In this document: positions 1 through 50,200 of the stretch, one piece after another | How positions within the stretch are numbered: position 1 is the stretch's first letter | Layout of the letters: the number at the start of each line of letters is the position of its first letter | Assembly (NCBI GenBank): GCA_964368535.1 | Contig: CAYJBC010000001.1 | Span: 9,800-59,999, forward strand | From: an uncultured Muribaculaceae bacterium | GTDB lineage: Bacteria > Bacillota_I > Bacilli_A > RF39 > UBA660 | Length of the DNA: 50,200 nucleotides | Reading direction: 5' to 3' | The notes under the pieces: model-generated | What the model saw: the letters and a program-made list of their open reading frames with translations, nothing else | What the model was told of the DNA's origin: nothing | The model's database searches: none | Program-made: the position numbers and the translations under genes

Positions 1-12
1 TATAAATCTATA

Positions 13-993
13 CTATTTTCTTTTTTTTAATACAATTACAGTTATTATTATACTTATAAGAATAATTGACCCAATAACTATTGGAATTATTAAATTAATC
101 TCCTCGTTTTTTTCTTCTATTTCAATATCTGCTGTAATTTCTTTTTCTTCAACATCTTCTTCTACTACAACTTCAGTAAATGCATCTGTTTTTTCAACTA
201 AAGCATAATTACCTTCATTTTCCGCATTAAAAGTATACCCTAAATCTGTTTTAGTTACCTCAAGAAAATTATCAGCATTTATTGTTTTGTCTAAATTAAC
301 TGCGACAATGTTATCTAAATTTTCATTACTTTTAATTGTTACTTCCACTAAATCATCAAACTCTTTAACAGCTTTATAAGTAGTTTCATATCTGTAATCT
401 TCAACTTTAGTAACTTGATATCTTGCACTTAAATCAATAATAGTATCCGAAATTTTTGTTAAATTAGCATCACTAATTTTATCAATATATTTTTCATTAT
501 CACTTTGATCAACAACTATTACATCATAATAAATTTGAGTTATATAATCACCCTCATATGTTAGTCCTTTAGTATATGAATTACTTAAATGAATATTTAA
601 ATCATATTTATCACTACACATATGCATACTATCTGTGTTTTTTATTGTAGTTTCTACATCTAGATTTTCAACTCCATTTTGAACTAATGAATCATCTAAA
701 AACCAATAATAAGTCATATAGTCAGTTGCATTTAAAAGCACTGGGAAACTATATATTTCATTATGCAATGTATCTTCATGAGCTTTAACCATTGATGACT
801 CAATAGACATGTCAACATTTCTAACATACAAATATCCTTCTTTTGGATATATCATGTCCATTTTAGTATAATCTTCATTATATGTCTGTAGGTGGGCATT
901 ACCTTCACTATCAACATGTGGACATGCATAAACATTAAATGGAATAAATATAATAATTAATAAGCTAATTATTTTCTTTTTCATTTGATACAT
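13..993 (-). CDS. Cell-surface protein of unknown function (signal peptide, acidic stalk, C-terminal TM anchor)
   Basis: 326-aa ORF. The N-terminus MKKKIISLLIIIFIPFNVYA looks like a signal peptide, with the likely start at M4 (nt 984). The C-terminus has an E-rich stretch followed by the hydrophobic IIPIVIGSIILISIIITVIVLKKRK. The 5' end overlaps the stop of the upstream YibE/F gene, so the two are probably co-transcribed. No family recognised. Confidence 0.55.
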   Translation of the reverse strand: MYQMKKKIISLLIIIFIPFNVYACPHVDSEGNAHLQTYNEDYTKMDMIYPKEGYLYVRNVDMSIESSMVKAHEDTLHNEIYSFPVLLNATDYMTYYWFLDDSLVQNGVENLDVETTIKNTDSMHMCSDKYDLNIHLSNSYTKGLTYEGDYITQIYYDVIVVDQSDNEKYIDKISDANLTKISDTIIDLSARYQVTKVEDYRYETTYKAVKEFDDLVEVTIKSNENLDNIVAVNLDKTINADNFLEVTKTDLGYTFNAENEGNYALVEKTDAFTEVVVEEDVEEKEITADIEIEEKNEEINLIIPIVIGSIILISIIITVIVLKKRK

Positions 994-2077
994 CCTTTCT
1001 TTTTTTATTTAGTAAAACGAATACAAATATTGTTATTGGTATAGCGAGTAGTAGCCCAGTGCTACCTGCTAATGCTCTAATTAATTCAGTAGCTATAGAT
1101 TCTAAATTAACTATTTCTGTTAACCCTTTATTAAAGCCTACGAATAATAATATTGTAGATAATGAACTACCAGTATATGCAAGTATTAATGTGTTTACCA
1201 TAGTTCCCATAATATCTTTACCAATATTAAATCCAGAATTTATTAATTTTTTATCTGATATTTTAGGATTATGTAATTTTATTTCTGTTAAAGATGAAGT
1301 AAGTTCCATAGCCACATCCATACAAGCACCTAACGCACCAATTATAATTCCAGCGAATAATAAACCTTTAAAATCAAATGTTATGTCACCAGGTAAATAA
1401 AATAACATTTGCTCACTTTCTCCAGCTACTCCAGTTAAATGCATTAAATTCATAAATATAAACGCTATTAAACCTGCAGCTATTAAACCTCCTGCAACTC
1501 CTATAATTGCTATTAGTGTCTTTTTTGAAAAACCAGTAGTAATTAAAAAAGTAAACACGGTTGCTAATACACAAGTAATAATTGAAAGAATTACTGGATT
1601 ATAACCTTCTAAAAGAAGAGGAACTAGTCCAAATATTATCAGCGCTATTGTTATTATTAATGATATAAGGGCCTTAACCCCTTTTAATTTACCTATTACT
1701 ATTACTAATAGACAAAAAAGTATTAGTAATAGAATTATGGAGTTGGATTTTTCATAACTATGAAAATAAAAACTATTTTCTTCTTTAATTAAACTAACAT
1801 TTATATTGTCACCAGCTTTTAACTTTATATCATACTCTGTTCCTGCTAATGTATTAGTTATTATTTCAGTATCACCTTTGTAGTCACCATTTGTTATTTT
1901 TATTTCTAAAGTTTGAACGATGGTTTCGTCATATCTTTTTTCTTCAATTACTTCAATAATTTTGGCGGTATACAAATTAGTTTGAAATTCCTCACTTATA
2001 TTATTTCCTTCAGCATTTACTACTACCGGAAATAATAAAAGGATTAAAAACAAAAATATTTTACCCTTCATATTCAT
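965..2077 (-). CDS. YibE/F-family integral membrane protein
   Basis: 370 aa. Signal-like N-terminus plus a soluble beta-rich domain of about 110 aa, then multiple TM helices. The GALGACMDVAMELTSSLTEI segment is typical of YibE/F proteins (recalled from memory). Confidence 0.65.
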   Translation of the reverse strand: MNMKGKIFLFLILLLFPVVVNAEGNNISEEFQTNLYTAKIIEVIEEKRYDETIVQTLEIKITNGDYKGDTEIITNTLAGTEYDIKLKAGDNINVSLIKEENSFYFHSYEKSNSIILLLILFCLLVIVIGKLKGVKALISLIITIALIIFGLVPLLLEGYNPVILSIITCVLATVFTFLITTGFSKKTLIAIIGVAGGLIAAGLIAFIFMNLMHLTGVAGESEQMLFYLPGDITFDFKGLLFAGIIIGALGACMDVAMELTSSLTEIKLHNPKISDKKLINSGFNIGKDIMGTMVNTLILAYTGSSLSTILLFVGFNKGLTEIVNLESIATELIRALAGSTGLLLAIPITIFVFVLLNKKRKDVSNEKENN

Positions 2078-2639
2078 ATGCCTTTATAACCATTTCTTGA
2101 TGTCTTTCATCTATTCTTCCAAGACCTGGTATTGGACTATTATTAAAATAAATATCCACTACACCAATCATTCCATTACCATTTATACTATCTAAATTAA
2201 TACCTGTTCCAGTAGCTCCAGTTCTATTATCAATAATTTCTCCATACGGATAATTTTCATCTCCAGAATGTTCAAATGGCGCAATTGAAGCTGCTAATTT
2301 TACATCACCTATAGTTACTATTACAGCCCTTCTTATAATACTCCACTCCCCACCTGCAGTAGTAAGTAGTTTTTCTGTATCTTCGCTAGTCATTGTTTCT
2401 ACGTCAGCAATAGTTTCAAAACCTCCTTCAATTCTTCGAACATTGTAAGTGATTCCCGTTTCTATATCTAGAATTTCAGCTTCTAAACCTTCTTCAAATA
2501 ATTCTAAAGCTTCTTCATAGTTCATCAACTCTGAATAAGTATCTTCTGTTTGAAATTCATCTATTTCAACTTCTTTATTGCTACAACCAATCGTAATTAG
2601 TAACATTATTATAAATATTATGTGTTTTATGTTTTTCAT
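2061..2639 (-). CDS. Lipoprotein of unknown function
   Basis: 192 aa. Lipobox-like LLITIGC|SN at residues about 13-19. Overlaps the YibE/F start by 17 nt, giving the operon lipoprotein-YibE/F-surface protein. Confidence 0.6.
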   Translation of the reverse strand: MKNIKHIIFIIMLLITIGCSNKEVEIDEFQTEDTYSELMNYEEALELFEEGLEAEILDIETGITYNVRRIEGGFETIADVETMTSEDTEKLLTTAGGEWSIIRRAVIVTIGDVKLAASIAPFEHSGDENYPYGEIIDNRTGATGTGINLDSINGNGMIGVVDIYFNNSPIPGLGRIDERHQEMVIKAYEYEG

Positions 2640-2708
2640 CTTTTACCTCCTCTTTATTATATCATAGCAAATAAAAATAATATACTTTCGTACATTATTT
2701 TTATTAAA

Positions 2709-2951
2709 TTAAAACATTTTATCTACATTATTAGGTACTTGATCTTTAACTATTTTACCAACTATTTTATCTACTTGTTCATCACTTACTTTTTTGCCTG
2801 TTGCTTTACTTAAAACCGTTATGATTTCTTTAATTGTACTTTCATCTTTCATTTTACCATTTTGTAGTTTATCCGCTAAGGATAGTATTGTATCTTTACT
2901 TACATTAGTTTTCTTTTCTATCTTATTAAAAAGACTATCATTTATTTTCAT
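2709..2951 (-). CDS. spoVIF: Stage VI sporulation protein F-like (SpoVIF/YjcC family)
   Basis: 80 aa. The pattern F.KIEKKT.V..D....LA..LQN...KDE.T.......S.......V......DKIV..I........KMF matches my recollection of B. subtilis SpoVIF. Confidence 0.6.
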   Translation of the reverse strand: MKINDSLFNKIEKKTNVSKDTILSLADKLQNGKMKDESTIKEIITVLSKATGKKVSDEQVDKIVGKIVKDQVPNNVDKMF

Positions 2952-2992
2952 AGGTCCCCCTACGGTAATATATGATAGTCTATTATTTTATT

Positions 2993-3190
2993 CTACAAAA
3001 ATATATCATCTGGTTTTAAATTAAAAACCTTTGCTATTTTTATTGCTGTTTTATAATAAAGATTTCTTTTACAAGTCTCTATTTGACAATAATACGCCGG
3101 GCTTATATTAAGTTCTTCAGCCATTTGTTTTATTGTATATCCTTTAAGTTTTCTTAATTCTATTAATTTTTTAGTATTTATTTCTTCCAT
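2993..3190 (-). CDS. XRE-family helix-turn-helix transcriptional regulator
   Basis: 65 aa. LRKLKGYTIKQMAEELNISPAYYCQIETCKR is a classic Cro/C1-type HTH. Confidence 0.8.
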   Translation of the reverse strand: MEEINTKKLIELRKLKGYTIKQMAEELNISPAYYCQIETCKRNLYYKTAIKIAKVFNLKPDDIFL

Positions 3191-3211
3191 CTAGCTACTC
3201 CCATAATTATT

Positions 3212-3239
3212 ATTTTATCACTTATTGACAATAAGTCAA
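3212..3239 (-). promoter_or_regulatory. Sigma-A-like promoter with overlapping palindromic operator upstream of the XRE gene
   Basis: Minus strand reads TTGACT (3239-3234), a 16-nt spacer, then TAAAAT (3217-3212). The perfect palindrome CTTATTG-n-CAATAAG (3221-3235) lies in the spacer and -35 region. Confidence 0.45.
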
Positions 3240-3243
3240 TGTG

Positions 3244-4545
3244 TTATTCGTCTTTATTTTTAAATTGTAAAATAATTGGAGTACCAGTTAAATCAAAATT
3301 ATCTCTGATTTTATTTTCTAAATATCTGTAATAAGAAAAATGAACTAAATTCTTACTATTTACCTCTAAAGTTATTTTCGGAGGCATACTTCCAGTTTGC
3401 TTAACAAAAAATATTTTAAGTCTTTTACCTTTATAAGAAGGAGCTGGATGTAAATGATATGCTTCGTCTATAACTTTATTAATTTCACTAGTTTTAAGTT
3501 CTTTTTTAGCATTTTCAAATGCTGTAATGATTTCAGGCATTAATGTATGCATTCTTTTTTTATTTAGCGCTGAAACATATACATGTTTAGCAAAAGGTGC
3601 AAATTTAAATTCTTCTTCTAAAAGCATATTCCATTTTTTTATTTCAGTATTTGGATCATTAATTGTATCCCATTTATTTACGCATATAACAACTGATTTA
3701 CCAGCTTCTATAGCATATGATAATATATGTTTATCATGCTCTATGACACCTTCTTCTGCGCTTATTACAAGTACACACACATTACTTCTTTCAATTGCCT
3801 TCATACTTCTAAGTAAACTATACTTTTCTATATTTTCATATACTTTACCTTTTTTACGCATACCTGCAGTATCAATCATAATGTATTCTTCACCATCGTA
3901 TTTAAAAGTTGTATCAACTGCATCTCTAGTAGTACCTGCTATATCTGATACTATTACTCTTTCTTCATTTAAAAGAGCATTAACTAAACTACTTTTACCT
4001 ACGTTTGGTCTACCTATAAAACAAAATTTAAGTTTATCACTTTCCTCAGGAACATATACTGGCAAGTCATTAGTTATTTCTTCAAGTAACTCTTTAAAAC
4101 CTAAATTATGCTCTGCTGAAACACCTACTACTTTTTCAAATCCTAATTCATAGTATTCGTATACATTTTCCATTCTTTTATCGTTATCTAGTTTATTTAC
4201 ACAAACTATAACTTCTTTTTTAGCCTTAAAAAGCATATCCTTAACATAATTATCAGATGCATCAAGACCACTAAGACCATCTACAACAAATATTACTTTA
4301 TCAGCCTCATCGATTGCAAGCTGTGCCTGCATTATTATATCTTTATCAGTTACTTCACTACCTAATTGTATACCACCAGTATCTATTAACTGAAATGTTT
4401 TATCATTATATGTAGCCAAACTAAAAACTCTATCTCTAGTAATACCTGGAGTATCTAGAATAATAGATTTTTTTTCTTTTATAATTCGATTAAAAATTGT
4501 AGATTTACCAACATTTGGCTTACCTATTAAACAAATCGTTTTCAT
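3244..4545 (-). CDS. der: Ribosome-biogenesis GTPase Der (EngA), tandem GTPase domains plus KH-like domain
   Basis: 433 aa. Two P-loops (GKPNVGKST, GRPNVGKSS), two DTPG/DTAG motifs and two NKxD motifs (NKLD, NKWD). Confidence 0.95.
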   Translation of the reverse strand: MKTICLIGKPNVGKSTIFNRIIKEKKSIILDTPGITRDRVFSLATYNDKTFQLIDTGGIQLGSEVTDKDIIMQAQLAIDEADKVIFVVDGLSGLDASDNYVKDMLFKAKKEVIVCVNKLDNDKRMENVYEYYELGFEKVVGVSAEHNLGFKELLEEITNDLPVYVPEESDKLKFCFIGRPNVGKSSLVNALLNEERVIVSDIAGTTRDAVDTTFKYDGEEYIMIDTAGMRKKGKVYENIEKYSLLRSMKAIERSNVCVLVISAEEGVIEHDKHILSYAIEAGKSVVICVNKWDTINDPNTEIKKWNMLLEEEFKFAPFAKHVYVSALNKKRMHTLMPEIITAFENAKKELKTSEINKVIDEAYHLHPAPSYKGKRLKIFFVKQTGSMPPKITLEVNSKNLVHFSYYRYLENKIRDNFDLTGTPIILQFKNKDE

Positions 4546-4556
4546 ATAACCCTTTC

Positions 4557-5129
4557 TTATAGTGAATTATCTAATACTTCGTATACTTCACTTTTCCCTT
4601 TTTTAGTAATTGTTGAAAATGGAATAAAATCACTAATTCCTAAAGTTTCTTTAATTAGTTTATCTTGTTTCATTCTTCCATTTTTAGTTATCTTATCGTA
4701 TTTAGTAGCTATTACTACTATTTCTTTTTCATAAAACTTTAAAAAATTATACATAAGTACATCATCTTCAGTTGGTTTATGTCTATAGTCTACTAACATA
4801 AACACTTTAGATAAGTTATCTCTATTTTTTAAATAATCTTCAATCATTAAACCATATTTTGCTCTTGACTCTTTACCAGTAGCAGCATATCCATATCCTG
4901 GAACATCTACTAAATAAAAATCATCATTTATCATATAAAAATTTAATGTTTGTGTTTTTCCAGGTTTAGAAGAAGTTCTTGCAAAATTCTTTCTTTCCAT
5001 TAATGTATTAATAAAACTACTTTTACCTACATTACTTCTTCCCACTAATAAAAACTCTTTTTTATCCCCTTCAGGATATTGACTAAGTCTTACCGCGATA
5101 ACTGGATCATTAACTTTCTTAATTTGCAT
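4557..5129 (-). CDS. engB: Ribosome-biogenesis GTPase EngB/YsxC
   Basis: GRSNVGKSSFIN, DVPGYGYA and TKYDK motifs. I place the start at ATG 5129 (MQIKKVNDP) behind GGTGA. The track ORF extends to 5174 across a terminator hairpin. Confidence 0.9.
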   Translation of the reverse strand: MQIKKVNDPVIAVRLSQYPEGDKKEFLLVGRSNVGKSSFINTLMERKNFARTSSKPGKTQTLNFYMINDDFYLVDVPGYGYAATGKESRAKYGLMIEDYLKNRDNLSKVFMLVDYRHKPTEDDVLMYNFLKFYEKEIVVIATKYDKITKNGRMKQDKLIKETLGISDFIPFSTITKKGKSEVYEVLDNSL

Positions 5130-5153
5130 AAAAATCACCAAGTTAATTATACT

Positions 5154-5187
5154 AAAAAAGCAAAAAAAAAGCAAATTTGCTTTTTTT
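5154..5187 (-). terminator. Rho-independent terminator-like hairpin after the yqxA-like gene
   Basis: A7-GCA/AATT/TGC-T7 palindrome at 5164-5187, followed on the minus strand by TTGCTTTTTT. Confidence 0.45.
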
Positions 5188-5201
5188 ATTTATATATATT
5201 C

Positions 5202-5528
5202 TTAAAATAAAATATCAAATATATTTATAACTTCATCTAAACCTTCTGAAAATATTTTCATGATTGTATTGTTTAGTCCTTCACCTGCGGTAGTTAATGC
5301 ATTTGAATAATCTTTATCTTCTTTAACAATATATGTATTTAAATCTACCTGTTCACCATTTAAAACATCTTCTTCAAATTCATTTATTTTTTCTTCAGTA
5401 AGCATTACATCTTTACGTACACTAGTTTCGTAATATCCTGTTTGACCAATTATATAAATCATAATAAATATTATAAATAAAACTAGTGTAACTCTTAAAA
5501 AATAATTAGGTTTCTTTTTTTTATCCAT
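5202..5528 (-). CDS. Small membrane protein, YqxA-like by position (immediately downstream of spoIIP)
   Basis: 108 aa with one N-terminal TM. Overlaps the spoIIP stop by 8 nt. In B. subtilis yqxA follows spoIIP. The assignment rests on position and architecture, not on a sequence motif. Confidence 0.4.
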   Translation of the reverse strand: MDKKKKPNYFLRVTLVLFIIFIMIYIIGQTGYYETSVRKDVMLTEEKINEFEEDVLNGEQVDLNTYIVKEDKDYSNALTTAGEGLNNTIMKIFSEGLDEVINIFDILF

Positions 5529-6423
5529 TATTAATCACCTTTTTAATACTTTCTGCTAGATGTGCAAGTGCGCAGTTAACTTCTTCAATAGAGTTATATT
5601 GTCCTCCTACTTCAATGAGTATTGTGTTCGGATGAAAATCTTGATTATATACTCCGTTTACTCCTGTTCCTGTTTTTTCTAAAACTCCTCTTGTAAACTG
5701 TGGATGAATTTTAAGTAATTCTTCATTTATTTTATTTGATAACTCTAAGTTAGCTTCGTAATTTTCATTATCTAACCCTACTACAAACATAAATCTTGCA
5801 CAAGGTTTATCATTTACTATAGTTGTTGTAATTTCATGAGATGCTGAATCACGATGAATATCTATAAAATAGTTTAATGTTTTATATTCTTTTGTAGTAG
5901 ACTCCATTAGTATTCTTGCAGCGTCGTAACTTTTAGAATATGACCATGAATATGTATTAAGGATATCTACTACATTCCCTTTTTCCACGATGCTATAAAC
6001 ATCTAACTCTTTTAGGTATTCACTTAGAATATAGGCAGCGGTTACGGTTGTTGGATTTATATTAAAGGCTTCGTATGACTTATAAGAATATTTTTCAGTT
6101 GGGTGAGCGTTATAAATATAAATAGTTGGGTCCATTAATACTTCACTACTAGTACTTTCTTTTAATACATATTCTTCTTTAGGCATATCAAGTCCAAATG
6201 CATAACTAAATACGAATGAAGCGTTATTAATATTATCTAGATTTAAATCATTATTATTTGTGTTTAAAATCATGCTTATTATTTTTTCATTATCCAAATC
6301 TATAACTAAGTTTTTTAGTATAAAAGTAACAAAAAAATATAATGATATTGCAAATAGAAAAAGAATAAACAATAGTTTAAATAATACAAAATTACGTCTT
6401 TTTTTTCTTAATTTAACTCTCAT
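5521..6423 (-). CDS. spoIIP: Stage II sporulation protein P (SpoIIP-type amidase/endopeptidase)
   Basis: 300 aa. N-terminal TM, then IYIYNAHPTEKY, IDIHRDS and TILIEVGG motifs typical of the SpoIIP family. Divergent from rpsT, as in Bacillus. Confidence 0.8.
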   Translation of the reverse strand: MRVKLRKKRRNFVLFKLLFILFLFAISLYFFVTFILKNLVIDLDNEKIISMILNTNNNDLNLDNINNASFVFSYAFGLDMPKEEYVLKESTSSEVLMDPTIYIYNAHPTEKYSYKSYEAFNINPTTVTAAYILSEYLKELDVYSIVEKGNVVDILNTYSWSYSKSYDAARILMESTTKEYKTLNYFIDIHRDSASHEITTTIVNDKPCARFMFVVGLDNENYEANLELSNKINEELLKIHPQFTRGVLEKTGTGVNGVYNQDFHPNTILIEVGGQYNSIEEVNCALAHLAESIKKVINNG

Positions 6424-6489
6424 ATACCCTCTTTTAGTCTACTATATACTCAAAAAACCAAAAAATATGTCATTTTTAGAGTTATTATC

Positions 6490-6518
6490 TTGAAAATTTT
6501 GTATTTTTTTGATAAAAT
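6490..6518 (+). promoter_or_regulatory. Sigma-A-type promoter of rpsT
   Basis: TTGAAA (6490-6495), a 17-nt spacer ending TGa, then TAAAAT (6513-6518). This gives an extended -10. Confidence 0.55.
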
Positions 6519-6545
6519 TAAATGGCACAAAGGAAGGAGATATAT

Positions 6546-6809
6546 ATGGCTAATATTAAAAGTAGCAAAAAAGCTATTAAAGTTATTGCTAAAAAAACTC
6601 AAAATAACCATGAAGCTAAAGCTAGAGTTCACAATTTAATTAAAAATTTAGAAAAAGCTATTGAGTCTAACGAAACTGAAAAAGCAAATAGTTTATTAAA
6701 AGATTTACAAAAATATATAGATAAAGCAGCAGCTAAAGGATTTGTACCTAAGAATACTGCAGCTCGTCAAAAATCTAGATTAAATGAAAAAGTTAAAAAC
6801 ATGAAGTAA
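6546..6809 (+). CDS. rpsT: 30S ribosomal protein S20
   Basis: MANIKSSKKAIKVIAKKTQNNHEAKARV... Start at ATG 6546 behind AGGAGA. The track ORF begins 24 nt upstream. Confidence 0.93.
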   Translation: MANIKSSKKAIKVIAKKTQNNHEAKARVHNLIKNLEKAIESNETEKANSLLKDLQKYIDKAAAKGFVPKNTAARQKSRLNEKVKNMK

Positions 6810-6833
6810 TAATTGATTGCTTCGTTTTTTTTT
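6803..6833 (+). terminator. rpsT rho-independent terminator
   Basis: 8-bp stem GAAGTAAT/ATTGCTTC (one G-U pair), 5-nt loop, then G + T9. The hairpin contains the TAA stop. Confidence 0.6.
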
Positions 6834-6858
6834 GTTATGATATATATGGTGATATAAA

Positions 6859-7821
6859 TTGAAAAAAATAATAACTATAGTGGTATGTTTAATAATAACT
6901 TTATTAGTTGTATTAAATATTAATACTATAAGTACTTACCTTGCATCTTTTGTTTCTTTAAGCGAACCTAAGATAACTGAAGAAATAAGTCCTTATAAAA
7001 AAAATTATTCATTATCTTATGTAAATAATACTGAAAATTTTATTCCATATTCTTTTCAAGACTTAATGGATATAGTTTATACTTCAATAAATAATAGATG
7101 GACAAACTTTACGTTTTATTGCCCTAGCGAATATGTTCAGTGTCAAAATGATATGGGTATAATTAGTCAAAACTCTACTATTCTTACTCATATAAATAAT
7201 TTTGTACATCCTTACAATAGTTTTACAAATATTAAGATGATTATTTCTGAATCTGGTGAAATAAACTTTAAGATTGATTATCTATATGAAGAAGAAAAAA
7301 TTATTTTAATTGATGATGAAGTAGATAGATTAATTGATGAACTAATTAACAATGAAGATAGTGATGAAGATAAGATAAAAACTATTCACGATCATATAAT
7401 TAATAATGCATCATACGATATTGCTGTAAATAAAAACGAAGAAACAATATATGATTCTTCAACTGCATATGGACCTTTATTTGAAGGCGTAGCTATATGT
7501 AACGGTTATACTGATTTAATGAGTATATTTTTAACTAAAATGGGATATGAAAATTTAAAAGTGGCTACTACACCTGATGAGATTAGTTATGCTAATACTG
7601 GACACATATGGAATATTGTTAAACTAGATGATGAATGGTTTCATATTGATCTTACTTGGGATGACCCTACACTAGATGAAGATCCTACGAGAGAATTTTT
7701 ATATCATACTTATTTTTTAGTTACAACTGAGGAACTTAACGAAGCAGATGAACGTGATGAAAATGAACCAGTACTTGAAGAACATCATTTTAATTTAAGT
7801 ATTTATCCTGAATTAAAATAA
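6859..7821 (+). CDS. Membrane-anchored transglutaminase-like cysteine peptidase domain protein
   Basis: 320 aa with a TTG start behind GGTGAT and an N-terminal TM. Cys-His-Asp core candidates are AICNGYTDL, GHIWNIV and HIDLTWDD. Confidence 0.65.
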   Translation: MKKIITIVVCLIITLLVVLNINTISTYLASFVSLSEPKITEEISPYKKNYSLSYVNNTENFIPYSFQDLMDIVYTSINNRWTNFTFYCPSEYVQCQNDMGIISQNSTILTHINNFVHPYNSFTNIKMIISESGEINFKIDYLYEEEKIILIDDEVDRLIDELINNEDSDEDKIKTIHDHIINNASYDIAVNKNEETIYDSSTAYGPLFEGVAICNGYTDLMSIFLTKMGYENLKVATTPDEISYANTGHIWNIVKLDDEWFHIDLTWDDPTLDEDPTREFLYHTYFLVTTEELNEADERDENEPVLEEHHFNLSIYPELK

Positions 7822-7845
7822 AAAAGCAATTAATTGCTTTTTTTT
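7819..7845. terminator. Bidirectional terminator between the transglutaminase-like gene and miaA
   Basis: A5-GCAA/TTAA/TTGC-T8 palindrome. It overlaps the last codons of miaA. Confidence 0.6.
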
Positions 7846-8681
7846 ATGAAATTAATTACTTCATTAGTTGTTTGATCAAAATCTTCATAATTCACTTCAA
7901 ACCAGTTTACTGGTAATTTATTATTAAACCATGTGAATTGTCTTTTAGCATAATTTCTAGATCGTTTTTTGATTAATTCTATAGCCTCATCTAAACTTAT
8001 ATCATTATTTAAATAATCAATTACTTCTTTATAGCCTATCGCAGAGTTTAATACTCTACTCTTATCTTTGTATTGATATAATGATTTAACTTCATCTAAT
8101 AGTCCATCATTAATCATGTTATCTACTCTTTTATTTATATTTTCATAAAGTACATCTCTAGAGGTTTTTAAACCTATAAATATTGCGTCATATAATTGTT
8201 TATTTCCTGTATTATTACTTTTTCTTTTAATATGTCTAATTAGTCTATGTTTATTATTTAAATCTAAACTCTCAGTGTCACCTTTTTTTATTGCAATTCT
8301 TTGAAGTTCTTCTAAAGAAAGGTTTTCATAATCATTATTATCTATATCTTCATCAAACTTATAATCATATAAACCTGCATTAACATAAAGTCCAGTACCA
8401 CCCACTAATATAATATTTTTATTCTTATTTTTATCTAAAACTATCCTTAAATCTTTTTGATAATCTGCAACAGTATAATTTTCTGTTATATTTTTAATAT
8501 CAAACATTAAATGCTCCGCCTCTTGCATCTCTAGCTTTGACGGCTTAGCGCTTCCTATATTAAGTTCCCTATATATTTGCACTGCATCTGCATTTACAAT
8601 AACTGCATCATATTTCTTTGCAAGACTTATACTTAATTTAGTTTTTCCAACTCCAGTTGGACCAACAATTACAATAATCAT
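7830..8681 (-). CDS. miaA: tRNA dimethylallyltransferase
   Basis: 283 aa. MIIVIVGPTGVGKTKLSI P-loop, AVQIYRELNIGSAKP, LVGGTGLY. Confidence 0.93.
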   Translation of the reverse strand: MIIVIVGPTGVGKTKLSISLAKKYDAVIVNADAVQIYRELNIGSAKPSKLEMQEAEHLMFDIKNITENYTVADYQKDLRIVLDKNKNKNIILVGGTGLYVNAGLYDYKFDEDIDNNDYENLSLEELQRIAIKKGDTESLDLNNKHRLIRHIKRKSNNTGNKQLYDAIFIGLKTSRDVLYENINKRVDNMINDGLLDEVKSLYQYKDKSRVLNSAIGYKEVIDYLNNDISLDEAIELIKKRSRNYAKRQFTWFNNKLPVNWFEVNYEDFDQTTNEVINFIKKSN

Positions 8682-8722
8682 AATTAATCACCTGTAATTT
8701 ATTATAACTTATAATGAATAAA

Positions 8723-8752
8723 TTGACAAATAATGTTTGCAAGTGGTATATT
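8723..8752 (+). promoter_or_regulatory. Candidate sigma-A promoter of tmcAL
   Basis: TTGACA (8723-8728), an 18-nt spacer ending TGg, then TATATT (8747-8752). Confidence 0.45.
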
Positions 8753-8770
8753 TAAGGTGGTGAAATAACT

Positions 8771-9907
8771 ATGAGAAAAAAAGCTGTTGGTATTATATGT
8801 GAGTTTAACCCACTTCATAATGGGCACATATATTTTATTAATGAAGTAAAAAAAATGTATCCAGATAGAGTAATTGTGCTAGTTTTAAATAGTTACTTTT
8901 TACAGCGTGGTGAACCCTCTGTGATTAGTAAAGAAAACAGAGTAAATTTAGCCCTTGAATATGGCGTTGACTTAGTACTTGAGCAACCAGTATTTTTTGG
9001 AACACAAAGCGCAGATACTTTTGCAGAATGTGCGATTACATTACTTGAACTACTTAAAGTTAATACTTTAGTATTTGGTAGTGAGTGCAATGATAAAAAT
9101 AAATTATTTGAAATAGCTAATAAACAATTAACTGATCCTGAATTTAACGAAATTATTAAAGAAAATTTAAAACAAGGAATTAACTACCCTACTGCAGTTG
9201 CCAAAGCGTGTAATTTTAAAGGTTTTGAATATACTCCAAATGATATACTAGGTATATGTTATATTAAATCTATTATTCAAAATAATTATAAAATTGAGTA
9301 CGAAACTATTCAAAGAACTAATGGATTTCATGATAACAAATTAGATAATGAAATTGTGTCTGCATCTAATGTAAGAAAAAGACTTGAAAACAACGAAAAA
9401 ATTGATAAATATGTTCCTAAAAATGTAATAAAATACATTAATAAAATTGATTATGACAAATTATTTTCTATATTAAAAATCAAAGTAATTAATGATAATA
9501 ATTTATTACAATATTTAGATGTAGACTCTGGTATGGCAATAAAATTACCAAGAACTGCACTTACATCTAAAAATTATCAAGAGTTTGTTGAGAAAGCTAA
9601 AAATAAAAATTATACTTATACTAGAATTAATCGAATGATTACACATATTTTACTTAGTATTACAAAAGAAGATGCTAGAAAATTAAAATTAGAATATTTG
9701 CATATTTTAGGATTTAATAAAGATGGACAAAAATATGTGAGTTTACATAAGAAATATTTATTTTTGCCAAATGGCACTGATAAGTATTCCAAAATATACA
9801 AATATGAAGTGCGCGCTGCAGCACTTTATGAAGTATTAACTGGTGAAATATGTTATAAGTTTGATCACAGTACTAAACCAATCAAAAAAATAGAACCACA
9901 AAAGTAG
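8771..9907 (+). CDS. tmcAL: tRNA(Met) cytidine acetate ligase (YlbM/TmcAL, UPF0348 nucleotidyltransferase)
   Basis: 378 aa. AVGIICEFNPLHNGHIYF...FLQRGEPSVISK...GVDLVLEQP...FGSE aligns closely with my recollection of B. subtilis YlbM. Confidence 0.8.
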   Translation: MRKKAVGIICEFNPLHNGHIYFINEVKKMYPDRVIVLVLNSYFLQRGEPSVISKENRVNLALEYGVDLVLEQPVFFGTQSADTFAECAITLLELLKVNTLVFGSECNDKNKLFEIANKQLTDPEFNEIIKENLKQGINYPTAVAKACNFKGFEYTPNDILGICYIKSIIQNNYKIEYETIQRTNGFHDNKLDNEIVSASNVRKRLENNEKIDKYVPKNVIKYINKIDYDKLFSILKIKVINDNNLLQYLDVDSGMAIKLPRTALTSKNYQEFVEKAKNKNYTYTRINRMITHILLSITKEDARKLKLEYLHILGFNKDGQKYVSLHKKYLFLPNGTDKYSKIYKYEVRAAALYEVLTGEICYKFDHSTKPIKKIEPQK

Positions 9908-9920
9908 TTCTATTTTTAAT
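9890..9920 (+). terminator. tmcAL terminator-like hairpin
   Basis: 7-bp stem ATAGAAC/GTTCTAT with a 10-nt loop, followed by TTTTTAATTT. The stop codon lies in the loop. Confidence 0.5.
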
Positions 9921-9964
9921 TTATGAAATATGATTGTATAAATTCTTGTTGTGATTTTCTTTTT

Positions 9965-11014
9965 TTAAAATAGTTTTATGATGTCTTGTATTGCAATATA
10001 AATTGTCAAAAGCATTAAAAGTGCAAATCCTACTAAATGGAATATATTTTCTATTTTTGAATTTACTGGACTTCCTTTTATTTTTTCTATAATTAAGAAT
10101 ACTATTCTACCACCATCAAATGCTGGGAAAGGTAAAATATTTAGAAATCCTACATTGATTGATAGTAAAGCTACTAAATATATTATATTAGGCAATCCTT
10201 GACTTTTAGATACTTCTACTACTTCATACATACCTATTGGGCCCGCAAGTGAATCTAAGCCTATTTTACCAGTAAATAAACCTGCGATTGTAAGAGTCAT
10301 TGATTCAACAATTGCTCCGAATTTAACAAATGAATACTTAATACTATCTAAAAAACTATCAGCTACTTCTGCTTTAACATGTATACCAAAAATCTTAGTT
10401 TCTACACCATTGTCATCTTCTTCAATATCTGGTGTTATATTATAAGTTTCTTCTTTTCCATTTTCATGTTCTATAACAAATTCATAAATACCATCTGCAT
10501 CTTTCATATAAAGAACTATTTGAGCAGTATCCCAAGTATTAATGTTATACCCATTAATTTCTTTAATAGTGTCACCTGCAGTAATGCCAGCTTCAGCCAT
10601 TGGTCTATCTTCTTCGACTTTATCAACTACTGGCAAAAGCGTTGCTCCGCCCCAAATAAGTGATACAAAAAATAATACTATTAATGCTAAGATGAAATTA
10701 TTTATAACTCCAGCAGCTAAAACTATTATTCTTTGATACCATTTTTTATTACACATGAATTTTTCTTTTGGTATTTTATTTTCTGTATCATCTTCATAGA
10801 CTTCACCAGCCATAGATACAAATCCTCCGATGGGGATTGCTCTTAAGTTATAATCTATTCCATCTTTACCTTTTTTCTTTAAAATGATTGGTCCCATTCC
10901 TAATGAAAATTCATAAATGTGTACTCCGAACTTTCTAGCCCAGAAAAAGTGACCTAACTCGTGAATAAATATTAATAAACCTAGTATTAATATTAAAATA
11001 ATTATTGATAACAT
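9965..11014 (-). CDS. rseP: Site-2 (M50) intramembrane zinc metalloprotease RseP/RasP
   Basis: 349 aa. HELGHF zinc motif, central PDZ-like segment, NILPFPAFDGG. Confidence 0.88.
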   Translation of the reverse strand: MLSIIILILILGLLIFIHELGHFFWARKFGVHIYEFSLGMGPIILKKKGKDGIDYNLRAIPIGGFVSMAGEVYEDDTENKIPKEKFMCNKKWYQRIIVLAAGVINNFILALIVLFFVSLIWGGATLLPVVDKVEEDRPMAEAGITAGDTIKEINGYNINTWDTAQIVLYMKDADGIYEFVIEHENGKEETYNITPDIEEDDNGVETKIFGIHVKAEVADSFLDSIKYSFVKFGAIVESMTLTIAGLFTGKIGLDSLAGPIGMYEVVEVSKSQGLPNIIYLVALLSINVGFLNILPFPAFDGGRIVFLIIEKIKGSPVNSKIENIFHLVGFALLMLLTIYIAIQDIIKLF

Positions 11015-11023
11015 TGTTCCTCC

Positions 11024-11809
11024 TTAAATGAACATCATGAATACTAAATAAAATAATGATACAACTAGTATACTATCTAATCTATCAAGAACACCACCAT
11101 GACCTGGCATTATATTTGAAAAATCTTTTACATCATTTTCTCTTTTTAACTTGCTAAATAATAAATCTCCAAGTTGTGATACTACTGCAAATATTATTGT
11201 TATAATTATGATTTTTAAATTGATTTCATTAATTAAATTATGATATAAAATTAGAGGCACTATTGTACCTATAATTAAACCACCAATAGATCCTTCAACA
11301 GTTTTTTTAGGGCTTACTTCAGGTAGTAGCTTATGTTTGCCTATAAGCATTCCAGTAAAGTATGCAAAAGTATCACTAAGCATACATATAGAAATTAAAT
11401 ATATAAACATGTATAACGAACTTCTAGCTGCGATTAAGCCACTGAAAGCATATCCTAAGAATAATAATATTCCAAAAAAATAAAAAGCGTGTTCAAATTT
11501 ATATTTATTTTTTTTATAAAATAATGTAGGTATAATTAATAACGTTATACCAAATAGTATATCCAAATAATATAAATTAATATAAGGAATATAAATATTA
11601 AATCTCATTATAAATAATAAATATACAAATACTCCTAAAACTTTAATTGCTTGAGGAATATTTTTTTTGAATATTTTTATTTCAGTTATTTCCTTATATG
11701 CAAACATAGATATTACTCCTACAGCAAGTAAATATGCACTTCCACCAAAATATATAATTGGAACTATTATAGCAAGTGCAATTAATGCACTTATAATTCT
11801 TTGTTTCAT
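11024..11809 (-). CDS. cdsA: Phosphatidate cytidylyltransferase
   Basis: 261 aa, polytopic. SKLKRENDVKDFSNIMPGHGGVLDRLDS signature. Confidence 0.88.
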   Translation of the reverse strand: MKQRIISALIALAIIVPIIYFGGSAYLLAVGVISMFAYKEITEIKIFKKNIPQAIKVLGVFVYLLFIMRFNIYIPYINLYYLDILFGITLLIIPTLFYKKNKYKFEHAFYFFGILLFLGYAFSGLIAARSSLYMFIYLISICMLSDTFAYFTGMLIGKHKLLPEVSPKKTVEGSIGGLIIGTIVPLILYHNLINEINLKIIIITIIFAVVSQLGDLLFSKLKRENDVKDFSNIMPGHGGVLDRLDSILVVSLFYLVFMMFI

Positions 11810-11825
11810 AAAACCACCTTTACAT

Positions 11826-11853
11826 AAAAAAATGAGATAGATTAGACTCTATC
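11826..11853 (-). terminator. Terminator-like hairpin after the divIVA-like gene
   Basis: Minus strand reads GATAGA-GTCTAA-TCTATC then TCATTTTTTT. The stop codon lies in the loop. Confidence 0.45.
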
Positions 11854-12267
11854 ATCAAATCTTTCTATTTCGTCTAAATGTTCTTCAACCATGTTTCTAA
11901 ATCTTTTCTTAAAAACAAACACTTTTCTCCTTAGACTTTCAGACTCTTCTTCAACTTTTTCTGCTCTTAATAATGCATTATTCACTATTCTAGAAGCATT
12001 CTTCTTTGCATCTTCTACTATCAATTTTGATTCATCAAATGCAGCTCTACGGATATTACTAGTAGATTCTTCTGCTATAAGTATAGCTCTATTAAACGTA
12101 GATTCTAAATTTTTGTATTTAATCATTTCTTTTTCTAGTTCTAAACTTCTTTGATCACTAGCTTTAAGTTTATTTAAAAGTTCTTCATATTCTTTTATAA
12201 CTTCAGCTAAAAAATCATTTACTTCTTTTTTAGAATATCCAGAAAAAGATGTGCTAAACTTTTTCAT
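11842..12267 (-). CDS. DivIVA-domain cell-division protein (DivIVA/GpsB-like, short)
   Basis: 141 aa. N-terminal F..SFSGYSKKEVNDFLAEVIKEYEEL DivIVA motif followed by a coiled coil. Confidence 0.8.
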   Translation of the reverse strand: MKKFSTSFSGYSKKEVNDFLAEVIKEYEELLNKLKASDQRSLELEKEMIKYKNLESTFNRAILIAEESTSNIRRAAFDESKLIVEDAKKNASRIVNNALLRAEKVEEESESLRRKVFVFKKRFRNMVEEHLDEIERFDDRV

Positions 12268-12283
12268 AAACTACTCCTTTACT

Positions 12284-12697
12284 TTACCAATTTAATTCAT
12301 CAGAATTATTATTTTTACTTCCTTTTTCTGCATCTTCAGTGATTTTACCTTGAACGCTAACATTTTTCGGTGCGCAAACATATATGCCTACACCTATTTT
12401 TTGCATAGAGCCACCAATTGAATATATGCATCCACTTAGAAAATCTATAATTCTTTTAGCCTGATCAGAAGTAACTCTTTTTAAATTTACAACCACACTA
12501 TTTCTATTTTTTAAATGATCTGCTATTTGCTGAGCTTCTGAAAATGCTCTAGGTTCAAGCAGAATCATTTTATTACCTGTTTTATCAGCTTCTTTTATAG
12601 CTTCTGCTTCTGACATATTGTAATATTCATCTTCTGTTCCTACTAAATTGTCATCTTCGTCGTCTTTAAATAAGCTTTTTAATTTCTTTAAGGCCAT
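12284..12697 (-). CDS. sepF: Cell division protein SepF
   Basis: 137 aa. ILLEPRAFSEAQQIADHLKNRNSVVVNLKRV...AKRIIDFLSGCIYSIGGSMQKIG matches the SepF core. Confidence 0.85.
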   Translation of the reverse strand: MALKKLKSLFKDDEDDNLVGTEDEYYNMSEAEAIKEADKTGNKMILLEPRAFSEAQQIADHLKNRNSVVVNLKRVTSDQAKRIIDFLSGCIYSIGGSMQKIGVGIYVCAPKNVSVQGKITEDAEKGSKNNNSDELNW

Positions 12698-12806
12698 AAT
12701 AATATTCTCCTATCTATTCTTACTATAATATCATAACAAATATTATTCAAACTTTCAACTTAAAATGGATAATATATTAAAAAAAATTGCAATTAATGCA
12801 ACTTTC

Positions 12807-13580
12807 TTATTTTGTTTTTGTAATTTTATTAACTATATTTGTAGCCATTTCTTTATTTCCTTCGAAGGCTCTTAAAACCTCTAGTGGAATTGCAAAGATA
12901 ACTGTATTTGATTGATCAGATGATAAATCATTTAAAGTTGATAAAGTTCTTAAATGTAGTGCTCCTGGAGATGATGACATAATGCCTGCTGCTTCAGCAA
13001 GATTTTGAGATGCCTCTACTTCTCCTTGTGCTTTTGTTATAATCGCAGCTTTTTCTCTTTCAGCTTCAGCAACTTTTGCTATTACCCTTTTCATTTCTTC
13101 AGGTAACGCCACATCTTTAAGTTCAACATTTTCCACTTTAATTCCCCATGGATCTGTTGCTTTATCAATAACGGTACATATTTCTGAAGATATTTTTTCT
13201 CTCTCACTTAATAGTTCGTCAAGTGATACTGAACCTACAGCATTTCTCATTGTTGTTTGAGCAAGTTGTGATACTGCATATAAATAATTTTCTACAGCTA
13301 ATACACTTTTGCTGGCATCAAATACTTTAAAATAAATTACTGCATTTATTCTTATAGATACATTATCTTTAGTAATTGCTTCTTGTTCTGGAACATCAAC
13401 AGCTTTTGTTCTGACATCAACTTTTTTATAATGATGAATTATTGGAAGAACTAATCTCCAACCTGGTTCCATAATGCTTCTAAATTTACCAAATGAAAAT
13501 TTAACTCCTCTTTCATATTCATTTATTTGTCTTACAGACGTTACTAGTATTACTAGTATTATGATTATAATTACTCCCAT
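12807..13580 (-). CDS. SPFH/band-7 (stomatin/prohibitin-like) membrane protein
   Basis: 257 aa. N-terminal TM, then EYERGVKFSFGKF...ITKDNV...VIYFKV...AEAEREKAAIITKAQGE. Confidence 0.85.
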   Translation of the reverse strand: MGVIIIIILVILVTSVRQINEYERGVKFSFGKFRSIMEPGWRLVLPIIHHYKKVDVRTKAVDVPEQEAITKDNVSIRINAVIYFKVFDASKSVLAVENYLYAVSQLAQTTMRNAVGSVSLDELLSEREKISSEICTVIDKATDPWGIKVENVELKDVALPEEMKRVIAKVAEAEREKAAIITKAQGEVEASQNLAEAAGIMSSSPGALHLRTLSTLNDLSSDQSNTVIFAIPLEVLRAFEGNKEMATNIVNKITKTK

Positions 13581-13589
13581 GAATTTCTC

Positions 13590-14966
13590 CTATATTTCTA
13601 ATTTTCTATTTATATAACCAACAAGTTCTTCAACACTTAATTTAATTTGCTGCATTGTATCACGATCTCTAACTGTAACAATATCATGTTCTATAGTTTC
13701 TTCGTCTATCGTTATAGCAAAAGGTGTTCCAATTGCATCACTTCTACGATATCTTTTCCCTATAGAACCTGACTCATCATAACTACATGGAAAATGTTTA
13801 CAAAGTCTTGCATATATATCATTCGCTTTTTCGCCATGTATTTTTTTAATAAGTGGTAATATTGAAATTTTATATGGTGATAAAGCTGGATGTATATTTA
13901 AAACTTCTCTTTCATCGCCATTATCTAACTTTTCTTTTTTATATGCACTTGTAAGAATAGCTAAAAATAATCTATCTAAACCAACTGATGGCTCAACTAC
14001 ATATGGTGTATATTTTTCATTAGTTTCTTGATCTATTACTCTTAGGTCAGCTTTTGAACGATTCATATGTACTGTTAAGTCATAATCAGTTCTGTCTGCT
14101 ATCCCCCATAATTCTCCCCATCCCATTGGGAATAAAAATTCTATATCACTTGTTGCTTTTGAATAAAATGATAACTCTTCTTTACCGTGATCTCTAAATC
14201 TCAAACTTTCTTTTTTTATTCCTAAAGTTTTTAAAAAATCCATGCAATAATTTTTCCAGTATCCAAACCATTCTAAATCTGTACCTGGTTTACAAAAGAA
14301 CTCAAGTTCCATTTGTTCAAATTCTCTAGTTCTAAAAATAAAGTTTCCTGGTGTAATCTCATTTCTAAATGCTTTACCAGTTTGTGCTACTCCAAAAGGA
14401 ATTTTTGCTCTCATACTTCTTTCAATGTTTTTAAAATTAATAAATATACCTTGTGCTGTTTCTCCTCTTAAATAAGCAATATTTTTGTTACCTTCAGTAA
14501 CACCAATACTAGTTTCAAACAATAAATTAAATCTTCTTATATTTGTATAGTCAAGTGAACCACATTTAGGGCATACAATCTTTTCATCTTGAATATATTT
14601 TTCTAATTTTTCTGATTCCCAGCCGTCTCCAGTTTCTTTTCCTTCAGTAGCGTCTTCAACTAATTTGTCTGCTCTAAATCTTGATTTACATTTTTTACAA
14701 TCTATCATTGGATCAGCAAAAGAATCTACATGTCCAGATGCAATCCAAACTTCTGGATTTGTTATTATAGCTGAATCTAATCCATAATTATATGGATTCT
14801 CCATTATAAATTTCTTTTTCCATATATTTCTAATGTTTTCTTTTAAATTTGTACCAAGTGGTCCGTAATCCCATGAATTTGCTAGACCTCCATATATTTC
14901 ACTACCTTGAAATATAAAACCATAAGTCTTACAATAATTCACTAAGTTTTCCATTGTTGTTTCCAA
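13590..14966 (-). CDS. glyQS: Glycine--tRNA ligase (single-chain class II GlyRS)
   Basis: GFIFQGSEIYGGLANSWDYGPLG, FRNEITPGNFIFRTREFEQMELEFF, GLDRL. The start is uncertain: in-frame TTG at 14966 lies 8 nt after AAGGAG, ATG at 14954 is also possible, and the track ORF begins at GTG 14975 inside the SD. No T-box lies upstream. Confidence 0.92.
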   Translation of the reverse strand: METTMENLVNYCKTYGFIFQGSEIYGGLANSWDYGPLGTNLKENIRNIWKKKFIMENPYNYGLDSAIITNPEVWIASGHVDSFADPMIDCKKCKSRFRADKLVEDATEGKETGDGWESEKLEKYIQDEKIVCPKCGSLDYTNIRRFNLLFETSIGVTEGNKNIAYLRGETAQGIFINFKNIERSMRAKIPFGVAQTGKAFRNEITPGNFIFRTREFEQMELEFFCKPGTDLEWFGYWKNYCMDFLKTLGIKKESLRFRDHGKEELSFYSKATSDIEFLFPMGWGELWGIADRTDYDLTVHMNRSKADLRVIDQETNEKYTPYVVEPSVGLDRLFLAILTSAYKKEKLDNGDEREVLNIHPALSPYKISILPLIKKIHGEKANDIYARLCKHFPCSYDESGSIGKRYRRSDAIGTPFAITIDEETIEHDIVTVRDRDTMQQIKLSVEELVGYINRKLEI

Positions 14967-15020
14967 AAAAATCACTCCTTAAAAGTATTATACTAAAAAA
15001 ATAAAAATACTTCCATATTT

Positions 15021-16217
15021 TTATTTAATTATTTGAATAAACTGGTCTAAAGTTGTATAACTCATTATAGTAGATCTAGGTATTTTAAATTTATCTACTC
15101 CAATTGTTGCATTTGTCATACCGCCTCTAAAAGCCATTTCAAAGCCTGCATCTTTCAGTACACTTATTGAATAATCATTGTATTCATAAAATGGATAACA
15201 AAAGGCTGTTGAATTATCAAGTTCTGCTCTACTAAGTGCTAGGTCTTCCATTAATCTATCATAGTCCCAACATTTAATTGCTCCACCTTGTCCTCCTGGA
15301 CATTCTCCTACACCATGCAAATCATGACCATGAGATGCAAATTCAATATATGGACTATAAAATTGTTCTTTATCATACCAACTAGTAATTAAAAACAATG
15401 TTAAATTTATTTCATATTCATCTACTATAGGATACAAAAATTCAGCATACCATCCATCATCAACTGTGATTAGTACAGATTTTTCTGGTAAATTAATTTT
15501 ACCGTCTATAAACATACCTAATTCAGTTGTATTAAGTGTTACATAATTATTGTCCTTAATATAACTAAAATGACTTCTAATTTGAGTTTCAGAATGACAT
15601 ATTACCTGATTACAAGTAGTATCTCCATCTAAATATACAAAATGATATGCTACTACTGGTACATCACTTGCGTAGCTTTCAGTAGTGTTTTCGCTAGGTA
15701 TAACACTTACTTCATCGGATAACGCATAATATAATTTTCCATTATATTCAACATATAGTTTGTCATTGTCTTTGATTATTATAGGTAAACTTATGCTTTC
15801 AGTTAACTTTATAACAAGTTCATCTTCTTCATATAATTTTATTTCGTCACTTTCAATATTTTCATTAAATGGCAAATATCTATCATATTCTTTATCATAA
15901 ATGCTTAGACTTTCTATCTTTGTAACATCCTCATAAAAAACATAATAGTTTTTATCTTCTAGTACAAATTCAAAATAGCCATCATCAGTTTTACTAACTA
16001 ATGTTAGTTCAAAATTTTGTTCTAAAAATCCAATCTTTTCTAAATTTTCATCATATATATCTGCTTTTTTATTTAGTTTCACATAGTCACTATATTTTTC
16101 ATTTATTTCCTTTGTATAATCAATTTCATCTTTTTCTTTATTTATATATTTATAAACAAAAAAAGAAGATGCTGCTATAAAAATTACAATTACAATTATT
16201 ATAAGTATCTTCTTCAT
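15021..16217 (-). CDS. Membrane-anchored polysaccharide deacetylase (NodB-homology domain) with N-terminal repeat region
   Basis: 398 aa. N-terminal TM, VLITVDDGW and SHGHDLH motifs. Confidence 0.7.
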   Translation of the reverse strand: MKKILIIIVIVIFIAASSFFVYKYINKEKDEIDYTKEINEKYSDYVKLNKKADIYDENLEKIGFLEQNFELTLVSKTDDGYFEFVLEDKNYYVFYEDVTKIESLSIYDKEYDRYLPFNENIESDEIKLYEEDELVIKLTESISLPIIIKDNDKLYVEYNGKLYYALSDEVSVIPSENTTESYASDVPVVAYHFVYLDGDTTCNQVICHSETQIRSHFSYIKDNNYVTLNTTELGMFIDGKINLPEKSVLITVDDGWYAEFLYPIVDEYEINLTLFLITSWYDKEQFYSPYIEFASHGHDLHGVGECPGGQGGAIKCWDYDRLMEDLALSRAELDNSTAFCYPFYEYNDYSISVLKDAGFEMAFRGGMTNATIGVDKFKIPRSTIMSYTTLDQFIQIIK

Positions 16218-16229
16218 ATTTTTTTCTCC

Positions 16230-17252
16230 TTATGGAACCATTTTACCTTGTTTGTTAGTTACTATAAATGCATTTGATACATATCTTTCAACATGTCCTG
16301 TAGTAGATGGTGTGTTATAAAGTTCTCCGTTAACTGCTAAAGTTGTTGAACCTCCTCCATCTAAGTTTGCAGCATTATATGCTCCATATCTAACTAGTAT
16401 TTCTATTACTTCATTCATTGATGCACCTATTGAATACCCTGGCTGTCTTCCATCTATTACTAAAAATAATACAATTCCATCTTTTCTTTGTGCGATAACA
16501 GTTCTTGGTGCAATTCCCCATCCGCCATTACCAGCAAGTTCTGCTACTTTACCATTTACTATTAAATTTGGCCCAAATTCAATTGCTTCATCCATTCCAT
16601 TTTCTATAGCTACTTCTGGAGATTCTCCAGTTAAGTAAAGTTTATGATCGTCTGTAAATCCAATTAATTCTCCAGATCCTCCTGGGTATGTCCATATTAA
16701 TTCTTTATCTTTAATAATACTTCCGTATGGTGTTTCACCACTTCCCCAGCCATCAAGATCTTCGAATCCACCACCGTTTATACCAACTAAACCACCATTG
16801 TTTTCAGTCATAGTAGTTGTGTATTCACCGAATGATCCAAGTCTAGAAGATACAGCAATTTCTACATCAGCTGGGTCATATATTGCTACTAACCAACCAA
16901 CATAGTCATCACCTTTTAAATCTATTATTTTATATACTTCATTATTTTCATCTTTTGTATATATTTCTTCTTCATATACTGACTCGTAGTGAGTTTTTTC
17001 TCCTGTACCATTTATTACTATATCATCTAAGTTAACATCTTCAGTTATTGATACAATATAGTTTTGATTCATAACTGAATCAATAGTTTCTTTACTATAA
17101 AAAGTATTAGCAAAGTATTTATGTGTCATTGTAGTCATCGCAGTAGTAATCCAAAATTCTTTAAAAGCTGGAACGTTAATAGTTATAAGACCTGCAATTG
17201 CTATTAGATCAAATACTACAAACATATATGTATACCATTTAAACTTCTTCAT
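16230..17252 (-). CDS. Membrane-anchored phosphodiester glycosidase family protein (NAGPA/DUF2233-like)
   Basis: 340 aa. N-terminal TM, GINGGGFED, RTVIAQRKDGIVLFLVIDGRQPGYSIGASMNE...AANLDGGGSTT. Confidence 0.78.
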   Translation of the reverse strand: MKKFKWYTYMFVVFDLIAIAGLITINVPAFKEFWITTAMTTMTHKYFANTFYSKETIDSVMNQNYIVSITEDVNLDDIVINGTGEKTHYESVYEEEIYTKDENNEVYKIIDLKGDDYVGWLVAIYDPADVEIAVSSRLGSFGEYTTTMTENNGGLVGINGGGFEDLDGWGSGETPYGSIIKDKELIWTYPGGSGELIGFTDDHKLYLTGESPEVAIENGMDEAIEFGPNLIVNGKVAELAGNGGWGIAPRTVIAQRKDGIVLFLVIDGRQPGYSIGASMNEVIEILVRYGAYNAANLDGGGSTTLAVNGELYNTPSTTGHVERYVSNAFIVTNKQGKMVP

Positions 17253-17260
17253 TTTACCAC

Positions 17261-18595
17261 CTATTCTACTACATAAGGGCTGTATTCTGCCCCAACTCCA
17301 CTAGTTATACTTTCTTTATTTATACATATAACTGGAACTACATTTTTAGATTCACTTATTTGTACTTTATTAAGTAATCCTAATTCATTTTTAACAAATG
17401 CTACATCACTTACATGTCCATTATATGTAAGATAGAAAAAATCGCTATTCTCTGTATTTATAAAATCAAATACATTAGGAATTCCTATTTTTGCTATAGT
17501 TTCTTCACTATAAATACTAGTAAAATCATTATTATTATCGTCATTAATTAATCCAGTAGAAAAACTACAATCTACTAATTTATCTTTGTATGGCAAACTA
17601 TTATAATAATCATTATTTAAATAGTAACCAATATTATCTCTTGAATTTATATCATACTTAGTATTTGTATCACCAAAACTTCTTGTATCAGTTAAATTTT
17701 CTGTTTTAGCCATTTTAATAGTTGTATCAGATTCTTCAAATACTCTGAATAAATCTTCTCCAAGTTCAACATAAGTATTTATGTAAGACTCTTCTTCAAT
17801 TTGTATTATATATGGGTTATCCTCTTCACCTTTACCTCTTAATAAAATAACATCTTTATCAAGTTTAATTACAGGTCTTACACCATATGAACCATATGAT
17901 TTATCTGATGATATATTTCCCTTGTCATCTACGTATAAATAATTACCATCATCATCTACTCCAAGTAACCAGTGGAAAGTATCATTATCAAGAAAACTTC
18001 CTTCTCCACCTGCTTTGATATAGTCTTCTGCTGATAATAATGAAATATTTTTTTCTGTTACGATATCAGTATCTGTAAATTCTGAATTTGAGAATTTTTG
18101 AACTATAATATCTTGTTTAATTAAATATTCATCTGAAATAGGCAATAGATTTTCAAATACACCACTGTTTTCTTTTTCAGTTATGTTTAACCAATTATAT
18201 ACATTACTTTCAGTATAACTTAGGTCATTTCCCCACATAAAAGTACTTACATTTGCATCACTTACCAATATTAATTCCTTATCATTTGTAATGCCTACTA
18301 TTCTAAATAATATATTGTTAAAACTAACATAATTATTATCTATTTCTCCTTTAAAAAAATATCCGTCTGTATCTTTATATAATCCGTTACCACTGGTAAC
18401 TAAACTATTTGAATTTATTACTCCTTGAGCTATAGATTTATCATAATTTTGTCTTGCTTCATGTTCTTCTATTGCATAATAAACTGCTCTTGATCCAAAA
18501 TAAATCGCTAATATTGATAACACTACAACACTTATTATATTAAATATTTTTTCTTTCTTTCCTATTTTAATTTTCTCTTTTTTCACCTTCGCCAT
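17261..18595 (-). CDS. Type-II membrane-anchored protein with two copies of the RPV..L...G.G...PY-terminated domain (distant relative of the C-modules of P1-P6)
   Basis: 444 aa. K-rich N-terminus plus a TM. DTDGYFFKGEIDNNYVSFNNILFRIVGI resembles the YYFRG..NNWV.FAG.YWRI motif of P4-P6. The internal sequence GVRPVIKLDKDVILLRGKGEEDNPYIIQ and the C-terminal VVPVICINKESITSGVGAEYSPYVVE resemble the P-family ends. It lacks the P-family N-module. Confidence 0.6.
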   Translation of the reverse strand: MAKVKKEKIKIGKKEKIFNIISVVVLSILAIYFGSRAVYYAIEEHEARQNYDKSIAQGVINSNSLVTSGNGLYKDTDGYFFKGEIDNNYVSFNNILFRIVGITNDKELILVSDANVSTFMWGNDLSYTESNVYNWLNITEKENSGVFENLLPISDEYLIKQDIIVQKFSNSEFTDTDIVTEKNISLLSAEDYIKAGGEGSFLDNDTFHWLLGVDDDGNYLYVDDKGNISSDKSYGSYGVRPVIKLDKDVILLRGKGEEDNPYIIQIEEESYINTYVELGEDLFRVFEESDTTIKMAKTENLTDTRSFGDTNTKYDINSRDNIGYYLNNDYYNSLPYKDKLVDCSFSTGLINDDNNNDFTSIYSEETIAKIGIPNVFDFINTENSDFFYLTYNGHVSDVAFVKNELGLLNKVQISESKNVVPVICINKESITSGVGAEYSPYVVE

Positions 18596-18630
18596 AACAC
18601 AAACTCCTATACTTAATCATCGTACCAAAT

Positions 18631-19269
18631 CTAACTTACTTTTTCAACTAATTCCGCTAATTTTTTAGCTATTTTACTTTTTATTTTCAAATGTTTTAAA
18701 TAACAATCTGAACAAAGAGGTTCGTACTCTATATTGTCATTTGATCCATCAATTACCACTACTTCACCTTCATCAGTAAATTCATTATCTACTTTTCTTG
18801 AGTTAAAGATTGCTTTAGCTCCGCATACACAAAGTGAAGTGCTTCCAATTTCTTCTATTTCATCAGACAAAGCAAATAATTTGGCTGTGCCAGAGGAAAA
18901 CATATCTCCTTTAAAATTACTTCTAAGACCAAAAGCAATAACGGGAATTTTAATTAGGTGTGCTATAGTCCATAATTCTTCTATTTGACTTTCGCTAAGA
19001 AGTTCCGCTTCATCAATAATTATTATTCTTGCATTATAATATATTTTGTAATTATCTTCTGTTAAAAGGGATTCATTTTCTTTAAGATGTATATCAACTT
19101 TTCTATCTAATCCATTTCTAGAGACTATTTTGTCTCCTCCTTTAGTATCATGTACTGACTTAATCAAAGTTACTTTCATGTTTTTTTCTTCATAACTAAA
19201 AATTGTTTGAAGAATATTTAATGTTTTTCCTGAATTCATTGCTGCGTATTTGAATATTAAATTTGCCAT
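18631..19269 (-). CDS. tdk: Thymidine kinase
   Basis: 212 aa. AAMNSGKT P-loop, IIIDEAELL, and the C-terminal zinc ribbon CVCG...CSDCY. Confidence 0.93.
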   Translation of the reverse strand: MANLIFKYAAMNSGKTLNILQTIFSYEEKNMKVTLIKSVHDTKGGDKIVSRNGLDRKVDIHLKENESLLTEDNYKIYYNARIIIIDEAELLSESQIEELWTIAHLIKIPVIAFGLRSNFKGDMFSSGTAKLFALSDEIEEIGSTSLCVCGAKAIFNSRKVDNEFTDEGEVVVIDGSNDNIEYEPLCSDCYLKHLKIKSKIAKKLAELVEKVS

Positions 19270-19302
19270 TTTATCACCTATTTAATTGTAACATATTATC
19301 TC

Positions 19303-19328
19303 AAAAAAAACACAAGAAAATTCTTGTG
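19303..19328 (-). terminator. recO rho-independent terminator
   Basis: Minus strand reads CACAAGA-ATTT-TCTTGTG (7-bp stem) followed by T8. Confidence 0.68.
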
Positions 19329-19332
19329 GATT

Positions 19333-20067
19333 TTATATATTAATTATTTTGTTTAAAAAATCTTTACTATGTAAATATAATCCTGTATATGAATCATAAT
19401 ACGCTTTTACAAACAAATTAATTTCTTCTTTTAAATTTTTATCTATCTTAATATTACTAATACTTTTTATATCAACCAAATAATACATTCTTAATAGTTT
19501 TATTATTTTCAAAGACACTATTTTAGAAACTGGAGTATAGCAGCGTTTACATATAAGGCCACCAAATGATGCGTCTACTGTAATAATATCTTTTTTATCA
19601 CCACAAACGCTGCATTCGTTCAAATTAATACCTACACCTAGAAAATCTAAGTATTTTAATTCTAAAATATTTGTAAGTATTACTGGATCTAAATTATTTT
19701 CTAATTTTAAAACAGTTTCAATAAAAAGTTTATATATTTTTTTTGAGTTGGACTGCTTAAATACTTGATGAGTTAAATCAGTTATATAAGTTAAGTAACT
19801 TATTAGAGTCAAATCATTTTTTATTGTTTTCAAAGGATTAATAATTTCTGCGTTTACCAATGTGCTGAGTTTTCCTTCTTTATACTTAATATTAAATAAT
19901 CCATAAGTAAATTTTAAAGTAGAACTCCTGTTTTTAGATTTCATTGATTTTGCACCCTTAGCCATAGTACCAATAATTCCATATTTCTCAGTCAAAACAT
20001 TTATTATTTTACTTGTCTCGCCATATAGTGATTCACTTACAATAAATCCTTCAACACATAAATCCAT
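19333..20067 (-). CDS. recO: DNA repair protein RecO
   Basis: 244 aa. OB-fold N-terminus (ESLYGETSKII), zinc motif CSVCG...CKRC. Sits immediately after era and yqzL, as in Bacillus. Confidence 0.88.
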   Translation of the reverse strand: MDLCVEGFIVSESLYGETSKIINVLTEKYGIIGTMAKGAKSMKSKNRSSTLKFTYGLFNIKYKEGKLSTLVNAEIINPLKTIKNDLTLISYLTYITDLTHQVFKQSNSKKIYKLFIETVLKLENNLDPVILTNILELKYLDFLGVGINLNECSVCGDKKDIITVDASFGGLICKRCYTPVSKIVSLKIIKLLRMYYLVDIKSISNIKIDKNLKEEINLFVKAYYDSYTGLYLHSKDFLNKIINI

Positions 20068-20069
20068 TA

Positions 20070-20159
20070 CTAACCTTTCTTTTCTACTTTTTTATATTCT
20101 AAATAATCTGCTACTTTTCCTGTTTTGGCAAACTTTCTCCAAGCCTTCATTTTATCCAT
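20070..20159 (-). CDS. yqzL: YqzL-like small protein (not in the supplied ORF track)
   Basis: My own translation gives MDKMKAWRKFAKTGKVADYLEYKKVEKKG*, with ATG at 20159 and TAG at 20072-20070. It occupies the era-recO gap where B. subtilis has yqzL. The W..F..TG....YL.YK pattern resembles that family (recalled from memory). Confidence 0.6.
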   Translation of the reverse strand: MDKMKAWRKFAKTGKVADYLEYKKVEKKG

Positions 20160-20209
20160 ATATATCACCTTCCTAATTTAGTTATGGTAATATATTTTAT
20201 TTTTATTCA

Positions 20210-21097
20210 TTATTTTTCATAATTTTGAAAGCCTAAGTCTGCTAAGTATCTTTCCTTATCTTTCCAATTTTCAATTGTTTTAACATAAGTTTCTAAATAT
20301 ACTTTTTTACCGAATAGTCTTTCTAAATCTTTTCTGGCAAGGGATCCAACTGATTTTAGTTTACTTCCGCCTTTACCAATAATAATTTTTTTAACTGAAT
20401 CTCTGTCAACAATAATATCTACATAGATATTTAAAATATCTTTTTTATTTTCAAATTTAGTTGTGTAACATGTTATTCCATGCGGTATTTCATCCTCAGT
20501 AGATTGAAGTATTTTTTCTCTTACAAGCTCTGATGCCATGAAACTAGATGAATTACTAGTAAATTCATCTTTAGAAAAATACATTACATCATCTGTTAAG
20601 TATTTCTTTGTTACATCAATAAGTCTATCTACATTATCATTATTCATCGCAGATAGTGGAACAATTTCTGAAAAATTATAATAATCTTTTACTTCATTGA
20701 TTTTATCTAATAAATCCTCTTTTTTTACTTTATCAATTTTATTAAGAACAAGTATTACAGGTATATTATTATCTCTAATCATGTCAAGTATAAACATATC
20801 ACCTTTGCCAAATCCTGAAGCAATATCAACAACAAATAATATTACATCTACGTCTTTAGTTAAACTTATAGCTTCTTTATTTAAAATTTTACCAAGTCTA
20901 GAAATGGGCTTTCCAATTCCTGGTGTATCCACGAATACTATTTGATATTCTTCTTCATTATAAATTCCTTGAATAATATTTCTAGTAGTCCCAGCTTTAT
21001 CAGAGGTAATAGCTACTTTTTCATTTATGACCCTATTAAGTAGTGTACTTTTTCCAGTATTAGGTCTTCCTATTAAACTTACAAAACCACTTCTCAT
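20210..21097 (-). CDS. era: GTPase Era
   Basis: MRSGFVSLIGRPNTGKSTLLN, DTPG, NKID and a C-terminal KH domain (IIGKGGSKLK). The start ATG at 21097 overlaps the dgkA stop (TAATG). The track ORF is extended by 31 codons. Confidence 0.95.
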   Translation of the reverse strand: MRSGFVSLIGRPNTGKSTLLNRVINEKVAITSDKAGTTRNIIQGIYNEEEYQIVFVDTPGIGKPISRLGKILNKEAISLTKDVDVILFVVDIASGFGKGDMFILDMIRDNNIPVILVLNKIDKVKKEDLLDKINEVKDYYNFSEIVPLSAMNNDNVDRLIDVTKKYLTDDVMYFSKDEFTSNSSSFMASELVREKILQSTEDEIPHGITCYTTKFENKKDILNIYVDIIVDRDSVKKIIIGKGGSKLKSVGSLARKDLERLFGKKVYLETYVKTIENWKDKERYLADLGFQNYEK

Positions 21098-21504
21098 TAA
21101 AACCACAATTCTATTATTCTTGTTATAAAAATAAAGCCACATATTAATGCGTATGCAACGCCAGCTATAAACGCCGCTGCAGACCCACAATCTTTAGCTA
21201 TTTTTGCATATGGGTTAAATTCTTTTGTAACCATATCTACTGTAGCTTCTATCGCAGTATTTATTAGTTCAATTGCAAGAACTACCATATTAGCTAAAAA
21301 TATTATTGCCCACTGTATAAAACTTATTTGCAGACCAAATGCTATAATTACAGTTAAAACAGATCCTGCTGCATGCATATATAAGCTTTGTTCATTTCCA
21401 TAAGCATATACTAATCCATCTATCGAATATTTTAAACTATTAAAAATTCTTTTAATGCTAAATGTTTTAGTGTTATTTTTTTCTTTTTGTTTCTTCGAAC
21501 TCAT
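21097..21504 (-). CDS. dgkA: DgkA-family lipid kinase (diacylglycerol/undecaprenol kinase)
   Basis: 135 aa with three TM helices. NTAIEATVDM and the typical ybeY-dgkA-era position. Confidence 0.85.
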   Translation of the reverse strand: MSSKKQKEKNNTKTFSIKRIFNSLKYSIDGLVYAYGNEQSLYMHAAGSVLTVIIAFGLQISFIQWAIIFLANMVVLAIELINTAIEATVDMVTKEFNPYAKIAKDCGSAAAFIAGVAYALICGFIFITRIIELWF

Positions 21505-21919
21505 TTAATACCAACTCCTGTTTTTCTATCATTATTTTCTCTTCTATTTCATTCATGTGATCGTACCCAAGTAAATGTAAAATACCATGTACACACAAGA
21601 AACATATTTCTCTTGTCTCACTATGTCCATACTCTTTTGCTTGTTCAATCATTTTTGGTATACAAATAAATATATCTCCTAAATTTCTTATATCAATATT
21701 TAGTTTCCCATTATCCTCAAATGCAAAACTTATTACATCTGTTACCTTAAATATGCCGCGATAATCATTATTTATAGATTTAATTTTATCTTCATCTACA
21801 AATACAACTGAAAATACTGCATTTTTTACTTTTTCTGTTTCTAAAGTTTTATCGATTATTTTTTCCATAACTAATGGATAATCATAACCAAACTCATCTA
21901 TAATATCGTATTCATTCAT
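21473..21919 (-). CDS. ybeY: rRNA maturation endoribonuclease YbeY
   Basis: 148 aa. HGILHLLGYDH zinc motif. The start overlaps the vanZ-like stop as ATGA. Confidence 0.92.
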   Translation of the reverse strand: MNEYDIIDEFGYDYPLVMEKIIDKTLETEKVKNAVFSVVFVDEDKIKSINNDYRGIFKVTDVISFAFEDNGKLNIDIRNLGDIFICIPKMIEQAKEYGHSETREICFLCVHGILHLLGYDHMNEIEEKIMIEKQELVLNEFEETKRKK

Positions 21920-22545
21920 ATATAATTTAATACTCCCAAAACATTTAAACTATAAAATAGTAAACCCGCTAATATTATAATACATATAAAGGCATAAAGT
22001 CCATCTTTTTGCAAAAAGTTAGGCAAAGTATTTTTAAAACCATTTAATACTATAAATATTATATAACCTACAAATGCTCCTAAAACATTTAAAATTATAT
22101 CATCAATATCAAAAGTTCGTTCTATAAAATATTGTACTGTTTCAACGGATAAACTAATTAATAAAGCTGCAATTATGGTATTCAATATTTTTTTGCTCTT
22201 GGCGTAATATCCTATGTAAAATCCAAGAGGTAAAAAGACAATTACATTTCCTACAATATTTAGATTAAACAAATTACTACCAAAATCATATCGTAATATT
22301 TCTCTAAAAGGTATTAAATTAAAACCCTTAACTGAATTAACATCACTTTGACTTAAAAATGAAAACAACAAAAATATATATATCAAAAATATTAAATTCA
22401 TTAATTCTCGGTACAAATGCATTTTTTGCCTGGAATTTTTGAAATACAAAAATCTTACTATAGATAAAGTAATCACTATCATTACTATTAAAGGCCAATT
22501 AGTTAATATCGTGTTATCAAGAAAATTTTTAAACACTTCGCACAA
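21916..22545 (-). CDS. VanZ-like family membrane protein
   Basis: 209 aa, polytopic. ETVQYFIERTFDIDDIILNVLGAFVGY is VanZ-like. The start is uncertain: the track start is TTG abutting the SD, and an in-frame GTG at 22536 has better spacing. Confidence 0.65.
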   Translation of the reverse strand: MCEVFKNFLDNTILTNWPLIVMIVITLSIVRFLYFKNSRQKMHLYRELMNLIFLIYIFLLFSFLSQSDVNSVKGFNLIPFREILRYDFGSNLFNLNIVGNVIVFLPLGFYIGYYAKSKKILNTIIAALLISLSVETVQYFIERTFDIDDIILNVLGAFVGYIIFIVLNGFKNTLPNFLQKDGLYAFICIIILAGLLFYSLNVLGVLNYI

Positions 22546-22554
22546 CCTCTTCTC

Positions 22555-23664
22555 TTAATTTATAATTTCTTCCGTTACTATAAATATATCTACTTCTATT
22601 GTACTATTATTTTCAGTTTTTTTCAAAACTTTTTTTTCTTTAATATATTCTAAGTCGTCAAGTTTGTCTTCCATTTTCTCTTCTGATAGTTCTAATGCTT
22701 TGTTTAAAGCCTCATCTACTGTTAATGTTTTATATTTTTTAATTATTTCTTTTTGAATTTCAAGATGTAATTTGTAACCAAATAAATCAAATAATGTAAT
22801 ATAATCACTTTCATAATTTTCTATCCGACTATTTAATATTTGTGTTTTTTTATCTTCGTGTTCCCAAGAAAAATTATATCTTTTATAGTCCGTTTCGACG
22901 TATTCAAAATATTCAAAAGGAATGCTTAAACTTGTTTCGTACCATCTTTCTGCCTTAATTATCCCTTCTGCACACACTTCACTTTTTAATATATCGTTAT
23001 ATATTATTTGTCCACTTATTAGTAAATCTCCCTCACTTATATAATCACCTATTTTTACAACTGGAACTCCTTTTTTAACACTTATACTAGTTATCACGCC
23101 GCTTTCTTTTGCATATACATCGCAATAAGGCTCTTCTTCTGTTTCAACATTAATTATTCTTTCTTGTAACTTTATTATGTATTTCATACCTACTTTTTCA
23201 ATTTCTAACCATTCAATCCTATCTTTATATTTATCTAATATTTCATTTTTTATTGTATTAATTTCATCATAATTTTTATTGAAATTTAGGTTTTTTATTC
23301 CATAATATTTTAATTCCTCATAAATTAATGATCTTAGAGAATCATTTTGATGAACAACTTCTACTTCGATAATTAAATGTGTTAATATAATCATCAAAAT
23401 ACCTGAAATAACGATAACCATTGTATATAATTTATTTTTTTTTAGTAAATCAAAAATATTATTTATTCCTTCTTTTTTTACTATTTTAAATTTGTAACTT
23501 ACAATGTATTTTTTTATTCTTTTATACCCACTTACACTTACTTTTAGATACAGATAGTTATTTGTTTTTTTTGAGTCATAAATCTCTATATTTAAATCAT
23601 TTAATTTTCTGATTAGTTTGTAAAAATTACTAGTTTTAGTTCTAATCCATATATTTTTATTCAT
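22555..23664 (-). CDS. yqfD: Sporulation protein YqfD
   Basis: Single TM near residue 90. GVITSISVKKGVPVVKIGDYISEGDLLISG is typical of YqfD. Start is ATG 23664 or TTG 23670, overlapping the end of yqfC. Confidence 0.82.
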   Translation of the reverse strand: MNKNIWIRTKTSNFYKLIRKLNDLNIEIYDSKKTNNYLYLKVSVSGYKRIKKYIVSYKFKIVKKEGINNIFDLLKKNKLYTMVIVISGILMIILTHLIIEVEVVHQNDSLRSLIYEELKYYGIKNLNFNKNYDEINTIKNEILDKYKDRIEWLEIEKVGMKYIIKLQERIINVETEEEPYCDVYAKESGVITSISVKKGVPVVKIGDYISEGDLLISGQIIYNDILKSEVCAEGIIKAERWYETSLSIPFEYFEYVETDYKRYNFSWEHEDKKTQILNSRIENYESDYITLFDLFGYKLHLEIQKEIIKKYKTLTVDEALNKALELSEEKMEDKLDDLEYIKEKKVLKKTENNSTIEVDIFIVTEEIIN

Positions 23665-23902
23665 AATCAAAATTTACACTTTCTACTAAACCATCTATTA
23701 GTACTTCGTTATTGAATAATTTTTTTACTATAAGTTTTTCTCCTTTTATTATAAGTTTGAATAATTCAAATTTAAATATTAAATTTTGATCTGAAAATTT
23801 AATTATTGTTTCATAATTAAATAAATGAATTTTTTCGTCATATATAGATATAAAATATTTTTGGTCATATAAAAAGTTTTTTATATTGTTTATTATATTC
23901 AT
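23657..23902 (-). CDS. yqfC: Sporulation protein YqfC (YabP/YqfC family)
   Basis: 81 aa. The pattern KIHLFNYETIIKFSDQNLIF...LIIKGEKLIVKKLFNNEVLIDGLVESVNF and the position upstream of yqfD. Confidence 0.72.
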   Translation of the reverse strand: MNIINNIKNFLYDQKYFISIYDEKIHLFNYETIIKFSDQNLIFKFELFKLIIKGEKLIVKKLFNNEVLIDGLVESVNFDYE

Positions 23903-23923
23903 TTTATCACCTTATTAATAATA

Positions 23924-23949
23924 TGAAAAAAAGCAAAATATTTGCTTTA
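23924..23949 (-). terminator. Weak AT-rich terminator-like hairpin after P1
   Basis: Minus strand reads AAAGCAAA-TAT-TTTGCTTT then a T-run. The P1 stop codon is in the stem. Only two G-C pairs. Confidence 0.4.
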
Positions 23950-25452
23950 TATATCTATTCTAAACGGATTTTCTTCAGCACCTGAACCACTTTTTAATAT
24001 AATCTCTGACTTTAAATAAAACACTGGTCTTATATATAGTGAGTTTGTAACACTATAGCCTCCTGATATAGCTCCTGAGCTGGAAATTGGATGTATATAT
24101 CCATTCGAAGCATATGGCGTTATTGTCCATTCAAATTGATTAATGAACATCCAGTTATTATCTTTATATTCGGTGTTGTTTTCTTGTTCACTTTGTTTTA
24201 GATTCCATAAATTTGGTGCTGCCGCATACAAATAGTCATATGCATTCATAATTGCTATATTATATGTACTAACTGTTTGTGCTTGTACTTCATCTTCATA
24301 CACATCTTGCGCTACTCCTGTAGTGGGATGCGTTAATTCATTAATATTATATGTTGATGCAATTATCATACTTTTATATTTTTCTCCAAACGTATCATAA
24401 AACGTGGTGTTTAAATAATTATTTGACCAAGCATCATCACTTACATTGTTTACATCTGTACCTTCCCATAAATTATTGCTTGATGTATGGTATCTCATTT
24501 GATCTCCGTTATCAACTATATTATTTAAGTTATAATCTATAGGAGTATTTTTTATTAGTTTAATTTTGTTTTCATATATTCCTAATATACGATACATATT
24601 GTCATCTGGACATATTTCATCGTCACTACCAAAACAAACATAATTATGAACAACATCATTGCCGCCTGAATATCTATAATTACCGTCTTCAGTGCTATTC
24701 AATAATCCAGGATCGTGTTTTATCAATGATGGAATCATATTGCTATTGTCTGATAGACATTGTGCCATTTTATCGCCTATGCAATTGTTTTCAACAGTGT
24801 TAGTATCTTGACTTAAAATTAACGTGCTATTTAGAGTTTTTCCAGTGTTACTACTTTGATCTGCATCATGATTTATAAATATTACTTCCGCCTCCCAATT
24901 ATGTGTAATTCCAGTTACTGAATCTGTTGTTTCAATTGTATAATTATTTGCTATAGTGAACATGCCAGTAACCGTTGTAATATCAAACCCTGATTGAGAA
25001 ACACCAGCTTTATCAAGAACTGTTTTGTGAGTTAATCCAGTAATTGAAGTCACTTCTTCGTTTGTTGGAGATATTATTTTCAGTAATATTTCTGGTATAT
25101 CTGTCGATTGTGTATATAAGTAATTATTATTATTAATGTTAAAATATACGTTGTACTTATCTGAAGCTGAACCAGCACTAGAATTTGCTGTCAACTTAGC
25201 TGTTGAAGTTGTTGATGCACTTAAAGTACCATGTCCTGACGAAAAATTTTCTATTGAAGCAACTAAATTAATATCTGCACCAGGGGTTAATTTTAATGAT
25301 TCTGATTTTGATGTAGTAACATTTATGTCTGTATTTGCTGGCGTTGCAATTTGCACTACAAAAAAACCAAATGATACACTTAATGTTATAATACTAATAA
25401 CTAATATTATTATTAGTATTGTATTTTTTTTAGTTTTATTTAATTTTATCAT
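23947..25452 (-). CDS. Paralog P1: conserved N-module (possible TasA/camelysin-like, SipW-type signal) plus class-A four-Cys C-module
   Basis: 501 aa. N-terminus KLNKTKKNTILIIILVISIITLSVSFGFFVVQ. Family motifs: LKLTPGADINL, AGSASDKYNVYF, IPEILLKII, GFDITT, HNWEAEVIFINHDADQSSNTGK. Class-A motifs: C..(7)..C, YRYSG, YVCFGSDDEICPDDNMYRILG. C-terminus RPVFYLKSEIILKSGSGAEENPFRIDI. Confidence 0.6.
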   Translation of the reverse strand: MIKLNKTKKNTILIIILVISIITLSVSFGFFVVQIATPANTDINVTTSKSESLKLTPGADINLVASIENFSSGHGTLSASTTSTAKLTANSSAGSASDKYNVYFNINNNNYLYTQSTDIPEILLKIISPTNEEVTSITGLTHKTVLDKAGVSQSGFDITTVTGMFTIANNYTIETTDSVTGITHNWEAEVIFINHDADQSSNTGKTLNSTLILSQDTNTVENNCIGDKMAQCLSDNSNMIPSLIKHDPGLLNSTEDGNYRYSGGNDVVHNYVCFGSDDEICPDDNMYRILGIYENKIKLIKNTPIDYNLNNIVDNGDQMRYHTSSNNLWEGTDVNNVSDDAWSNNYLNTTFYDTFGEKYKSMIIASTYNINELTHPTTGVAQDVYEDEVQAQTVSTYNIAIMNAYDYLYAAAPNLWNLKQSEQENNTEYKDNNWMFINQFEWTITPYASNGYIHPISSSGAISGGYSVTNSLYIRPVFYLKSEIILKSGSGAEENPFRIDI

Positions 25453-25461
25453 ATAACCTCT

Positions 25462-26907
25462 TTACATATCTATTCTAAACGGATTAGCTATTTTTCCGTT
25501 ACCATTTACAATTAGTACACTTTCATTCAAATAAAATACTGGTCTAGTATCTAATGAAGTGTTGTAATGATTTTGGTATACTCCACCACTATTGGAAATA
25601 ATAAATGGATAAGTTGTATCTTTAGAATTAATTGTCCATTCTTTAATTCCTGAAAACATCCAAGATAAATGATCATATGAATAAAAATATGATAACTTAG
25701 GTGGAGTAGCTTTTTTCCAATAACTTTCAGGAATAGTGTAAGTATAATCGCTTGTATTCATCAAACCTATTTTATTAGTTAATAATATATTTTTTTCTGC
25801 TGCTGATGCTACTGCCATAGTGTAATCTTGAGAATATATTGTTCCCACCTTATATTCATAATCTACAATCATATTCTGATATTTGCTGTTTATAGAATTA
25901 TAGAAATCATTATTTAAATATGATCTTAAAGAGGAATTTTCAAAATATGTTGCTCCAGTTGCATTCCACGGTAAAACACCTATACTAGTTTGTTTAATTA
26001 ATTTCACTTTATTATCAAATACACCCATTATACGGTACATATCAGCTTCAGAGCATACTTCTTCTTCGCTGCCAAAACATACATAATTATAATTTATTGT
26101 TTCACTATCTCCTGAGTATCTATAACTATTATCTAAGATGCTATATTGAAGATTTTCAGAGTGATGAATCATACCTTCTTGAATATTAATATTGTTAGTT
26201 AAACATTTTGAAAAACTAGTGTTGGCACAAATATCTCCAAGAGAAACATCATCAGTTTGAATTAATACTTTTGCCTCCATATTTTTATTTGAATTTAATG
26301 ATTGATCATGACTTAAGTTAACAAATTGCAATTCAAAATTCCAACTTTGAGAAGTTCCCGTTGCAATATTATTAGTGCTAATCAAGTATTCAGTTGCAAT
26401 AGCATAATATCCTGTTTTATTTGTAATATCAAAACCCGTTATATCTACATTGTTTGCATCTGCTACTGTTACATATTCTAAACCTTTAATTTCTTCTATC
26501 AAATCACCTTCAGGATTAGTAATTTTTAATATAATTTCTGGAGTCAAAACGCTTTGACTATATTCATACTCATTATTCAATATATTAAAATAAACGTTGT
26601 AATTTGCAGTAGCAGATCCTGCTTCGGTGCTAGGAAACAATTCTACTAGTGATGTAGAATTTGAACTTAGACTTCCATCTCCTGCAGAAAAATTTGATAA
26701 AGTCGCATGTAAATTAATAGTTTCACCTGGATTTATTTTTAAAAATTCATCTTGAAGAGATGTAAGCTCTAAATCTGTTTTTGCTGGTGCAGTTACCTGA
26801 ACAACAAAAAAAGCGAATGATACTAAAATACATGATATACTTAAAATAAGTACAATCAACAATATAATATTTTTTTTTGATTTATTAAAATTTAATGTTT
26901 TTTTCAT
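25462..26907 (-). CDS. Paralog P2: same N-module plus class-A C-module
   Basis: 481 aa. N-terminus ...KSKKNIILLIVLILSISCILVSFAFFVVQ. Motifs: LKINPGETINL, AGSATANYNVYF, TPEIILKIT, GFDITN, SQSWNFELQFVNLSHDQS, CFGSEEEVCSEADMYRIMG. C-terminus RPVFYLNESVLIVNGNGKIANPFRIDM. Sits 9 nt upstream of P1. Confidence 0.6.
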   Translation of the reverse strand: MKKTLNFNKSKKNIILLIVLILSISCILVSFAFFVVQVTAPAKTDLELTSLQDEFLKINPGETINLHATLSNFSAGDGSLSSNSTSLVELFPSTEAGSATANYNVYFNILNNEYEYSQSVLTPEIILKITNPEGDLIEEIKGLEYVTVADANNVDITGFDITNKTGYYAIATEYLISTNNIATGTSQSWNFELQFVNLSHDQSLNSNKNMEAKVLIQTDDVSLGDICANTSFSKCLTNNINIQEGMIHHSENLQYSILDNSYRYSGDSETINYNYVCFGSEEEVCSEADMYRIMGVFDNKVKLIKQTSIGVLPWNATGATYFENSSLRSYLNNDFYNSINSKYQNMIVDYEYKVGTIYSQDYTMAVASAAEKNILLTNKIGLMNTSDYTYTIPESYWKKATPPKLSYFYSYDHLSWMFSGIKEWTINSKDTTYPFIISNSGGVYQNHYNTSLDTRPVFYLNESVLIVNGNGKIANPFRIDM

Positions 26908-26925
26908 TCTTTTACTCTTTTCTTC

Positions 26926-28362
26926 TTACAATCTAAATGGATTGTCAATTGTTCCATTACCACTTTTATACATTACACTTTCTGTTAAATAGAAACTTGG
27001 TCTTACACTTTGTTCTTGGGAAAAATCATGATATGTTAATAGTCCTGTCGACTGAAAACTAAACATTCTTTGCACATTATTTAGATCGTATATGGATATA
27101 ACCCATTCATCTAATCCAGAAAAAATCCACTCTGCCTCATCACTATAATATCTACTCCAATTTTCCGGGTCGGTAGAATATGCTAAATCAGTTAAACTTA
27201 TAAGCATAATTTTATTATTAACAGTTTTATAGGTATTTTCTATTCTAGATATTTCATAAGATGAATTTGCATTATCATGCGGATTTTTTGGAAAAGACCC
27301 ATATTTCCAATCGTAACTAGAAACATAATTTTGATATTTAGTTGGAAATGAATTATAAAAATCATTATTTAAATATTGTTCTAAGGATGAATTATTGTGG
27401 ATTTTACTAACTTCTGTATCCCAAGGTAATGATAAATTTGTTGTATTCTTCACGATTTTAACTAAACCGTCATATACTCCTATGATTCTATATAAATTAT
27501 CACTAGGACACTCCTCTTCGTCACTACCAAAGCATAAATAGTTATGTGATACTATTTCGTCTATTCCAGCAAATCTATAATTATCATCTAATGCTCCATT
27601 TGTTAAAGTGTTAGTATGATGATATAAACCATAGTATTGAGCATAATTATCAGTTATACAACTAGCAAGTGATTTTGTGTCACAATTTGGTGTAAATTTA
27701 TATTCAGCAGCACTAAATATTATCTTTGATTCCATCAATTTTTCTGTGTTACCCGATTGGTCACTATCTAAATTTAAAAATATTAATTCAAAATCCCATG
27801 TATGTGTAGTGCCTATTTCAGTATTGGTAGTGTCTATAGGTTGATTTTTGACTAATTCTAAGACTCCTTTTTGTGTTGTCATATCAAATCCCGAATGTTC
27901 CACACCATTTTTATCCATGACTGTTACATAATCCAATTTAGTGATATTATTTATCAGATTTCCATCCTGATTCGTAATTTTCAATAGAATTTCAGGCGTA
28001 CTATCTTTTTGAGTATAAACATAATTATTTTTTTCTACTTGATAATATATACTATATGAACTAGTAGCGCTCCCTGTTTCGTTATCCGGCAGTAAAGTCA
28101 CTGTTGGACTAGTTGTATCATTTAACGAACCAGTAGTAGTTGAAAAATTTTCTATTGTTGCATGGATACTTAAATCTCCACCAGGACTGAATATCAATTC
28201 CTCTTCTTGAGATGTTTCAGCCTTTAGACTGGTTCTTGAAGGTGAACTGACTTGAGAAATAAAGAATGCAAAAGTAGCTGCAACAACTGCTATTCCTATC
28301 AACACAATAAATATTATTACAACTATTTTTCTTTTAATTAAAAACGTTTTGAGTTTGTTCAT
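26926..28362 (-). CDS. Paralog P3: same N-module plus class-A C-module
   Basis: 478 aa. N-terminus ...IGIAVVAATFAFFISQ. Motifs: FSPGGDLSI, TGSATSSYSIYY, TPEILLKIT, GFDMTT, THTWDFELIFLNLDSDQSGN, CFGSDEEECPSDNLYRIIG. C-terminus VRPSFYLTESVMYKSGNGTIDNPFRL. AAGGAG SD. Confidence 0.6.
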   Translation of the reverse strand: MNKLKTFLIKRKIVVIIFIVLIGIAVVAATFAFFISQVSSPSRTSLKAETSQEEELIFSPGGDLSIHATIENFSTTTGSLNDTTSPTVTLLPDNETGSATSSYSIYYQVEKNNYVYTQKDSTPEILLKITNQDGNLINNITKLDYVTVMDKNGVEHSGFDMTTQKGVLELVKNQPIDTTNTEIGTTHTWDFELIFLNLDSDQSGNTEKLMESKIIFSAAEYKFTPNCDTKSLASCITDNYAQYYGLYHHTNTLTNGALDDNYRFAGIDEIVSHNYLCFGSDEEECPSDNLYRIIGVYDGLVKIVKNTTNLSLPWDTEVSKIHNNSSLEQYLNNDFYNSFPTKYQNYVSSYDWKYGSFPKNPHDNANSSYEISRIENTYKTVNNKIMLISLTDLAYSTDPENWSRYYSDEAEWIFSGLDEWVISIYDLNNVQRMFSFQSTGLLTYHDFSQEQSVRPSFYLTESVMYKSGNGTIDNPFRL

Positions 28363-28383
28363 TTAAATTCTCCTTTATTCTTG

Positions 28384-29955
28384 TTAGTTTACTGTATATG
28401 GTTCATTCCAAGTACCATTGCCCGTTACAATTGTATTGCTTTTGAGTGAAATCACTGGTCTAACACCTTTACTAGAGTTTACAGTTGTTCCTCCGTTGTT
28501 TCCATTTGAATATATAACATGGTTTTCTACCCTTGAACTAAGATTGTATTCTTTTGGAGATAATGTCCAATAATCTAACGGCGCCAATAAATAGTGATTT
28601 TGATTATCCCAATACATACCTGATTGCAAAACTTCATTAAATGATATCGTTGAAACAGGAAAAGTTAATGATGAATTTCCGAAAGTGTCATCATTAACTG
28701 TATACGCATCTAGTTTATTAGGACAAGTTAATGCAACGTCACTTGATCCAAAATATTGTGGTCTAAAACTTATATATGCAACAGGTGTTTGGCGGCTGTA
28801 ATCAGTGTAGGCTGTACGATCACCACAAAATAATGTGTCAGAAACATAACTATGGAATCCTGAATTATAAATATTAGTTTCATACCACTGGTCAATATAT
28901 GTTTTTATATTACTGGATTCTTTAAGACCGTGAAAATCATCATCGTACATATAACCAGCATATTTTGCTGTTGTATAACTTGCATTAAACAGCGAATTAC
29001 CAATACTTGTTTCGTTACTAAGCATCGTTACTTTTTGATCTTCAGTCGGCTTAGTTGGGCCGCTATATATCATACGAATACTACCATCACCATTTATTCT
29101 TATTATTCTCCAGTAAAATCCAGCGAAATACACCCAGTTATCATCAACAGCCCCTCTGAAATAATAACTAATCCCGTAATCATCTTGGCTTGCAAATACA
29201 CCTTCATCTACAGTAGCGTTTACTGAAAAATCTGGTTCAGTTTTTGATAAAATAGCTTTTTCGCCATCATTGTTTTCTAATATTTTGTAACTTAACAAGC
29301 TTTGATAGTCTTCTTTTTGTAGAATAAAAAATGAAGATAAACTTTTATTTTTATTGGCATTTTGATCTGCATTGTAATTTACAAAGATTAATTCCACATT
29401 CCACGTTTGCGTAGTGCCTTCGGTTGCATTAGTTGTTTCAATTTGGTATTCACTGGCAATTTGTAAAAGTCCTATATATGTAGTTATGTCAAATCCTGAT
29501 AATTCTTCGCCGTCAGCATCCAATACAGTTTTGTGTGTTACCCCATCAATTAATTTTAATTCTTCACCACTTGGATTTGTTATTTTTACCAGTAATTCTG
29601 GAGTTTCTGTATTTTGCGTATAAATAAATTCATTAGTTTGGATATGCAAGTAAACATTATAGTTCGAAGACGCAGACCCTGCTTCTACATCCGGAATTAG
29701 TTTTGCTGTTGATGTAGCCACTGTGTTTATTGATCCACTGGTTTCATTAAAATTATTAACCGATGCAGAAAGGATCATTTCTTCTCCAGGTGTAAATGTT
29801 AAATTTTCTAAAACTCCTGATGACAAATTAACATTTATTTCCTCAGCTGTATATAACTGTACAACAAAATATGCGAATGATACTGCTATTATCCCCACAC
29901 TTGCCACTAATACTATTAAAAGAATCATATTTTTTTTAGTCTTATTGAAATTCAT
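28384..29955 (-). CDS. Paralog P4: same N-module plus class-B C-module
   Basis: Start at ATG 29955 (MNFNKTKKNMILL...) behind AGGTGA. The track start at 29964 is a GTG inside the SD. Motifs: VSFAYFVVQ, FTPGEEMIL, AGSASSNYNVYL, TPELLVKIT, GFDITT, TQTWNVELIFVNYNADQNANK. Class-B motifs: DDYGISYYFRGAVDDNWVYFAGFYWRIIRINGDGSIRMIYSG, FCGD...CPNK, YWTLSP. C-terminus GVRPVISLKSNTIVTGNGTWNEPYTVN. Confidence 0.6.
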   Translation of the reverse strand: MNFNKTKKNMILLIVLVASVGIIAVSFAYFVVQLYTAEEINVNLSSGVLENLTFTPGEEMILSASVNNFNETSGSINTVATSTAKLIPDVEAGSASSNYNVYLHIQTNEFIYTQNTETPELLVKITNPSGEELKLIDGVTHKTVLDADGEELSGFDITTYIGLLQIASEYQIETTNATEGTTQTWNVELIFVNYNADQNANKNKSLSSFFILQKEDYQSLLSYKILENNDGEKAILSKTEPDFSVNATVDEGVFASQDDYGISYYFRGAVDDNWVYFAGFYWRIIRINGDGSIRMIYSGPTKPTEDQKVTMLSNETSIGNSLFNASYTTAKYAGYMYDDDFHGLKESSNIKTYIDQWYETNIYNSGFHSYVSDTLFCGDRTAYTDYSRQTPVAYISFRPQYFGSSDVALTCPNKLDAYTVNDDTFGNSSLTFPVSTISFNEVLQSGMYWDNQNHYLLAPLDYWTLSPKEYNLSSRVENHVIYSNGNNGGTTVNSSKGVRPVISLKSNTIVTGNGTWNEPYTVN

Positions 29956-30000
29956 ATGTTTCACCTATTATAAATTATACATTATATATCTTTTTTTTTC
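29956..30000 (-). promoter_or_regulatory. Candidate promoter and short leader of the P4-P1 operon
   Basis: Lies between the valS terminator and the P4 start. Minus strand reads ...GATATATAATGTATAATTTATAATAGGTGAAACATATG, with a TATAAT hexamer at 29979-29974 and the SD AGGTGA. It is loosely similar to the 32-nt box upstream of P5, P6 and the WG-like operon. Confidence 0.35.
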
Positions 30001-30032
30001 AATAAAAAAGCATTAAGATTTTATCTTAATGC
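30001..30032 (-). terminator. valS rho-independent terminator
   Basis: Perfect 9-bp stem GCATTAAGA/TCTTAATGC (30010-30018 and 30024-30032) with a 5-nt loop containing the TAA stop. Followed on the minus strand by TTTTTTATT. Confidence 0.7.
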
Positions 30033-32543
30033 TTCCAGTTCTTTTATTTCTTTTTCCAATGATTCTTTTTCTTTTTCTACTAATTCAACCGGAGCTTTTG
30101 ATATATAATTATCATTTGAAAGTAGTTTTTTTCTTCTTTCGATACTACTTTCTAATGATTTTACTTGTTTTTCTTTTAGAAGTATATCTTCTTCTGTCTC
30201 TTCTTTTTCAAAATATATTGTCATACCATATTCTTTAGTGAATACATCAAACGAAGTGATGTTTAAGGTGTTAGTTATAATATTGTTTTCTAGTTTTAAT
30301 ATTTTATTTATAAGTGAATAATCATTTTCTTTTGTAATTATTACTTTTAAATCGTTAGTTATTTTATTGTCTAACTTTACATTTCTAAACATTTTAATGA
30401 ATGAAATCATTTCATCAATTAAAGATTCTTCTTTTTTAAACATTAAATTTTTATCATACACTGGGTACTTTTCAATCATAATTGAATCTTCATTTTTAAC
30501 TGGTAACATATTATATATTTCCTCAGTAATAAATGGTGTAAATGGATGCATCAGTTTTAATATTTTATCCATTACATATATAAGTGTGTTTTTAGTAGAT
30601 ATTTTATCTAAACTAAATTTACTCATTTCTATATAGTTATCACAAAAATCTGACCATATAAAATTATATAATGTATTTCCTACTAAATTGAAATCATATT
30701 TTTCCATGTTTTTAGTAACTTCTTTTATAACTTTATTTAATTTAGTTAATATCCATTTATCTTTATTTTCTAAATCATTTAATTTTATTTCTTTTAATTC
30801 TTCAGTATTCATAAGAACGTATCTAGATGCATTCCATAATTTATTTAAAAAATTCCAAGATGATGCCACTTTATCAATATCAAATCTTAAGTCTAAACCA
30901 GCTGCACTATTAGTTGTTAAGAATAATCTAAGTGCATCTGTTCCATATTCTTTAATTACATCCATTGGATCTATTCCATTACCTAAACTTTTTGACATTT
31001 TACGCCCATCTTTATCCCTAATAAGTCCATGTATCAAACATTCTTTAAATGGTCTTTGATTAGTAAAATGTAGTCCTTGGAATGTCATACGATTTACCCA
31101 AAAAGGTATAATATCATAACCTGTAACTAGTACATTATTTGGGTAATATCTTTTATAATCATCTGTAATATTTGGCCAACCTAAAGTACTAAATGGCCAT
31201 AACGCTGATGAAAACCATGTATCTAGTACATCTGGATCTTGAACCCATCCATCACCTTCTGGAGCTTTATCTCCAACATAAACTTCTTCGCCATTATACC
31301 ATGCTGGTATTCTATGTCCCCACCATAATTGTCTTGATATACACCAGTCATAAGTTATTTCCATCCAGTGATTCATTATTTTTTCAAATCTCTCTGGAAC
31401 GAAATTTACTTTTGAATCTTTTTTCTTTTGATTTTCTAAAACTTTGTCAGCAAGTGGTCTCATTTTTACAAACCATTGTTTAGAAAGATATGGTTCAACT
31501 ACTGCGTTTGTTCTCTCGGAATGCCCTACACTATGCGTCATTTCTTCTATTTTAATAAGTAAATTGAGTCCCTTAAGCTTTTCAACTAATTTTTTTCTAG
31601 CATCAAAACGATCTAGCCCTGCGTACTCTAGTGCATTGTCATTCATTGTTCCATTTGCATTTATACACATAACTCTTTCTAAGTTATGTCTATTTCCTAC
31701 TTCAAAGTCATTTGGATCATGTGCAGGAGTTATTTTAACTACTCCAGTACCAAATTCAGGATCAGCATGAGAGTCGCCTACTACCGGTATTTTTTTACCC
31801 GATATAGGTAATATTACATATTTACCGATTAAACCCTTATATCTATCATCTTTTGGATTTACTGCTACTGCAGTATCTCCAAATAATGTTTCTGGTCTTG
31901 TAGTTGCTACTTCTAAATATTCTTGAGTTCCATCAATCATATACTTCAAATGATAAAATGCTCCAGTGATATCTTTATATATAACTTCCTCATTAGATAA
32001 GGCTGTCATTGCTTCAGGATCCCAGTTAATTATTCTTTCTCCTCGATAAATCAAACCTTCATTATACATTTTTATAAAAACTTCATTTACTGTTTGAGAC
32101 AATTCTTTATCTAGTGTAAATCTTTCTTTAGAATAACATAGTGAAAGACCCATTTTAGCCCATTGATTTCTTATATTTTCAGAATATTCTTCTTTCCATT
32201 TCCAAGCAATATCTAGCCAAGCATCTCTATCCATTTCTCTAGGATTAACACCTTCACTTTTAAGTTTTGCATCAACTTTGGCTTGAGTAGCAATTCCTGC
32301 ATGATCCATTCCAGCAAGCCACATTGCATCATAACCTTGCATTCTTTTGAATCTAATAAGAATATCTTGAATAGATGTATCCCATGCATGACCTAAATGA
32401 AGTTTACCGGTTACATTTGGTGGAGGTATAACTATTGAAAATGGTTCTTTTTCTTTTTTATCAGCTTCAAAATATTTATTTTTAAGCCAAAAATCATATT
32501 TGCCTTCTTCTACTTTAGTATGATTATATTTTGTTTCTAACAT
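30021..32543 (-). CDS. valS: Valine--tRNA ligase
   Basis: 840 aa. PPPNVTGKLHLGHA (HIGH), KMSKSLGN (KMSKS), a CP1 editing region and a C-terminal coiled coil. Confidence 0.97.
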   Translation of the reverse strand: MLETKYNHTKVEEGKYDFWLKNKYFEADKKEKEPFSIVIPPPNVTGKLHLGHAWDTSIQDILIRFKRMQGYDAMWLAGMDHAGIATQAKVDAKLKSEGVNPREMDRDAWLDIAWKWKEEYSENIRNQWAKMGLSLCYSKERFTLDKELSQTVNEVFIKMYNEGLIYRGERIINWDPEAMTALSNEEVIYKDITGAFYHLKYMIDGTQEYLEVATTRPETLFGDTAVAVNPKDDRYKGLIGKYVILPISGKKIPVVGDSHADPEFGTGVVKITPAHDPNDFEVGNRHNLERVMCINANGTMNDNALEYAGLDRFDARKKLVEKLKGLNLLIKIEEMTHSVGHSERTNAVVEPYLSKQWFVKMRPLADKVLENQKKKDSKVNFVPERFEKIMNHWMEITYDWCISRQLWWGHRIPAWYNGEEVYVGDKAPEGDGWVQDPDVLDTWFSSALWPFSTLGWPNITDDYKRYYPNNVLVTGYDIIPFWVNRMTFQGLHFTNQRPFKECLIHGLIRDKDGRKMSKSLGNGIDPMDVIKEYGTDALRLFLTTNSAAGLDLRFDIDKVASSWNFLNKLWNASRYVLMNTEELKEIKLNDLENKDKWILTKLNKVIKEVTKNMEKYDFNLVGNTLYNFIWSDFCDNYIEMSKFSLDKISTKNTLIYVMDKILKLMHPFTPFITEEIYNMLPVKNEDSIMIEKYPVYDKNLMFKKEESLIDEMISFIKMFRNVKLDNKITNDLKVIITKENDYSLINKILKLENNIITNTLNITSFDVFTKEYGMTIYFEKEETEEDILLKEKQVKSLESSIERRKKLLSNDNYISKAPVELVEKEKESLEKEIKELEALR

Positions 32544-32544
32544 T

Positions 32545-33246
32545 TTAATTCCTACTTTCTATTTGTTTTTGAATTGTATTTACCACTTTTTTAAATTTAT
32601 CATTGAATTTTGGTAAATTTTCTTTATATATTACTGATAGTTCTTCATAAACTTCTTCAAAATTTACATCATTTATATAAGCAAGCATCGCAGCCCATTC
32701 ATCATTTGTGTTTTTTACATTTTTGTAGTCCACTATTTTATGATTTACAATGTCTTCTTCGACTTCTTTACTTATAGCATCATTTGTCATTTCTTCTTCA
32801 ATTAAATTAACGAAATACTTAATAATACTTAATTTATCCATATCCCTAATATATTTTGCAAAAAATATTTTTCTTGCATCGTTTGTCTTTTCAATTTCTT
32901 TTTTATTATGATTTTTAATTGCATACTTAATTACTTCGTAATCTTCTTCATTATCCCAAAAATTTTTTATGTATCCTTCTTCAAATAATACGACCACTGA
33001 ATAATCAGCATGATCCATATTTATATTATCAAAATAAGAACCAAACATTTCTAGTTGTTTAAATCTACCAAAATCATGCAATAAACCAATTAATTTGACT
33101 AACTCTTTATCTTGTTCATTCAATTTTAATATGTCTGCATATTTTATACATGTATTCATTACATCTATACTATGATTATATTTATGTTTAATTTTTTCAT
33201 TTTGCATATCAAAATCTTTTAAATAATTTTCAAAACTTTCTAACAT
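32545..33246 (-). CDS. HD-domain phosphohydrolase-like protein, first gene of the T-box/valS operon
   Basis: 233 aa. H..(N)..HS...V and GLLHDFGRF...DHADYS form an HD metal-binding pattern. The stop lies 1 nt before the valS ATG. Confidence 0.7.
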   Translation of the reverse strand: MLESFENYLKDFDMQNEKIKHKYNHSIDVMNTCIKYADILKLNEQDKELVKLIGLLHDFGRFKQLEMFGSYFDNINMDHADYSVVVLFEEGYIKNFWDNEEDYEVIKYAIKNHNKKEIEKTNDARKIFFAKYIRDMDKLSIIKYFVNLIEEEMTNDAISKEVEEDIVNHKIVDYKNVKNTNDEWAAMLAYINDVNFEEVYEELSVIYKENLPKFNDKFKKVVNTIQKQIESRN

Positions 33247-33254
33247 TTGTCCTC

Positions 33255-33445
33255 TTTTCCAAAATAAAAAGATGATACCAAAGGGCGCAATAAGCGCGGT
33301 ACCACCTTAATTTTTATCTTTTGATATAACGCATCATTTACGATTTAAACTCAATTTACAACCTTCAACTGCTTACACTATTAGTTTACACCATACACTA
33401 ACTCTCTATAAGTTTAACAATTTACTCCTTAAATGTCCTCGTTTA
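33255..33445 (-). promoter_or_regulatory. T-box riboswitch leader (tRNA-sensing transcription attenuator)
   Basis: Minus strand carries AGAGAG (33408-33403) and the T-box sequence AAUUAAGGUGGUACCGCG (33312-33295). These are followed by the GC-rich hairpin GCGC-UUAUU-GCGC, extended by GGUACC/GGUAUC pairing, then UCUUUUUAUUUU, and then the SD and ATG of the HD gene. The 5' boundary is approximate. Confidence 0.85.
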
Positions 33446-33471
33446 ACAATATTATTTTAACAAATTATTAA

Positions 33472-34263
33472 TTAAATTTCAAGTAGTTCCCCATCGACAT
33501 ATATTCCGTTGTCTTCTACAGTTACTTCTTCAGCAGTAATGTATACATATTTTTCTTCTATATCTTCATAAATATAAGTAGCTAAATTAGTAGTTATTAC
33601 AAAATAATTTTCTGTTATATACAAATCATTTATATTATATGACCATAAATATTCTAAACCATTATAATCATATATTTTATAGTATTCATCCTCTGTAGAT
33701 ATTATAAATCTATCATTATACGTATATATCTCTTCATATGTGTCAGTAATTGATTCATTTTCATTATTTACTAAATACTGTCCAGAATCATCTTGTACTA
33801 AAAATTCAGTTGCATCCTTTTGCATTATTATATCTTGGTAAACAAAAGGAACTACCACTTTCATTTTATCTAAGTCAAATACTCCATATTTATCACTTAC
33901 AAGTCCAATTAAATATTTTTCAGACAAATTATCATCCAAATATTTTATATCATCTATTGTTGTTATATCATTTCCTGAAACAAAATCATATAAATAATAT
34001 TTATCGTTATCACTTATGAAAGCATAATTACCATAGGTAGCATTAGGGAATTTACAATCTTCACTTTTACATGTGTAAGTTCCTAATAATTCTTCATTGT
34101 TATAAAAATACAGTTTTCCTTCGTATACACTTTTCATTTCTGGATTATCTATGGTACTTATATTAAATATTTTTAAATAAGCACCATAGATTGTCATTAT
34201 ACTAAATATAACTAATAGAACAACTATAATAATATATATTACTTTTTGATTGCTTTTTATCAT
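33472..34263 (-). CDS. Membrane-anchored WG-like (YG-variant) repeat protein
   Basis: 263 aa. N-terminal TM. DKYGVFDLDKMKVVVPFVYQDI resembles KWG/WG repeats. ATGA overlap with the upstream gene. Confidence 0.5.
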   Translation of the reverse strand: MIKSNQKVIYIIIVVLLVIFSIMTIYGAYLKIFNISTIDNPEMKSVYEGKLYFYNNEELLGTYTCKSEDCKFPNATYGNYAFISDNDKYYLYDFVSGNDITTIDDIKYLDDNLSEKYLIGLVSDKYGVFDLDKMKVVVPFVYQDIIMQKDATEFLVQDDSGQYLVNNENESITDTYEEIYTYNDRFIISTEDEYYKIYDYNGLEYLWSYNINDLYITENYFVITTNLATYIYEDIEEKYVYITAEEVTVEDNGIYVDGELLEI

Positions 34264-36320
34264 AGTAAATCGCCATTAGAATCAAAACTATATGTTTGAA
34301 CTACTTTTTTATTAGCGTCTATTAATTCTATTTTAAATCCAGCTGATCCATTGTCTACGAAATTAAAATCATCTGTTGTTACAGTTACTTCTTTAGATAA
34401 TATATTTACTTTACCAGATGTATATTTATATACACCAAGTGTTTTGCCATCTGCCGCTAAAAAGACATTATCACCAAGCATTATTTCTGTAGCAGGGTTA
34501 GATATTATACTGCCATTCATACTGTATACCAAATATTTACCATCACTTGATTTAACTTTGATATATCCATCTACAAAATCTATTACTTCATTTTTAATAC
34601 TTGTAGATGAACCAGTTAATTCTTTGCCGGCAGAATCATATATTTTATATTCTCCATCACTATTTTTAGCAAGATATCCATTATTTAATATTTCTATACT
34701 AGTATATTCAAATGGTATAAATCCTTTAACATCACTACTTGTCATATTAACAATACCATATAACTTTTTACTATTCTGAGCCATTATCAATAAATTACTT
34801 GTAGTAGCTGAAATTATTTGATCTTCACTATTGTAATAGCCAACATCAACTTTAATGTATGTAGCTACATCTTTATTATCTTCTAAGTTATATAATATAA
34901 TATTGTCATTAGCTGATGAAGAGCTAGCATCATTTATAAATACATACTTATTATTATATATTGGTATGTACCCTAATGTATCTTTTGAATTTGTTCTATT
35001 TAATAATTTACTTTCTTTAGCTATAAAACATGTAGTAAATTCAGTTGTTTCTTCAGTTACATTATTTTCATTTTCACACTCATAAGATCCTATAACTTCT
35101 GTTTTATCAGCATCTTGGTAAATATAAATTATTCCATCTATATAATTTATATATTCATATTTAGAATTAATATTAGCTTCGTATGTATTAATACTTTCTT
35201 CTTTATTATCTATTGTAATTTTTAAAAGACCTTCTCCATCTAAAACTATTTTATAGCTTTCTTCACTACTTAGTGTTTTATAACTTTTATCTAGGACTGC
35301 TTCCTTTATGTATTTTTCGCTAGATAATTCGTATCCAATTTCATTAAGTTTATTTCCTATGTGGTTTACAATAAATAGTTTTGAATCAGATACGTATTCT
35401 GCATAGTTACCAGTTATATTTGCATAATCAAAGCTGCCATCTAATACTCTTTCTTTTGTATAATTTATTATATAATAATTAGTAGCTTTTAAGACTATCA
35501 AATTTTCATCATTATAACTAACTATTTGATCTGATATATCTGATACTGCAGATGTTCCATCATTTTTTAACAAGCCATATTTACCATCTTTTTCATAAGA
35601 AATATTTTCTTTGCCATCTAATGATCCTAAGTAAGAATATTCAAAAGGTACTAAATCTACTTTTCCTGTTTCATCGAATGAAATAATCCCAAATAAATCT
35701 TCTTCATTTTGAAGTATTAAAGCACTATCTCCATATTTTTTAGCGGTTTTATATTCACCTAAAATTTCTTCATTTTTTATATCATATAATAATAGTTTCT
35801 TATCTTCATCATTCTCGAAGTCGTAAATAAACACAAAATTATCTTCATAAGTCGGTATACTAAACTCCATTAGATTTCCATCTTCATCATAATATTTTGA
35901 ATTATTTAATACTTCGTCTTGATTATAATAACCAATTAAACATTTTGTTTCATCTTGGTTTTCACATTCATAAGTTCCAAGTTCTTTATCACTCTTATCT
36001 AAAAACACTAATGTTCCATTTTCGTATCTATAGTTATTCATTTCCAGTATAATATCTGGAGTTTCATCAGTTTTTTTATCCTCATCATCCTTAAACACCA
36101 CGAAGTATAAAATTACTCCTGCAATGACTAGAGTGACAAAAATTATCGCAGATATAAAAATTATTTTTTGGTTTTTACTCATTTTTTTAAACCAATTTCT
36201 TTTATTTTTCTTTATTTTTTTGTATTCTTCATGTTCAGATGTAACTTCTTCTATTTCGGCATTTACTATTTCTTCTTCCTCTTTAACTATTTGTTCAATT
36301 TCATTATTATATTCTTCCAT
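34260..36320 (-). CDS. Membrane-anchored WG-like repeat protein with an acidic cytoplasmic N-terminus
   Basis: Start at ATG 36320 (MEEYNNE...), with the SD GAGG inside the 6-codon track extension. E/K-rich N-terminus then a TM. Repeats include DGKYGLLKNDGTSAV, LFGIISFDETGKVDLVPFEYSYL and LYGIVNMTSSDVKGFIPFEYTSI. Confidence 0.5.
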   Translation of the reverse strand: MEEYNNEIEQIVKEEEEIVNAEIEEVTSEHEEYKKIKKNKRNWFKKMSKNQKIIFISAIIFVTLVIAGVILYFVVFKDDEDKKTDETPDIILEMNNYRYENGTLVFLDKSDKELGTYECENQDETKCLIGYYNQDEVLNNSKYYDEDGNLMEFSIPTYEDNFVFIYDFENDEDKKLLLYDIKNEEILGEYKTAKKYGDSALILQNEEDLFGIISFDETGKVDLVPFEYSYLGSLDGKENISYEKDGKYGLLKNDGTSAVSDISDQIVSYNDENLIVLKATNYYIINYTKERVLDGSFDYANITGNYAEYVSDSKLFIVNHIGNKLNEIGYELSSEKYIKEAVLDKSYKTLSSEESYKIVLDGEGLLKITIDNKEESINTYEANINSKYEYINYIDGIIYIYQDADKTEVIGSYECENENNVTEETTEFTTCFIAKESKLLNRTNSKDTLGYIPIYNNKYVFINDASSSSANDNIILYNLEDNKDVATYIKVDVGYYNSEDQIISATTSNLLIMAQNSKKLYGIVNMTSSDVKGFIPFEYTSIEILNNGYLAKNSDGEYKIYDSAGKELTGSSTSIKNEVIDFVDGYIKVKSSDGKYLVYSMNGSIISNPATEIMLGDNVFLAADGKTLGVYKYTSGKVNILSKEVTVTTDDFNFVDNGSAGFKIELIDANKKVVQTYSFDSNGDLL

Positions 36321-36352
36321 ATAGTACCTCACTATCATAATTATATTATCAT
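36321..36352 (-). promoter_or_regulatory. Conserved 32-nt promoter/leader box, copy 1 (WG-like operon)
   Basis: Minus strand reads ATGATAATATAATTATGATAGTGAGGTACTAT followed by ATG. TGaTAATAT looks like an extended -10. ATGATAGTGAGG supplies the SD. Confidence 0.5.
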
Positions 36353-36394
36353 AAAAAAAACAAAAAATAAATATGTTGTCTTACATATTTATTT
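36353..36394 (-). terminator. P5 terminator
   Basis: 12-bp AT-rich stem AAATAAATATGT/ACATATTTATTT (36365-36376 and 36383-36394) with a 6-nt loop. Followed on the minus strand by TTTGTTTTTTTT. Confidence 0.6.
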
Positions 36395-37986
36395 TAATTT
36401 ACAGCATATGGGTCATTCCATGTACCACTTCCAGTTATTCTTACTGTAGGTTTAAGTGCAATGACTGGTCTAATATCTAGAAAGTCATAATTATCACTAC
36501 TAACTGAAATGCTTTTTTGAATAGATACACTGTTCCAGATACTTGATGTTTGTGATAAACCATTTGAATCTTCATACCTTCTAAATCGTTGATTATAATC
36601 AGTATAAGTCCAGTATTCATTATTAGAAGCTATGTGATTTGCAATGTTGTCATCTAGAGCACCTACATATAGTGCTTCATCACCTGTGATGGAGCCAATC
36701 GGATATATCAAAGAGGAATTACCTTTTTCAATATCATTATATGTATTACTTGATTCTTTATTTACACAAACCATAGATGGGGTTTGCGGGTAGCGGCTAG
36801 TGAATGCATAATCTTTTTCAGTACTATAATAATTACCACCACCTGGGGCTACACCACTATGCCAATCTCTAATTTTGTGATTATCGTAACAGTACAAAGC
36901 ATCATTTATATAAGAATCAAAATTTTCCTCAAATATGTATTGAACGTACCATTCTTCTAAAACATTACTTTGGTTTCCGTGTGTTGTTTCTGCAATACTT
37001 GTATCATTTCCGGTTTTATAGATTTTTTCTGACTCTGTTGGTGGTGTAATTCCCGAATACAATAATTTTATTGCCCCGTTACCATCAATTCTTAATATTT
37101 TCCAATAAAATCCAGCAAATGTAAGCCAATTATTTTCTACAGCACCCCTATAAAAATATGTCGTTCCATAATCATCATCCGCTGCATACATACCATTTGC
37201 AATTTCATATCTGCTACTCGGATTACTATCATATTCACTTTGAGTTACAGGTATTTTAGTAACATCAAAAGTTTTGTTTTTTATACTTTGCTCTCCTCCG
37301 TTATCTGCTAATATTTTTCCATATATCGGGTAAGTAAAATGTTCTTTGCTTAAGTAAACTTCTGATTCAAAATTTTTACCCATGTTATTTGATTGATCTG
37401 CATCAAGATTAACAAAAATAACTTCAAAATTCCAGTTTTGTACTGTTGGATTATTTGAATCATTATTAGTAATTGAATAATTTTCTTTTATATTAATTAC
37501 ATCATTATATGTGGTAATATCAAATCCTTTTAATGTGTTTCCATCTACGTCGATTATAGTTTTATACTCCAGACCTTCTAAGAATGTTATTTCTGTATTA
37601 CTAGGATCTATGATTTTTAATAACAATTCTGGAGTATCGTTTCCTTGTGTGTATATAAAATTATTGCTAGAAACGTAGTAATATACGTTATATGTCTGAC
37701 TAGCTGAACCAACTGATTCGCTTGATTTTAAAGTCGCAACTGAGTTCGCTGAGTCTTTTAATGTTCCCTCGGTCATCGAAAAGTTTTCTAACGTCGCGTA
37801 AACATTTACTTTTTCCCCATTAGAAAATGATAAACCTTCAATTTTTTCCGAACCAGAAAACAAACTGGTTTCAGCACCAACTGATGATACTACAAAAAAA
37901 TATGCAAAAGATACCGCTATTGTTATTATACTCAAAATAAGTATACTTAGAAGTATAATGTTTTTTCTAGTCCTACAAAATTTCAT
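36394..37986 (-). CDS. Paralog P5: same N-module plus class-B C-module
   Basis: Start at ATG 37986 (MKFCRTRKNIILL...). Motifs: VSFAYFFVVS, VGSASQTYNVYY, TPELLLKII, GFDITT, VQNWNFEVIFVNLDADQSNN, DDYGTTYFYRGAVENNWLTFAGFYWKILRIDGNGAIKLLYSG. C-terminus IRPVIALKPTVRITGSGTWNDPYAVN. Confidence 0.6.
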   Translation of the reverse strand: MKFCRTRKNIILLSILILSIITIAVSFAYFFVVSSVGAETSLFSGSEKIEGLSFSNGEKVNVYATLENFSMTEGTLKDSANSVATLKSSESVGSASQTYNVYYYVSSNNFIYTQGNDTPELLLKIIDPSNTEITFLEGLEYKTIIDVDGNTLKGFDITTYNDVINIKENYSITNNDSNNPTVQNWNFEVIFVNLDADQSNNMGKNFESEVYLSKEHFTYPIYGKILADNGGEQSIKNKTFDVTKIPVTQSEYDSNPSSRYEIANGMYAADDDYGTTYFYRGAVENNWLTFAGFYWKILRIDGNGAIKLLYSGITPPTESEKIYKTGNDTSIAETTHGNQSNVLEEWYVQYIFEENFDSYINDALYCYDNHKIRDWHSGVAPGGGNYYSTEKDYAFTSRYPQTPSMVCVNKESSNTYNDIEKGNSSLIYPIGSITGDEALYVGALDDNIANHIASNNEYWTYTDYNQRFRRYEDSNGLSQTSSIWNSVSIQKSISVSSDNYDFLDIRPVIALKPTVRITGSGTWNDPYAVN

Positions 37987-38018
37987 ACATATCCTCACTA
38001 TCATATTAATATTATCAT
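37987..38018 (-). promoter_or_regulatory. Conserved 32-nt promoter/leader box, copy 2 (P5)
   Basis: Minus strand reads ATGATAATATTAATATGATAGTGAGGATATGT followed by ATG. Confidence 0.5.
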
Positions 38019-38058
38019 AATTAAATAAAAAAATAAACATGTTAATTTATATATATTT

Positions 38059-39219
38059 TTAATTTACATTATATATATCTCTAGTATATACTTTGTTTAA
38101 CACATCAAGCAGATCATTATTCATTCTATTTGCAATAATCAAATCACTGCTTGTCTTAAACAATTTTAAATTATTGACCAATTTAAACTCTACTGCTTCT
38201 TTTAACAAAGGTTCGTAAACTAAAACATTTATTTTGTTTTTTTGTAACTTCTCTATTATTTTTAATAAAACACTTGATCTAAAATTAACAGAGTCTTTTT
38301 TCATATTTATTCTATAAACCCCAACAGTAGATAAATTCATATTTATTACTCTCTTTACAATGTAGTCAATTCTAGTATCATTTGATGTAGTAATTGAATT
38401 TATAATTCCATCACCTAAGTCTCGAAAATTTCTTGTTAATTCTTCAGTATCTTTAGGTAAACAGTACCCTCCATAACCAAACGATGGATTATTGTAACTG
38501 TTCCCTATTCTTGGATCAAATGCCATTCCGTCAATTATATTTTTTGAATTCATACCTTGTTTTTCTGCTAACATATCTAATTCATTAAAAAATGCTATTC
38601 TCATTGCTAAATATGCATTACTAAACAATTTTATAGCTTCGGCTTCTTTATTTGAAGTATATAAAATGTCTATTTTTTCTTTTAATGCGCATTCCTTTAA
38701 TATGGAAACAAACTTTTGAGCATCTTTATTTTCTCTAGACATTACTATTCTAGAGGGATATAAATTATCATATAATGATTTACTCTCACGTGAAAATTCT
38801 GGAGAAAACATAATTTTATCAGTATCGAATAATTCACACATTTCGTCAGTAAAACCGATTGGAACGGTGGATTTAATTATTATATTTGATGACACATTAA
38901 CTTTATTTATATCAATTAATATTTTTTTGATTGAACTTGTATTTAATTGTTGTTTTTTTAAATCGTAGTCAGTTGGAGTGCATATCACCACATATTCAGC
39001 ATTTTTGTATGCTTCACTTTTATTTAGTGTTGCTTTAATGTTTAAATTTTTATACTCTAAAAAATGTATAATATCATTATCAAGTATAGGAGATATTTTT
39101 TTATTTAATAAATCTACTTTATTTTTGTCTATTTCTAAAATTGTAATTTCATATTTTTGTGATAACAGCACTGCAAGAGATAATCCCACATATCCCATTC
39201 CTACAATTGTTATTTTCAT
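38059..39219 (-). CDS. ugd: UDP-glucose 6-dehydrogenase
   Basis: 386 aa. N-terminal Rossmann motif KITIVGMGYVG and the catalytic-Cys motif FGYGGYCLPKD. The start overlaps the GT2 stop as ATGA. Confidence 0.88.
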   Translation of the reverse strand: MKITIVGMGYVGLSLAVLLSQKYEITILEIDKNKVDLLNKKISPILDNDIIHFLEYKNLNIKATLNKSEAYKNAEYVVICTPTDYDLKKQQLNTSSIKKILIDINKVNVSSNIIIKSTVPIGFTDEMCELFDTDKIMFSPEFSRESKSLYDNLYPSRIVMSRENKDAQKFVSILKECALKEKIDILYTSNKEAEAIKLFSNAYLAMRIAFFNELDMLAEKQGMNSKNIIDGMAFDPRIGNSYNNPSFGYGGYCLPKDTEELTRNFRDLGDGIINSITTSNDTRIDYIVKRVINMNLSTVGVYRINMKKDSVNFRSSVLLKIIEKLQKNKINVLVYEPLLKEAVEFKLVNNLKLFKTSSDLIIANRMNNDLLDVLNKVYTRDIYNVN

Positions 39220-39980
39220 TTTTTGCTCCTTATAATTCTTTTTTTTGTTGCATTGAATGCATAGTGAACAAACACATATATCGAATATATTAAATGTAAT
39301 TTTTCTACTTTTCTATATATATACCACGTTCTTTTTATGGCTTTTAATTTATTTGATGACAATGAATTATTATGTACTCTATAATATGTAAGGCTTCTAG
39401 ATATTCCATAAACATAATCCTCTTTTTTTAATACATTTAGCCAAGTAGCAAAATCTTGTCCTCTTTTTATGTCTGGCATTTTCAATATTTTTTTATTTAT
39501 TTTTTTTATATTAACCATAACTGTTGATGGGCATATAATAGTGTTTTTCAAAAGTTGATTGTAATTTATTTTTTGGGGAATTTTTACTATTTTTTGTGTT
39601 TTATCACCATTTGCTTTGATGAATTCATATCTTGTAAATGTGAAATTTAAATTATTTTTGATCATTATATCTAATTGAGTTTTTAATTTATCTTTGTGCC
39701 ATACATCATCTGCATCTAGAAATGTTATATATTCTCCTGTTGCTTTTTTTAATGCAATATTTCTTGCTTTAGCAACACCCATATTAGTTTTTAAATTAAT
39801 TAAAAATATTTTATCTGTCAAATTTTTTTCTATTATTTTTTTACTGTTGTCAGTTGAGCAATCATTTACAATAATGATTTCAAAATTTTGATAACTTTGA
39901 TTTATAACTGATAATATTGTTTCTTGTATATACTTTTCGTCATTATGTACTGGTATAATTACACTTATTAATTTTTTCAT
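39216..39980 (-). CDS. Family-2 glycosyltransferase (GT-A fold)
   Basis: 254 aa. ISVIIPVHNDEKYIQETILSVINQSYQNFEIIIVNDCSTDNS and the DADD (DxD) motif. No obvious TM. ATGA overlap with the upstream gene. Confidence 0.88.
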   Translation of the reverse strand: MKKLISVIIPVHNDEKYIQETILSVINQSYQNFEIIIVNDCSTDNSKKIIEKNLTDKIFLINLKTNMGVAKARNIALKKATGEYITFLDADDVWHKDKLKTQLDIMIKNNLNFTFTRYEFIKANGDKTQKIVKIPQKINYNQLLKNTIICPSTVMVNIKKINKKILKMPDIKRGQDFATWLNVLKKEDYVYGISRSLTYYRVHNNSLSSNKLKAIKRTWYIYRKVEKLHLIYSIYVFVHYAFNATKKRIIRSKK

Positions 39981-41203
39981 TCTTTTATTTTACCATAAAA
40001 TACTTCTCTGTCCACTAAAATTCCAAGTAACATAAAATATAGCGGAGCAACTTGAATATAAGATATGTTGAATAAAATTTGGATAAAGTAACCTATACAT
40101 GCTAAAAAAACGCAGAAATTATATGGACATTTATTTGTTTTTATTGATTTGTAGTATATAGAGATAGTTAATAGTAAATAAAGTATCAAAGAAAATAATC
40201 CTCTTGTTATCAATATTTGTATAATATCACTATGAGCTTTACTAACATACCTTGGTGGATTAGCTATAAGAATTGGTTCTCCTTTATTTACGAACATAAA
40301 ATTATCTATTCCTAAACCCGTTAGCAAATAATTATCAGCATGTTTAAATGTTTCGGTGTAAATATACCCTCGGTTTGTTCCTACATTAGTGATATTGTTT
40401 ATGTTTTGCCCTGTTTCTGAAGTTTCATTTACTAATTTAACTACCTCTTTAAATAAATTATTATCTAAGAACAACCCTATTATTATAAAAATCATTAGCG
40501 ATATTAAATATAAAATTATTGCCTCTTTAAATTTCTTTTTATATATTACGAACAAAAATATTACTACTAATCCAATTAAACCACTAGTTGATATTGATAT
40601 TAATATAGAAAAAATATAGATTATACAAAAACATAAATGCAAAAGATTTTTTTTTATGCAATATAAACCAATGGATAAACCTGCGCCTAGGATGGAAAAG
40701 CATGCAAATAAATTGCTGTTTAAATATATACTTGAATAAAATTTATCTTCTGGAATTGCAAACCCTAAACCTAAAATTTGGAGTATTAAACAAATGAAAC
40801 TAAATATCCCAACAATCACAAAGGTATATATCAACTTTTTTTTGTAAAATCTACTTAGTGTTGTAGATAATAAAAATATAAAATAGTATGATGACAATGA
40901 TAATATACCTTCATACCATCCTGCCAATCCCCATATAGAAATTTGGGGATTATATGCAAAAATTGTTGTACAAATATTTAATATAATCAATATAAATACA
41001 AATATATCATGTTTTGTTATTTTTTTAACCTTAAATAACATAGCGATTATGTATATTAACAATGCTATTGCTCCTATAAAATATAAGATATAAGAAAAGT
41101 GTTTTAAATCTAATTCGCCTGTTGCTATATAATAATTTAATATTTGAAATAATATTATTACTCCAATGAAAAAAATATATACTATTTTGTTATATATTTT
41201 CAT
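39977..41203 (-). CDS. O-antigen ligase/polymerase family (Wzy_C-like) polytopic membrane protein
   Basis: About 408 aa with 10 or more TM segments. An external loop NRGYIYTETFKHADNYLLTGLGIDNF...SKAHSDIIQILITRGLFSL resembles the R...G.G..F...H(N/S)..LQ...E.G pattern of WaaL/Wzy/PglL-type proteins. The ATG at 41203 overlaps the P6 TGA as ATGA. Confidence 0.72.
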   Translation of the reverse strand: MKIYNKIVYIFFIGVIILFQILNYYIATGELDLKHFSYILYFIGAIALLIYIIAMLFKVKKITKHDIFVFILIILNICTTIFAYNPQISIWGLAGWYEGILSLSSYYFIFLLSTTLSRFYKKKLIYTFVIVGIFSFICLILQILGLGFAIPEDKFYSSIYLNSNLFACFSILGAGLSIGLYCIKKNLLHLCFCIIYIFSILISISTSGLIGLVVIFLFVIYKKKFKEAIILYLISLMIFIIIGLFLDNNLFKEVVKLVNETSETGQNINNITNVGTNRGYIYTETFKHADNYLLTGLGIDNFMFVNKGEPILIANPPRYVSKAHSDIIQILITRGLFSLILYLLLTISIYYKSIKTNKCPYNFCVFLACIGYFIQILFNISYIQVAPLYFMLLGILVDREVFYGKIKE

Positions 41204-42753
41204 ATTGTGCAAACATTCATTGATGGTTCCCCTATTGTATATGGGTCATTCCATTGGCCTGTACCATTAAATGTTATGTTAGATTGTAATGAAACAACTG
41301 GTCTTATATGCAAATTATCTGATATATTGAATTCCGCTATACCCCCAGTATTCGAACTAACACCAGTTAAAAATCCTTTTGTAGGTGAGTTGTAAGACAC
41401 TTCTATTTCCATTGGTGTCATAGTAGTAAAATTAATGCCAGTTCCTAAATAAGTTAACATTACGTCTTCAATTGTAGGCATTCCAACTTTATAAGTAAGT
41501 AAACCATTACCGTTTGTAGTATCTTCTACTGTGAAACTGTCTTCTTTATTTGAACAATTGTAATTAAAGTTTATTGGTCCATTGTTAAATAAATAATATC
41601 CATCAAAATAATGCCAATTCCAAAAACTGCCTGATGTTTCATATATGTACTCTTTATTATTACAATATATTGAATCTGCTATATATTGATCATAGGAATT
41701 TAAATTAGTAGTATACCACTGATCTATTAAATTTTTAGTATCGCTATTTAAATAATTCATTGTATTTAACGTTACTGTAGCGTCTGAAGAATATTTCGAT
41801 TCACCTATGCTGGTTTGAGTCCCATTAATACCTAATTTTTCTGATTCTAATGGGGCTGTTTGACCCGCATATATCATCCTTATAGTTCCATCCCCATTTA
41901 TTCTCAAAATTTGCCAATATAAATCAGCAAACTTAACCCATTTATTCTCTGACTGTGCAACATAAAAATATGATGTTCCGTAATCGTCTGCGGCAGAGTA
42001 CATTTCCTTGAAATTTCCACCAGACATATCTTCATCATTTATATTTATTATATTCGAGCTTCCGCCCTGAGATAATATAATACTTTCACTCGCAGTAATT
42101 GCTCCGGAAGTCAATTTATCTTCTTGTAAAATTAGTGTTGATGATAAAGTTTTACCTTCATTTGCTACCTGATCAGAATTTAAATTCACAAATGTTATAA
42201 TAACTTTCCAGTTTTGAGTAGTACCAATTTCTGAATTAGCTGTCGATATTGCATAGTCTTCTGCAATCTTTACTATACAATTTTTTGTTGTTATATCAAA
42301 TCCTTTTAGCTCTTTTCCTTTAACATCTGTGATACTTTTATAAACTAATCCATCTATGCTTTCTATCTCCGTACCACTAGGATCAATTATAGACAATAAT
42401 ATTTCTGGATTATTGTTATCAATAGTATATTCAAAATCGTTACTATTGATATTAAAATAAACATTATATTTTTCTGTTGCTGAACCCAAAGCAGAATCAG
42501 CGATTAAAGTGGCACTTGACGTTGTCTCAGCCTTGATACTTTCATCTCCTGTACCAAAATTTGTTTGATTAGCTGTTATATTAATCGGTGTTCCTGGTGT
42601 AAAAATAAATTTTTGGGATATCTCACTTTTTAAATCCACATCGGTACTTGCCGGATTAGCTATTGATGCTACAAAATAAGCTAAACTAGTTGTTAAAACT
42701 AAAACACTTCCAATTAATACTGCTAATAAAATTTTTCTTTTATTTAATTTCAT
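41200..42753 (-). CDS. Paralog P6: same N-module plus class-B C-module; first gene of the glycosylation operon
   Basis: Start at ATG 42753 (MKLNKRKILLAVL...). Motifs: TSLAYFVAS, FTPGTPINI, LGSATEKYNVYF, NPEILLSII, GFDITT, TQNWKVIITFVNLNSDQVANEGK, DDYGTSYFYVAQSENKWVKFADLYWQILRINGDGTIRMIYAG. C-terminus IRPVVSLQSNITFNGTGQWNDPYTIG plus an 11-aa tail. Confidence 0.6.
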   Translation of the reverse strand: MKLNKRKILLAVLIGSVLVLTTSLAYFVASIANPASTDVDLKSEISQKFIFTPGTPINITANQTNFGTGDESIKAETTSSATLIADSALGSATEKYNVYFNINSNDFEYTIDNNNPEILLSIIDPSGTEIESIDGLVYKSITDVKGKELKGFDITTKNCIVKIAEDYAISTANSEIGTTQNWKVIITFVNLNSDQVANEGKTLSSTLILQEDKLTSGAITASESIILSQGGSSNIININDEDMSGGNFKEMYSAADDYGTSYFYVAQSENKWVKFADLYWQILRINGDGTIRMIYAGQTAPLESEKLGINGTQTSIGESKYSSDATVTLNTMNYLNSDTKNLIDQWYTTNLNSYDQYIADSIYCNNKEYIYETSGSFWNWHYFDGYYLFNNGPINFNYNCSNKEDSFTVEDTTNGNGLLTYKVGMPTIEDVMLTYLGTGINFTTMTPMEIEVSYNSPTKGFLTGVSSNTGGIAEFNISDNLHIRPVVSLQSNITFNGTGQWNDPYTIGEPSMNVCTI

Positions 42754-42785
42754 ATTATACCTCGCTATCATGATAATTTTATCAT
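42754..42785 (-). promoter_or_regulatory. Conserved 32-nt promoter/leader box, copy 3 (P6 operon)
   Basis: Minus strand reads ATGATAAAATTATCATGATAGCGAGGTATAAT followed by ATG. TGaTAAAAT looks like an extended -10. This copy also contains the palindrome ATGATAA-AA-TTATCAT. Confidence 0.5.
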
Positions 42786-42825
42786 AAAATAATAGAAAAA
42801 TATATATTATTATTTGCTTTTATTC

Positions 42826-42856
42826 AAATAAAAAAATTGATTTTACAATCAATTTA
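42826..42856 (-). terminator. pyk rho-independent terminator
   Basis: 9-bp stem AAATTGATT/AATCAATTT (42834-42842 and 42847-42855) with a 4-nt loop. Followed on the minus strand by TTTTATTTG. The stop codon is in the stem. Confidence 0.65.
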
Positions 42857-44266
42857 TTTTATAATTTCTATTTTCATTAAATTTGTTGGTTTAATTTCCT
42901 TAGTATTTGGGAAATTACCAGTCGTAACTACTATGTCTCCACTTTGTAATTTCATTGTTTCTTTTGCTTTATTTAAACTTTCCGAAAGAATTTCATCAGT
43001 TGAATTACATACTTTTAGAGTTGCTGGATATACTCCCCAGTTAAGAGCAAGTCTTCTTCCAACTTTTTCATCTGTAGTAAGTGCAAGAATAATAGATTTT
43101 GGCTTTAAATTACTAATCATTCTTGCAGTTGAACCACTCATAGTAGTTGCACAAATTAAATTAGCATTTAGTCTATTAGCACTTGATACAACAGATTCAG
43201 CAATTGATGTTGGAATATCCATAACTTTATTTGTATTTGTTATATAATCGAAATCTGCATAATTTTCAGCAGTAGCACAAATATTAGCCATAGCTCTAAC
43301 AGTTTCAACTGGATGTTTACCAATTGTAGTTTCTCCTGAAAGCATAACGGCATCTGTTCCATCAAATACTGCATTTGCTATATCAGCAGTTTCTGCTCTT
43401 TTAGGTCTGGAATTTTCCATCATTGTTTCAAGCATTTCAGTTGCAACAATTGCAATTTTTCCTTTTTCTCTTGCTTTTTGTATCATTTGTTTTTGAACTA
43501 TTGGTAGCATTTCAGATGGTATTTCAGTACCTAAATCACCACGAGCAATCATTATACCTGCAGACTCTTCTAAAATTCCGTCTAAATCATCTATACCTAG
43601 TTGACTTTCAATCTTACAAATTATTTGCAAGTCTTCTCTTCCATGTTCTTTAATAATTTCCTTAATTTCTAAAACATCTTCTTTACTTGATACAAATGAT
43701 ATAGCTAAAAACTCTCCGCCATTTTCACAAGCATACTTAATATCTTCACGATCAATATCACTTACATATGGAATATCAAGTTTAATTCCTGGAGCACTCA
43801 TTGATTTCTTATTACCTAGTGTACCACCATTTATAATAGTACATGTAACACCATCTTCTTCTTTACTAATAACTTCTAATTTCATTTTAGCATTTTCTAA
43901 TAGAATAATGTCTCCTATTTTTAAACTATCAATTGCTCTAGAATGATTTACTGAAAATCTTTCTTCATTTCCTAAAACTTCTTCTTTAACTATTCTTATA
44001 GTTTTTCCTGCAACTAATATAATTTGTCCTGTTTCAGTCATTCCACTTCTAAATTCTGGGCCTTTAGTATCCCATAAAAGTGCAATATTTTCCCCTGTAA
44101 TTTTTCTTACTTCACGGACTGCATCTGTTGCTTCTTTTCTTTCTTCTTTTGTAGCATGAGTGAAATTTACTCTGGCAACATTCATACCAGCTTTAACCAT
44201 CTCAGTCATAACCTCTACTTTATTACTAGCAGGTCCTATACTACATATTATTTTTGTTTTTTTCAT
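42854..44266 (-). CDS. pyk: Pyruvate kinase
   Basis: Start at ATG 44266 (MKKTKIICSIGPAS). Motifs: NFTHA, DTKGPEFR, MIARGDLG, ATEMLETM. The track ORF is extended by 15 codons. Confidence 0.95.
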   Translation of the reverse strand: MKKTKIICSIGPASNKVEVMTEMVKAGMNVARVNFTHATKEERKEATDAVREVRKITGENIALLWDTKGPEFRSGMTETGQIILVAGKTIRIVKEEVLGNEERFSVNHSRAIDSLKIGDIILLENAKMKLEVISKEEDGVTCTIINGGTLGNKKSMSAPGIKLDIPYVSDIDREDIKYACENGGEFLAISFVSSKEDVLEIKEIIKEHGREDLQIICKIESQLGIDDLDGILEESAGIMIARGDLGTEIPSEMLPIVQKQMIQKAREKGKIAIVATEMLETMMENSRPKRAETADIANAVFDGTDAVMLSGETTIGKHPVETVRAMANICATAENYADFDYITNTNKVMDIPTSIAESVVSSANRLNANLICATTMSGSTARMISNLKPKSIILALTTDEKVGRRLALNWGVYPATLKVCNSTDEILSESLNKAKETMKLQSGDIVVTTGNFPNTKEIKPTNLMKIEIIK

Positions 44267-44292
44267 ACTATACTTCCCTTCAAACCTTACGT

Positions 44293-44321
44293 ATTTTATC
44301 ATAACATGCATTTAATTGCAA
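44293..44321 (-). promoter_or_regulatory. Candidate sigma-A promoter of pyk
   Basis: Minus strand reads TTGCAA (44321-44316), a 17-nt spacer ending TGa, then TAAAAT (44298-44293). Confidence 0.55.
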
Positions 44322-44351
44322 GTTTTAACAAAAAAAGCCATGATCTGGCCT

Positions 44352-44501
44352 TTATTTTTTCTTAACTGTTTTTTTCTTTTTAGCTGCAGGTTTAGATACT
44401 TTTTTTACACTAACACTTTCTCTTCCTGCTTTATATGCAACCATAATTCCTATTAATATTACTATTAATATTATTATAAATTCAATAAAATCACTCCACA
44501 T
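44352..44501 (-). CDS. 49-aa small membrane protein with a Lys-rich tail (not in the supplied ORF track)
   Basis: My own translation gives MWSDFIEFIIILIVILIGIMVAYKAGRESVSVKKVSKPAAKKKKTVKKK*. A strong SD (AGGAGTG) lies 8 nt upstream of the ATG at 44501. A weak hairpin and T-run follow. Confidence 0.5.
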   Translation of the reverse strand: MWSDFIEFIIILIVILIGIMVAYKAGRESVSVKKVSKPAAKKKKTVKKK

Positions 44502-44584
44502 AAAATATCACTCCTATGATATTAGTATAACACATAATATATTATTTATTTTAATCAATTTATACCATTTACATATTATTTACT

Positions 44585-44935
44585 ATGGATAATAATACGT
44601 ATAAAGAATTTTGTAATCAAGACTATAAATCTTTAAGTGATTTATTATTTTCTCTTGATCCTTACACTTTTACTTTATTAGGTACAACTCTTGGTTTTGG
44701 TATCGCTACTACTTTGACTGTTAATCAACAAAATTCACTGGGTAATTTTTTTAGTTTAATTGGACAAATACTACAAACATTAAATGCTCAAGATTTAACA
44801 GTTTCACAGGCACCGAGAAACTTTTCTGATTTTAAACCTTATTTGCAAAAAGATACATTAGAGGATGAAGTAAAATATATAAAAGAAGAAATTCTTAAAA
44901 TAATTAATGAAACTTATGGGAATGACAAAATATAA
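44585..44935 (+). CDS. Hypothetical protein
   Basis: 116-aa ORF with a central hydrophobic segment (FTLLGTTLGFGIATTL) and a charged C-terminus. No convincing SD precedes the ATG. Flanked by a hairpin at 44936-44957. Confidence 0.4.
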   Translation: MDNNTYKEFCNQDYKSLSDLLFSLDPYTFTLLGTTLGFGIATTLTVNQQNSLGNFFSLIGQILQTLNAQDLTVSQAPRNFSDFKPYLQKDTLEDEVKYIKEEILKIINETYGNDKI

Positions 44936-44957
44936 AAACTACTATTACTAGTAGTTT
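44936..44957. terminator. Convergent-gene hairpin
   Basis: 9-bp stem AAACTACTA/TAGTAGTTT with a 4-nt loop. Only short T-runs on either strand. Confidence 0.4.
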
Positions 44958-45339
44958 AAGGCTCCATCATATGTATATATACATTTTTTAAATTTGTTTT
45001 CTTTTGATCATTCATTCTTACAAAATTAAGTTGTAGTGGATAACCACTATCTAAACTAAGTAATATTTGAGCATTATTAAACCCAAATCCAATTGCTGAC
45101 GTTGAAATTGATTTATAGGGAATTATATGTGTTTTTTTAAGTGTTGAAAGTGGATTTTTATCAAACAACACCATTCTTTTAGTTGTAAATATCCCATAGT
45201 CTCTCGCCGTTTTGTAAGCAACCATCACTTTTTCTGAATCACTTATATAATCTAATACATATTTTGGTAAATCATCAGATGAAATTTCTGTTTCAAAGTT
45301 AAAATACTTTGTTAATTCTTTATATTTTATATACGCCAT
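44956..45339 (-). CDS. Bacterial PH-domain-like protein (YokE-like), function unknown
   Basis: 127 aa. EKVMVAYKTARDYGIFTTKRMVLFDKN resembles bacterial PH (bPH) domain proteins. The assignment is tentative. Confidence 0.4.
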   Translation of the reverse strand: MAYIKYKELTKYFNFETEISSDDLPKYVLDYISDSEKVMVAYKTARDYGIFTTKRMVLFDKNPLSTLKKTHIIPYKSISTSAIGFGFNNAQILLSLDSGYPLQLNFVRMNDQKKTNLKNVYIHMMEP

Positions 45340-45348
45340 TTTTACTCC

Positions 45349-46824
45349 TTAATTATCCTTTGGTTTCATAAGTGGGAACATCACACATTCTCTTATAGGT
45401 CTATCCATTAACATTGAGAAAAATCTTTCCGATAAACCAAATCCGAATGCTGGAGGCATACCATATTCTAAAGCTTCGATAAATTCTGCATCATGTGCAT
45501 GTGCATCTTCATCTCCCTCTTCAGCCATTTTTCTTTGCTCTAAAAATCTACTTTCTAAGTCATCTGCATTATTCAGTTCAGAATACCCATTACCCATTTC
45601 TGAACCTGCAAGTATTACTTGAAACTGTGCTACTTTTCTAGGGTCTTCTTCTAATCTTTTCGGAAGAGGATTTAATTCAACTGGTTGACCTACTAAGAAT
45701 CCTGGTCCACCTAAATTTTTTCTAACTACTTTCCATAATATATCAACAAGTCTCCAGTAAGGAATATTTTTATCATATTCAACACTAGCTTTATCAAGAG
45801 CTTCACATACTTCCTCTTTTGTAGAATTATATATATCTACTCCAGTACCTTCTTTAATTACTGTTTCAAAATCGTATATTTTCCATTCTGCATCCATATC
45901 TATATCGAAACCTTTTGATGTAAATACACTAGTGCCCATAACTGCTTTTACTACTTTACGATACATTTCTTTTATGAAATCCATACCCATTTTATAATCA
46001 GCATATGCCCAGTAAAATTCCATTTGTGTATAATCTTGTAAATGTTCAGGACTCATTCCTTCATTTCTAAATTGTCTACCTATTTCAAAAGTTCTCTCAT
46101 AACCAGCAACTAATAATTTTTTTTGCCATAATTCTCCCATTGAAATTCTAAGGAACACATCTAAGTCAAGTGCATTATGATGAGTAGAAAATGGTGTTGC
46201 TGCAGCTCCACCAGTACAATTTTCTAAAATTGGTGTTTCTACTTCTAAAAATTTATTTTCTATCAAATAATTTCTAATTGTTGACCAGAATATTTGTTTT
46301 TTGAAAAATATATCTTTTACTTCAGGATCCATAATTATATCTAAATATCTTTTTCTTAATTTAATTTCTGGGTCGGCTATACCATGAAATTTATCTGGAA
46401 GAGGCTTTAAAGCTTTTACTAAATGAGTAAATTTACTAGCGTGAACTGATAATTCACCAGTATTTGTTTTCATAACAGTTCCTTCAATACCTACGATGTC
46501 TCCTAAATCAGAATCATCAAATATAAGGTAATTTTCTTCACCTACATCATCTAATTTAATATAAACTTGAATTTGACCATCTCTATCTTGCACATGAAAA
46601 AAACCAACTTTTCCTTTTCCTCTTTTAGTCATAATTCTTCCTGCTATAACAACTGGAATATTCATTTCATGTAATTCTTCTTTTGTTTTATTTTCATATG
46701 TATCTTTTAACTCTTTAGAATTAGTTGTAACATCAAAACGTGTTCCAAATGGATTTATACCTTTAGATACAAGTGTGCCTACTTTTTCTCTTCTAACTAG
46801 TTCTTGTTCTGTAAATTCTCTCAT
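45349..46824 (-). CDS. lysS: Lysine--tRNA ligase (class II)
   Basis: 491 aa. OB anticodon-binding domain, FLEVETP, FEIGRQFRNEG, GFGLSERF. Confidence 0.96.
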   Translation of the reverse strand: MREFTEQELVRREKVGTLVSKGINPFGTRFDVTTNSKELKDTYENKTKEELHEMNIPVVIAGRIMTKRGKGKVGFFHVQDRDGQIQVYIKLDDVGEENYLIFDDSDLGDIVGIEGTVMKTNTGELSVHASKFTHLVKALKPLPDKFHGIADPEIKLRKRYLDIIMDPEVKDIFFKKQIFWSTIRNYLIENKFLEVETPILENCTGGAAATPFSTHHNALDLDVFLRISMGELWQKKLLVAGYERTFEIGRQFRNEGMSPEHLQDYTQMEFYWAYADYKMGMDFIKEMYRKVVKAVMGTSVFTSKGFDIDMDAEWKIYDFETVIKEGTGVDIYNSTKEEVCEALDKASVEYDKNIPYWRLVDILWKVVRKNLGGPGFLVGQPVELNPLPKRLEEDPRKVAQFQVILAGSEMGNGYSELNNADDLESRFLEQRKMAEEGDEDAHAHDAEFIEALEYGMPPAFGFGLSERFFSMLMDRPIRECVMFPLMKPKDN

Positions 46825-46895
46825 TATAAAAACTCCTTTTCATTTAATATACTTAATTTTACCATGTTTAGACTAAAAATATCAAGAGAATTGTT

Positions 46896-48080
46896 TTATA
46901 GTTTGTGAATATTCTTTTTTGACAATAATCTCTTTTTTACTTCACTAACAAACTTTTCACTATCTAAATCATTATCTTGACTTAATTGAGATACTACTTT
47001 ATAAAAATTACTATTTCTCATTGATTTAAGCATTTCTTCTGCTGCATCCCCACGCATTTTATCCCATAAACCTATAAGTCCCTCACGACTTAAATGATCC
47101 ATATTTTTAGTCATAACCTTAATTTGAGCAATTTGTCCATCTTCTAAAATAATTTTACTATGTATTGCTTTATAGTTACTTATCTCTTCACTTTGTATAT
47201 AATCTGTAAAAGTTCCAGTTACAAATGGAAATAATTTTTTAAAATAATATATTGTTTCATAACATTCCTCTATTTCATTAACTAATATTTTAAATGAAAA
47301 TAAATCATGCATATTATTAATTGTTATACCATCTTCTAATTTTAAATATGTCCTATATATACTTTTTGTTCTTAGGTCAATCTCTGATTCAGGAATATTA
47401 CTAAATTCCATTGTGTACTTTAAAAACATTTTAATTTCTCTTAATTTATCTATGTTTTCATTTTTCAATAAATATATATCTTCATATGTTCCAACAAAAT
47501 TTTTATAGTCAATATATTTAAACGATAGATCCTCTAATATTCTTTTGATATGATATGATCCTAAATAGTAAGCTACAGGAGCATACACTTCCATAGTTTG
47601 AAGAGCAATTCTTTTTTGTTTTTCCTCACTTAAATACATAAGCGTTTCCATATTGTGTAATCTATCGAATAATTTTATTATTAATATTCTTACATCATTA
47701 ACCCCACTAAGTAGTAGTTTTTTAGTGTTTCTTGCATTCTTTTCAACTCTAGAAATACTCGTTAATTCAGATGCTTTTGTTACCCCATATACTAAATGTG
47801 CGATCTCATCATTAAAATCTTTTGCTAAATTTTCATATGTACAAGATGTATCCTCTAAAACATCATGTAAAAGCGCTGCACAAATTGTGTTTTTATCAGC
47901 CTTTACTTCAGCTAATTTTATCGCTACTGCTAGAGGATGAATAATATAATCATCTCCATTTGCTCTTTTTTGATTCCCATGAAAAATTTTAGCATAATGA
48001 AATGCTTTAAGAATATAAGGTAATTCTTCTTCATTATACTCTTTAATTATGGAACTTAATTTTTCTATGGTATACTGCAT
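46896..48080 (-). CDS. RelA/SpoT-homologue made of the N-terminal half only: intact HD (p)ppGpp-hydrolase motifs, degenerate synthetase-like domain, no TGS/ACT region
   Basis: Start at ATG 48080 (MQYTIEKL) behind AAAGGAAA. Hydrolase motifs: FHGNQKRANGDDYIIHPLAVA, ALLHDVLEDT, KLFDRLHNMETL, EVYAPVAYYLG. Synthetase-like region: RTKSIYRTYLKL, HDLFSFKILV, TFTDYIQSEEISNYKAIHS, QIKVMT. The ORF ends about 390 aa in. Confidence 0.72.
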   Translation of the reverse strand: MQYTIEKLSSIIKEYNEEELPYILKAFHYAKIFHGNQKRANGDDYIIHPLAVAIKLAEVKADKNTICAALLHDVLEDTSCTYENLAKDFNDEIAHLVYGVTKASELTSISRVEKNARNTKKLLLSGVNDVRILIIKLFDRLHNMETLMYLSEEKQKRIALQTMEVYAPVAYYLGSYHIKRILEDLSFKYIDYKNFVGTYEDIYLLKNENIDKLREIKMFLKYTMEFSNIPESEIDLRTKSIYRTYLKLEDGITINNMHDLFSFKILVNEIEECYETIYYFKKLFPFVTGTFTDYIQSEEISNYKAIHSKIILEDGQIAQIKVMTKNMDHLSREGLIGLWDKMRGDAAEEMLKSMRNSNFYKVVSQLSQDNDLDSEKFVSEVKKRLLSKKNIHKL

Positions 48081-48177
48081 AATATTTCCTTTCATATATT
48101 GTAACAAATATGTCTAATTTGTCAAGGTTATAAATATATTAACTTGATAATTTTTACTATTATTATCTGATTTCTTT

Positions 48178-48186
48178 TGATATAAT
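48178..48186 (+). promoter_or_regulatory. Perfect extended -10 element (TGaTATAAT) 6 nt upstream of the GH25 start codon
   Basis: TGATATAAT at 48178-48186, then GTACCT, then ATG at 48193. No SD is present. Confidence 0.45.
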
Positions 48187-48192
48187 GTACCT

Positions 48193-49392
48193 ATGAAGAA
48201 GAAAGTTTTAATTATAGCCATTTTAGTATTATTAAGTGGCGGTACTATACTTTATTTTTATAGTAGAGATAATAATACAATACTTGATGCATCTGAAAGT
48301 AATGCTATCATTACTTACGATGAAAATCTTTCATTTGAGTTTTACGAAAATGCACTAGCAAGTGAGCATGTAGAAATTGAAAATGGAGAGATAAAAGATT
48401 TAACTACTATCTTAGATACTACAAAACTAGGAGAAACTAAATTTGAATTAATTTATGAAAGTGAAGGAAAAGATTACAAGATTAATATAAATTACACAGT
48501 TGTAGATACTACTGCTCCACTTGTTTTAAACAGTGGTTCATATACTTATAAAGTTGGTAGTGATATAAATCTAGTAGAAAAAATATTTTGTGCTGATAAT
48601 CACGATAGCAAACCAAATTGTGAAATAATTGGTGATTATGATTTTAATGTTAGCGGTTCATATGCTTTACAATTAAGTGCAACTGATTCATCTGGCAATA
48701 ATACAACAAAAGATTTTAATTTATATATTAAAGATTACATTGCGCCTGTTACTTATTCAGAACCTGAAAAATTACCAATTGAAGATGTTATATCTAAACA
48801 TAAAACTGATGATACAAGAATTGGGATTGATGTATCTAGATGGCAAGAAGAAATTAACTGGCAAAAAGTAAAAGATGCTGGAGTTGAATTTGCAATTCTT
48901 AGAATTGGCTATGGATGGGATGAAGAACATACATTAGATCCTATGTTTGAAGAATATTTTGAAGGAGCTTCAGAAGTAGGTCTTGATATAGGTATTTATT
49001 ATTATAGTTATGCAAATAGTATTGAAGAAGCAAAACACGCTGCTAACTGGATTGTAGATACATTAGATGGTAGAGAGCTTGACTTACCTATTTCATTTGA
49101 CTGGGAAGAATGGAGCGAATTTAATACTTATGAAATAAGTTTAACTGAACTAAATTATATGGCAATTGAATTTATTAAAATAGTCGAAGATGCTGGATAT
49201 GATGGAATGAATTATGGCAGCGCTAATTATTTGAGAAATATATGGGATGTACCACAGTACCCTACTTGGCTTGCTCATTATGTGGATGAAACTTCTTATG
49301 AAGGTGACTATTATATGTGGCAATTAACAAATACTGGATTAATAGATGGTATTAATACTGATGTTGATATAAATGTTTTATATGAAAATTAA
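48193..49392 (+). CDS. Membrane-anchored GH25 muramidase (lysozyme) with an N-terminal Ig-like region
   Basis: 399 aa. N-terminal TM. GIDVSRWQEEINWQKVKDAGVEFAILRIGYG is the GH25 N-terminal signature. The C-terminus ...DGINTDVDINVLYEN fits the end of a GH25 domain. Confidence 0.85.
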   Translation: MKKKVLIIAILVLLSGGTILYFYSRDNNTILDASESNAIITYDENLSFEFYENALASEHVEIENGEIKDLTTILDTTKLGETKFELIYESEGKDYKININYTVVDTTAPLVLNSGSYTYKVGSDINLVEKIFCADNHDSKPNCEIIGDYDFNVSGSYALQLSATDSSGNNTTKDFNLYIKDYIAPVTYSEPEKLPIEDVISKHKTDDTRIGIDVSRWQEEINWQKVKDAGVEFAILRIGYGWDEEHTLDPMFEEYFEGASEVGLDIGIYYYSYANSIEEAKHAANWIVDTLDGRELDLPISFDWEEWSEFNTYEISLTELNYMAIEFIKIVEDAGYDGMNYGSANYLRNIWDVPQYPTWLAHYVDETSYEGDYYMWQLTNTGLIDGINTDVDINVLYEN

Positions 49393-49415
49393 AATGAGTT
49401 TTAAACTCATTTTTT
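49391..49415. terminator. Bidirectional terminator between the GH25 and NUDIX genes
   Basis: 10-bp stem AAAATGAGTT/AACTCATTTT with a 3-nt loop and T-runs on both strands. Confidence 0.6.
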
Positions 49416-49929
49416 ATTTACAAAATTTTTTTAACTCACGTACAACTTCAAGTATTTCTTTATATACTAGTATATTCTTAGGATTTAACTTTTCTGTTTC
49501 TTTTAATTTTATTTCTATATCATTTAAAGGAATATATTCTAATTTAAAATCGCTATACTTTTCATATTCATCTAATGATAAATTATTTAAATCATATTTT
49601 TCATCAGTATTAATTAGATAATAATTAAGTTCTGTATATCTATTAGTTCCTTCGCATGGATAATTTTTACTGTGATGTTGTATTTGATATATTATTGGAT
49701 ATATATCCTCTTTTAATATTATTCCAGTTTCTTCTCTTATTTCTCTTTTAAGAGTATCCATTAAAGTTTCGCCTTCTTCAACGTGACCTCCAGGAAATTG
49801 ATATGTATTTTCACAAAAAACCATCAATAATTCTTTTTTAGAATTTAATATTAGTGCTCTAGATCTTAATACAATTTCTGTAATGTCTTCTTTTGATAAA
49901 TTAAATTTATTATTAATTTTTTGTTTCAT
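49414..49929 (-). CDS. NUDIX hydrolase
   Basis: Start at ATG 49929 (MKQKINNKF) behind GAGGTG. Nudix box GGHVEEGETLMDTLKREIREETGI. Confidence 0.85.
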   Translation of the reverse strand: MKQKINNKFNLSKEDITEIVLRSRALILNSKKELLMVFCENTYQFPGGHVEEGETLMDTLKREIREETGIILKEDIYPIIYQIQHHSKNYPCEGTNRYTELNYYLINTDEKYDLNNLSLDEYEKYSDFKLEYIPLNDIEIKLKETEKLNPKNILVYKEILEVVRELKKFCK

Positions 49930-50084
49930 ATACACCTCACATAATAAATATAACATAAATTTTACATCAAATAAACTATATATTAATTATAATCCAGATA
50001 TTCCAATACGAACACAATAATAATTGTACACTTATAGTATATTACTTTTCAATCTTATATAATTGTTTTTAAGTGGTGATGTTT

Positions 50085-50200
50085 ATGAAAGAACAAGATA
50101 AAGTTATTATTGCTAAACTTATTTTAAAAATAACTTTTATAATGATATTTATAAGTGTAGGAATTAAATTACTAGGTTTTAATTTATTTGATGCAGACTA
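50085..50200 (+). CDS. Partial ORF (5' end only), probable membrane protein
   Basis: ATG at 50085 behind GGTGAT. MKEQDKVIIAKLILKITFIMIFISVGIKLLGFNLFDAD... runs off the window. Confidence 0.3.
   Translation, partial: MKEQDKVIIAKLILKITFIMIFISVGIKLLGFNLFDAD

Follow-up and report, generated by a model that had tools for sequence, protein, structure and literature searches.

A tandem array of four diverged genes from a large, unnamed family of putative cell-surface binding proteins

Closest described systems

DUF6273 domains, which typically end in '..RPV.YL.....G.G....P', have a fold that has been likened to C-type lectins and presented as a receptor-binding domain that DGRs diversify (PMC10743442). 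The array analysed here encodes proteins with the same terminus, and its nearest described relatives are the gut-phage DGR targets and receptor-binding proteins ('tentaclins', PMC10743442), which have a similar head fold, and the N-terminal domain of the Thomasclavelia ramosa IgA peptidase (PDB 9qa6), which has the fold of the C-terminal half of array protein P2 and is without significant effect on catalysis (PMC12402451). Unlike in these known proteins, the domain in the array is C-terminal, behind a family-specific N-terminal module (N-module), with no peptidase, phage tail or DGR context, and it comes in two diverged head classes, of which the second is barely seen by the Pfam model.

The N-module in turn recalls TasA, CalY/camelysin, BsaA and the archaeal bundling pili and cannulae, with which it has in common a K-rich n-region, a Gly near position -5, T-x-A, an aromatic residue and Phe at P2′. 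SipW-dependent proteins also have a jelly-roll right after the signal, and the N-module family includes stand-alone forms of about 210 aa. By contrast, all sequence and structure scores against SipW-dependent proteins are sub-threshold and no cognate SipW was found in the searched loci; further, TasA-type subunits have no large C-terminal heads, whereas most N-module members carry them.

A third likeness is to the Mycoplasma DUF285, BspA-type LRR and internalin-like families, which are likewise lineage-specific expansions with tandem arrays, a common anchor and variable binding domains; some N-module proteins themselves bear DUF285 or BspA LRR heads. The anchor differs from those of Mollicutes and Firmicutes surface families in being a new N-terminal signal plus jelly-roll, not a lipobox, LPXTG or choline/SLH-type wall-binding domain.

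Here we describe the array within a stretch of 50,200 nt (the window; Table 1). With a probability of about 0.68, we read P4–P1 as one transcription unit of four old paralogs that belong to a large, as yet unnamed family of binding proteins exported to the cell surface. A Sec-type N-terminus (K-rich n-region, helix of about 20 residues and a (S/T)-x-(A/G)↓(F/Y)-F site, with ↓ marking the putative cleavage) is predicted to direct export, the jelly-roll beta-sandwich of about 170 aa would form a common base or stalk, and the DUF6273 head would recognise the ligand. P1–P6, together with a seventh DUF6273 protein, would then provide a head repertoire of two classes, presumably differing in specificity.

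Four genes and their expression signals

P4, P3, P2 and P1 lie in tandem on the minus strand (open reading frames from 28384-29964 to 23947-25452), with gaps of 21 nt (P4/P3), 18 nt (P3/P2) and 9 nt (P2/P1); an earlier note, made from the sequence alone, had reported the same four genes and spacings, and the coordinates agree. The mechanical open reading frame of P4 begins at GTG 29964 (526 aa), and the start is more likely ATG 29955, behind a GGTGA Shine-Dalgarno sequence; this pair lies about 20 nt downstream of the promoter. Each downstream gene has its own purine-rich Shine-Dalgarno sequence: AGGAG before P3, AAGAG before P2 and AGAGG before P1.

Table 1. Features of the array, its flanks and the related genes in the window (positions in the window)
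Feature	Position	Strand	Description
P4	28384..29955	-	N-module and class-2 head, tentatively DUF6273-like; 523 aa from the likelier ATG
P3	26926..28362	-	N-module and class-1 DUF6273 head; 478 aa
P2	25462..26907	-	N-module and class-1 DUF6273 head; 481 aa; structure-modelled protein
P1	23947..25452	-	N-module and class-1 DUF6273 head; 501 aa
valS intrinsic terminator	30008..30034	-	12-bp hairpin with the valS stop codon within the stem, then a T-run
Sigma-70-type promoter of the putative P4–P1 unit	29974..30002	-	TTGAAA-17-TATAAT, just past the valS terminator
Weak AT-rich hairpin after P1	23925..23946	-	6-bp AGCAAA-TAT-TTTGCT and T7, ahead of the yqfC Shine-Dalgarno sequence
yqfC (label from the first sequence reading)	23657-23902		81-aa ORF
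P5	36394..37986	-	Class-2-head paralog; the real ATG gives 530 aa
P6	41200..42753	-	Class-2-head paralog; the real ATG gives 517 aa
Seventh DUF6273-type protein	17261..18595	-	Plain TM anchor and two DUF6273-like repeats, without N-module

The flanking signals that had been proposed, a valS terminator and promoter upstream and a hairpin downstream, can all be read in the sequence. The promoter matches 11 of 12 positions and ranks first among the 135 promoter-like sites in 23500-43000 (19.5 kb), and a scan of the same interval returned the valS hairpin as its sole strong terminator-like hairpin. The hairpin downstream of P1, a probable array terminator, was read by eye, since the scanner demands at least three GC pairs and so left it uncalled. 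The identities of valS and yqfD are backed by both NCBIfam and Pfam. Given the promoter, a terminator on each side, the short gaps and the Shine-Dalgarno sequences, the four genes are most likely co-transcribed as one unit.

Six old paralogs in two classes

Aligned all against all, as the earlier note had proposed, P1–P6 are paralogs far above chance (pairwise BLASTP E 1e-37 to 1e-114), including P5 and P6, which exist and align with P1–P4 as had been claimed. The array paralogs are 35–47% identical, which supports the suggestion that they are old, diverged copies rather than recent duplicates; synonymous sites between them are saturated, and the lineage is represented by one genome. The stretch of about 20 identical nt that the 3′ ends of P1 and P2 were said to share is indeed there (ATATCTATTCTAAACGGATT, within 23950-23977 and 25465-25492).

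The alignment contains 36 invariant columns, including structural Gly, Pro, Trp and Cys, with GSA, Y..Y, PE, GFD.T, W, F.N...DQ, RP, L, G.G and P among them. The motif set that had been listed for all six proteins holds over residues 1-215 and roughly the final 30 residues, except in P5, where 'PG' lacks its P, and in P6, where SLA replaces S/T-F-A. The proteins are not colinear over their whole length; the middle and C-terminal halves fall into two classes, P1–P3 and P4–P6, so that P4 groups with P5 and P6. Identity over these halves is 33–39% within P1–P3, 35–41% within P4–P6 and 20–32% between the classes.

That the array genes might be decaying, silent relics is brought to mind by one relative (L083) that is split into two open reading frames. 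Four intact reading frames, each with a Shine-Dalgarno sequence, the near-consensus promoter and the 36 invariant columns make this highly improbable; the frames run intact for 478–523 codons at a local GC of about 29%.

A shared N-terminal module

All six proteins begin with a module of about 215 aa that comprises the K-rich n-region, a hydrophobic helix of about 20 residues and a predicted jelly-roll beta-sandwich, and whose family motif is G-[AV]-T-[YF]-A↓[YF]-F-x-A-Q-x-G. Around the putative cleavage site, the residues in 233 of the 266 family members are G/S/T/A at -5 in 96%, T/S at -3 in 96%, A at -1 in 97%, and Y/F at +1 with F at +2 in 96%; these members were picked by a regular expression that fixed positions -2 to +2, so that only the remaining positions are independent evidence. 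In the same members an uncharged stretch with a median of 20 residues precedes the site and polar sequence follows it.

Modelled alone, the N-domain is confidently predicted as a jelly-roll beta-sandwich (pLDDT 87.9). Foldseek found no significant structural neighbour for it among PDB structures, no Pfam or NCBIfam model matches the module, and a search of PDB sequences returned nothing at E<=10 except TM-helix noise. Since the domain has no significant structural neighbour, its suggested role as base or stalk is read solely from its position.

Several features strongly suggest that P1–P6 are located at the surface or outside the cell, in line with the surface-protein idea of the earlier note: the K-rich n-region, the hydrophobic helix, the small-x-small site, Cys pairs, and the extracellular fusion partners seen elsewhere in the family. 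The conserved Cys pairs are confined to the heads, that is, to the predicted exported part. In the AF2 model of P2 the N-terminus is one long helix (residues 9-39) that passes through the putative cleavage site, and this model would fit an uncleaved membrane anchor equally well. P1–P6 have no LPXTG-like motif in the last 60 residues and no lipobox in the first 45.

A rival reading is that the module, like SipW/TasA-type proteins, self-assembles as the subunit of a fibre or matrix. A dedicated archaeal-type signal peptidase would cut at T-x-A↓Y-F, the freed N-terminal segment would serve as a donor strand linking jelly-rolls, stand-alone modules of about 210 aa would build the shaft, and head-bearing paralogs such as P1–P6 would be adhesive tips. 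The family does conserve an aromatic P1′ and a Phe at P2′, and one report names P2′ Phe as the feature through which TasA is a substrate of SipW and a poor one of LepB (PMC10269814). The model of the SipW-type signal, TIGR04088 (cut-off 19 bits), matches five of ten real homologs and the family consensus below threshold (best 17.5 bits, the others 8–13 bits), over just model positions 1–19 of 34 in the homologs, but misses all of P1–P6; the consensus also touches the models of TapA and BsaA, whereas Peptidase_M73/TasA Pfam families match none of 74 members at E<=1. With hhalign, SFAYF falls in register with TWAAF of TasA, but at a probability of 0.2% and with the signal peptide alone aligned. 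Weak Foldseek matches to the TasA fibre (8aur, probability 0.77), archaeal CanA (9hdi, 0.93) and bundling pili (7ueg, 0.60) have TM-scores of only 0.17–0.38 (8aur 0.17–0.30; 9hdi 0.35–0.38) and E>1e-3, and amount to generic jelly-roll similarity.

Genuine stand-alone module genes, P0152 and P0203, and a segment of about 20 residues past the site that is partly conserved yet unstructured in the monomer model, are also what a donor-strand fibre would have; another supposed stand-alone gene, P0160, is half of a split gene. As to the peptidase, no signal-peptidase Pfam family was found among the scanned window ORFs, and a motif scan of the window and 81 loci, with tblastn of the window and 82 loci using SipW and SipS queries, returned two SipS/LepB-type peptidases and no SipW-like gene in 1.3 Mb of related loci, a sample too small for exclusion. 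On balance we consider a SipW/TasA-type fibre unlikely. Its boldest form, which we hold to be about as unlikely, would make the N-module, with its near-invariant G-A-T-Y-A↓Y-F-x-A-Q-x-G site, a system for sorting and assembly not described before in RF39-type gut Bacilli, in which a SipW-like cut gives rise to a donor-strand-polymerised surface fibre with interchangeable tips (DUF6273, DUF285, LRR, Gly-rich or dockerin heads); if true, a major uncultured gut lineage, one that reportedly has few of the classical means of surface anchoring, would possess a new pilus-like display platform of the Gram-positive kind.

DUF6273 heads

The C-terminal half of P1–P3 is a DUF6273 head, with fold equivalence for P2 from its predicted model. 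First, against the Pfam model (PF19789, gathering cut-off 23.5 bits), P2 and P3 score 26.8 and 26.1 bits, above the cut-off, and P1 and P4 20.4 and 19.1 bits, below it (P4 residues 455-509), while P5 and P6 have no match; under a permissive Pfam threshold (E<=1), 64 of 74 class-1 homologs match, the best at 9e-13. Second, the full-length AF2 model of P2 (pLDDT 84.5, pTM 0.73) has 9qa6 as the top Foldseek match of its head (E=1.1e-6, probability 1.00, 283 columns). Third, this head matches 33 proteins of a viral structure library at E<=1e-3, with phage DUF6273 and receptor-binding proteins at the top (best 4e-9). The class-2 heads of P4–P6 are tentatively assigned to DUF6273, from the shared C-terminal motif and a weak match. 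The earlier note had not recognised the full-length architecture, and indeed we found no characterised or named family member in Pfam, NCBIfam, PDB sequences, PHROGs or source annotations; the C-terminal half, however, does belong to a described domain.

The viral neighbours (E 4e-9 to 1e-6), and a literature that knows DUF6273 chiefly from phage DGR targets, could mean that the array genes are phage-derived, as prophage receptor-binding proteins or decoys and not cellular surface proteins. The surroundings argue otherwise: the flanking genes are core ones (valS, yqfC/yqfD, pyk and others), the window contains no gene for an integrase, capsid or tail, and the order P-family/u692/u263/valS is syntenic in four related MAGs. 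PHROGs gave no significant match for P1–P6 (two marginal ones, E=0.004–0.009, were to families of unknown function), and all copies begin with a membrane or secretion signal, a feature that to our knowledge virion proteins lack. We regard a phage origin as very unlikely.

A related idea is that the heads are themselves DGR targets that hypervary through mutagenic retrohoming, not gene duplication. DUF6273 domains are known DGR variable-protein domains (PMC10743442), and the most variable segments fall in the C-terminal third of the head, the least conserved within class 1 being residues 361-380 and 401-460. Against this, the scanned window ORFs include no reverse-transcriptase Pfam family, and 22–44 kb of the window has no long near-identical TR/VR pair, its repeats being stretches between paralogs at 60–84% identity, save one 23-nt copy at 91%. 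There is scarcely any chance, in our view, that a DGR acts here.

We know of no ligand for any DUF6273 domain. For the surface-protein reading that we prefer, a head fold common to gut-phage receptor-binding proteins and an IgA-protease domain leads to hypotheses of glycan or immunoglobulin binding; candidate ligands would include host or mucus glycans, dietary polymers and other microbes.

A large family in uncultured gut bacteria

Searched for exhaustively with an HMM, the N-module turned up in 1034 clusters (50% identity), always as residues 1-215, in proteins of 209–1254 aa. It occurs alone or fused to DUF6273, DUF285, ALK/LTK Gly-rich, fn3, BspA/LRR, Flg_new, dockerin or Ig-like partners, all of which are extracellular binding modules. 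The family is real but undescribed, and of a familiar kind. Its hosts, probably RF39-like, are uncultured low-GC gut 'Bacilli/Tenericutes' MAGs that have several copies each; copies are dispersed among housekeeping genes, and related MAGs carry tandem arrays of 2–5. The stand-alone P0152 occurs on nine contigs and P0203 sits between frr and a gene with an fmt-like product, whereas P0160, an apparent stand-alone form, is merely the 5′ half of its split gene.

Prevalent in the gut, RF39-like Bacilli have reduced genomes and lack cultured representatives. An order-level study inferred reduced surface-protein display in related orders without sortases (PMC10868615). With at least 1034 clusters at 50% identity, several copies in a genome and, in the 50-kb window, seven proteins of the DUF6273 type, the family described here is a strong candidate for the main surface-recognition repertoire of these bacteria. 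Its N-terminal domain and signal, as yet un-modelled, could be added to the databases.

The seven DUF6273-type proteins of the window are P1–P6 and the product of 17261..18595, which matches Pfam DUF6273 at E=4.7e-4 and has two '..RPV/VPV..L....G.G....PY' ends. P5 and P6, which lie apart from the array, have a promoter/leader motif in common (37993-38019 and 42760-42786, respectively), and the P6 stop codon overlaps the start of a Wzy_C-type gene.

Gene organization of the array

We consider it likely, at a probability of roughly two in three, that the tandem paralogues P4–P3–P2–P1 between valS and yqfC/yqfD are co-transcribed and encode binding proteins that are exported and displayed on the surface. 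Their shared base, the N-terminal module of about 215 amino acids (N-module), would carry DUF6273-type C-terminal heads of two classes, and the set would belong to a larger genome repertoire that extends to a seventh DUF6273 protein, which has a plain N-terminal transmembrane (TM) anchor.

Coordinates of the array, its paralogues and other features in the window
Feature	Positions	Strand	Remarks
ORF, 326 aa	13–993	-	no Pfam match
ORF, 192 aa	2061–2639	-	no Pfam match
spoIIP	5521–6423		
Seventh DUF6273-type protein	17261–18595	-	444 aa
yqfC and yqfD	22555–23902		
yqfD	22555–23670		PF06898 and TIGR02876
P4, P3, P2, P1	between valS and yqfC/yqfD	-	526/523, 478, 481, 501 codons
valS	30021–32543	-	NCBIfam valS, 1086 bits
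u692, u263	33472–36320	-	gene ends overlap
TATGATAAWATNNNNATGATAGYGAGG copy	36327–36353	-	immediately upstream of real ATG of u692 (36320)
P5	36394–37986	-	paralogue of P1–P4
TATGATAAWATNNNNATGATAGYGAGG copy	37993–38019	-	immediately upstream of real ATG of P5 (37986)
UDP-glucose/GDP-mannose dehydrogenase	38059–39219	-	last gene before P5
GT2 glycosyltransferase	39216–39980	-	after Wzy_C gene
Wzy_C/O-antigen-ligase-like membrane protein	39977–41212	-	start overlaps P6 stop
P6	41200–42753	-	paralogue of P1–P4
TATGATAAWATNNNNATGATAGYGAGG copy	42760–42786	-	immediately upstream of real ATG of P6 (42753)

In the window, where GC content is about 27% and almost all genes lie on the minus strand, the earlier note had described four consecutive minus-strand ORFs bracketed by a valS terminator plus promoter and by a downstream hairpin. 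The ORF coordinates, with intergenic gaps of 21, 18 and 9 nt and a purine-rich Shine-Dalgarno in each, confirm this arrangement, and every bracketing signal is present. The valS stop codon falls within a 12-bp hairpin that has a T-run behind it, TTGAAA-17-TATAAT, the top promoter-like site in the 19.5 kb scanned, comes directly next, and 3′ of the P1 stop a short AT-rich hairpin with T7 lies just ahead of the yqfC Shine-Dalgarno. The promoter is followed by GGTGA and then ATG 29955, which is a better P4 start than GTG 29964. That the array consists of pseudogenes is unlikely.

The region 24001–30000 has a GC content of 0.29–0.32, against 0.22–0.28 in its flanks, and a GC skew of −0.06 to −0.14, much less negative than in the flanks (about −0.23 to −0.35). 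Proteins rich in N/S/T and poor in K/E, rather than a foreign origin, probably account for this shift.

Two classes of DUF6273-type head on a proposed common base

All-versus-all comparison of P1–P6 gave clear homology (BLASTP E from 1e-37 to 1e-114). The motif list given for all six proteins is borne out by their alignment, which has 36 invariant columns, and the 20-nt identity reported at the 3′ ends of P1 and P2 is likewise correct. The N-module spans about 215 residues in each protein, with 35–47% identity in every pair; beyond it the proteins divide into two classes, between which identity is only 20–32%. Class 1 (P1–P3, 33–39% within the class) has four conserved Cys and the motif YRYSG..NYVCFGS..C...YRI.G; class 2 (P4–P6, 35–41%) has one conserved Cys pair and DDYG.SY.FRG..NW..FAG.YW.I.RI.GDG. 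The tandem array therefore contains both. In a neighbour-joining tree the N-modules of P1–P4 cluster together, but we do not claim monophyly of these four genes because the identity matrix is flat, P5 and P6 included, and the P4 head falls in the P5/P6 class; on the same grounds we make no claim of duplication in situ.

An AlphaFold2 model of P2, made with 74 homologues (pLDDT 84.5, pTM 0.73), has a long N-terminal helix (residues 9–39), a disordered linker, a beta-sandwich (55–217) and an alpha/beta head (246–481). The earlier note had recognized no characterized family for the full architecture. This stands for the N-module, which has no match in Pfam, NCBIfam, PHROG or PDB sequences; it does not stand for the head, a domain that Pfam already lists as a DUF. 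P2 and P3 score above the Pfam DUF6273 threshold, P1 and P4 match weakly and P5 and P6 are missed, and at a permissive setting (E<=1) 64 of 74 class-1 homologues match. Foldseek with the P2 model gave a sole significant PDB match, to the Thomasclavelia ramosa IgA peptidase (9qa6, E=1.1e-6), whose N-terminal domain was assigned to DUF6273 in its publication; the role of that domain within the peptidase is still an open question (PMC12402451).

In a viral structure library 33 proteins match at E<=1e-3, headed by gut-phage DUF6273 and receptor-binding proteins. A phage origin of the P1–P6 genes is nevertheless unlikely, as they have no significant PHROG match and no phage genes nearby. The DUF6273 fold is described as a C-type-lectin-like, DGR-diversified receptor-binding domain (PMC10743442); neither a reverse transcriptase nor a TR/VR-like repeat pair was found in the window, and the P1–P6 heads are therefore unlikely to be DGR targets here.

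The seventh DUF6273-type protein lacks the family N-module and has two DUF6273-like repeats, each closed by the motif RPV/VPV..L....G.G....PY.

The N-module as a probable export and display unit

Modelled alone, the N-module is a confident jelly-roll (pLDDT 87.9) with no PDB structure matching at E<=1e-3. When 1.84 billion representatives were searched exhaustively with an HMM, it turned up in 1034 clusters, 823 of them at E<=1e-10; a word-indexed search with the N-module alignment returned zero matches and missed even the proteins of the window itself, which most likely reflects the way word-based methods select candidates. Among the best 150 of the 1034 matches, the module always starts at or before residue 22, in proteins of 209–1254 aa. 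Its partners in proteins without a class 1 or 2 C-terminal part (DUF285, ALK/LTK glycine-rich, fn3, BspA/LRR, Listeria-Bacteroides repeats, dockerin and Ig-like domains) are all extracellular binding modules. Genuine stand-alone genes of about 210 aa also occur (P0152, on nine contigs; P0188; and P0203, flanked by frr and a gene with an fmt-like product), whereas a further candidate, P0160, is only the 5′ half of a gene that has been split. Given these varied fusions and stand-alone genes, the N-module appears to be a general N-terminal export and display unit.

In one related metagenome contig (L087), the gene 30 nt downstream of P0152 (4664–6286) encodes a 540-aa protein with a signal end of the same type (VVSYS↓FF) and a class-2 head, and with a different, Cys-rich middle region in place of the N-module. 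Signal, base and head thus recombine independently.

A predicted signal-peptidase site

In 233 of 266 family members a hydrophobic stretch, with a median length of 20 residues, closes with G-[AV]-T-[YF]-A↓[YF]-F-x-A-Q-x-G, where the arrow marks the putative cleavage site, and polar sequence follows. T or S occupies −3 in 96% of these and a small residue occupies −5 in 96%; the frequencies of Ala at −1 (97%) and Phe at +2 (96%) are partly imposed by the selecting regular expression. The window paralogues have (S/T)(F/L)(A/G)↓(F/Y)F. The predicted site is of the classic −3/−1 signal-peptidase type and is unusual in having an aromatic residue at P1′ and Phe at P2′; in the AlphaFold2 model one continuous helix passes through it, and the helix may be either cleaved there or kept as an anchor. 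Lipoprotein or LPXTG anchoring was rejected, both lipobox and LPXTG motifs being absent.

Phe at P2′ is reported to set apart the SipW substrate TasA (PMC10269814). This signal motif and the existence of stand-alone modules would suit a SipW/TasA-like self-assembling fibre with interchangeable tips, the main alternative mechanism, which we regard as improbable; no test of it reached significance. TIGR04088, the NCBIfam model of SipW-dependent-type signals, matched none of the six window proteins, and the best-scoring homologue of these reached 17.5 bits against a cut-off of 19. The jelly-roll resembles TasA, CanA and Abp fibres at noise level only (Foldseek, hhalign), and with NCBIfam, Pfam and PDB-sequence comparisons also sub-threshold, TasA/SipW membership was rejected. 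No SipW-like gene turned up in the window or in 1.3 Mb of related loci, a search that did yield two SipS-type peptidases.

Relatives and genomic distribution

Full-length searches returned more than 2239 matches, the best only 37–39% identical and none named in any source annotation. Relatives are encoded in 556 stretches of species-representative genomes, several loci coming from the same assembly; record titles give the hosts as uncultured 'Bacilli' or 'Tenericutes' MAGs, Firmicutes bacterium CAG:460, Clostridium sp. CAG:609 and Candidatus Onthocola. Elsewhere the genes form tandem arrays of 2–5 copies (three upstream of rnc-smc in one locus) or stand singly between housekeeping genes such as rpsB and tsf. 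Lineage-specific modular surface-protein families are a familiar kind of system; the N-module and its signal motif are undescribed, and in the literature on DUF6273 and on RF39 we found no account of this family.

The window valS is 68–70% identical to that of four related MAGs, which keep the order family member, u692, u263, valS, as does the P5 region of the window. An array after valS is absent from all four, and no match to yqfC/yqfD turned up in any related locus examined; as far as visible, the P4–P1 array therefore appears specific to this lineage. The genome that carries spoIIP, yqfC and yqfD in this window is most closely related to uncultured RF39-like 'Bacilli/Tenericutes' MAGs. Presence of these sporulation genes alongside the family fits the profile of RF39, RFN20 and ML615J-28, orders of mixed sporulating and non-sporulating members (PMC10868615), the order assignment here being our inference.

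Surroundings of P5 and P6

Exactly three copies of the 27-nt motif TATGATAAWATNNNNATGATAGYGAGG are present, against 0.01 expected by chance. The motif resembles an extended −10 with a short leader and a Shine-Dalgarno, common to u692, P5 and P6, and suggests that these genes are co-regulated; the P4 promoter is unlike it. Because of ATGs inside the motif, mechanical ORF calling adds spurious N-terminal extensions (MIVRY.M). The 12-nt core, ATGATAGTGAGG, is matched exactly in none of 82 related loci. The Wzy_C, GT2 and dehydrogenase genes may form an operon with P6 that ties surface proteins to a glycan pathway, possibly protein or wall glycosylation; a functional link of P6 and P5 to these genes was set aside, the linkage not being conserved in 81 related loci.

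The products of u692 and u263 are TM-anchored, have no significant Pfam match and contain many repeated Y/W-G beta-strand-like units; both genes keep their synteny with a family member and valS in four related MAGs (L009, L028, L059 and L073), where u692 is 31–35% identical. Finally, a Cys-containing signal at the N-terminus and a TM anchor at the C-terminus make the 326-aa protein another probable surface protein.

Follow-up and report, generated by a model that had tools for sequence, protein, structure and literature searches.

Six genes on the minus strand of the window, as we call the whole 50,200-nucleotide stretch of DNA analyzed here, probably encode modular proteins, exported through Sec to the surface or out of the cell, that belong to a large unnamed family and bear candidate lectin-like heads. 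All six share an N-terminal module of ~215 aa (the N-module), which is 36 to 47% identical between the target gene and its paralogs in the alignment, and sequence and predicted structure together point to a new family that combines a β-sandwich with a signal peptide of the TasA type. In the mechanism that we propose, the pre-protein would be exported, an archaeal/SipW-type signal peptidase of the organism would cut behind a conserved Ala, the N-module would act as a common scaffold (a stalk or an assembly unit) presenting diversified ligand-binding heads, and the paralog repertoire would provide different binding specificities. Cleavage of the signal peptide is putative in this scheme, and the surface or extracellular location is predicted. 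The host lineage consists of uncultured low-GC gut Bacilli with reduced genomes, and the family has neither a name, nor a Pfam domain for its conserved module, nor a solved structure.

Organization of the six paralogs

The target paralog occupies a 526-aa open reading frame (ORF) at 28384..29964 on the minus strand. Its likely start is the ATG at 29955, giving 523 aa; this is also the start in the public protein collection, where P0129 begins with MNFNK and is identical from there on. The segment described in the earlier note, 29320-29955 on the same strand, corresponds to residues 4 to 215 of this ORF. The domain order is signal peptide, tail, N-module, and putative lectin-like head of group B. 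The predicted signal peptide or signal anchor, MNFNKTKKNMILLIVLVASVGIIAVSFA, lies at 29872..29955 (minus strand), with a putative cut A|YF placed by register with the TWA|AF of TasA. It is followed by an N-terminal tail, YFVVQLYTAEEINVNLSSG (29815..29871, minus strand), which has an alternating I-N-V-N-L pattern and is unplaced in the monomer model, and by the core of the shared N-module (29305..29814, minus strand), predicted by AF2 as a ~10-strand β-sandwich and devoid of a Pfam or PDB relative. The head (28387..29304, minus strand) is marked by YYFRGAV..NW..F...YWRIIRINGDG ... RPV..L ... G.GTWN.PY, and its end weakly matches DUF6273. The landmarks that the earlier note had listed for the module (L.F.PG, NF, G[ST], and W..E..F.N...DQ..N..K) are all present as invariant columns in the six-paralog alignment.

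The heads in the window fall into two types, each found in three paralogs. Group A heads belong to the genes at 26926..28362 (N-module 27697-28362), 25462..26907 (N-module 26242-26907), and 23947..25452 (N-module 24793-25452), and group B heads, besides that of the target, to the genes at 36394..38040 and 41200..42771, all on the minus strand. For the last two, the probable starts are the ATG at 37986 (MKFCRTRKN..., as in P0138; N-module 37336-37986) and the ATG at 42753 (MKLNKRK..., as in P0133; N-module 42106-42753). Because there are two head types, full-length identity to the target falls in two bands, 26 to 30% and 38 to 40%.

Four of the six heads match PF19789 (DUF6273): two of group A lie above the gathering score of 23.5 bits (26.1 bits for the gene at 26926..28362 and 26.8 bits for that at 25462..26907), and two matches lie below it, at 20.4 bits for the third group A gene and 19.1 bits for the target (E = 0.0013, residues 455 to 509). 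Pfam gave no match for the remaining two heads. PF19789 was also found at E ≤ 1 in 33 of 90 relatives, and heads resembling it end in a ...RP.F.L....G.G....P.RI motif. DUF6273 is described as a C-type-lectin-like, DGR-diversified receptor-binding domain (PMC10743442), and these weak matches, read with the literature, suggest a lectin-like function for the heads. The likeness to DUF6273 proteins, for example the phage "tentaclin" receptor-binding proteins, concerns the heads only and not the N-module; unlike the phage proteins, the heads here are fused to a signal peptide and an apparently new β-sandwich in a housekeeping context, and no DGR was seen.

Size and distribution of the family

With sequences clustered at 50% identity, the family numbers at least 2,767 representatives at E ≤ 1e-3, or 842 if E ≤ 1e-30 is required; at 90% identity, 1,010 clusters with E ≤ 1e-10 were obtained from 8,000 scored candidates. 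A first search for homologs by word index returned only 5 matches and under-reported the family. None of the 120 family clusters listed carries a descriptive name, and we found no publication on this family in the literature. From 133 relatives found, 78 loci were kept for genomic context, essentially all of them from MAGs assigned to uncultured Bacilli, Tenericutes, CAG:460, and CAG:609, with a few labeled Muribaculaceae and one Elusimicrobia. Related MAGs contain 6 to 9 or more family loci per genome, and most members bear a C-terminal head of 250 to 800 aa.

A TasA-type signal peptide at the family level

Across the family, the signal peptide consists of a K-rich n-region and a hydrophobic region (h-region) ending in a T-[FWY]-A-[AY]-F motif, which the sequences indicate to be specific rather than compositional. 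The N-terminal consensus G-A-T-[YF]-A-[YF]-F carries 3.0 bits per position compared to 1.8 bits in the h-region. T or S occupies position -3 in 96% and A position -1 in 94% of the family, obeying the signal-peptidase-I rule; Y-F at +1/+2 is conserved at 80 to 83%, the residues past the motif are polar (QAQ-G), and the modal signal-peptide length is 27 to 28 aa.

How closely does this motif resemble that of SipW substrates? The SipW-dependent-type signal peptide model TIGR04088 matched 46 of 91 family N-terminal fragments at E ≤ 1 (best E = 4e-5), tying with a generic FliL model for most N-termini matched among the NCBIfam models; the best scores among the relatives individually listed, 15.0 and 17.1 bits, lie under the curated cut-off of 19 bits. 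After local shuffling of the 11 residues around the motif, TIGR04088 matched at most 2 members, being absent among the 25 families listed. In a profile comparison by hhalign, 234 N-modules aligned with ~120 TasA-family sequences only in the signal peptide, with TyAYF and TWAAF in register (P = 4.4e-4), and against an HMM of the TasA signal peptide 27% of family N-termini scored higher than any of 939 control ORFs. The TasA motif given in the earlier note was exact, as PDB entry 8AUR begins at A28 (AFNDIK...). The likeness to SipW-type signal peptides drawn there stands for the family, with weak cases in the six window proteins, none of which is matched by TIGR04088, and for four of which the N-terminal fragments searched gave no match even at E ≤ 10.

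Is a matching peptidase encoded nearby? No signal peptidase was found in the 50-kb window, and its six-frame translation contains no S26 motif. The related genome L005 encodes an archaeal/SipW-type signal peptidase (TIGR02228, 59.9 bits; cut-off 51.85) with SMEP, THRIV, and GDNN boxes, and partial SipW-type homologs occur in L023 and L071. The L005 gene adjoins rplI and dnaB, and because of this housekeeping context it tells nothing specific about the substrates considered here. Within 1.2 Mb of related flanks, a SipW-type gene lies within ~10 kb at 3 of 78 loci, which by a rough estimate is about chance for a single-copy gene; given also the housekeeping context, linkage between family and peptidase was rejected. 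Likewise, no operon with sipW and a tapA-like gene was found, there being no S26 motif in the window and a distance of ~10 kb to the peptidase in relatives.

Predicted fold of the N-module

AF2 models the mature N-module with confidence (pLDDT 88, pTM 0.81, core pLDDT > 90) as a jelly-roll-like β-sandwich of ~10 strands and ~165 residues. The earlier note had proposed a TasA-like β-sandwich; the sandwich is borne out by this model, but the likeness to TasA is not. PF12389 (Peptidase_M73) matched neither the six paralogs at E ≤ 1 nor any of 90 relatives, no other Pfam model for the N-module was found in these sequences, and PDB sequence searches returned nothing with a 6-sequence profile at E ≤ 10 or with a 90-sequence profile at E ≤ 1. 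A Caf1-antigen Pfam match in 1 of the 90 relatives (E = 0.0026) was taken as noise. The mature family module and the mature TasA family compared by hhalign gave P = 0.36.

Foldseek searches with two models returned generic β-sandwich and jelly-roll matches, with TM ≤ 0.31 against the PDB and TM ≤ 0.33 with BFVD added, and no convincing match to TasA. The TasA fiber structure 8AUR ranked 37th with the helix-containing model (E = 0.013, TM 0.31, rmsd 11.9 Å) and was absent among the 50 matches listed for the mature model, a relationship that automated searches are known to miss. A phage tail fiber and viral capsid jelly-rolls are among the top matches, all of them weak. Since the N-module has no detectable relationship to TasA, its role in fibers is only a possible one.

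Comparison with known fiber systems

TasA/CalY proteins (PF12389, SipW-processed) resemble the family in a signal peptide ending in T-[FWY]-A|[AY]-F in register, in a β-rich mature domain of ~190 residues with a flexible N-terminal segment right past the cut, and in the presence of an archaeal-type signal peptidase in the lineage. The family differs in lacking a PF12389 match, similarity of the mature profile, a convincing fold match, and a tapA-sipW-tasA-like operon; moreover, most of its members carry a large head that TasA lacks, and there are many paralogs per genome. BsaA of Clostridium perfringens (TIGR04090), whose operon also encodes the vWA protein BsaC, shares the SipW-type signal, with weak matches in 8 of 91 N-termini, and exchanges donor strands through an N-terminal loop that is disordered (PMC11580942). 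BsaC is also predicted to have a secretion signal and SipW processing, so the route is not confined to small TasA-like subunits. The BsaA matches are limited to signal-peptide fragments, however, and our family has no sipW-linked operon.

TapA of Bacillus subtilis and AbpB of Pyrobaculum, accessory proteins processed by SipW or a signal peptidase, share the modular layout, combining a signal peptide, an N-terminal donor-like strand, and β domains, and a FimH-like adhesive role has been proposed for the distal domains of AbpB (PMC9245690). Only 3 of 91 N-termini weakly match the TapA model TIGR04087, the macroglobulin-like fold of TapA is absent among the Foldseek matches listed, and, in contrast to a single accessory gene, the family is multicopy. 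The earlier note had called a modular fiber architecture undescribed, which overstates its novelty: the literature already treats TapA and AbpB as donor-strand proteins that bear additional domains with a possible adhesive role (PMC9245690).

Adhesins or fiber subunits

The six proteins may well be non-polymeric adhesins, a candidate role to which we give almost as much credence as doubt. The family would then supply many candidate lectin-like adhesins directed at glycans of host or diet, and the TasA-type signal motif would mark more than TasA-fold proteins.

The N-module might instead polymerize as a TasA-like subunit by donor-strand exchange, a putative role that we regard as possible but rather doubtful. 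The post-cleavage tail (YF... followed by the alternating I/V strand) would insert into the β-sandwich of the next subunit, yielding fibers that display lectin-like heads. The motif-specific TasA-type signal peptide of the family speaks for this, as does the Y-F conservation at +1/+2, since in TasA residues 28 to 38, directly past the SipW cut, form the donor strand, in which F29 makes a key contact (PMC9674648). The mature N-module is also about the size of TasA. In the AF2 model of the mature construct the tail (residues 1 to 19) has pLDDT < 50 and is unplaced, yet exactly 23 residues separate the motif from the first core strand in 198 of 222 members (89%), unlike a free linker; conservation of the tail is moderate, with a mean of 1.5 bits and ~2 bits at alternating positions. 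At least 10 loci of other genomes, furthermore, contain headless genes of ~212 aa that consist of signal peptide and N-module only and would encode plain shaft subunits. They form a conserved clade with 53 to 88% identity, and for seven of them the gene directly upstream is a head-bearing paralog.

Against polymerization stand the failure of the mature domain to resemble TasA/camelysin in sequence, profile, or fold, the lack of a tapA/sipW-like operon, and the absence of a headless gene from this window. The AF2 monomer is also already a complete, confident sandwich, which is weak counterevidence because monomeric TasA is self-complemented as well. Pairs of head-bearing and headless genes are flanked by murB-ftsQ-queH on one side and by an xerC-like gene and an ABC transporter on the other, and no dedicated assembly gene was found among the conserved pair neighbors (murB, ftsQ, queH, xerC-like, ABC transporter, polysaccharide deacetylase, and cdsA). 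A previously unrecognized TasA-like donor-strand filament branch in uncultured gut Bacilli, with a headless shaft, lectin-like heads on paralogs, and no dedicated assembly machinery, is put forward as putative and, on balance, unlikely. If the N-module does assemble like TasA, donor-strand-exchange matrix fibers would extend to a new fold or lineage, and FimH-like adhesin-plus-shaft logic would occur in a chaperone-free Gram-positive system.

Signal peptides of the window proteins

The N termini in the window begin as the earlier note had described them, with a basic n-region followed by a hydrophobic helix whose last residues are SFAYF (two paralogs), TFAFF, SFAFF, SFGFF, or SLAYF. Its statements that the paralogs lack both a canonical lipobox and the G|F..E motif of prepilins were likewise confirmed, and prepilin and lipoprotein signals are rejected for them on sequence. 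As a check on chance, the pattern [STG][FWYLV][AG][AYF]F was run on the six-frame translation of the window, and matches near a stop codon were dropped; the 7 matches were the six paralogs and an internal ...SDTFAYFTG... in ORF 11024-11809.

Judged by their sequences, these six nevertheless appear atypical for the family. They carry a degenerate form of the motif (S/T-F/L-A/G-Y/F-F), the TasA signal-peptide HMM gives them -2.2 to 3.4 bits, inside the control range, and a G/P helix breaker at -3 to -6 is present in none of the six, compared to 71% of the family. Among the 6 residues after the motif, 2 to 4 are hydrophobic, against a family norm of 0 to 1, in line with the caveat of the earlier note on hydrophobic residues past AYF. 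The hydrophobic stretch of the six paralogs thereby continues beyond the motif. In the target, 4 of these 6 are hydrophobic, the hydrophobic stretch reaches ~27 residues, and AF2 predicts one continuous helix over residues 8 to 37 of the 526-aa ORF. Cleavage of the target is uncertain because it lacks the breaker and has these hydrophobic residues after the motif, and the six may stay membrane-anchored because, in addition to lacking a breaker and having hydrophobic post-motif residues, they have no TIGR04088 match and low TasA-HMM scores.

The missing breaker, the long hydrophobic stretch, the continuous helix, and the lack of a TIGR04088 match favor an uncleaved signal anchor. The proteins would then have type II membrane topology, with the N-module as a short stalk that holds the lectin-like head at the membrane surface and FAYF as an interfacial aromatic belt; we consider this quite unlikely. 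In the family at large, A at -1, T/S at -3, and the polar residues past the motif argue against it, as does the information content of the motif, far over that of the h-region, a pattern of conservation more in keeping with a peptidase site than with an interfacial belt. On a tether of 20 residues and one domain, moreover, the head would be buried under a Gram-positive wall, for which genes are present. The preferred reading remains that of exported modular proteins with a putatively cleaved signal peptide.

Genomic context

The window neighbors of the paralogs are housekeeping genes (valS, pyk, lysS, and yqfD), and scanning the window with Rfam and for tRNAs gave no match. That the proteins are prophage or mobile-element receptor-binding proteins (tail-fiber-like DGR targets) and not cellular surface proteins would agree with DUF6273 heads being known DGR targets in phage receptor-binding proteins and with the phage and viral jelly-rolls among the top Foldseek matches, but those matches are all weak, with TM ≤ 0.33, a Sec-type signal peptide is present in every member, housekeeping genes surround the family both in the window and in blocks of conserved synteny, no phage genes were seen around the paralogs in the window, and neither phage structural genes nor a reverse transcriptase was seen; this origin is extremely improbable and was rejected on genomic context. 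A UGDH-GT2-Wzy_C cluster lies between two of the window paralogs, and a link to glycosylation was dropped as the cluster is not conserved beside family genes elsewhere. The organism also carries wall and sporulation genes (GH25, YqfD, and VanZ).

Six paralogs of a large, unnamed gut-Bacilli family

The window (GC ~27%, minus strand transcribed almost throughout) encodes six minus-strand paralogs with a common N-terminal module of ~215 aa (N-module): three at 23947-25452, 25462-26907, and 26926-28362, the target at 28384-29964, and two more at 36394-38040 and 41200-42771. In the target, positions 29320-29955 correspond to residues 4 to 215, and the start codon is the one at 29955, as in the public protein version, instead of the GTG. 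The mechanically called starts of the latter three ORFs lie too far upstream, and the internal ATGs at 37986 (MKFCRTRKN) and 42753 (MKLNKRK) are the public starts of the last two. The N-modules of all five other paralogs are 36 to 47% identical to that of the target, and full-length identity falls into two sets, 26 to 30% and 38 to 40%, because two types of head, the variable part after the N-module, are present.

A word-index search returned five relatives only, whereas an exhaustive HMM search revealed a large family: 2,767 representatives (50% identity) at E ≤ 1e-3, 842 at E ≤ 1e-30, and 1,010 clusters (90% identity) at E ≤ 1e-10 among 8,000 candidates scored. No descriptive name from any source was attached to the 120 90%-identity clusters listed, and Pfam assigned no family to the N-module in 90 members. 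Species-representative genomes contain 133 stretches encoding a relative, of which 78 loci (numbered L) were kept, typically with 6 to 9 loci per genome. Essentially all sources are MAGs, labeled uncultured Bacilli, Tenericutes, Firmicutes CAG:460, Clostridium CAG:609, or Candidatus Onthocola, except for a few Muribaculaceae and one Elusimicrobia. In L005 (1010-11593, MAG CAYJNS010000001), six family paralogs occupy ~10.6 kb on both strands. We consider these to be, probably, modular proteins exported through Sec, in which a signal peptide of the TasA type is followed by an N-terminal tail of fixed length, a β-sandwich scaffold that is new, and C-type-lectin-like heads that vary.

A scaffold with no detected TasA similarity and putative lectin-like heads

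AF2 modeling of the mature N-module from a 69-sequence alignment yielded a β-sandwich of ~10 long strands (mean pLDDT, 88.3; pTM, 0.81), with the first 19 residues (YFVVQLYTAEEINVNLSSG) below pLDDT 50. The earlier note had proposed a sandwich like that of TasA and camelysin (CalY), the SipW-processed biofilm-fiber subunits, a claim that none of the tests run supports. The TasA/CalY model PF12389 matched 0 of 90 members, mature-against-mature hhalign gave P = 0.36, and a PDB sequence search with family profiles matched nothing. Foldseek of the mature model against the PDB returned nothing at E ≤ 1e-3 and TM-scores of ≤0.30, its matches being IBDV VP2, Pgp3, BoNT Hc, legume and phloem lectins, FedF, and a phage tail fiber; against BFVD, capsid and P-domain jelly-rolls were found (TM ≤ 0.33). 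With an earlier model that included the helix, the TasA fiber 8AUR ranked 37th (E = 0.013; TM, 0.31; rmsd, 11.9 Å).

Group A heads (the three genes within 23947-28362) are Cys-containing and of the DUF6273 type, with the pattern NYRY.G...YVCFGS..CP.DN.YRI.GV. Group B heads (28384, 36394, and 41200) follow DDYG.SYYFRGAV.NNW..F...YWRI.RI.G.G and carry a YYFRGAV...YWRIIRINGDG motif, with a weak DUF6273 match at the extreme C terminus in one of the three and none in the other two. DUF6273 (PF19789), at the C terminus, is the sole recurrent Pfam family (33/90 relatives) and was matched, more or less weakly, in four of the six window paralogs; the literature describes it as C-type-lectin-like and, in phages, as a receptor-binding domain diversified by DGRs (PMC10743442). 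Two head types on one N-module indicate that, with the scaffold kept constant, domains were shuffled or have diverged. Most plausibly, the family supplies a range of surface or extracellular proteins that bind ligands or glycans. That these act as non-polymeric adhesins has slightly less than an even chance.

Tail and headless genes as hints of assembly

The donor strand of TasA comprises residues 28 to 38, directly after the SipW cut, with F29 as a key contact (PMC9674648); at the +1/+2 positions, the family has Y-F, conserved at 80% and 83%. In 198 of 222 members, the motif and the conserved first core strand (..L.F..G) are separated by 23 residues (by 22 to 24 in 96%), and the tail shows an alternating, moderately conserved pattern, T-D/N-V/I-x-V/I-T. 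A fixed length in a tail that AF2 leaves unplaced is suggestive, being unlike a passive linker, for which length variation would be expected. Furthermore, at least 10 loci outside the window, which has no such gene, carry headless genes of ~212 aa, which consist of the signal peptide and N-module, terminate as soon as the last strand is complete, and are followed by no head sequence (L023 11841-12476, L025 3343-3990, L033 7933-8601, L034 11602-12261, L043 11566-12204, L071 11767-12411, and L075 3162-3821; further members in L011, L035, L061, and L072). Seven headless genes lie directly downstream of a head-bearing paralog. The headless clade shows 53 to 88% identity across MAGs and keeps a fixed chromosomal place, between murB-ftsQ-queH and an xerC-like gene plus ABC transporter, within a conserved block of murB, ftsQ, queH, the pair, a small coiled-coil protein, the xerC-like gene, the ABC transporter, polysaccharide deacetylase, and cdsA. 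The pair, beside which no assembly genes lie, recalls an adhesin-plus-shaft logic, which is suggestive. Self-assembly through the tail is a rather doubtful reading. The claim of an undescribed modular architecture is softened by the accessory proteins TapA and AbpB. Proteins with a SipW-cognate-type signal are known; here that signal is combined with an uncharacterized domain and lectin-like heads.

A SipW-type signal peptide in the family and an atypical sub-branch in the window

The signal peptide (modal predicted length, 27 to 28 aa) was analyzed in 234 N-modules, 125 after a 60%-identity filter. G-A-T-[YF]-A-[YF]-F is the best-conserved stretch of the N-terminal region (3.0 bits per position), followed by polar residues (Q-A-Q-G/T-G); with cleavage placed as in TasA, the residue at -3 is T/S in 96% and that at -1 is A in 94%. 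Of 91 N-terminal fragments, 46 matched the SipW-dependent-type model TIGR04088 (best E = 4e-5), which shares the highest number of matches with a generic FliL model; scores were mostly under the curated cut-off of 19 bits (best individually listed, 15.0 and 17.1 bits), and 1 of 10 full-length proteins showed the match. The BsaA (TIGR04090) and TapA (TIGR04087) models matched 8/91 and 3/91 fragments. When the 11 residues around the motif were shuffled in the same fragments, TIGR04088 fell outside the 25 families listed, meaning that at most two members match, and the FliL-type transmembrane match still came top, with fewer members, so that the similarity resides in the motif rather than in composition. 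Between the family and ~120 TasA/CalY homologs, hhalign aligned the signal peptide alone (P = 4.4e-4; probability, 33%), with TyAYF in register with TWAAF. Under an HMM made from Bacillus-type TasA signal peptides alone, 27% of family N termini scored higher than any of 939 control ORFs taken from those loci.

Of the earlier interpretation, the signal-peptide insight holds at the family level, but the window's six proteins are an atypical sub-branch. In all six, as had been described, a K-rich n-region precedes a hydrophobic helix whose last residues are SFAYF, TFAFF, SFAFF, SFGFF, or SLAYF; apart from these, a six-frame scan for this class of motif found a single stretch, ...SDTFAYFTG..., internal to ORF 11024-11809. 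The earlier note's caveat that their helix may be an uncleaved anchor stands, because none scores with TIGR04088 (with the TasA signal-peptide HMM they lie inside the control range), none has a G/P breaker at -3 to -6 (0/6 versus 71% of the family), two to four of the six residues after the motif are hydrophobic (family norm, 0 to 1), and in the AF2 model of the target one helix extends as far as residue 37; for these six, an uncleaved anchor is rather unlikely.

No S26 signature occurs in any frame of the window. Within 1.2 Mb of flanks in relatives, L005 has a complete gene (19703-20200, minus strand) matching the archaeal/SipW-type signal peptidase I model TIGR02228 (59.9 bits; cut-off, 51.85) with the boxes SMEP, THRIV, and GDNN, and L023 and L071 each have a partial homolog at their edge. 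The L005 gene adjoins rplI and dnaB, ~8 kb beyond the six-paralog cluster, and its product is read as a putative general signal peptidase of the lineage rather than a dedicated partner, as likewise proposed for archaeal AbpA (PMC9245690). A SipW-type peptidase, whose lack would have refuted the earlier proposal, is present in relatives, and it lends that proposal no specific support.

Genomic surroundings

The paralogs lie among housekeeping genes (valS, pyk, lysS, era, recO, and yqfD), with a VanZ protein, a GH25 muramidase, and a UGDH-GT2-Wzy_C trio as further neighbors. The trio (38059-41212, minus strand; UDP-glucose 6-dehydrogenase, GT2 glycosyltransferase, and an O-antigen-ligase-like Wzy_C membrane protein), with overlapping starts and stops, is wedged between paralogs 36394-38040 and 41200-42771, a position that might point to glycosylation or to the attachment of a polysaccharide; its linkage to family genes is not conserved across related loci. 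Between a family paralog and valS, two N-terminally membrane-anchored proteins of 263 and 692 aa (33472-34263 and 34260-36338, minus strand) have repeated ...YG(I/V/L)... motifs and no meaningful Pfam match; L015 and L024 show the same arrangement of family gene, p692, and p263, with valS next in L015.

Scans of the window found no tRNA or Rfam family; at gathering thresholds over the whole 50 kb, this includes T-box leaders near valS and lysS (30021-32543 and 45349-46824). T-box-type leaders would be expected near such genes in a Firmicute, and their absence may reflect divergence in the lineage. A full-length homolog of YqfD (stage IV sporulation) is encoded at 22555-23670 (E = 1.9e-56), so that, despite its small-genome Tenericutes-like relatives, the organism at least retains sporulation genes and may still be able to sporulate.

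Follow-up and report, generated by a model that had tools for sequence, protein, structure and literature searches.

Wzy_C-domain proteins have been assigned to acceptors of several kinds, and the protein O-oligosaccharyltransferases PglL and PglS among them are Gram-negative enzymes. PglL homologs lie beside pilins in 21 of 31 cases, and adjacency to the substrate gene is an established predictor of O-oligosaccharyltransferases (PMC3643930). The general or ComP-specific enzymes PglL and PglS measure 550-600 aa, carry PglL_A and Wzy_C_2 in addition to a Wzy_C domain in which an Arg and a His are conserved, and act at internal sequons (PMC3643930, PMC12645811). TfpO (PilO) and TfpM of Pseudomonas, Acinetobacter and Moraxella are smaller (420-470 aa), contain Wzy_C only and glycosylate the pilin encoded directly upstream at a C-terminal Ser/Thr; in the TfpO system, extending the pilin beyond its acceptor Ser prevented glycosylation (PMC9829042). 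Among Firmicute Wzy_C proteins, TuaE and SscD are read as wall-polymer polymerases (PMC11841062), TacL of Streptococcus pneumoniae (397 aa) is the lipoteichoic-acid ligase (PMC5727136), and the Geobacillus and Paenibacillus enzymes WsaB and WsfB are predicted S-layer O-oligosaccharyltransferases (PMC2943079). Because such proteins are already read in these various ways, the argument of the first-pass annotation that a monoderm Firmicute has no LPS, and that the acceptor should hence be a protein, is invalid.

How does the present locus compare? We analysed a window of 50,200 nucleotides (the whole stretch of DNA shown in part above) from an uncultured gut bacterium, whose SpoIIP and YqfD genes support an assignment of the host to the endospore-forming Firmicutes. 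On the (-) strand, the order is pyk, P6, a Wzy_C gene, GT2, Ugd and P5 (Table 1). Re-reading of coordinates and sequence confirmed this order and the ATGA stop/start overlaps at all three junctions from P6 to Ugd (41200-41203, 39977-39980 and 39216-39219). By a count of ORF coordinates, a 4-nt overlap occurs at 4 of the approximately 31 same-strand junctions of the window, and three of these four belong to the P6-to-Ugd cassette. P6 likely starts at the ATG at 42753, which is preceded by GAGG, rather than at 42771, and P5, given its corrected likely start, begins 72 nt after Ugd, in a gap where a scan detected no terminator. The pyk terminator previously placed before the operon exists as a hairpin, but it is weak (-7 kcal/mol, z = -2.0) and was not called by a consensus terminator scan of the window. 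Likewise, a conserved promoter/leader box does precede both P6 and P5: the 32-nt element TTATGATAAWATTAWYATGATAGYGAGGWATA is found in three copies in the window, against none expected by chance. However, the third copy precedes a 692-aa gene and a scan of the window turned up none 5' of P1-P4, so the box is not specific to the paralogs.

Table 1. Features of the P6 region, in window coordinates
Feature	Position	Strand	Length	Basis or remark
pyk	42854-44311	(-)		ORF coordinates
Terminator-like hairpin	42830..42855	(-)		weak, AT-rich; overlaps pyk stop codon; 9-bp stem + U7
Promoter/leader box 1	42756..42787	(-)		5' of P6; TATGATAAAAT -10-like element and GAGG ribosome-binding site
P6	41200..42753	(-)	517 aa	ORF and sequence
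P6 C-terminal tail	41203..41232	(-)		GEPSMNVCTI; extension specific to the subfamily, with [VA]-C-[ST]-I at its end
Wzy_C / O-antigen-ligase-family polytopic membrane protein	39977..41203	(-)	408 aa from ATG	PF04932
GT2, TuaG-like	39216..39980	(-)	254 aa	PF00535 and NF047683
Ugd (UDP-glucose 6-dehydrogenase)	38059..39219	(-)	386 aa	three UDPG_MGDP_dh domains
Promoter/leader box 2	37989..38020	(-)		5' of P5
P5	36394..37986	(-)		P6 paralog without tail or extra Cys
Promoter/leader box 3	36323-36354			5' of 692-aa gene

The membrane protein, which we propose as a putative glycan transferase, matches PF04932 (E = 4.4e-14; 53 bits, cut-off 31.7), has roughly 10-12 predicted membrane helices and shows neither a PglL_A nor a Wzy_C_2 domain in Pfam. 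Its AF2 model (pLDDT 87.6, pTM 0.90) was matched by Foldseek to WaaL (7TPG; E = 1.2e-6, TM 0.61), the sole family member among the PDB entries searched, and R278 and H324 do not vary across 16 relatives. In size and domain content it resembles TfpO and TfpM, a relation traced through the shared Wzy_C domain and weak; its gene is likewise co-oriented with, and directly 3' of, a gene for a membrane-anchored secreted protein. Unlike in those systems, the host is a monoderm Firmicute and the sugar genes lie within the operon. GT2 (PF00535, E = 1e-40) has TuaG as its best NCBIfam model (NF047683), matched over the full length with 290 bits (E = 1.5e-86) but below the 400-bit cut-off, and orthologs 42-52% identical to it adjoin Wzy_C relatives in approximately 19 loci. 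Ugd passes TIGR03026 (303 bits, cut-off 189.8) and matches PRK15057 with 448 bits. Wzy_C, GT2 and Ugd activities also come together in Bacillus subtilis TuaE, TuaG and TuaD, and the length of the Wzy_C protein (~410 aa) is that of TuaE and Staphylococcus aureus SscD (PMC11841062). In contrast to the teichuronic-acid set, the window lacks equivalents of the priming enzyme TuaA, the flippase TuaB, the chain-length regulator TuaF and TuaC/TuaH, and the operon opens with an overlap-joined surface-protein gene. The reported lack of a flippase, priming transferase and chain-length regulator held up, as Pfam matched none among 36 ORFs (39 were considered, each 150 aa or longer; lysS was left out, and 13-993 and 2061-2639 matched nothing). 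WsaB and WsfB, likewise Firmicute enzymes, share with our proposal a predicted surface-protein target and clustered glycan genes. Complete export and initiation genes in the cluster, TPR motifs within WsfB or the adjoining WsaA, and an S-layer protein as target mark those systems (PMC2943079) and were not seen here.

P6 is one of six paralogs in the window, as all-against-all BLASTP confirmed, and belongs to a family for which 3773 representatives were found. It is rich in Ser (9.9%), Thr (10.4%) and Asn (9.9%) and contains one hydrophobic segment (residues 8-26). In the AF2 model (pLDDT 85.5), a transmembrane helix at the N-terminus is followed by a beta-sandwich N-domain, which the six paralogs have in common, and by a C-domain that is DUF6273-like (C-type-lectin-like); the top structural matches are DUF6273 phage proteins, and Pfam places DUF6273 above cut-off in P2 and P3. 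What sets P6 apart is its C-terminal tail together with an extra cysteine (C165, ORF numbering), found only in P6, P0010 and P0011 among 53 aligned family members and in a fourth member, P0154, among 31 further relatives read. We propose the tail as a candidate acceptor or recognition site. Like the TfpO/TfpM acceptor, its Ser/Thr would sit at the extreme C-terminus beside a Cys. The alignment shows neither tail nor extra Cys in P1-P5, and the suggestion that glycosylation extends to the other paralogs is therefore unsupported.

The linkage was traced in relatives. A congener (GCA_964371705.1; pyk 90% and lysS 83% identical to the window) carries a Wzy_C gene, 43% identical, beside its P6 ortholog. 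The adjacency is kept, but the gene order is inverted, and the cassette lies on the opposite side of pyk and has entirely different sugar genes (GT2, DegT, ATP-grasp and a DAO-family gene); none of its genes encodes a Wzx, a priming transferase or a chain-length regulator. The tail is retained in this locus (L001), where no overlap with the Wzy_C start exists. Among 80 loci kept from 579 tblastn-confirmed relatives, with approximately 150 P-family ORFs, a Wzy_C neighbour beside a P-family gene recurs, apart from the window and L001, only in a third relative (L011; order P gene, GT2, Wzy_C). The linkage is present in only two to three genomes. In the window and the congener, the neighbouring P gene is of the rare tail-bearing subfamily; for a second tail-bearing paralog of the congener (L164), the surrounding 14.3 kb contain no Wzy_C gene. 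Around pyk, the congener has a variable glycan island that includes two Wzy_C genes and numerous glycosyltransferases, and P6 could thus be a passenger.

We also read the gene neighbourhoods of more distant Wzy_C relatives (25-36% identical). By a hand tally, a secreted or anchored protein is encoded directly upstream in approximately 17 of 25 informative loci of the window's clade, and in eight loci (L087, L091, L096, L097, L114, L124, L128, L131) the upstream neighbour is an N_methyl pilin-like protein. One of these (L091) has a triad of surface-protein, Wzy_C and GT2 genes twice in tandem; in another the Wzy_C gene lies inside a type IV pilus operon (L128; PilC by Pfam, PilB, PilT and PilM/N/O from order and size), as it does in L139 (PilD by Pfam). 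In a sister clade on the NJ tree, two Wzy_C genes are interleaved with an array of surface paralogs bearing sortase-like signals (L088), and none of ten neighbouring genes scanned by Pfam (226-12358) is a glycosyltransferase. In L087, the Wzy_C/GT2 pair is accompanied by a Wzx-like gene, an epimerase, further glycosyltransferases and Ugd, and in L105 and L109, which likewise have several glycosyltransferases, a Wzx-like 502-aa protein is encoded immediately 5' of Wzy_C; these loci resemble Wzx/Wzy polysaccharide loci.

Might the cassette serve a wall polymer instead? Rather unlikely, though to be taken seriously, is that the Wzy_C protein acts as a polymerase of the TuaE/SscD type, or as a pathway ligase, for a GlcA-containing teichuronic-acid-like wall glycopolymer, with Ugd supplying UDP-GlcA, GT2 building a short repeat on undecaprenyl diphosphate, and genes for flippase, priming enzyme and LCP ligase lying elsewhere; P6 would only happen to share a variable surface island with it, or would bind the polymer through its lectin-like domain. 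The end-to-end TuaG match, the TuaD-like Ugd, the conventional reading of ~410-aa Firmicute Wzy_C proteins as polymerases (PMC11841062), the recurrent Wzy_C/GT2 pair, the Wzx-like genes and the abundant glycosyltransferases around the congener pyk all fit such a polymerase. It accounts less well for the missing Wzx, priming and chain-length genes in window and congener cassette, and for relatives within pilus operons or amid surface-protein genes, and it leaves the overlap and tail of P6 without explanation. Furthermore, all sugar genes are replaced in the congener and Wzy_C is nevertheless found beside the P6 ortholog, as would be expected of an acceptor-specific ligase rather than of a repeat-unit-specific polymerase.

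Ligation to something other than a protein appears improbable. Here a GlcA chain would pass to a membrane glycolipid, as with TacL, or to another envelope polymer, which would enclose the membrane-anchored P proteins or keep them in place. TacL, compared by description, is indeed a monoderm Wzy_C ligase and not a polymerase (PMC5727136), the WaaL fold and Arg/His pair would suit a ligase, and ligases accept varied glycans, fitting the swapped sugar genes. But TacL uses a glycolipid acceptor and lacks linkage to a surface-protein gene (PMC5727136), Pfam found no teichoic-acid or glycolipid-anchor genes nearby in the window, and neither the regular position of relatives behind pilin or surface-protein genes nor the P6 tail would be explained. 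We hold it equally doubtful that adjacency comes without shared function, glycan and surface-protein genes simply piling up beside pyk, with ATGA junctions reflecting compact packing. P genes are abundant, one tail-bearing paralog has no Wzy_C gene in its 14.3-kb surroundings, and the unrelated 692-aa gene has the same promoter box; chance neighbours should then be less scarce among the P-family ORFs surveyed, and less selective for the tail-bearing subfamily, and three successive ATGA junctions are unusual in this window.

We favour, at somewhat less than even chances, a dedicated protein O-glycosylation system that would place a GlcA-containing glycan on P6. Three consecutive ATGA overlaps, rare elsewhere in the window, speak for it, as do the tail-bearing subfamily, the pilin or secreted-protein neighbours of Wzy_C relatives and the scarcity of chance Wzy_C neighbours. 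The earlier proposal is partly supported, by congener linkage, Cys/tail subfamily and relatives, while the teichuronic-acid-like alternative stays alive: TuaG-like GT2, TuaD-type Ugd and a TuaE-like Wzy_C protein make up three of eight teichuronic-acid genes, and Wzx-like flippase and glycosyltransferase genes accompany the Wzy_C/GT2 pair in some relatives. Also on the opposing side, P6 is not a pilin (a Pfam scan found no N_methyl motif) but a two-domain protein, and, unlike in TfpO substrates, its tail Thr/Ser is penultimate rather than C-terminal; the Wzy_C-free surroundings of the second tail-bearing congener paralog and the few genomes with linkage likewise count against it.

How might P6 be glycosylated? 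Judged from its family membership, Ugd would provide UDP-glucuronic acid. The TuaG-like GT2 would attach a sugar, which is probably GlcA, to a primer carried on undecaprenyl diphosphate at the inner membrane face. Flippase and priming transferase, being absent from the window, would be encoded elsewhere. At the outer face, the WaaL-fold enzyme, with Arg278 and His324 probably in its large external loop, would then move the lipid-linked glycan onto P6, conceivably at its subfamily-specific tail (...V-C-T-I), whose Cys may, speculatively, form a disulfide with Cys165, equally specific to the subfamily; glycan genes would be swappable, as for TfpO/TfpM. P6 itself would be a surface protein with an N-terminal membrane anchor and a lectin-like DUF6273-type head, and the ATGA overlaps would couple and co-localise synthesis of substrate and enzymes, as for pilA-tfpO.

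The operon is built as the first-pass annotation described it. On the minus strand, the ORF table gives the order pyk, P6, a polytopic membrane protein (Wzy_C), GT2, a nucleotide-sugar dehydrogenase (Ugd) and P5, and the three claimed stop/start overlaps are seen in the sequence exactly where they had been placed. By hand count from the ORF table, about 31 junctions of the window join genes on one strand, and a 4-nt overlap occurs at 4 of these, three of them in this operon; for P6 and P5, the starts are corrected to the likely ones listed in the table. The terminator ascribed to pyk is present as a hairpin, but it is weak, AT-rich and missed by a consensus scan. Similarly, the 32-nt promoter/leader box does precede P6 and P5, but it is not specific to the paralogs: a third copy (chance expectation, none in the window) precedes an unrelated gene for a 692-aa protein without a Pfam family, which itself overlaps by ATGA the gene of a 263-aa weak paralog. 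The box thus marks a set of surface-protein transcription units rather than the paralogs as such, and because P6, P5 and the 692-aa/263-aa pair share it, these may be co-regulated surface genes. Rfam and tRNA scans of the window returned no match, so the box is not explained by a known riboswitch or leader RNA. In a window of about 27% G+C, the three glycan genes (38001-41000) have a G+C content of 0.22-0.25 versus 0.28-0.31 in the flanking P genes and pyk, which is consistent with a swappable cassette. Elsewhere on the minus strand, a 444-aa protein with a weak match to the P-family C-domain stands in one row with a phosphodiester glycosidase and a polysaccharide deacetylase; this row may represent another envelope-glycan-related cluster.

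Features of the P6 operon and of related gene groups in the window
Feature	Position	Strand	Remarks
pyk	42854-44311	minus	first in order, 5' of P6
Box copy, P6	42756-42787		
P6	41200-42753	minus	likely start ATG at 42753 (517 aa, GAGG 5')
P6/Wzy_C junction	41200-41203	minus	ACA ATA TGA / ATG AAA
Wzy_C/GT2 junction	39977-39980	minus	GAA TGA / ATG AAA
GT2/Ugd junction	39216-39219	minus	AAA TGA / ATG AAA
Box copy, P5	37989-38020		
P5, likely start	37986	minus	
Box copy, 692-aa protein gene	36323-36354	minus	
692-aa protein gene	34260-36338	minus	N-terminally anchored; box copy in front
263-aa weak paralog	33472-34263		
444-aa protein	17261-18595	minus	row spans 15021-18595
NAGPA phosphodiester glycosidase	16230-17252	minus	same row
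Polysaccharide deacetylase	15021-16217	minus	same row

Pfam and NCBIfam uphold the identities proposed for the two sugar genes. GT2 matches PF00535 (E = 1e-40), and its top NCBIfam match is the teichuronic-acid enzyme TuaG (NF047683; 290 bits, E = 1.5e-86), a match that spans the full length but stays under the 400-bit cut-off; Ugd, a UDP-glucose 6-dehydrogenase, passes the cut-off of TIGR03026 and scores 448 bits with PRK15057. GT2 is unlikely to be a GtrB-like polyprenyl-phosphate sugar synthase, because the TuaG match is full-length, no GtrA gene is present and hydropathy indicates no membrane segment. By contrast, a GtrB-like GT2 and GtrA accompany a pilin-linked Wzy_C relative in a distant locus, L124.

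The membrane protein indeed belongs to the O-antigen-ligase family (PF04932, 53 bits against a cut-off of 31.7, E = 4.4e-14; profile positions 2-149 of 149) and contains about 10 hydropathy segments. The only significant PDB match of its confident AF2 model (pLDDT 87.6, pTM 0.90) is the WaaL structure 7TPG (Foldseek E = 1.2e-6, TM 0.61-0.62, probability 1.00), which its sequence profile also matches (E = 3.7e-10) with the AHN motif aligned. R278 and H324 (KAHxD/E motif) are invariant in 16 relatives and sited in the large external loop. An essential Arg and His have been described in the external loops of E. coli WaaL (R288/H338) and PglL (R298/H349) (PMC3643930), and judging by position we infer that R278 and H324 would be their counterparts. 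PglL and PglS are O-oligosaccharyltransferases of 550-600 aa, in which PglL_A and Wzy_C_2 domains flank Wzy_C, whereas the window protein has 408 aa and, in a Pfam scan at E <= 0.01, neither domain but PF04932 only. It is therefore a member of the Wzy_C superfamily and not a PglL/PglS-type enzyme. The proposed HMM and structure check thus yields a Wzy_C/WaaL fold free of PglL domains but does not separate ligase from polymerase: WaaL is the sole family member in the PDB copy, so structure comparison cannot tell the two apart. NCBIfam gives a weak match (TIGR03097, 21 bits versus a cut-off of 188), and close relatives are few (8 matches with the protein, 28 with the profile).

What kind of protein is P6? 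The six P paralogs of the window are real, and they belong to a large and wholly uncharacterised family with 3773 representatives at E <= 1e-3 and 579 tblastn-confirmed relatives in species-representative genomes; record titles among the best 80 of the 579 loci are mostly those of uncultured Bacilli, Tenericutes or CAG MAGs. In P6, a single hydrophobic helix at the N-terminus (residues 2-38 in the AF2 model) is followed by a beta-sandwich N-domain common to all six paralogs and by a second domain. P2 (26.8 bits) and P3 (26.1 bits) exceed the Pfam cut-off for DUF6273 (PF19789; 23.5), P1 and P4 fall under it, and P6 has no Pfam match. By structure, the P6 model nonetheless comes closest to DUF6273 phage proteins (E = 4.7e-4, probability 1.00; second match TM 0.56), and the literature presents DUF6273 as a receptor-binding domain of C-type-lectin-like kind (PMC10743442). 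On this basis, we read the P proteins as probable N-terminally anchored, variable, lectin-like surface proteins. Against the PDB, the P6 model gave nothing significant (best E = 3.6e-3, with a TasA fibre at a probability of only 0.75), and we claim homology neither to pilins nor to TasA; likewise, the P6 N-terminus has neither an N_methyl Pfam match nor a G-F-T-L-I-E motif. The idea that P6 is a chain-length regulator can be rejected on account of its one transmembrane helix, its beta-rich domains and its massively expanded, variable family.

In a close relative, the Wzy_C and P6 genes stay together. Locus L001 comes from a congener (pyk 90%, lysS 83% and bPH protein 87% identical), and here a Wzy_C gene, whose product is 43% identical to that of the window, is followed after 44 nt by a P6 ortholog. 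Linkage of all four genes, however, is not conserved. Gene order is inverted, pyk has the cassette on its other side, and a set comprising a GT2, a DegT aminotransferase, an ATP-grasp enzyme, a split GT2, a further GT2 and a DAO-family gene takes the place of the TuaG-like GT2 and Ugd. Wzy_C thus keeps its protein partner through an exchange of the glycan genes, and in this it behaves like an acceptor-specific ligase. Among about 150 P-family ORFs in the best 80 loci, only L011 has a Wzy_C neighbour (P gene, GT2 and Wzy_C at a contig end), besides the separately fetched window and L001. The split GT2 just 5' of Wzy_C in L001 (9082-9916; ORFs of 160 and 112 aa) has an intact homolog in L011 (11487-12305; 272 aa); the split may reflect a frameshift, a pseudogene or phase variation. 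Judging from its SpoIIP and YqfD genes, the organism of the window belongs to the endospore-forming Firmicutes. The label 'uncultured Muribaculaceae' on its closest relatives (L001, L006-L015) looks taxonomically wrong, given the low G+C content (25-28% in L001 and L011), spore-coat genes in relatives (YlbD_coat in L002, CotE in the congener's second locus, L164) and the likeness of L001, whose housekeeping proteins are 79-90% identical, to the window.

A second line of evidence comes from the C-terminus of P6. P6, its L001 ortholog (P0010) and two further relatives (P0011, P0154) share an extra N-domain Cys in the motif K-N/K-C-[IVL][IVL]-K/N-IAE and a C-terminal extension of 9-11 residues ending [VA]-C-[ST]-I; neither feature is found in the other 50 of 53 aligned family members or in the other 30 relatives examined together with P0154. 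The tail is kept in L001, where the Wzy_C start does not overlap, and is therefore no by-product of gene overlap. Because the two Cys appear together, they suggest a disulfide that would pin the tail. The dedicated O-oligosaccharyltransferases TfpO and TfpM modify a C-terminal Ser/Thr after the pilin disulfide loop (PMC9829042), and the Ser/Thr beside a Cys at the extreme C-terminus of P6 recalls such acceptors, although here it is the penultimate residue. Tail and adjacency are not strictly coupled, since P0154 (ending SVCTI), the congener's second tail-bearing paralog (L164:8001-9713, beside rpsP), has no Wzy_C gene within the 14.3 kb around it. Conceivably, one enzyme might serve two tail-bearing substrates. 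Since the tail and the extra Cys are confined to P6-type members, the earlier suggestion that glycosylation extends to the other paralogs of the window is not supported for P1-P5, but other tail-bearing paralogs might perhaps be glycosylated.

More distant Wzy_C proteins keep similar company. A metagenome scan with the Wzy_C alignment recovered 78 loci at 25-36% identity, none of them with a P gene. In L087, L091, L096 and L097, the product of the gene just upstream of Wzy_C has 333-603 aa and the N-terminus of a type IV pilin (N_methyl upheld by Pfam for L087 and L091), and in L091 a triad of surface protein, Wzy_C and TuaG-like GT2 occurs twice in tandem. A 118-126-aa pilin followed by Wzy_C, a 314-aa GT2 and a GtrA-family protein is seen in L114, L124 and L131 (Pfam-verified in L124); the unit at L124:4767-7954, like the other two, resembles a Gtr-type polyprenyl-phosphate sugar system in which Wzy_C replaces the usual GT-C transferase. 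In two loci of low-G+C bacteria, the Wzy_C gene is part of a type IV pilus operon, where it directly follows that of the major pilin (L128:3134-16105) or comes after that of the prepilin peptidase (L139:998-8063), which suggests pilin glycosylation in monoderms; PilC, pilin and PilD were assigned by Pfam, and PilB, PilT and PilM/N/O from order and size only. L088 (1130-9278) carries four uncharacterised secreted paralogs with sortase-signal-like ends (NPETLPxVND, a hydrophobic segment and a basic tail) and two Wzy_C genes interleaved in the array at gaps of 20 and 22 nt, with no glycosyltransferase among 10 genes Pfam-scanned around the pair. In a rough neighbour-joining tree of 79 Wzy_C proteins without support values, these two form the sister group of the window/L001 pair. 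By hand tally without a formal control, a secreted or anchored protein lies directly upstream in about 17 of 25 informative loci of the window's clade. Comparison of the P-family profile with the pilin-like proteins 5' of Wzy_C aligned only a terminal (I/V)RP(V/L), not significantly, so the latter are analogous neighbours rather than demonstrated homologs. In ten further, apparently marine loci (L121, L125, L129, L133, L137, L147-L149, L152 and L155; several contig names marine or Tara, L133 about 39% G+C), a Wzy_C homolog lies 25-26 nt 3' of very large proteins (up to >1900 aa) ending KNPxTDxRKxxxGHVTL[LI]R, which resembles a type IX secretion C-terminal sorting domain.

In Gram-negative bacteria, a position next to the substrate gene is accepted as predicting an O-oligosaccharyltransferase: of 31 PglL homologs, 21 adjoin pilins, and the prediction was verified for ComP (PMC3643930). 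TfpO and TfpM, too, lack PglL-specific domains (PMC12645811, PMC9829042). At about 420-470 aa they are Wzy_C-only proteins, like the 408-aa protein of the window, and their genes lie directly downstream of and co-oriented with the substrate gene, as Wzy_C does behind P6 through its ATGA overlap; the congener differs, with its P6 ortholog downstream of Wzy_C. Their substrates are type IV pilins or pilin-like proteins, however, and by the tests run P6 is neither. Since gene context agrees and the kind of substrate does not, we describe the membrane protein as one that may work like the TfpO/TfpM class without belonging to it. The most likely reading of the operon, given the Wzy_C/P6 linkage, the tail and the contexts of relatives, is dedicated O-glycosylation of P6 by this enzyme from a GlcA-containing lipid-linked glycan, a function that is unproven and to which we give a little less than an even chance.

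Alternatively, the membrane protein might be a TuaE-type polymerase of a wall polymer. Firmicute Wzy_C proteins are usually taken as polymerases, as in TuaE and SscD (PMC11841062). About 19 loci pair a Wzy_C relative with a TuaG-like GT2 ortholog (42-52% identical). Downstream of the pair, L087 encodes a radical-SAM enzyme, an epimerase, two additional GT2, a 500-aa protein weakly similar to Wzx, and Ugd; in L105 and L109 a 502-aa protein, Wzx-like as judged from sequence only, lies directly upstream of Wzy_C. With three of the eight tua activities at hand, Wzy_C, GT2 and Ugd could make a GlcA-containing disaccharide polymer if a priming enzyme and a flippase were shared. In the congener, too, the surroundings of pyk, where two Wzy_C genes and numerous glycosyltransferases are found, have the look of a variable glycan island, and a P gene might be a passenger there. 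What is missing is the remainder of such a pathway: as first noted, the window has no flippase (Wzx/TuaB), priming phosphoglycosyltransferase (TuaA) or chain-length regulator (TuaF) by Pfam among the 36 of 39 ORFs of at least 150 aa that were scanned, and neither has the congener cassette. Moreover, a Wzy polymerase would be expected to change along with its repeat unit. Such co-variation is not seen in the one pair of genomes compared, the window and L001, where Wzy_C stands beside a P6 ortholog and the sugar genes are wholly different. We regard a polymerase as the strongest rival, at clearly less than an even chance.

Adjacency by mere coincidence appears quite improbable to us. The same low probability applies to a ligase with a non-protein acceptor, for which one Firmicute Wzy_C protein, the lipoteichoic-acid ligase TacL, provides a precedent (PMC5727136).

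Should a minimal teichuronic-acid-like polymer be the product instead, the module would be an ordinary operon for a wall polymer, remarkable for its neighbour. The implications of dedicated P6 glycosylation would be broader. To our knowledge, substrate-adjacent dedicated O-oligosaccharyltransferases (TfpO, TfpM, PglS) are known only from Gram-negative bacteria, and the literature searched contains no account of such enzymes from pilus operons of Gram-positive bacteria. TfpO, TfpM and PglS are workhorses for making bioconjugate vaccines. We put forward, as a tentative proposal that is on balance somewhat doubtful, that monoderm Firmicutes possess a class of protein O-oligosaccharyltransferases, not described before, whose genes adjoin those of their targets: WaaL-fold Wzy_C enzymes of small size, in many cases paired with a TuaG-like GT2 and encoded directly behind their substrates. 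These would be type IV pilins in Gram-positive pilus operons, surface paralogs that are pilin-like or sortase-anchored, or, as with P6, an N-terminally anchored lectin-like DUF6273 protein whose disulfide-pinned C-terminal C-[ST]-I tail would serve for recognition. It would then be routine for Firmicutes of gut and rumen to glycosylate their variable adhesins with swappable glycans. The main value of the operon is as a testable lead, and this single case may matter less than the wider pattern, in low-G+C bacteria, of Wzy_C genes placed behind those of pilins and surface proteins. Should the cassette and its pilin-linked relatives be the Gram-positive counterpart, it would follow that variable adhesins and pili are glycosylated in uncultured Firmicutes of gut and rumen, glycoengineering would gain a new acceptor tag (C-T/S-I) and new enzymes, and it would be explained why, next to pyk, glycan genes vary in this lineage jointly with surface-protein paralogs.
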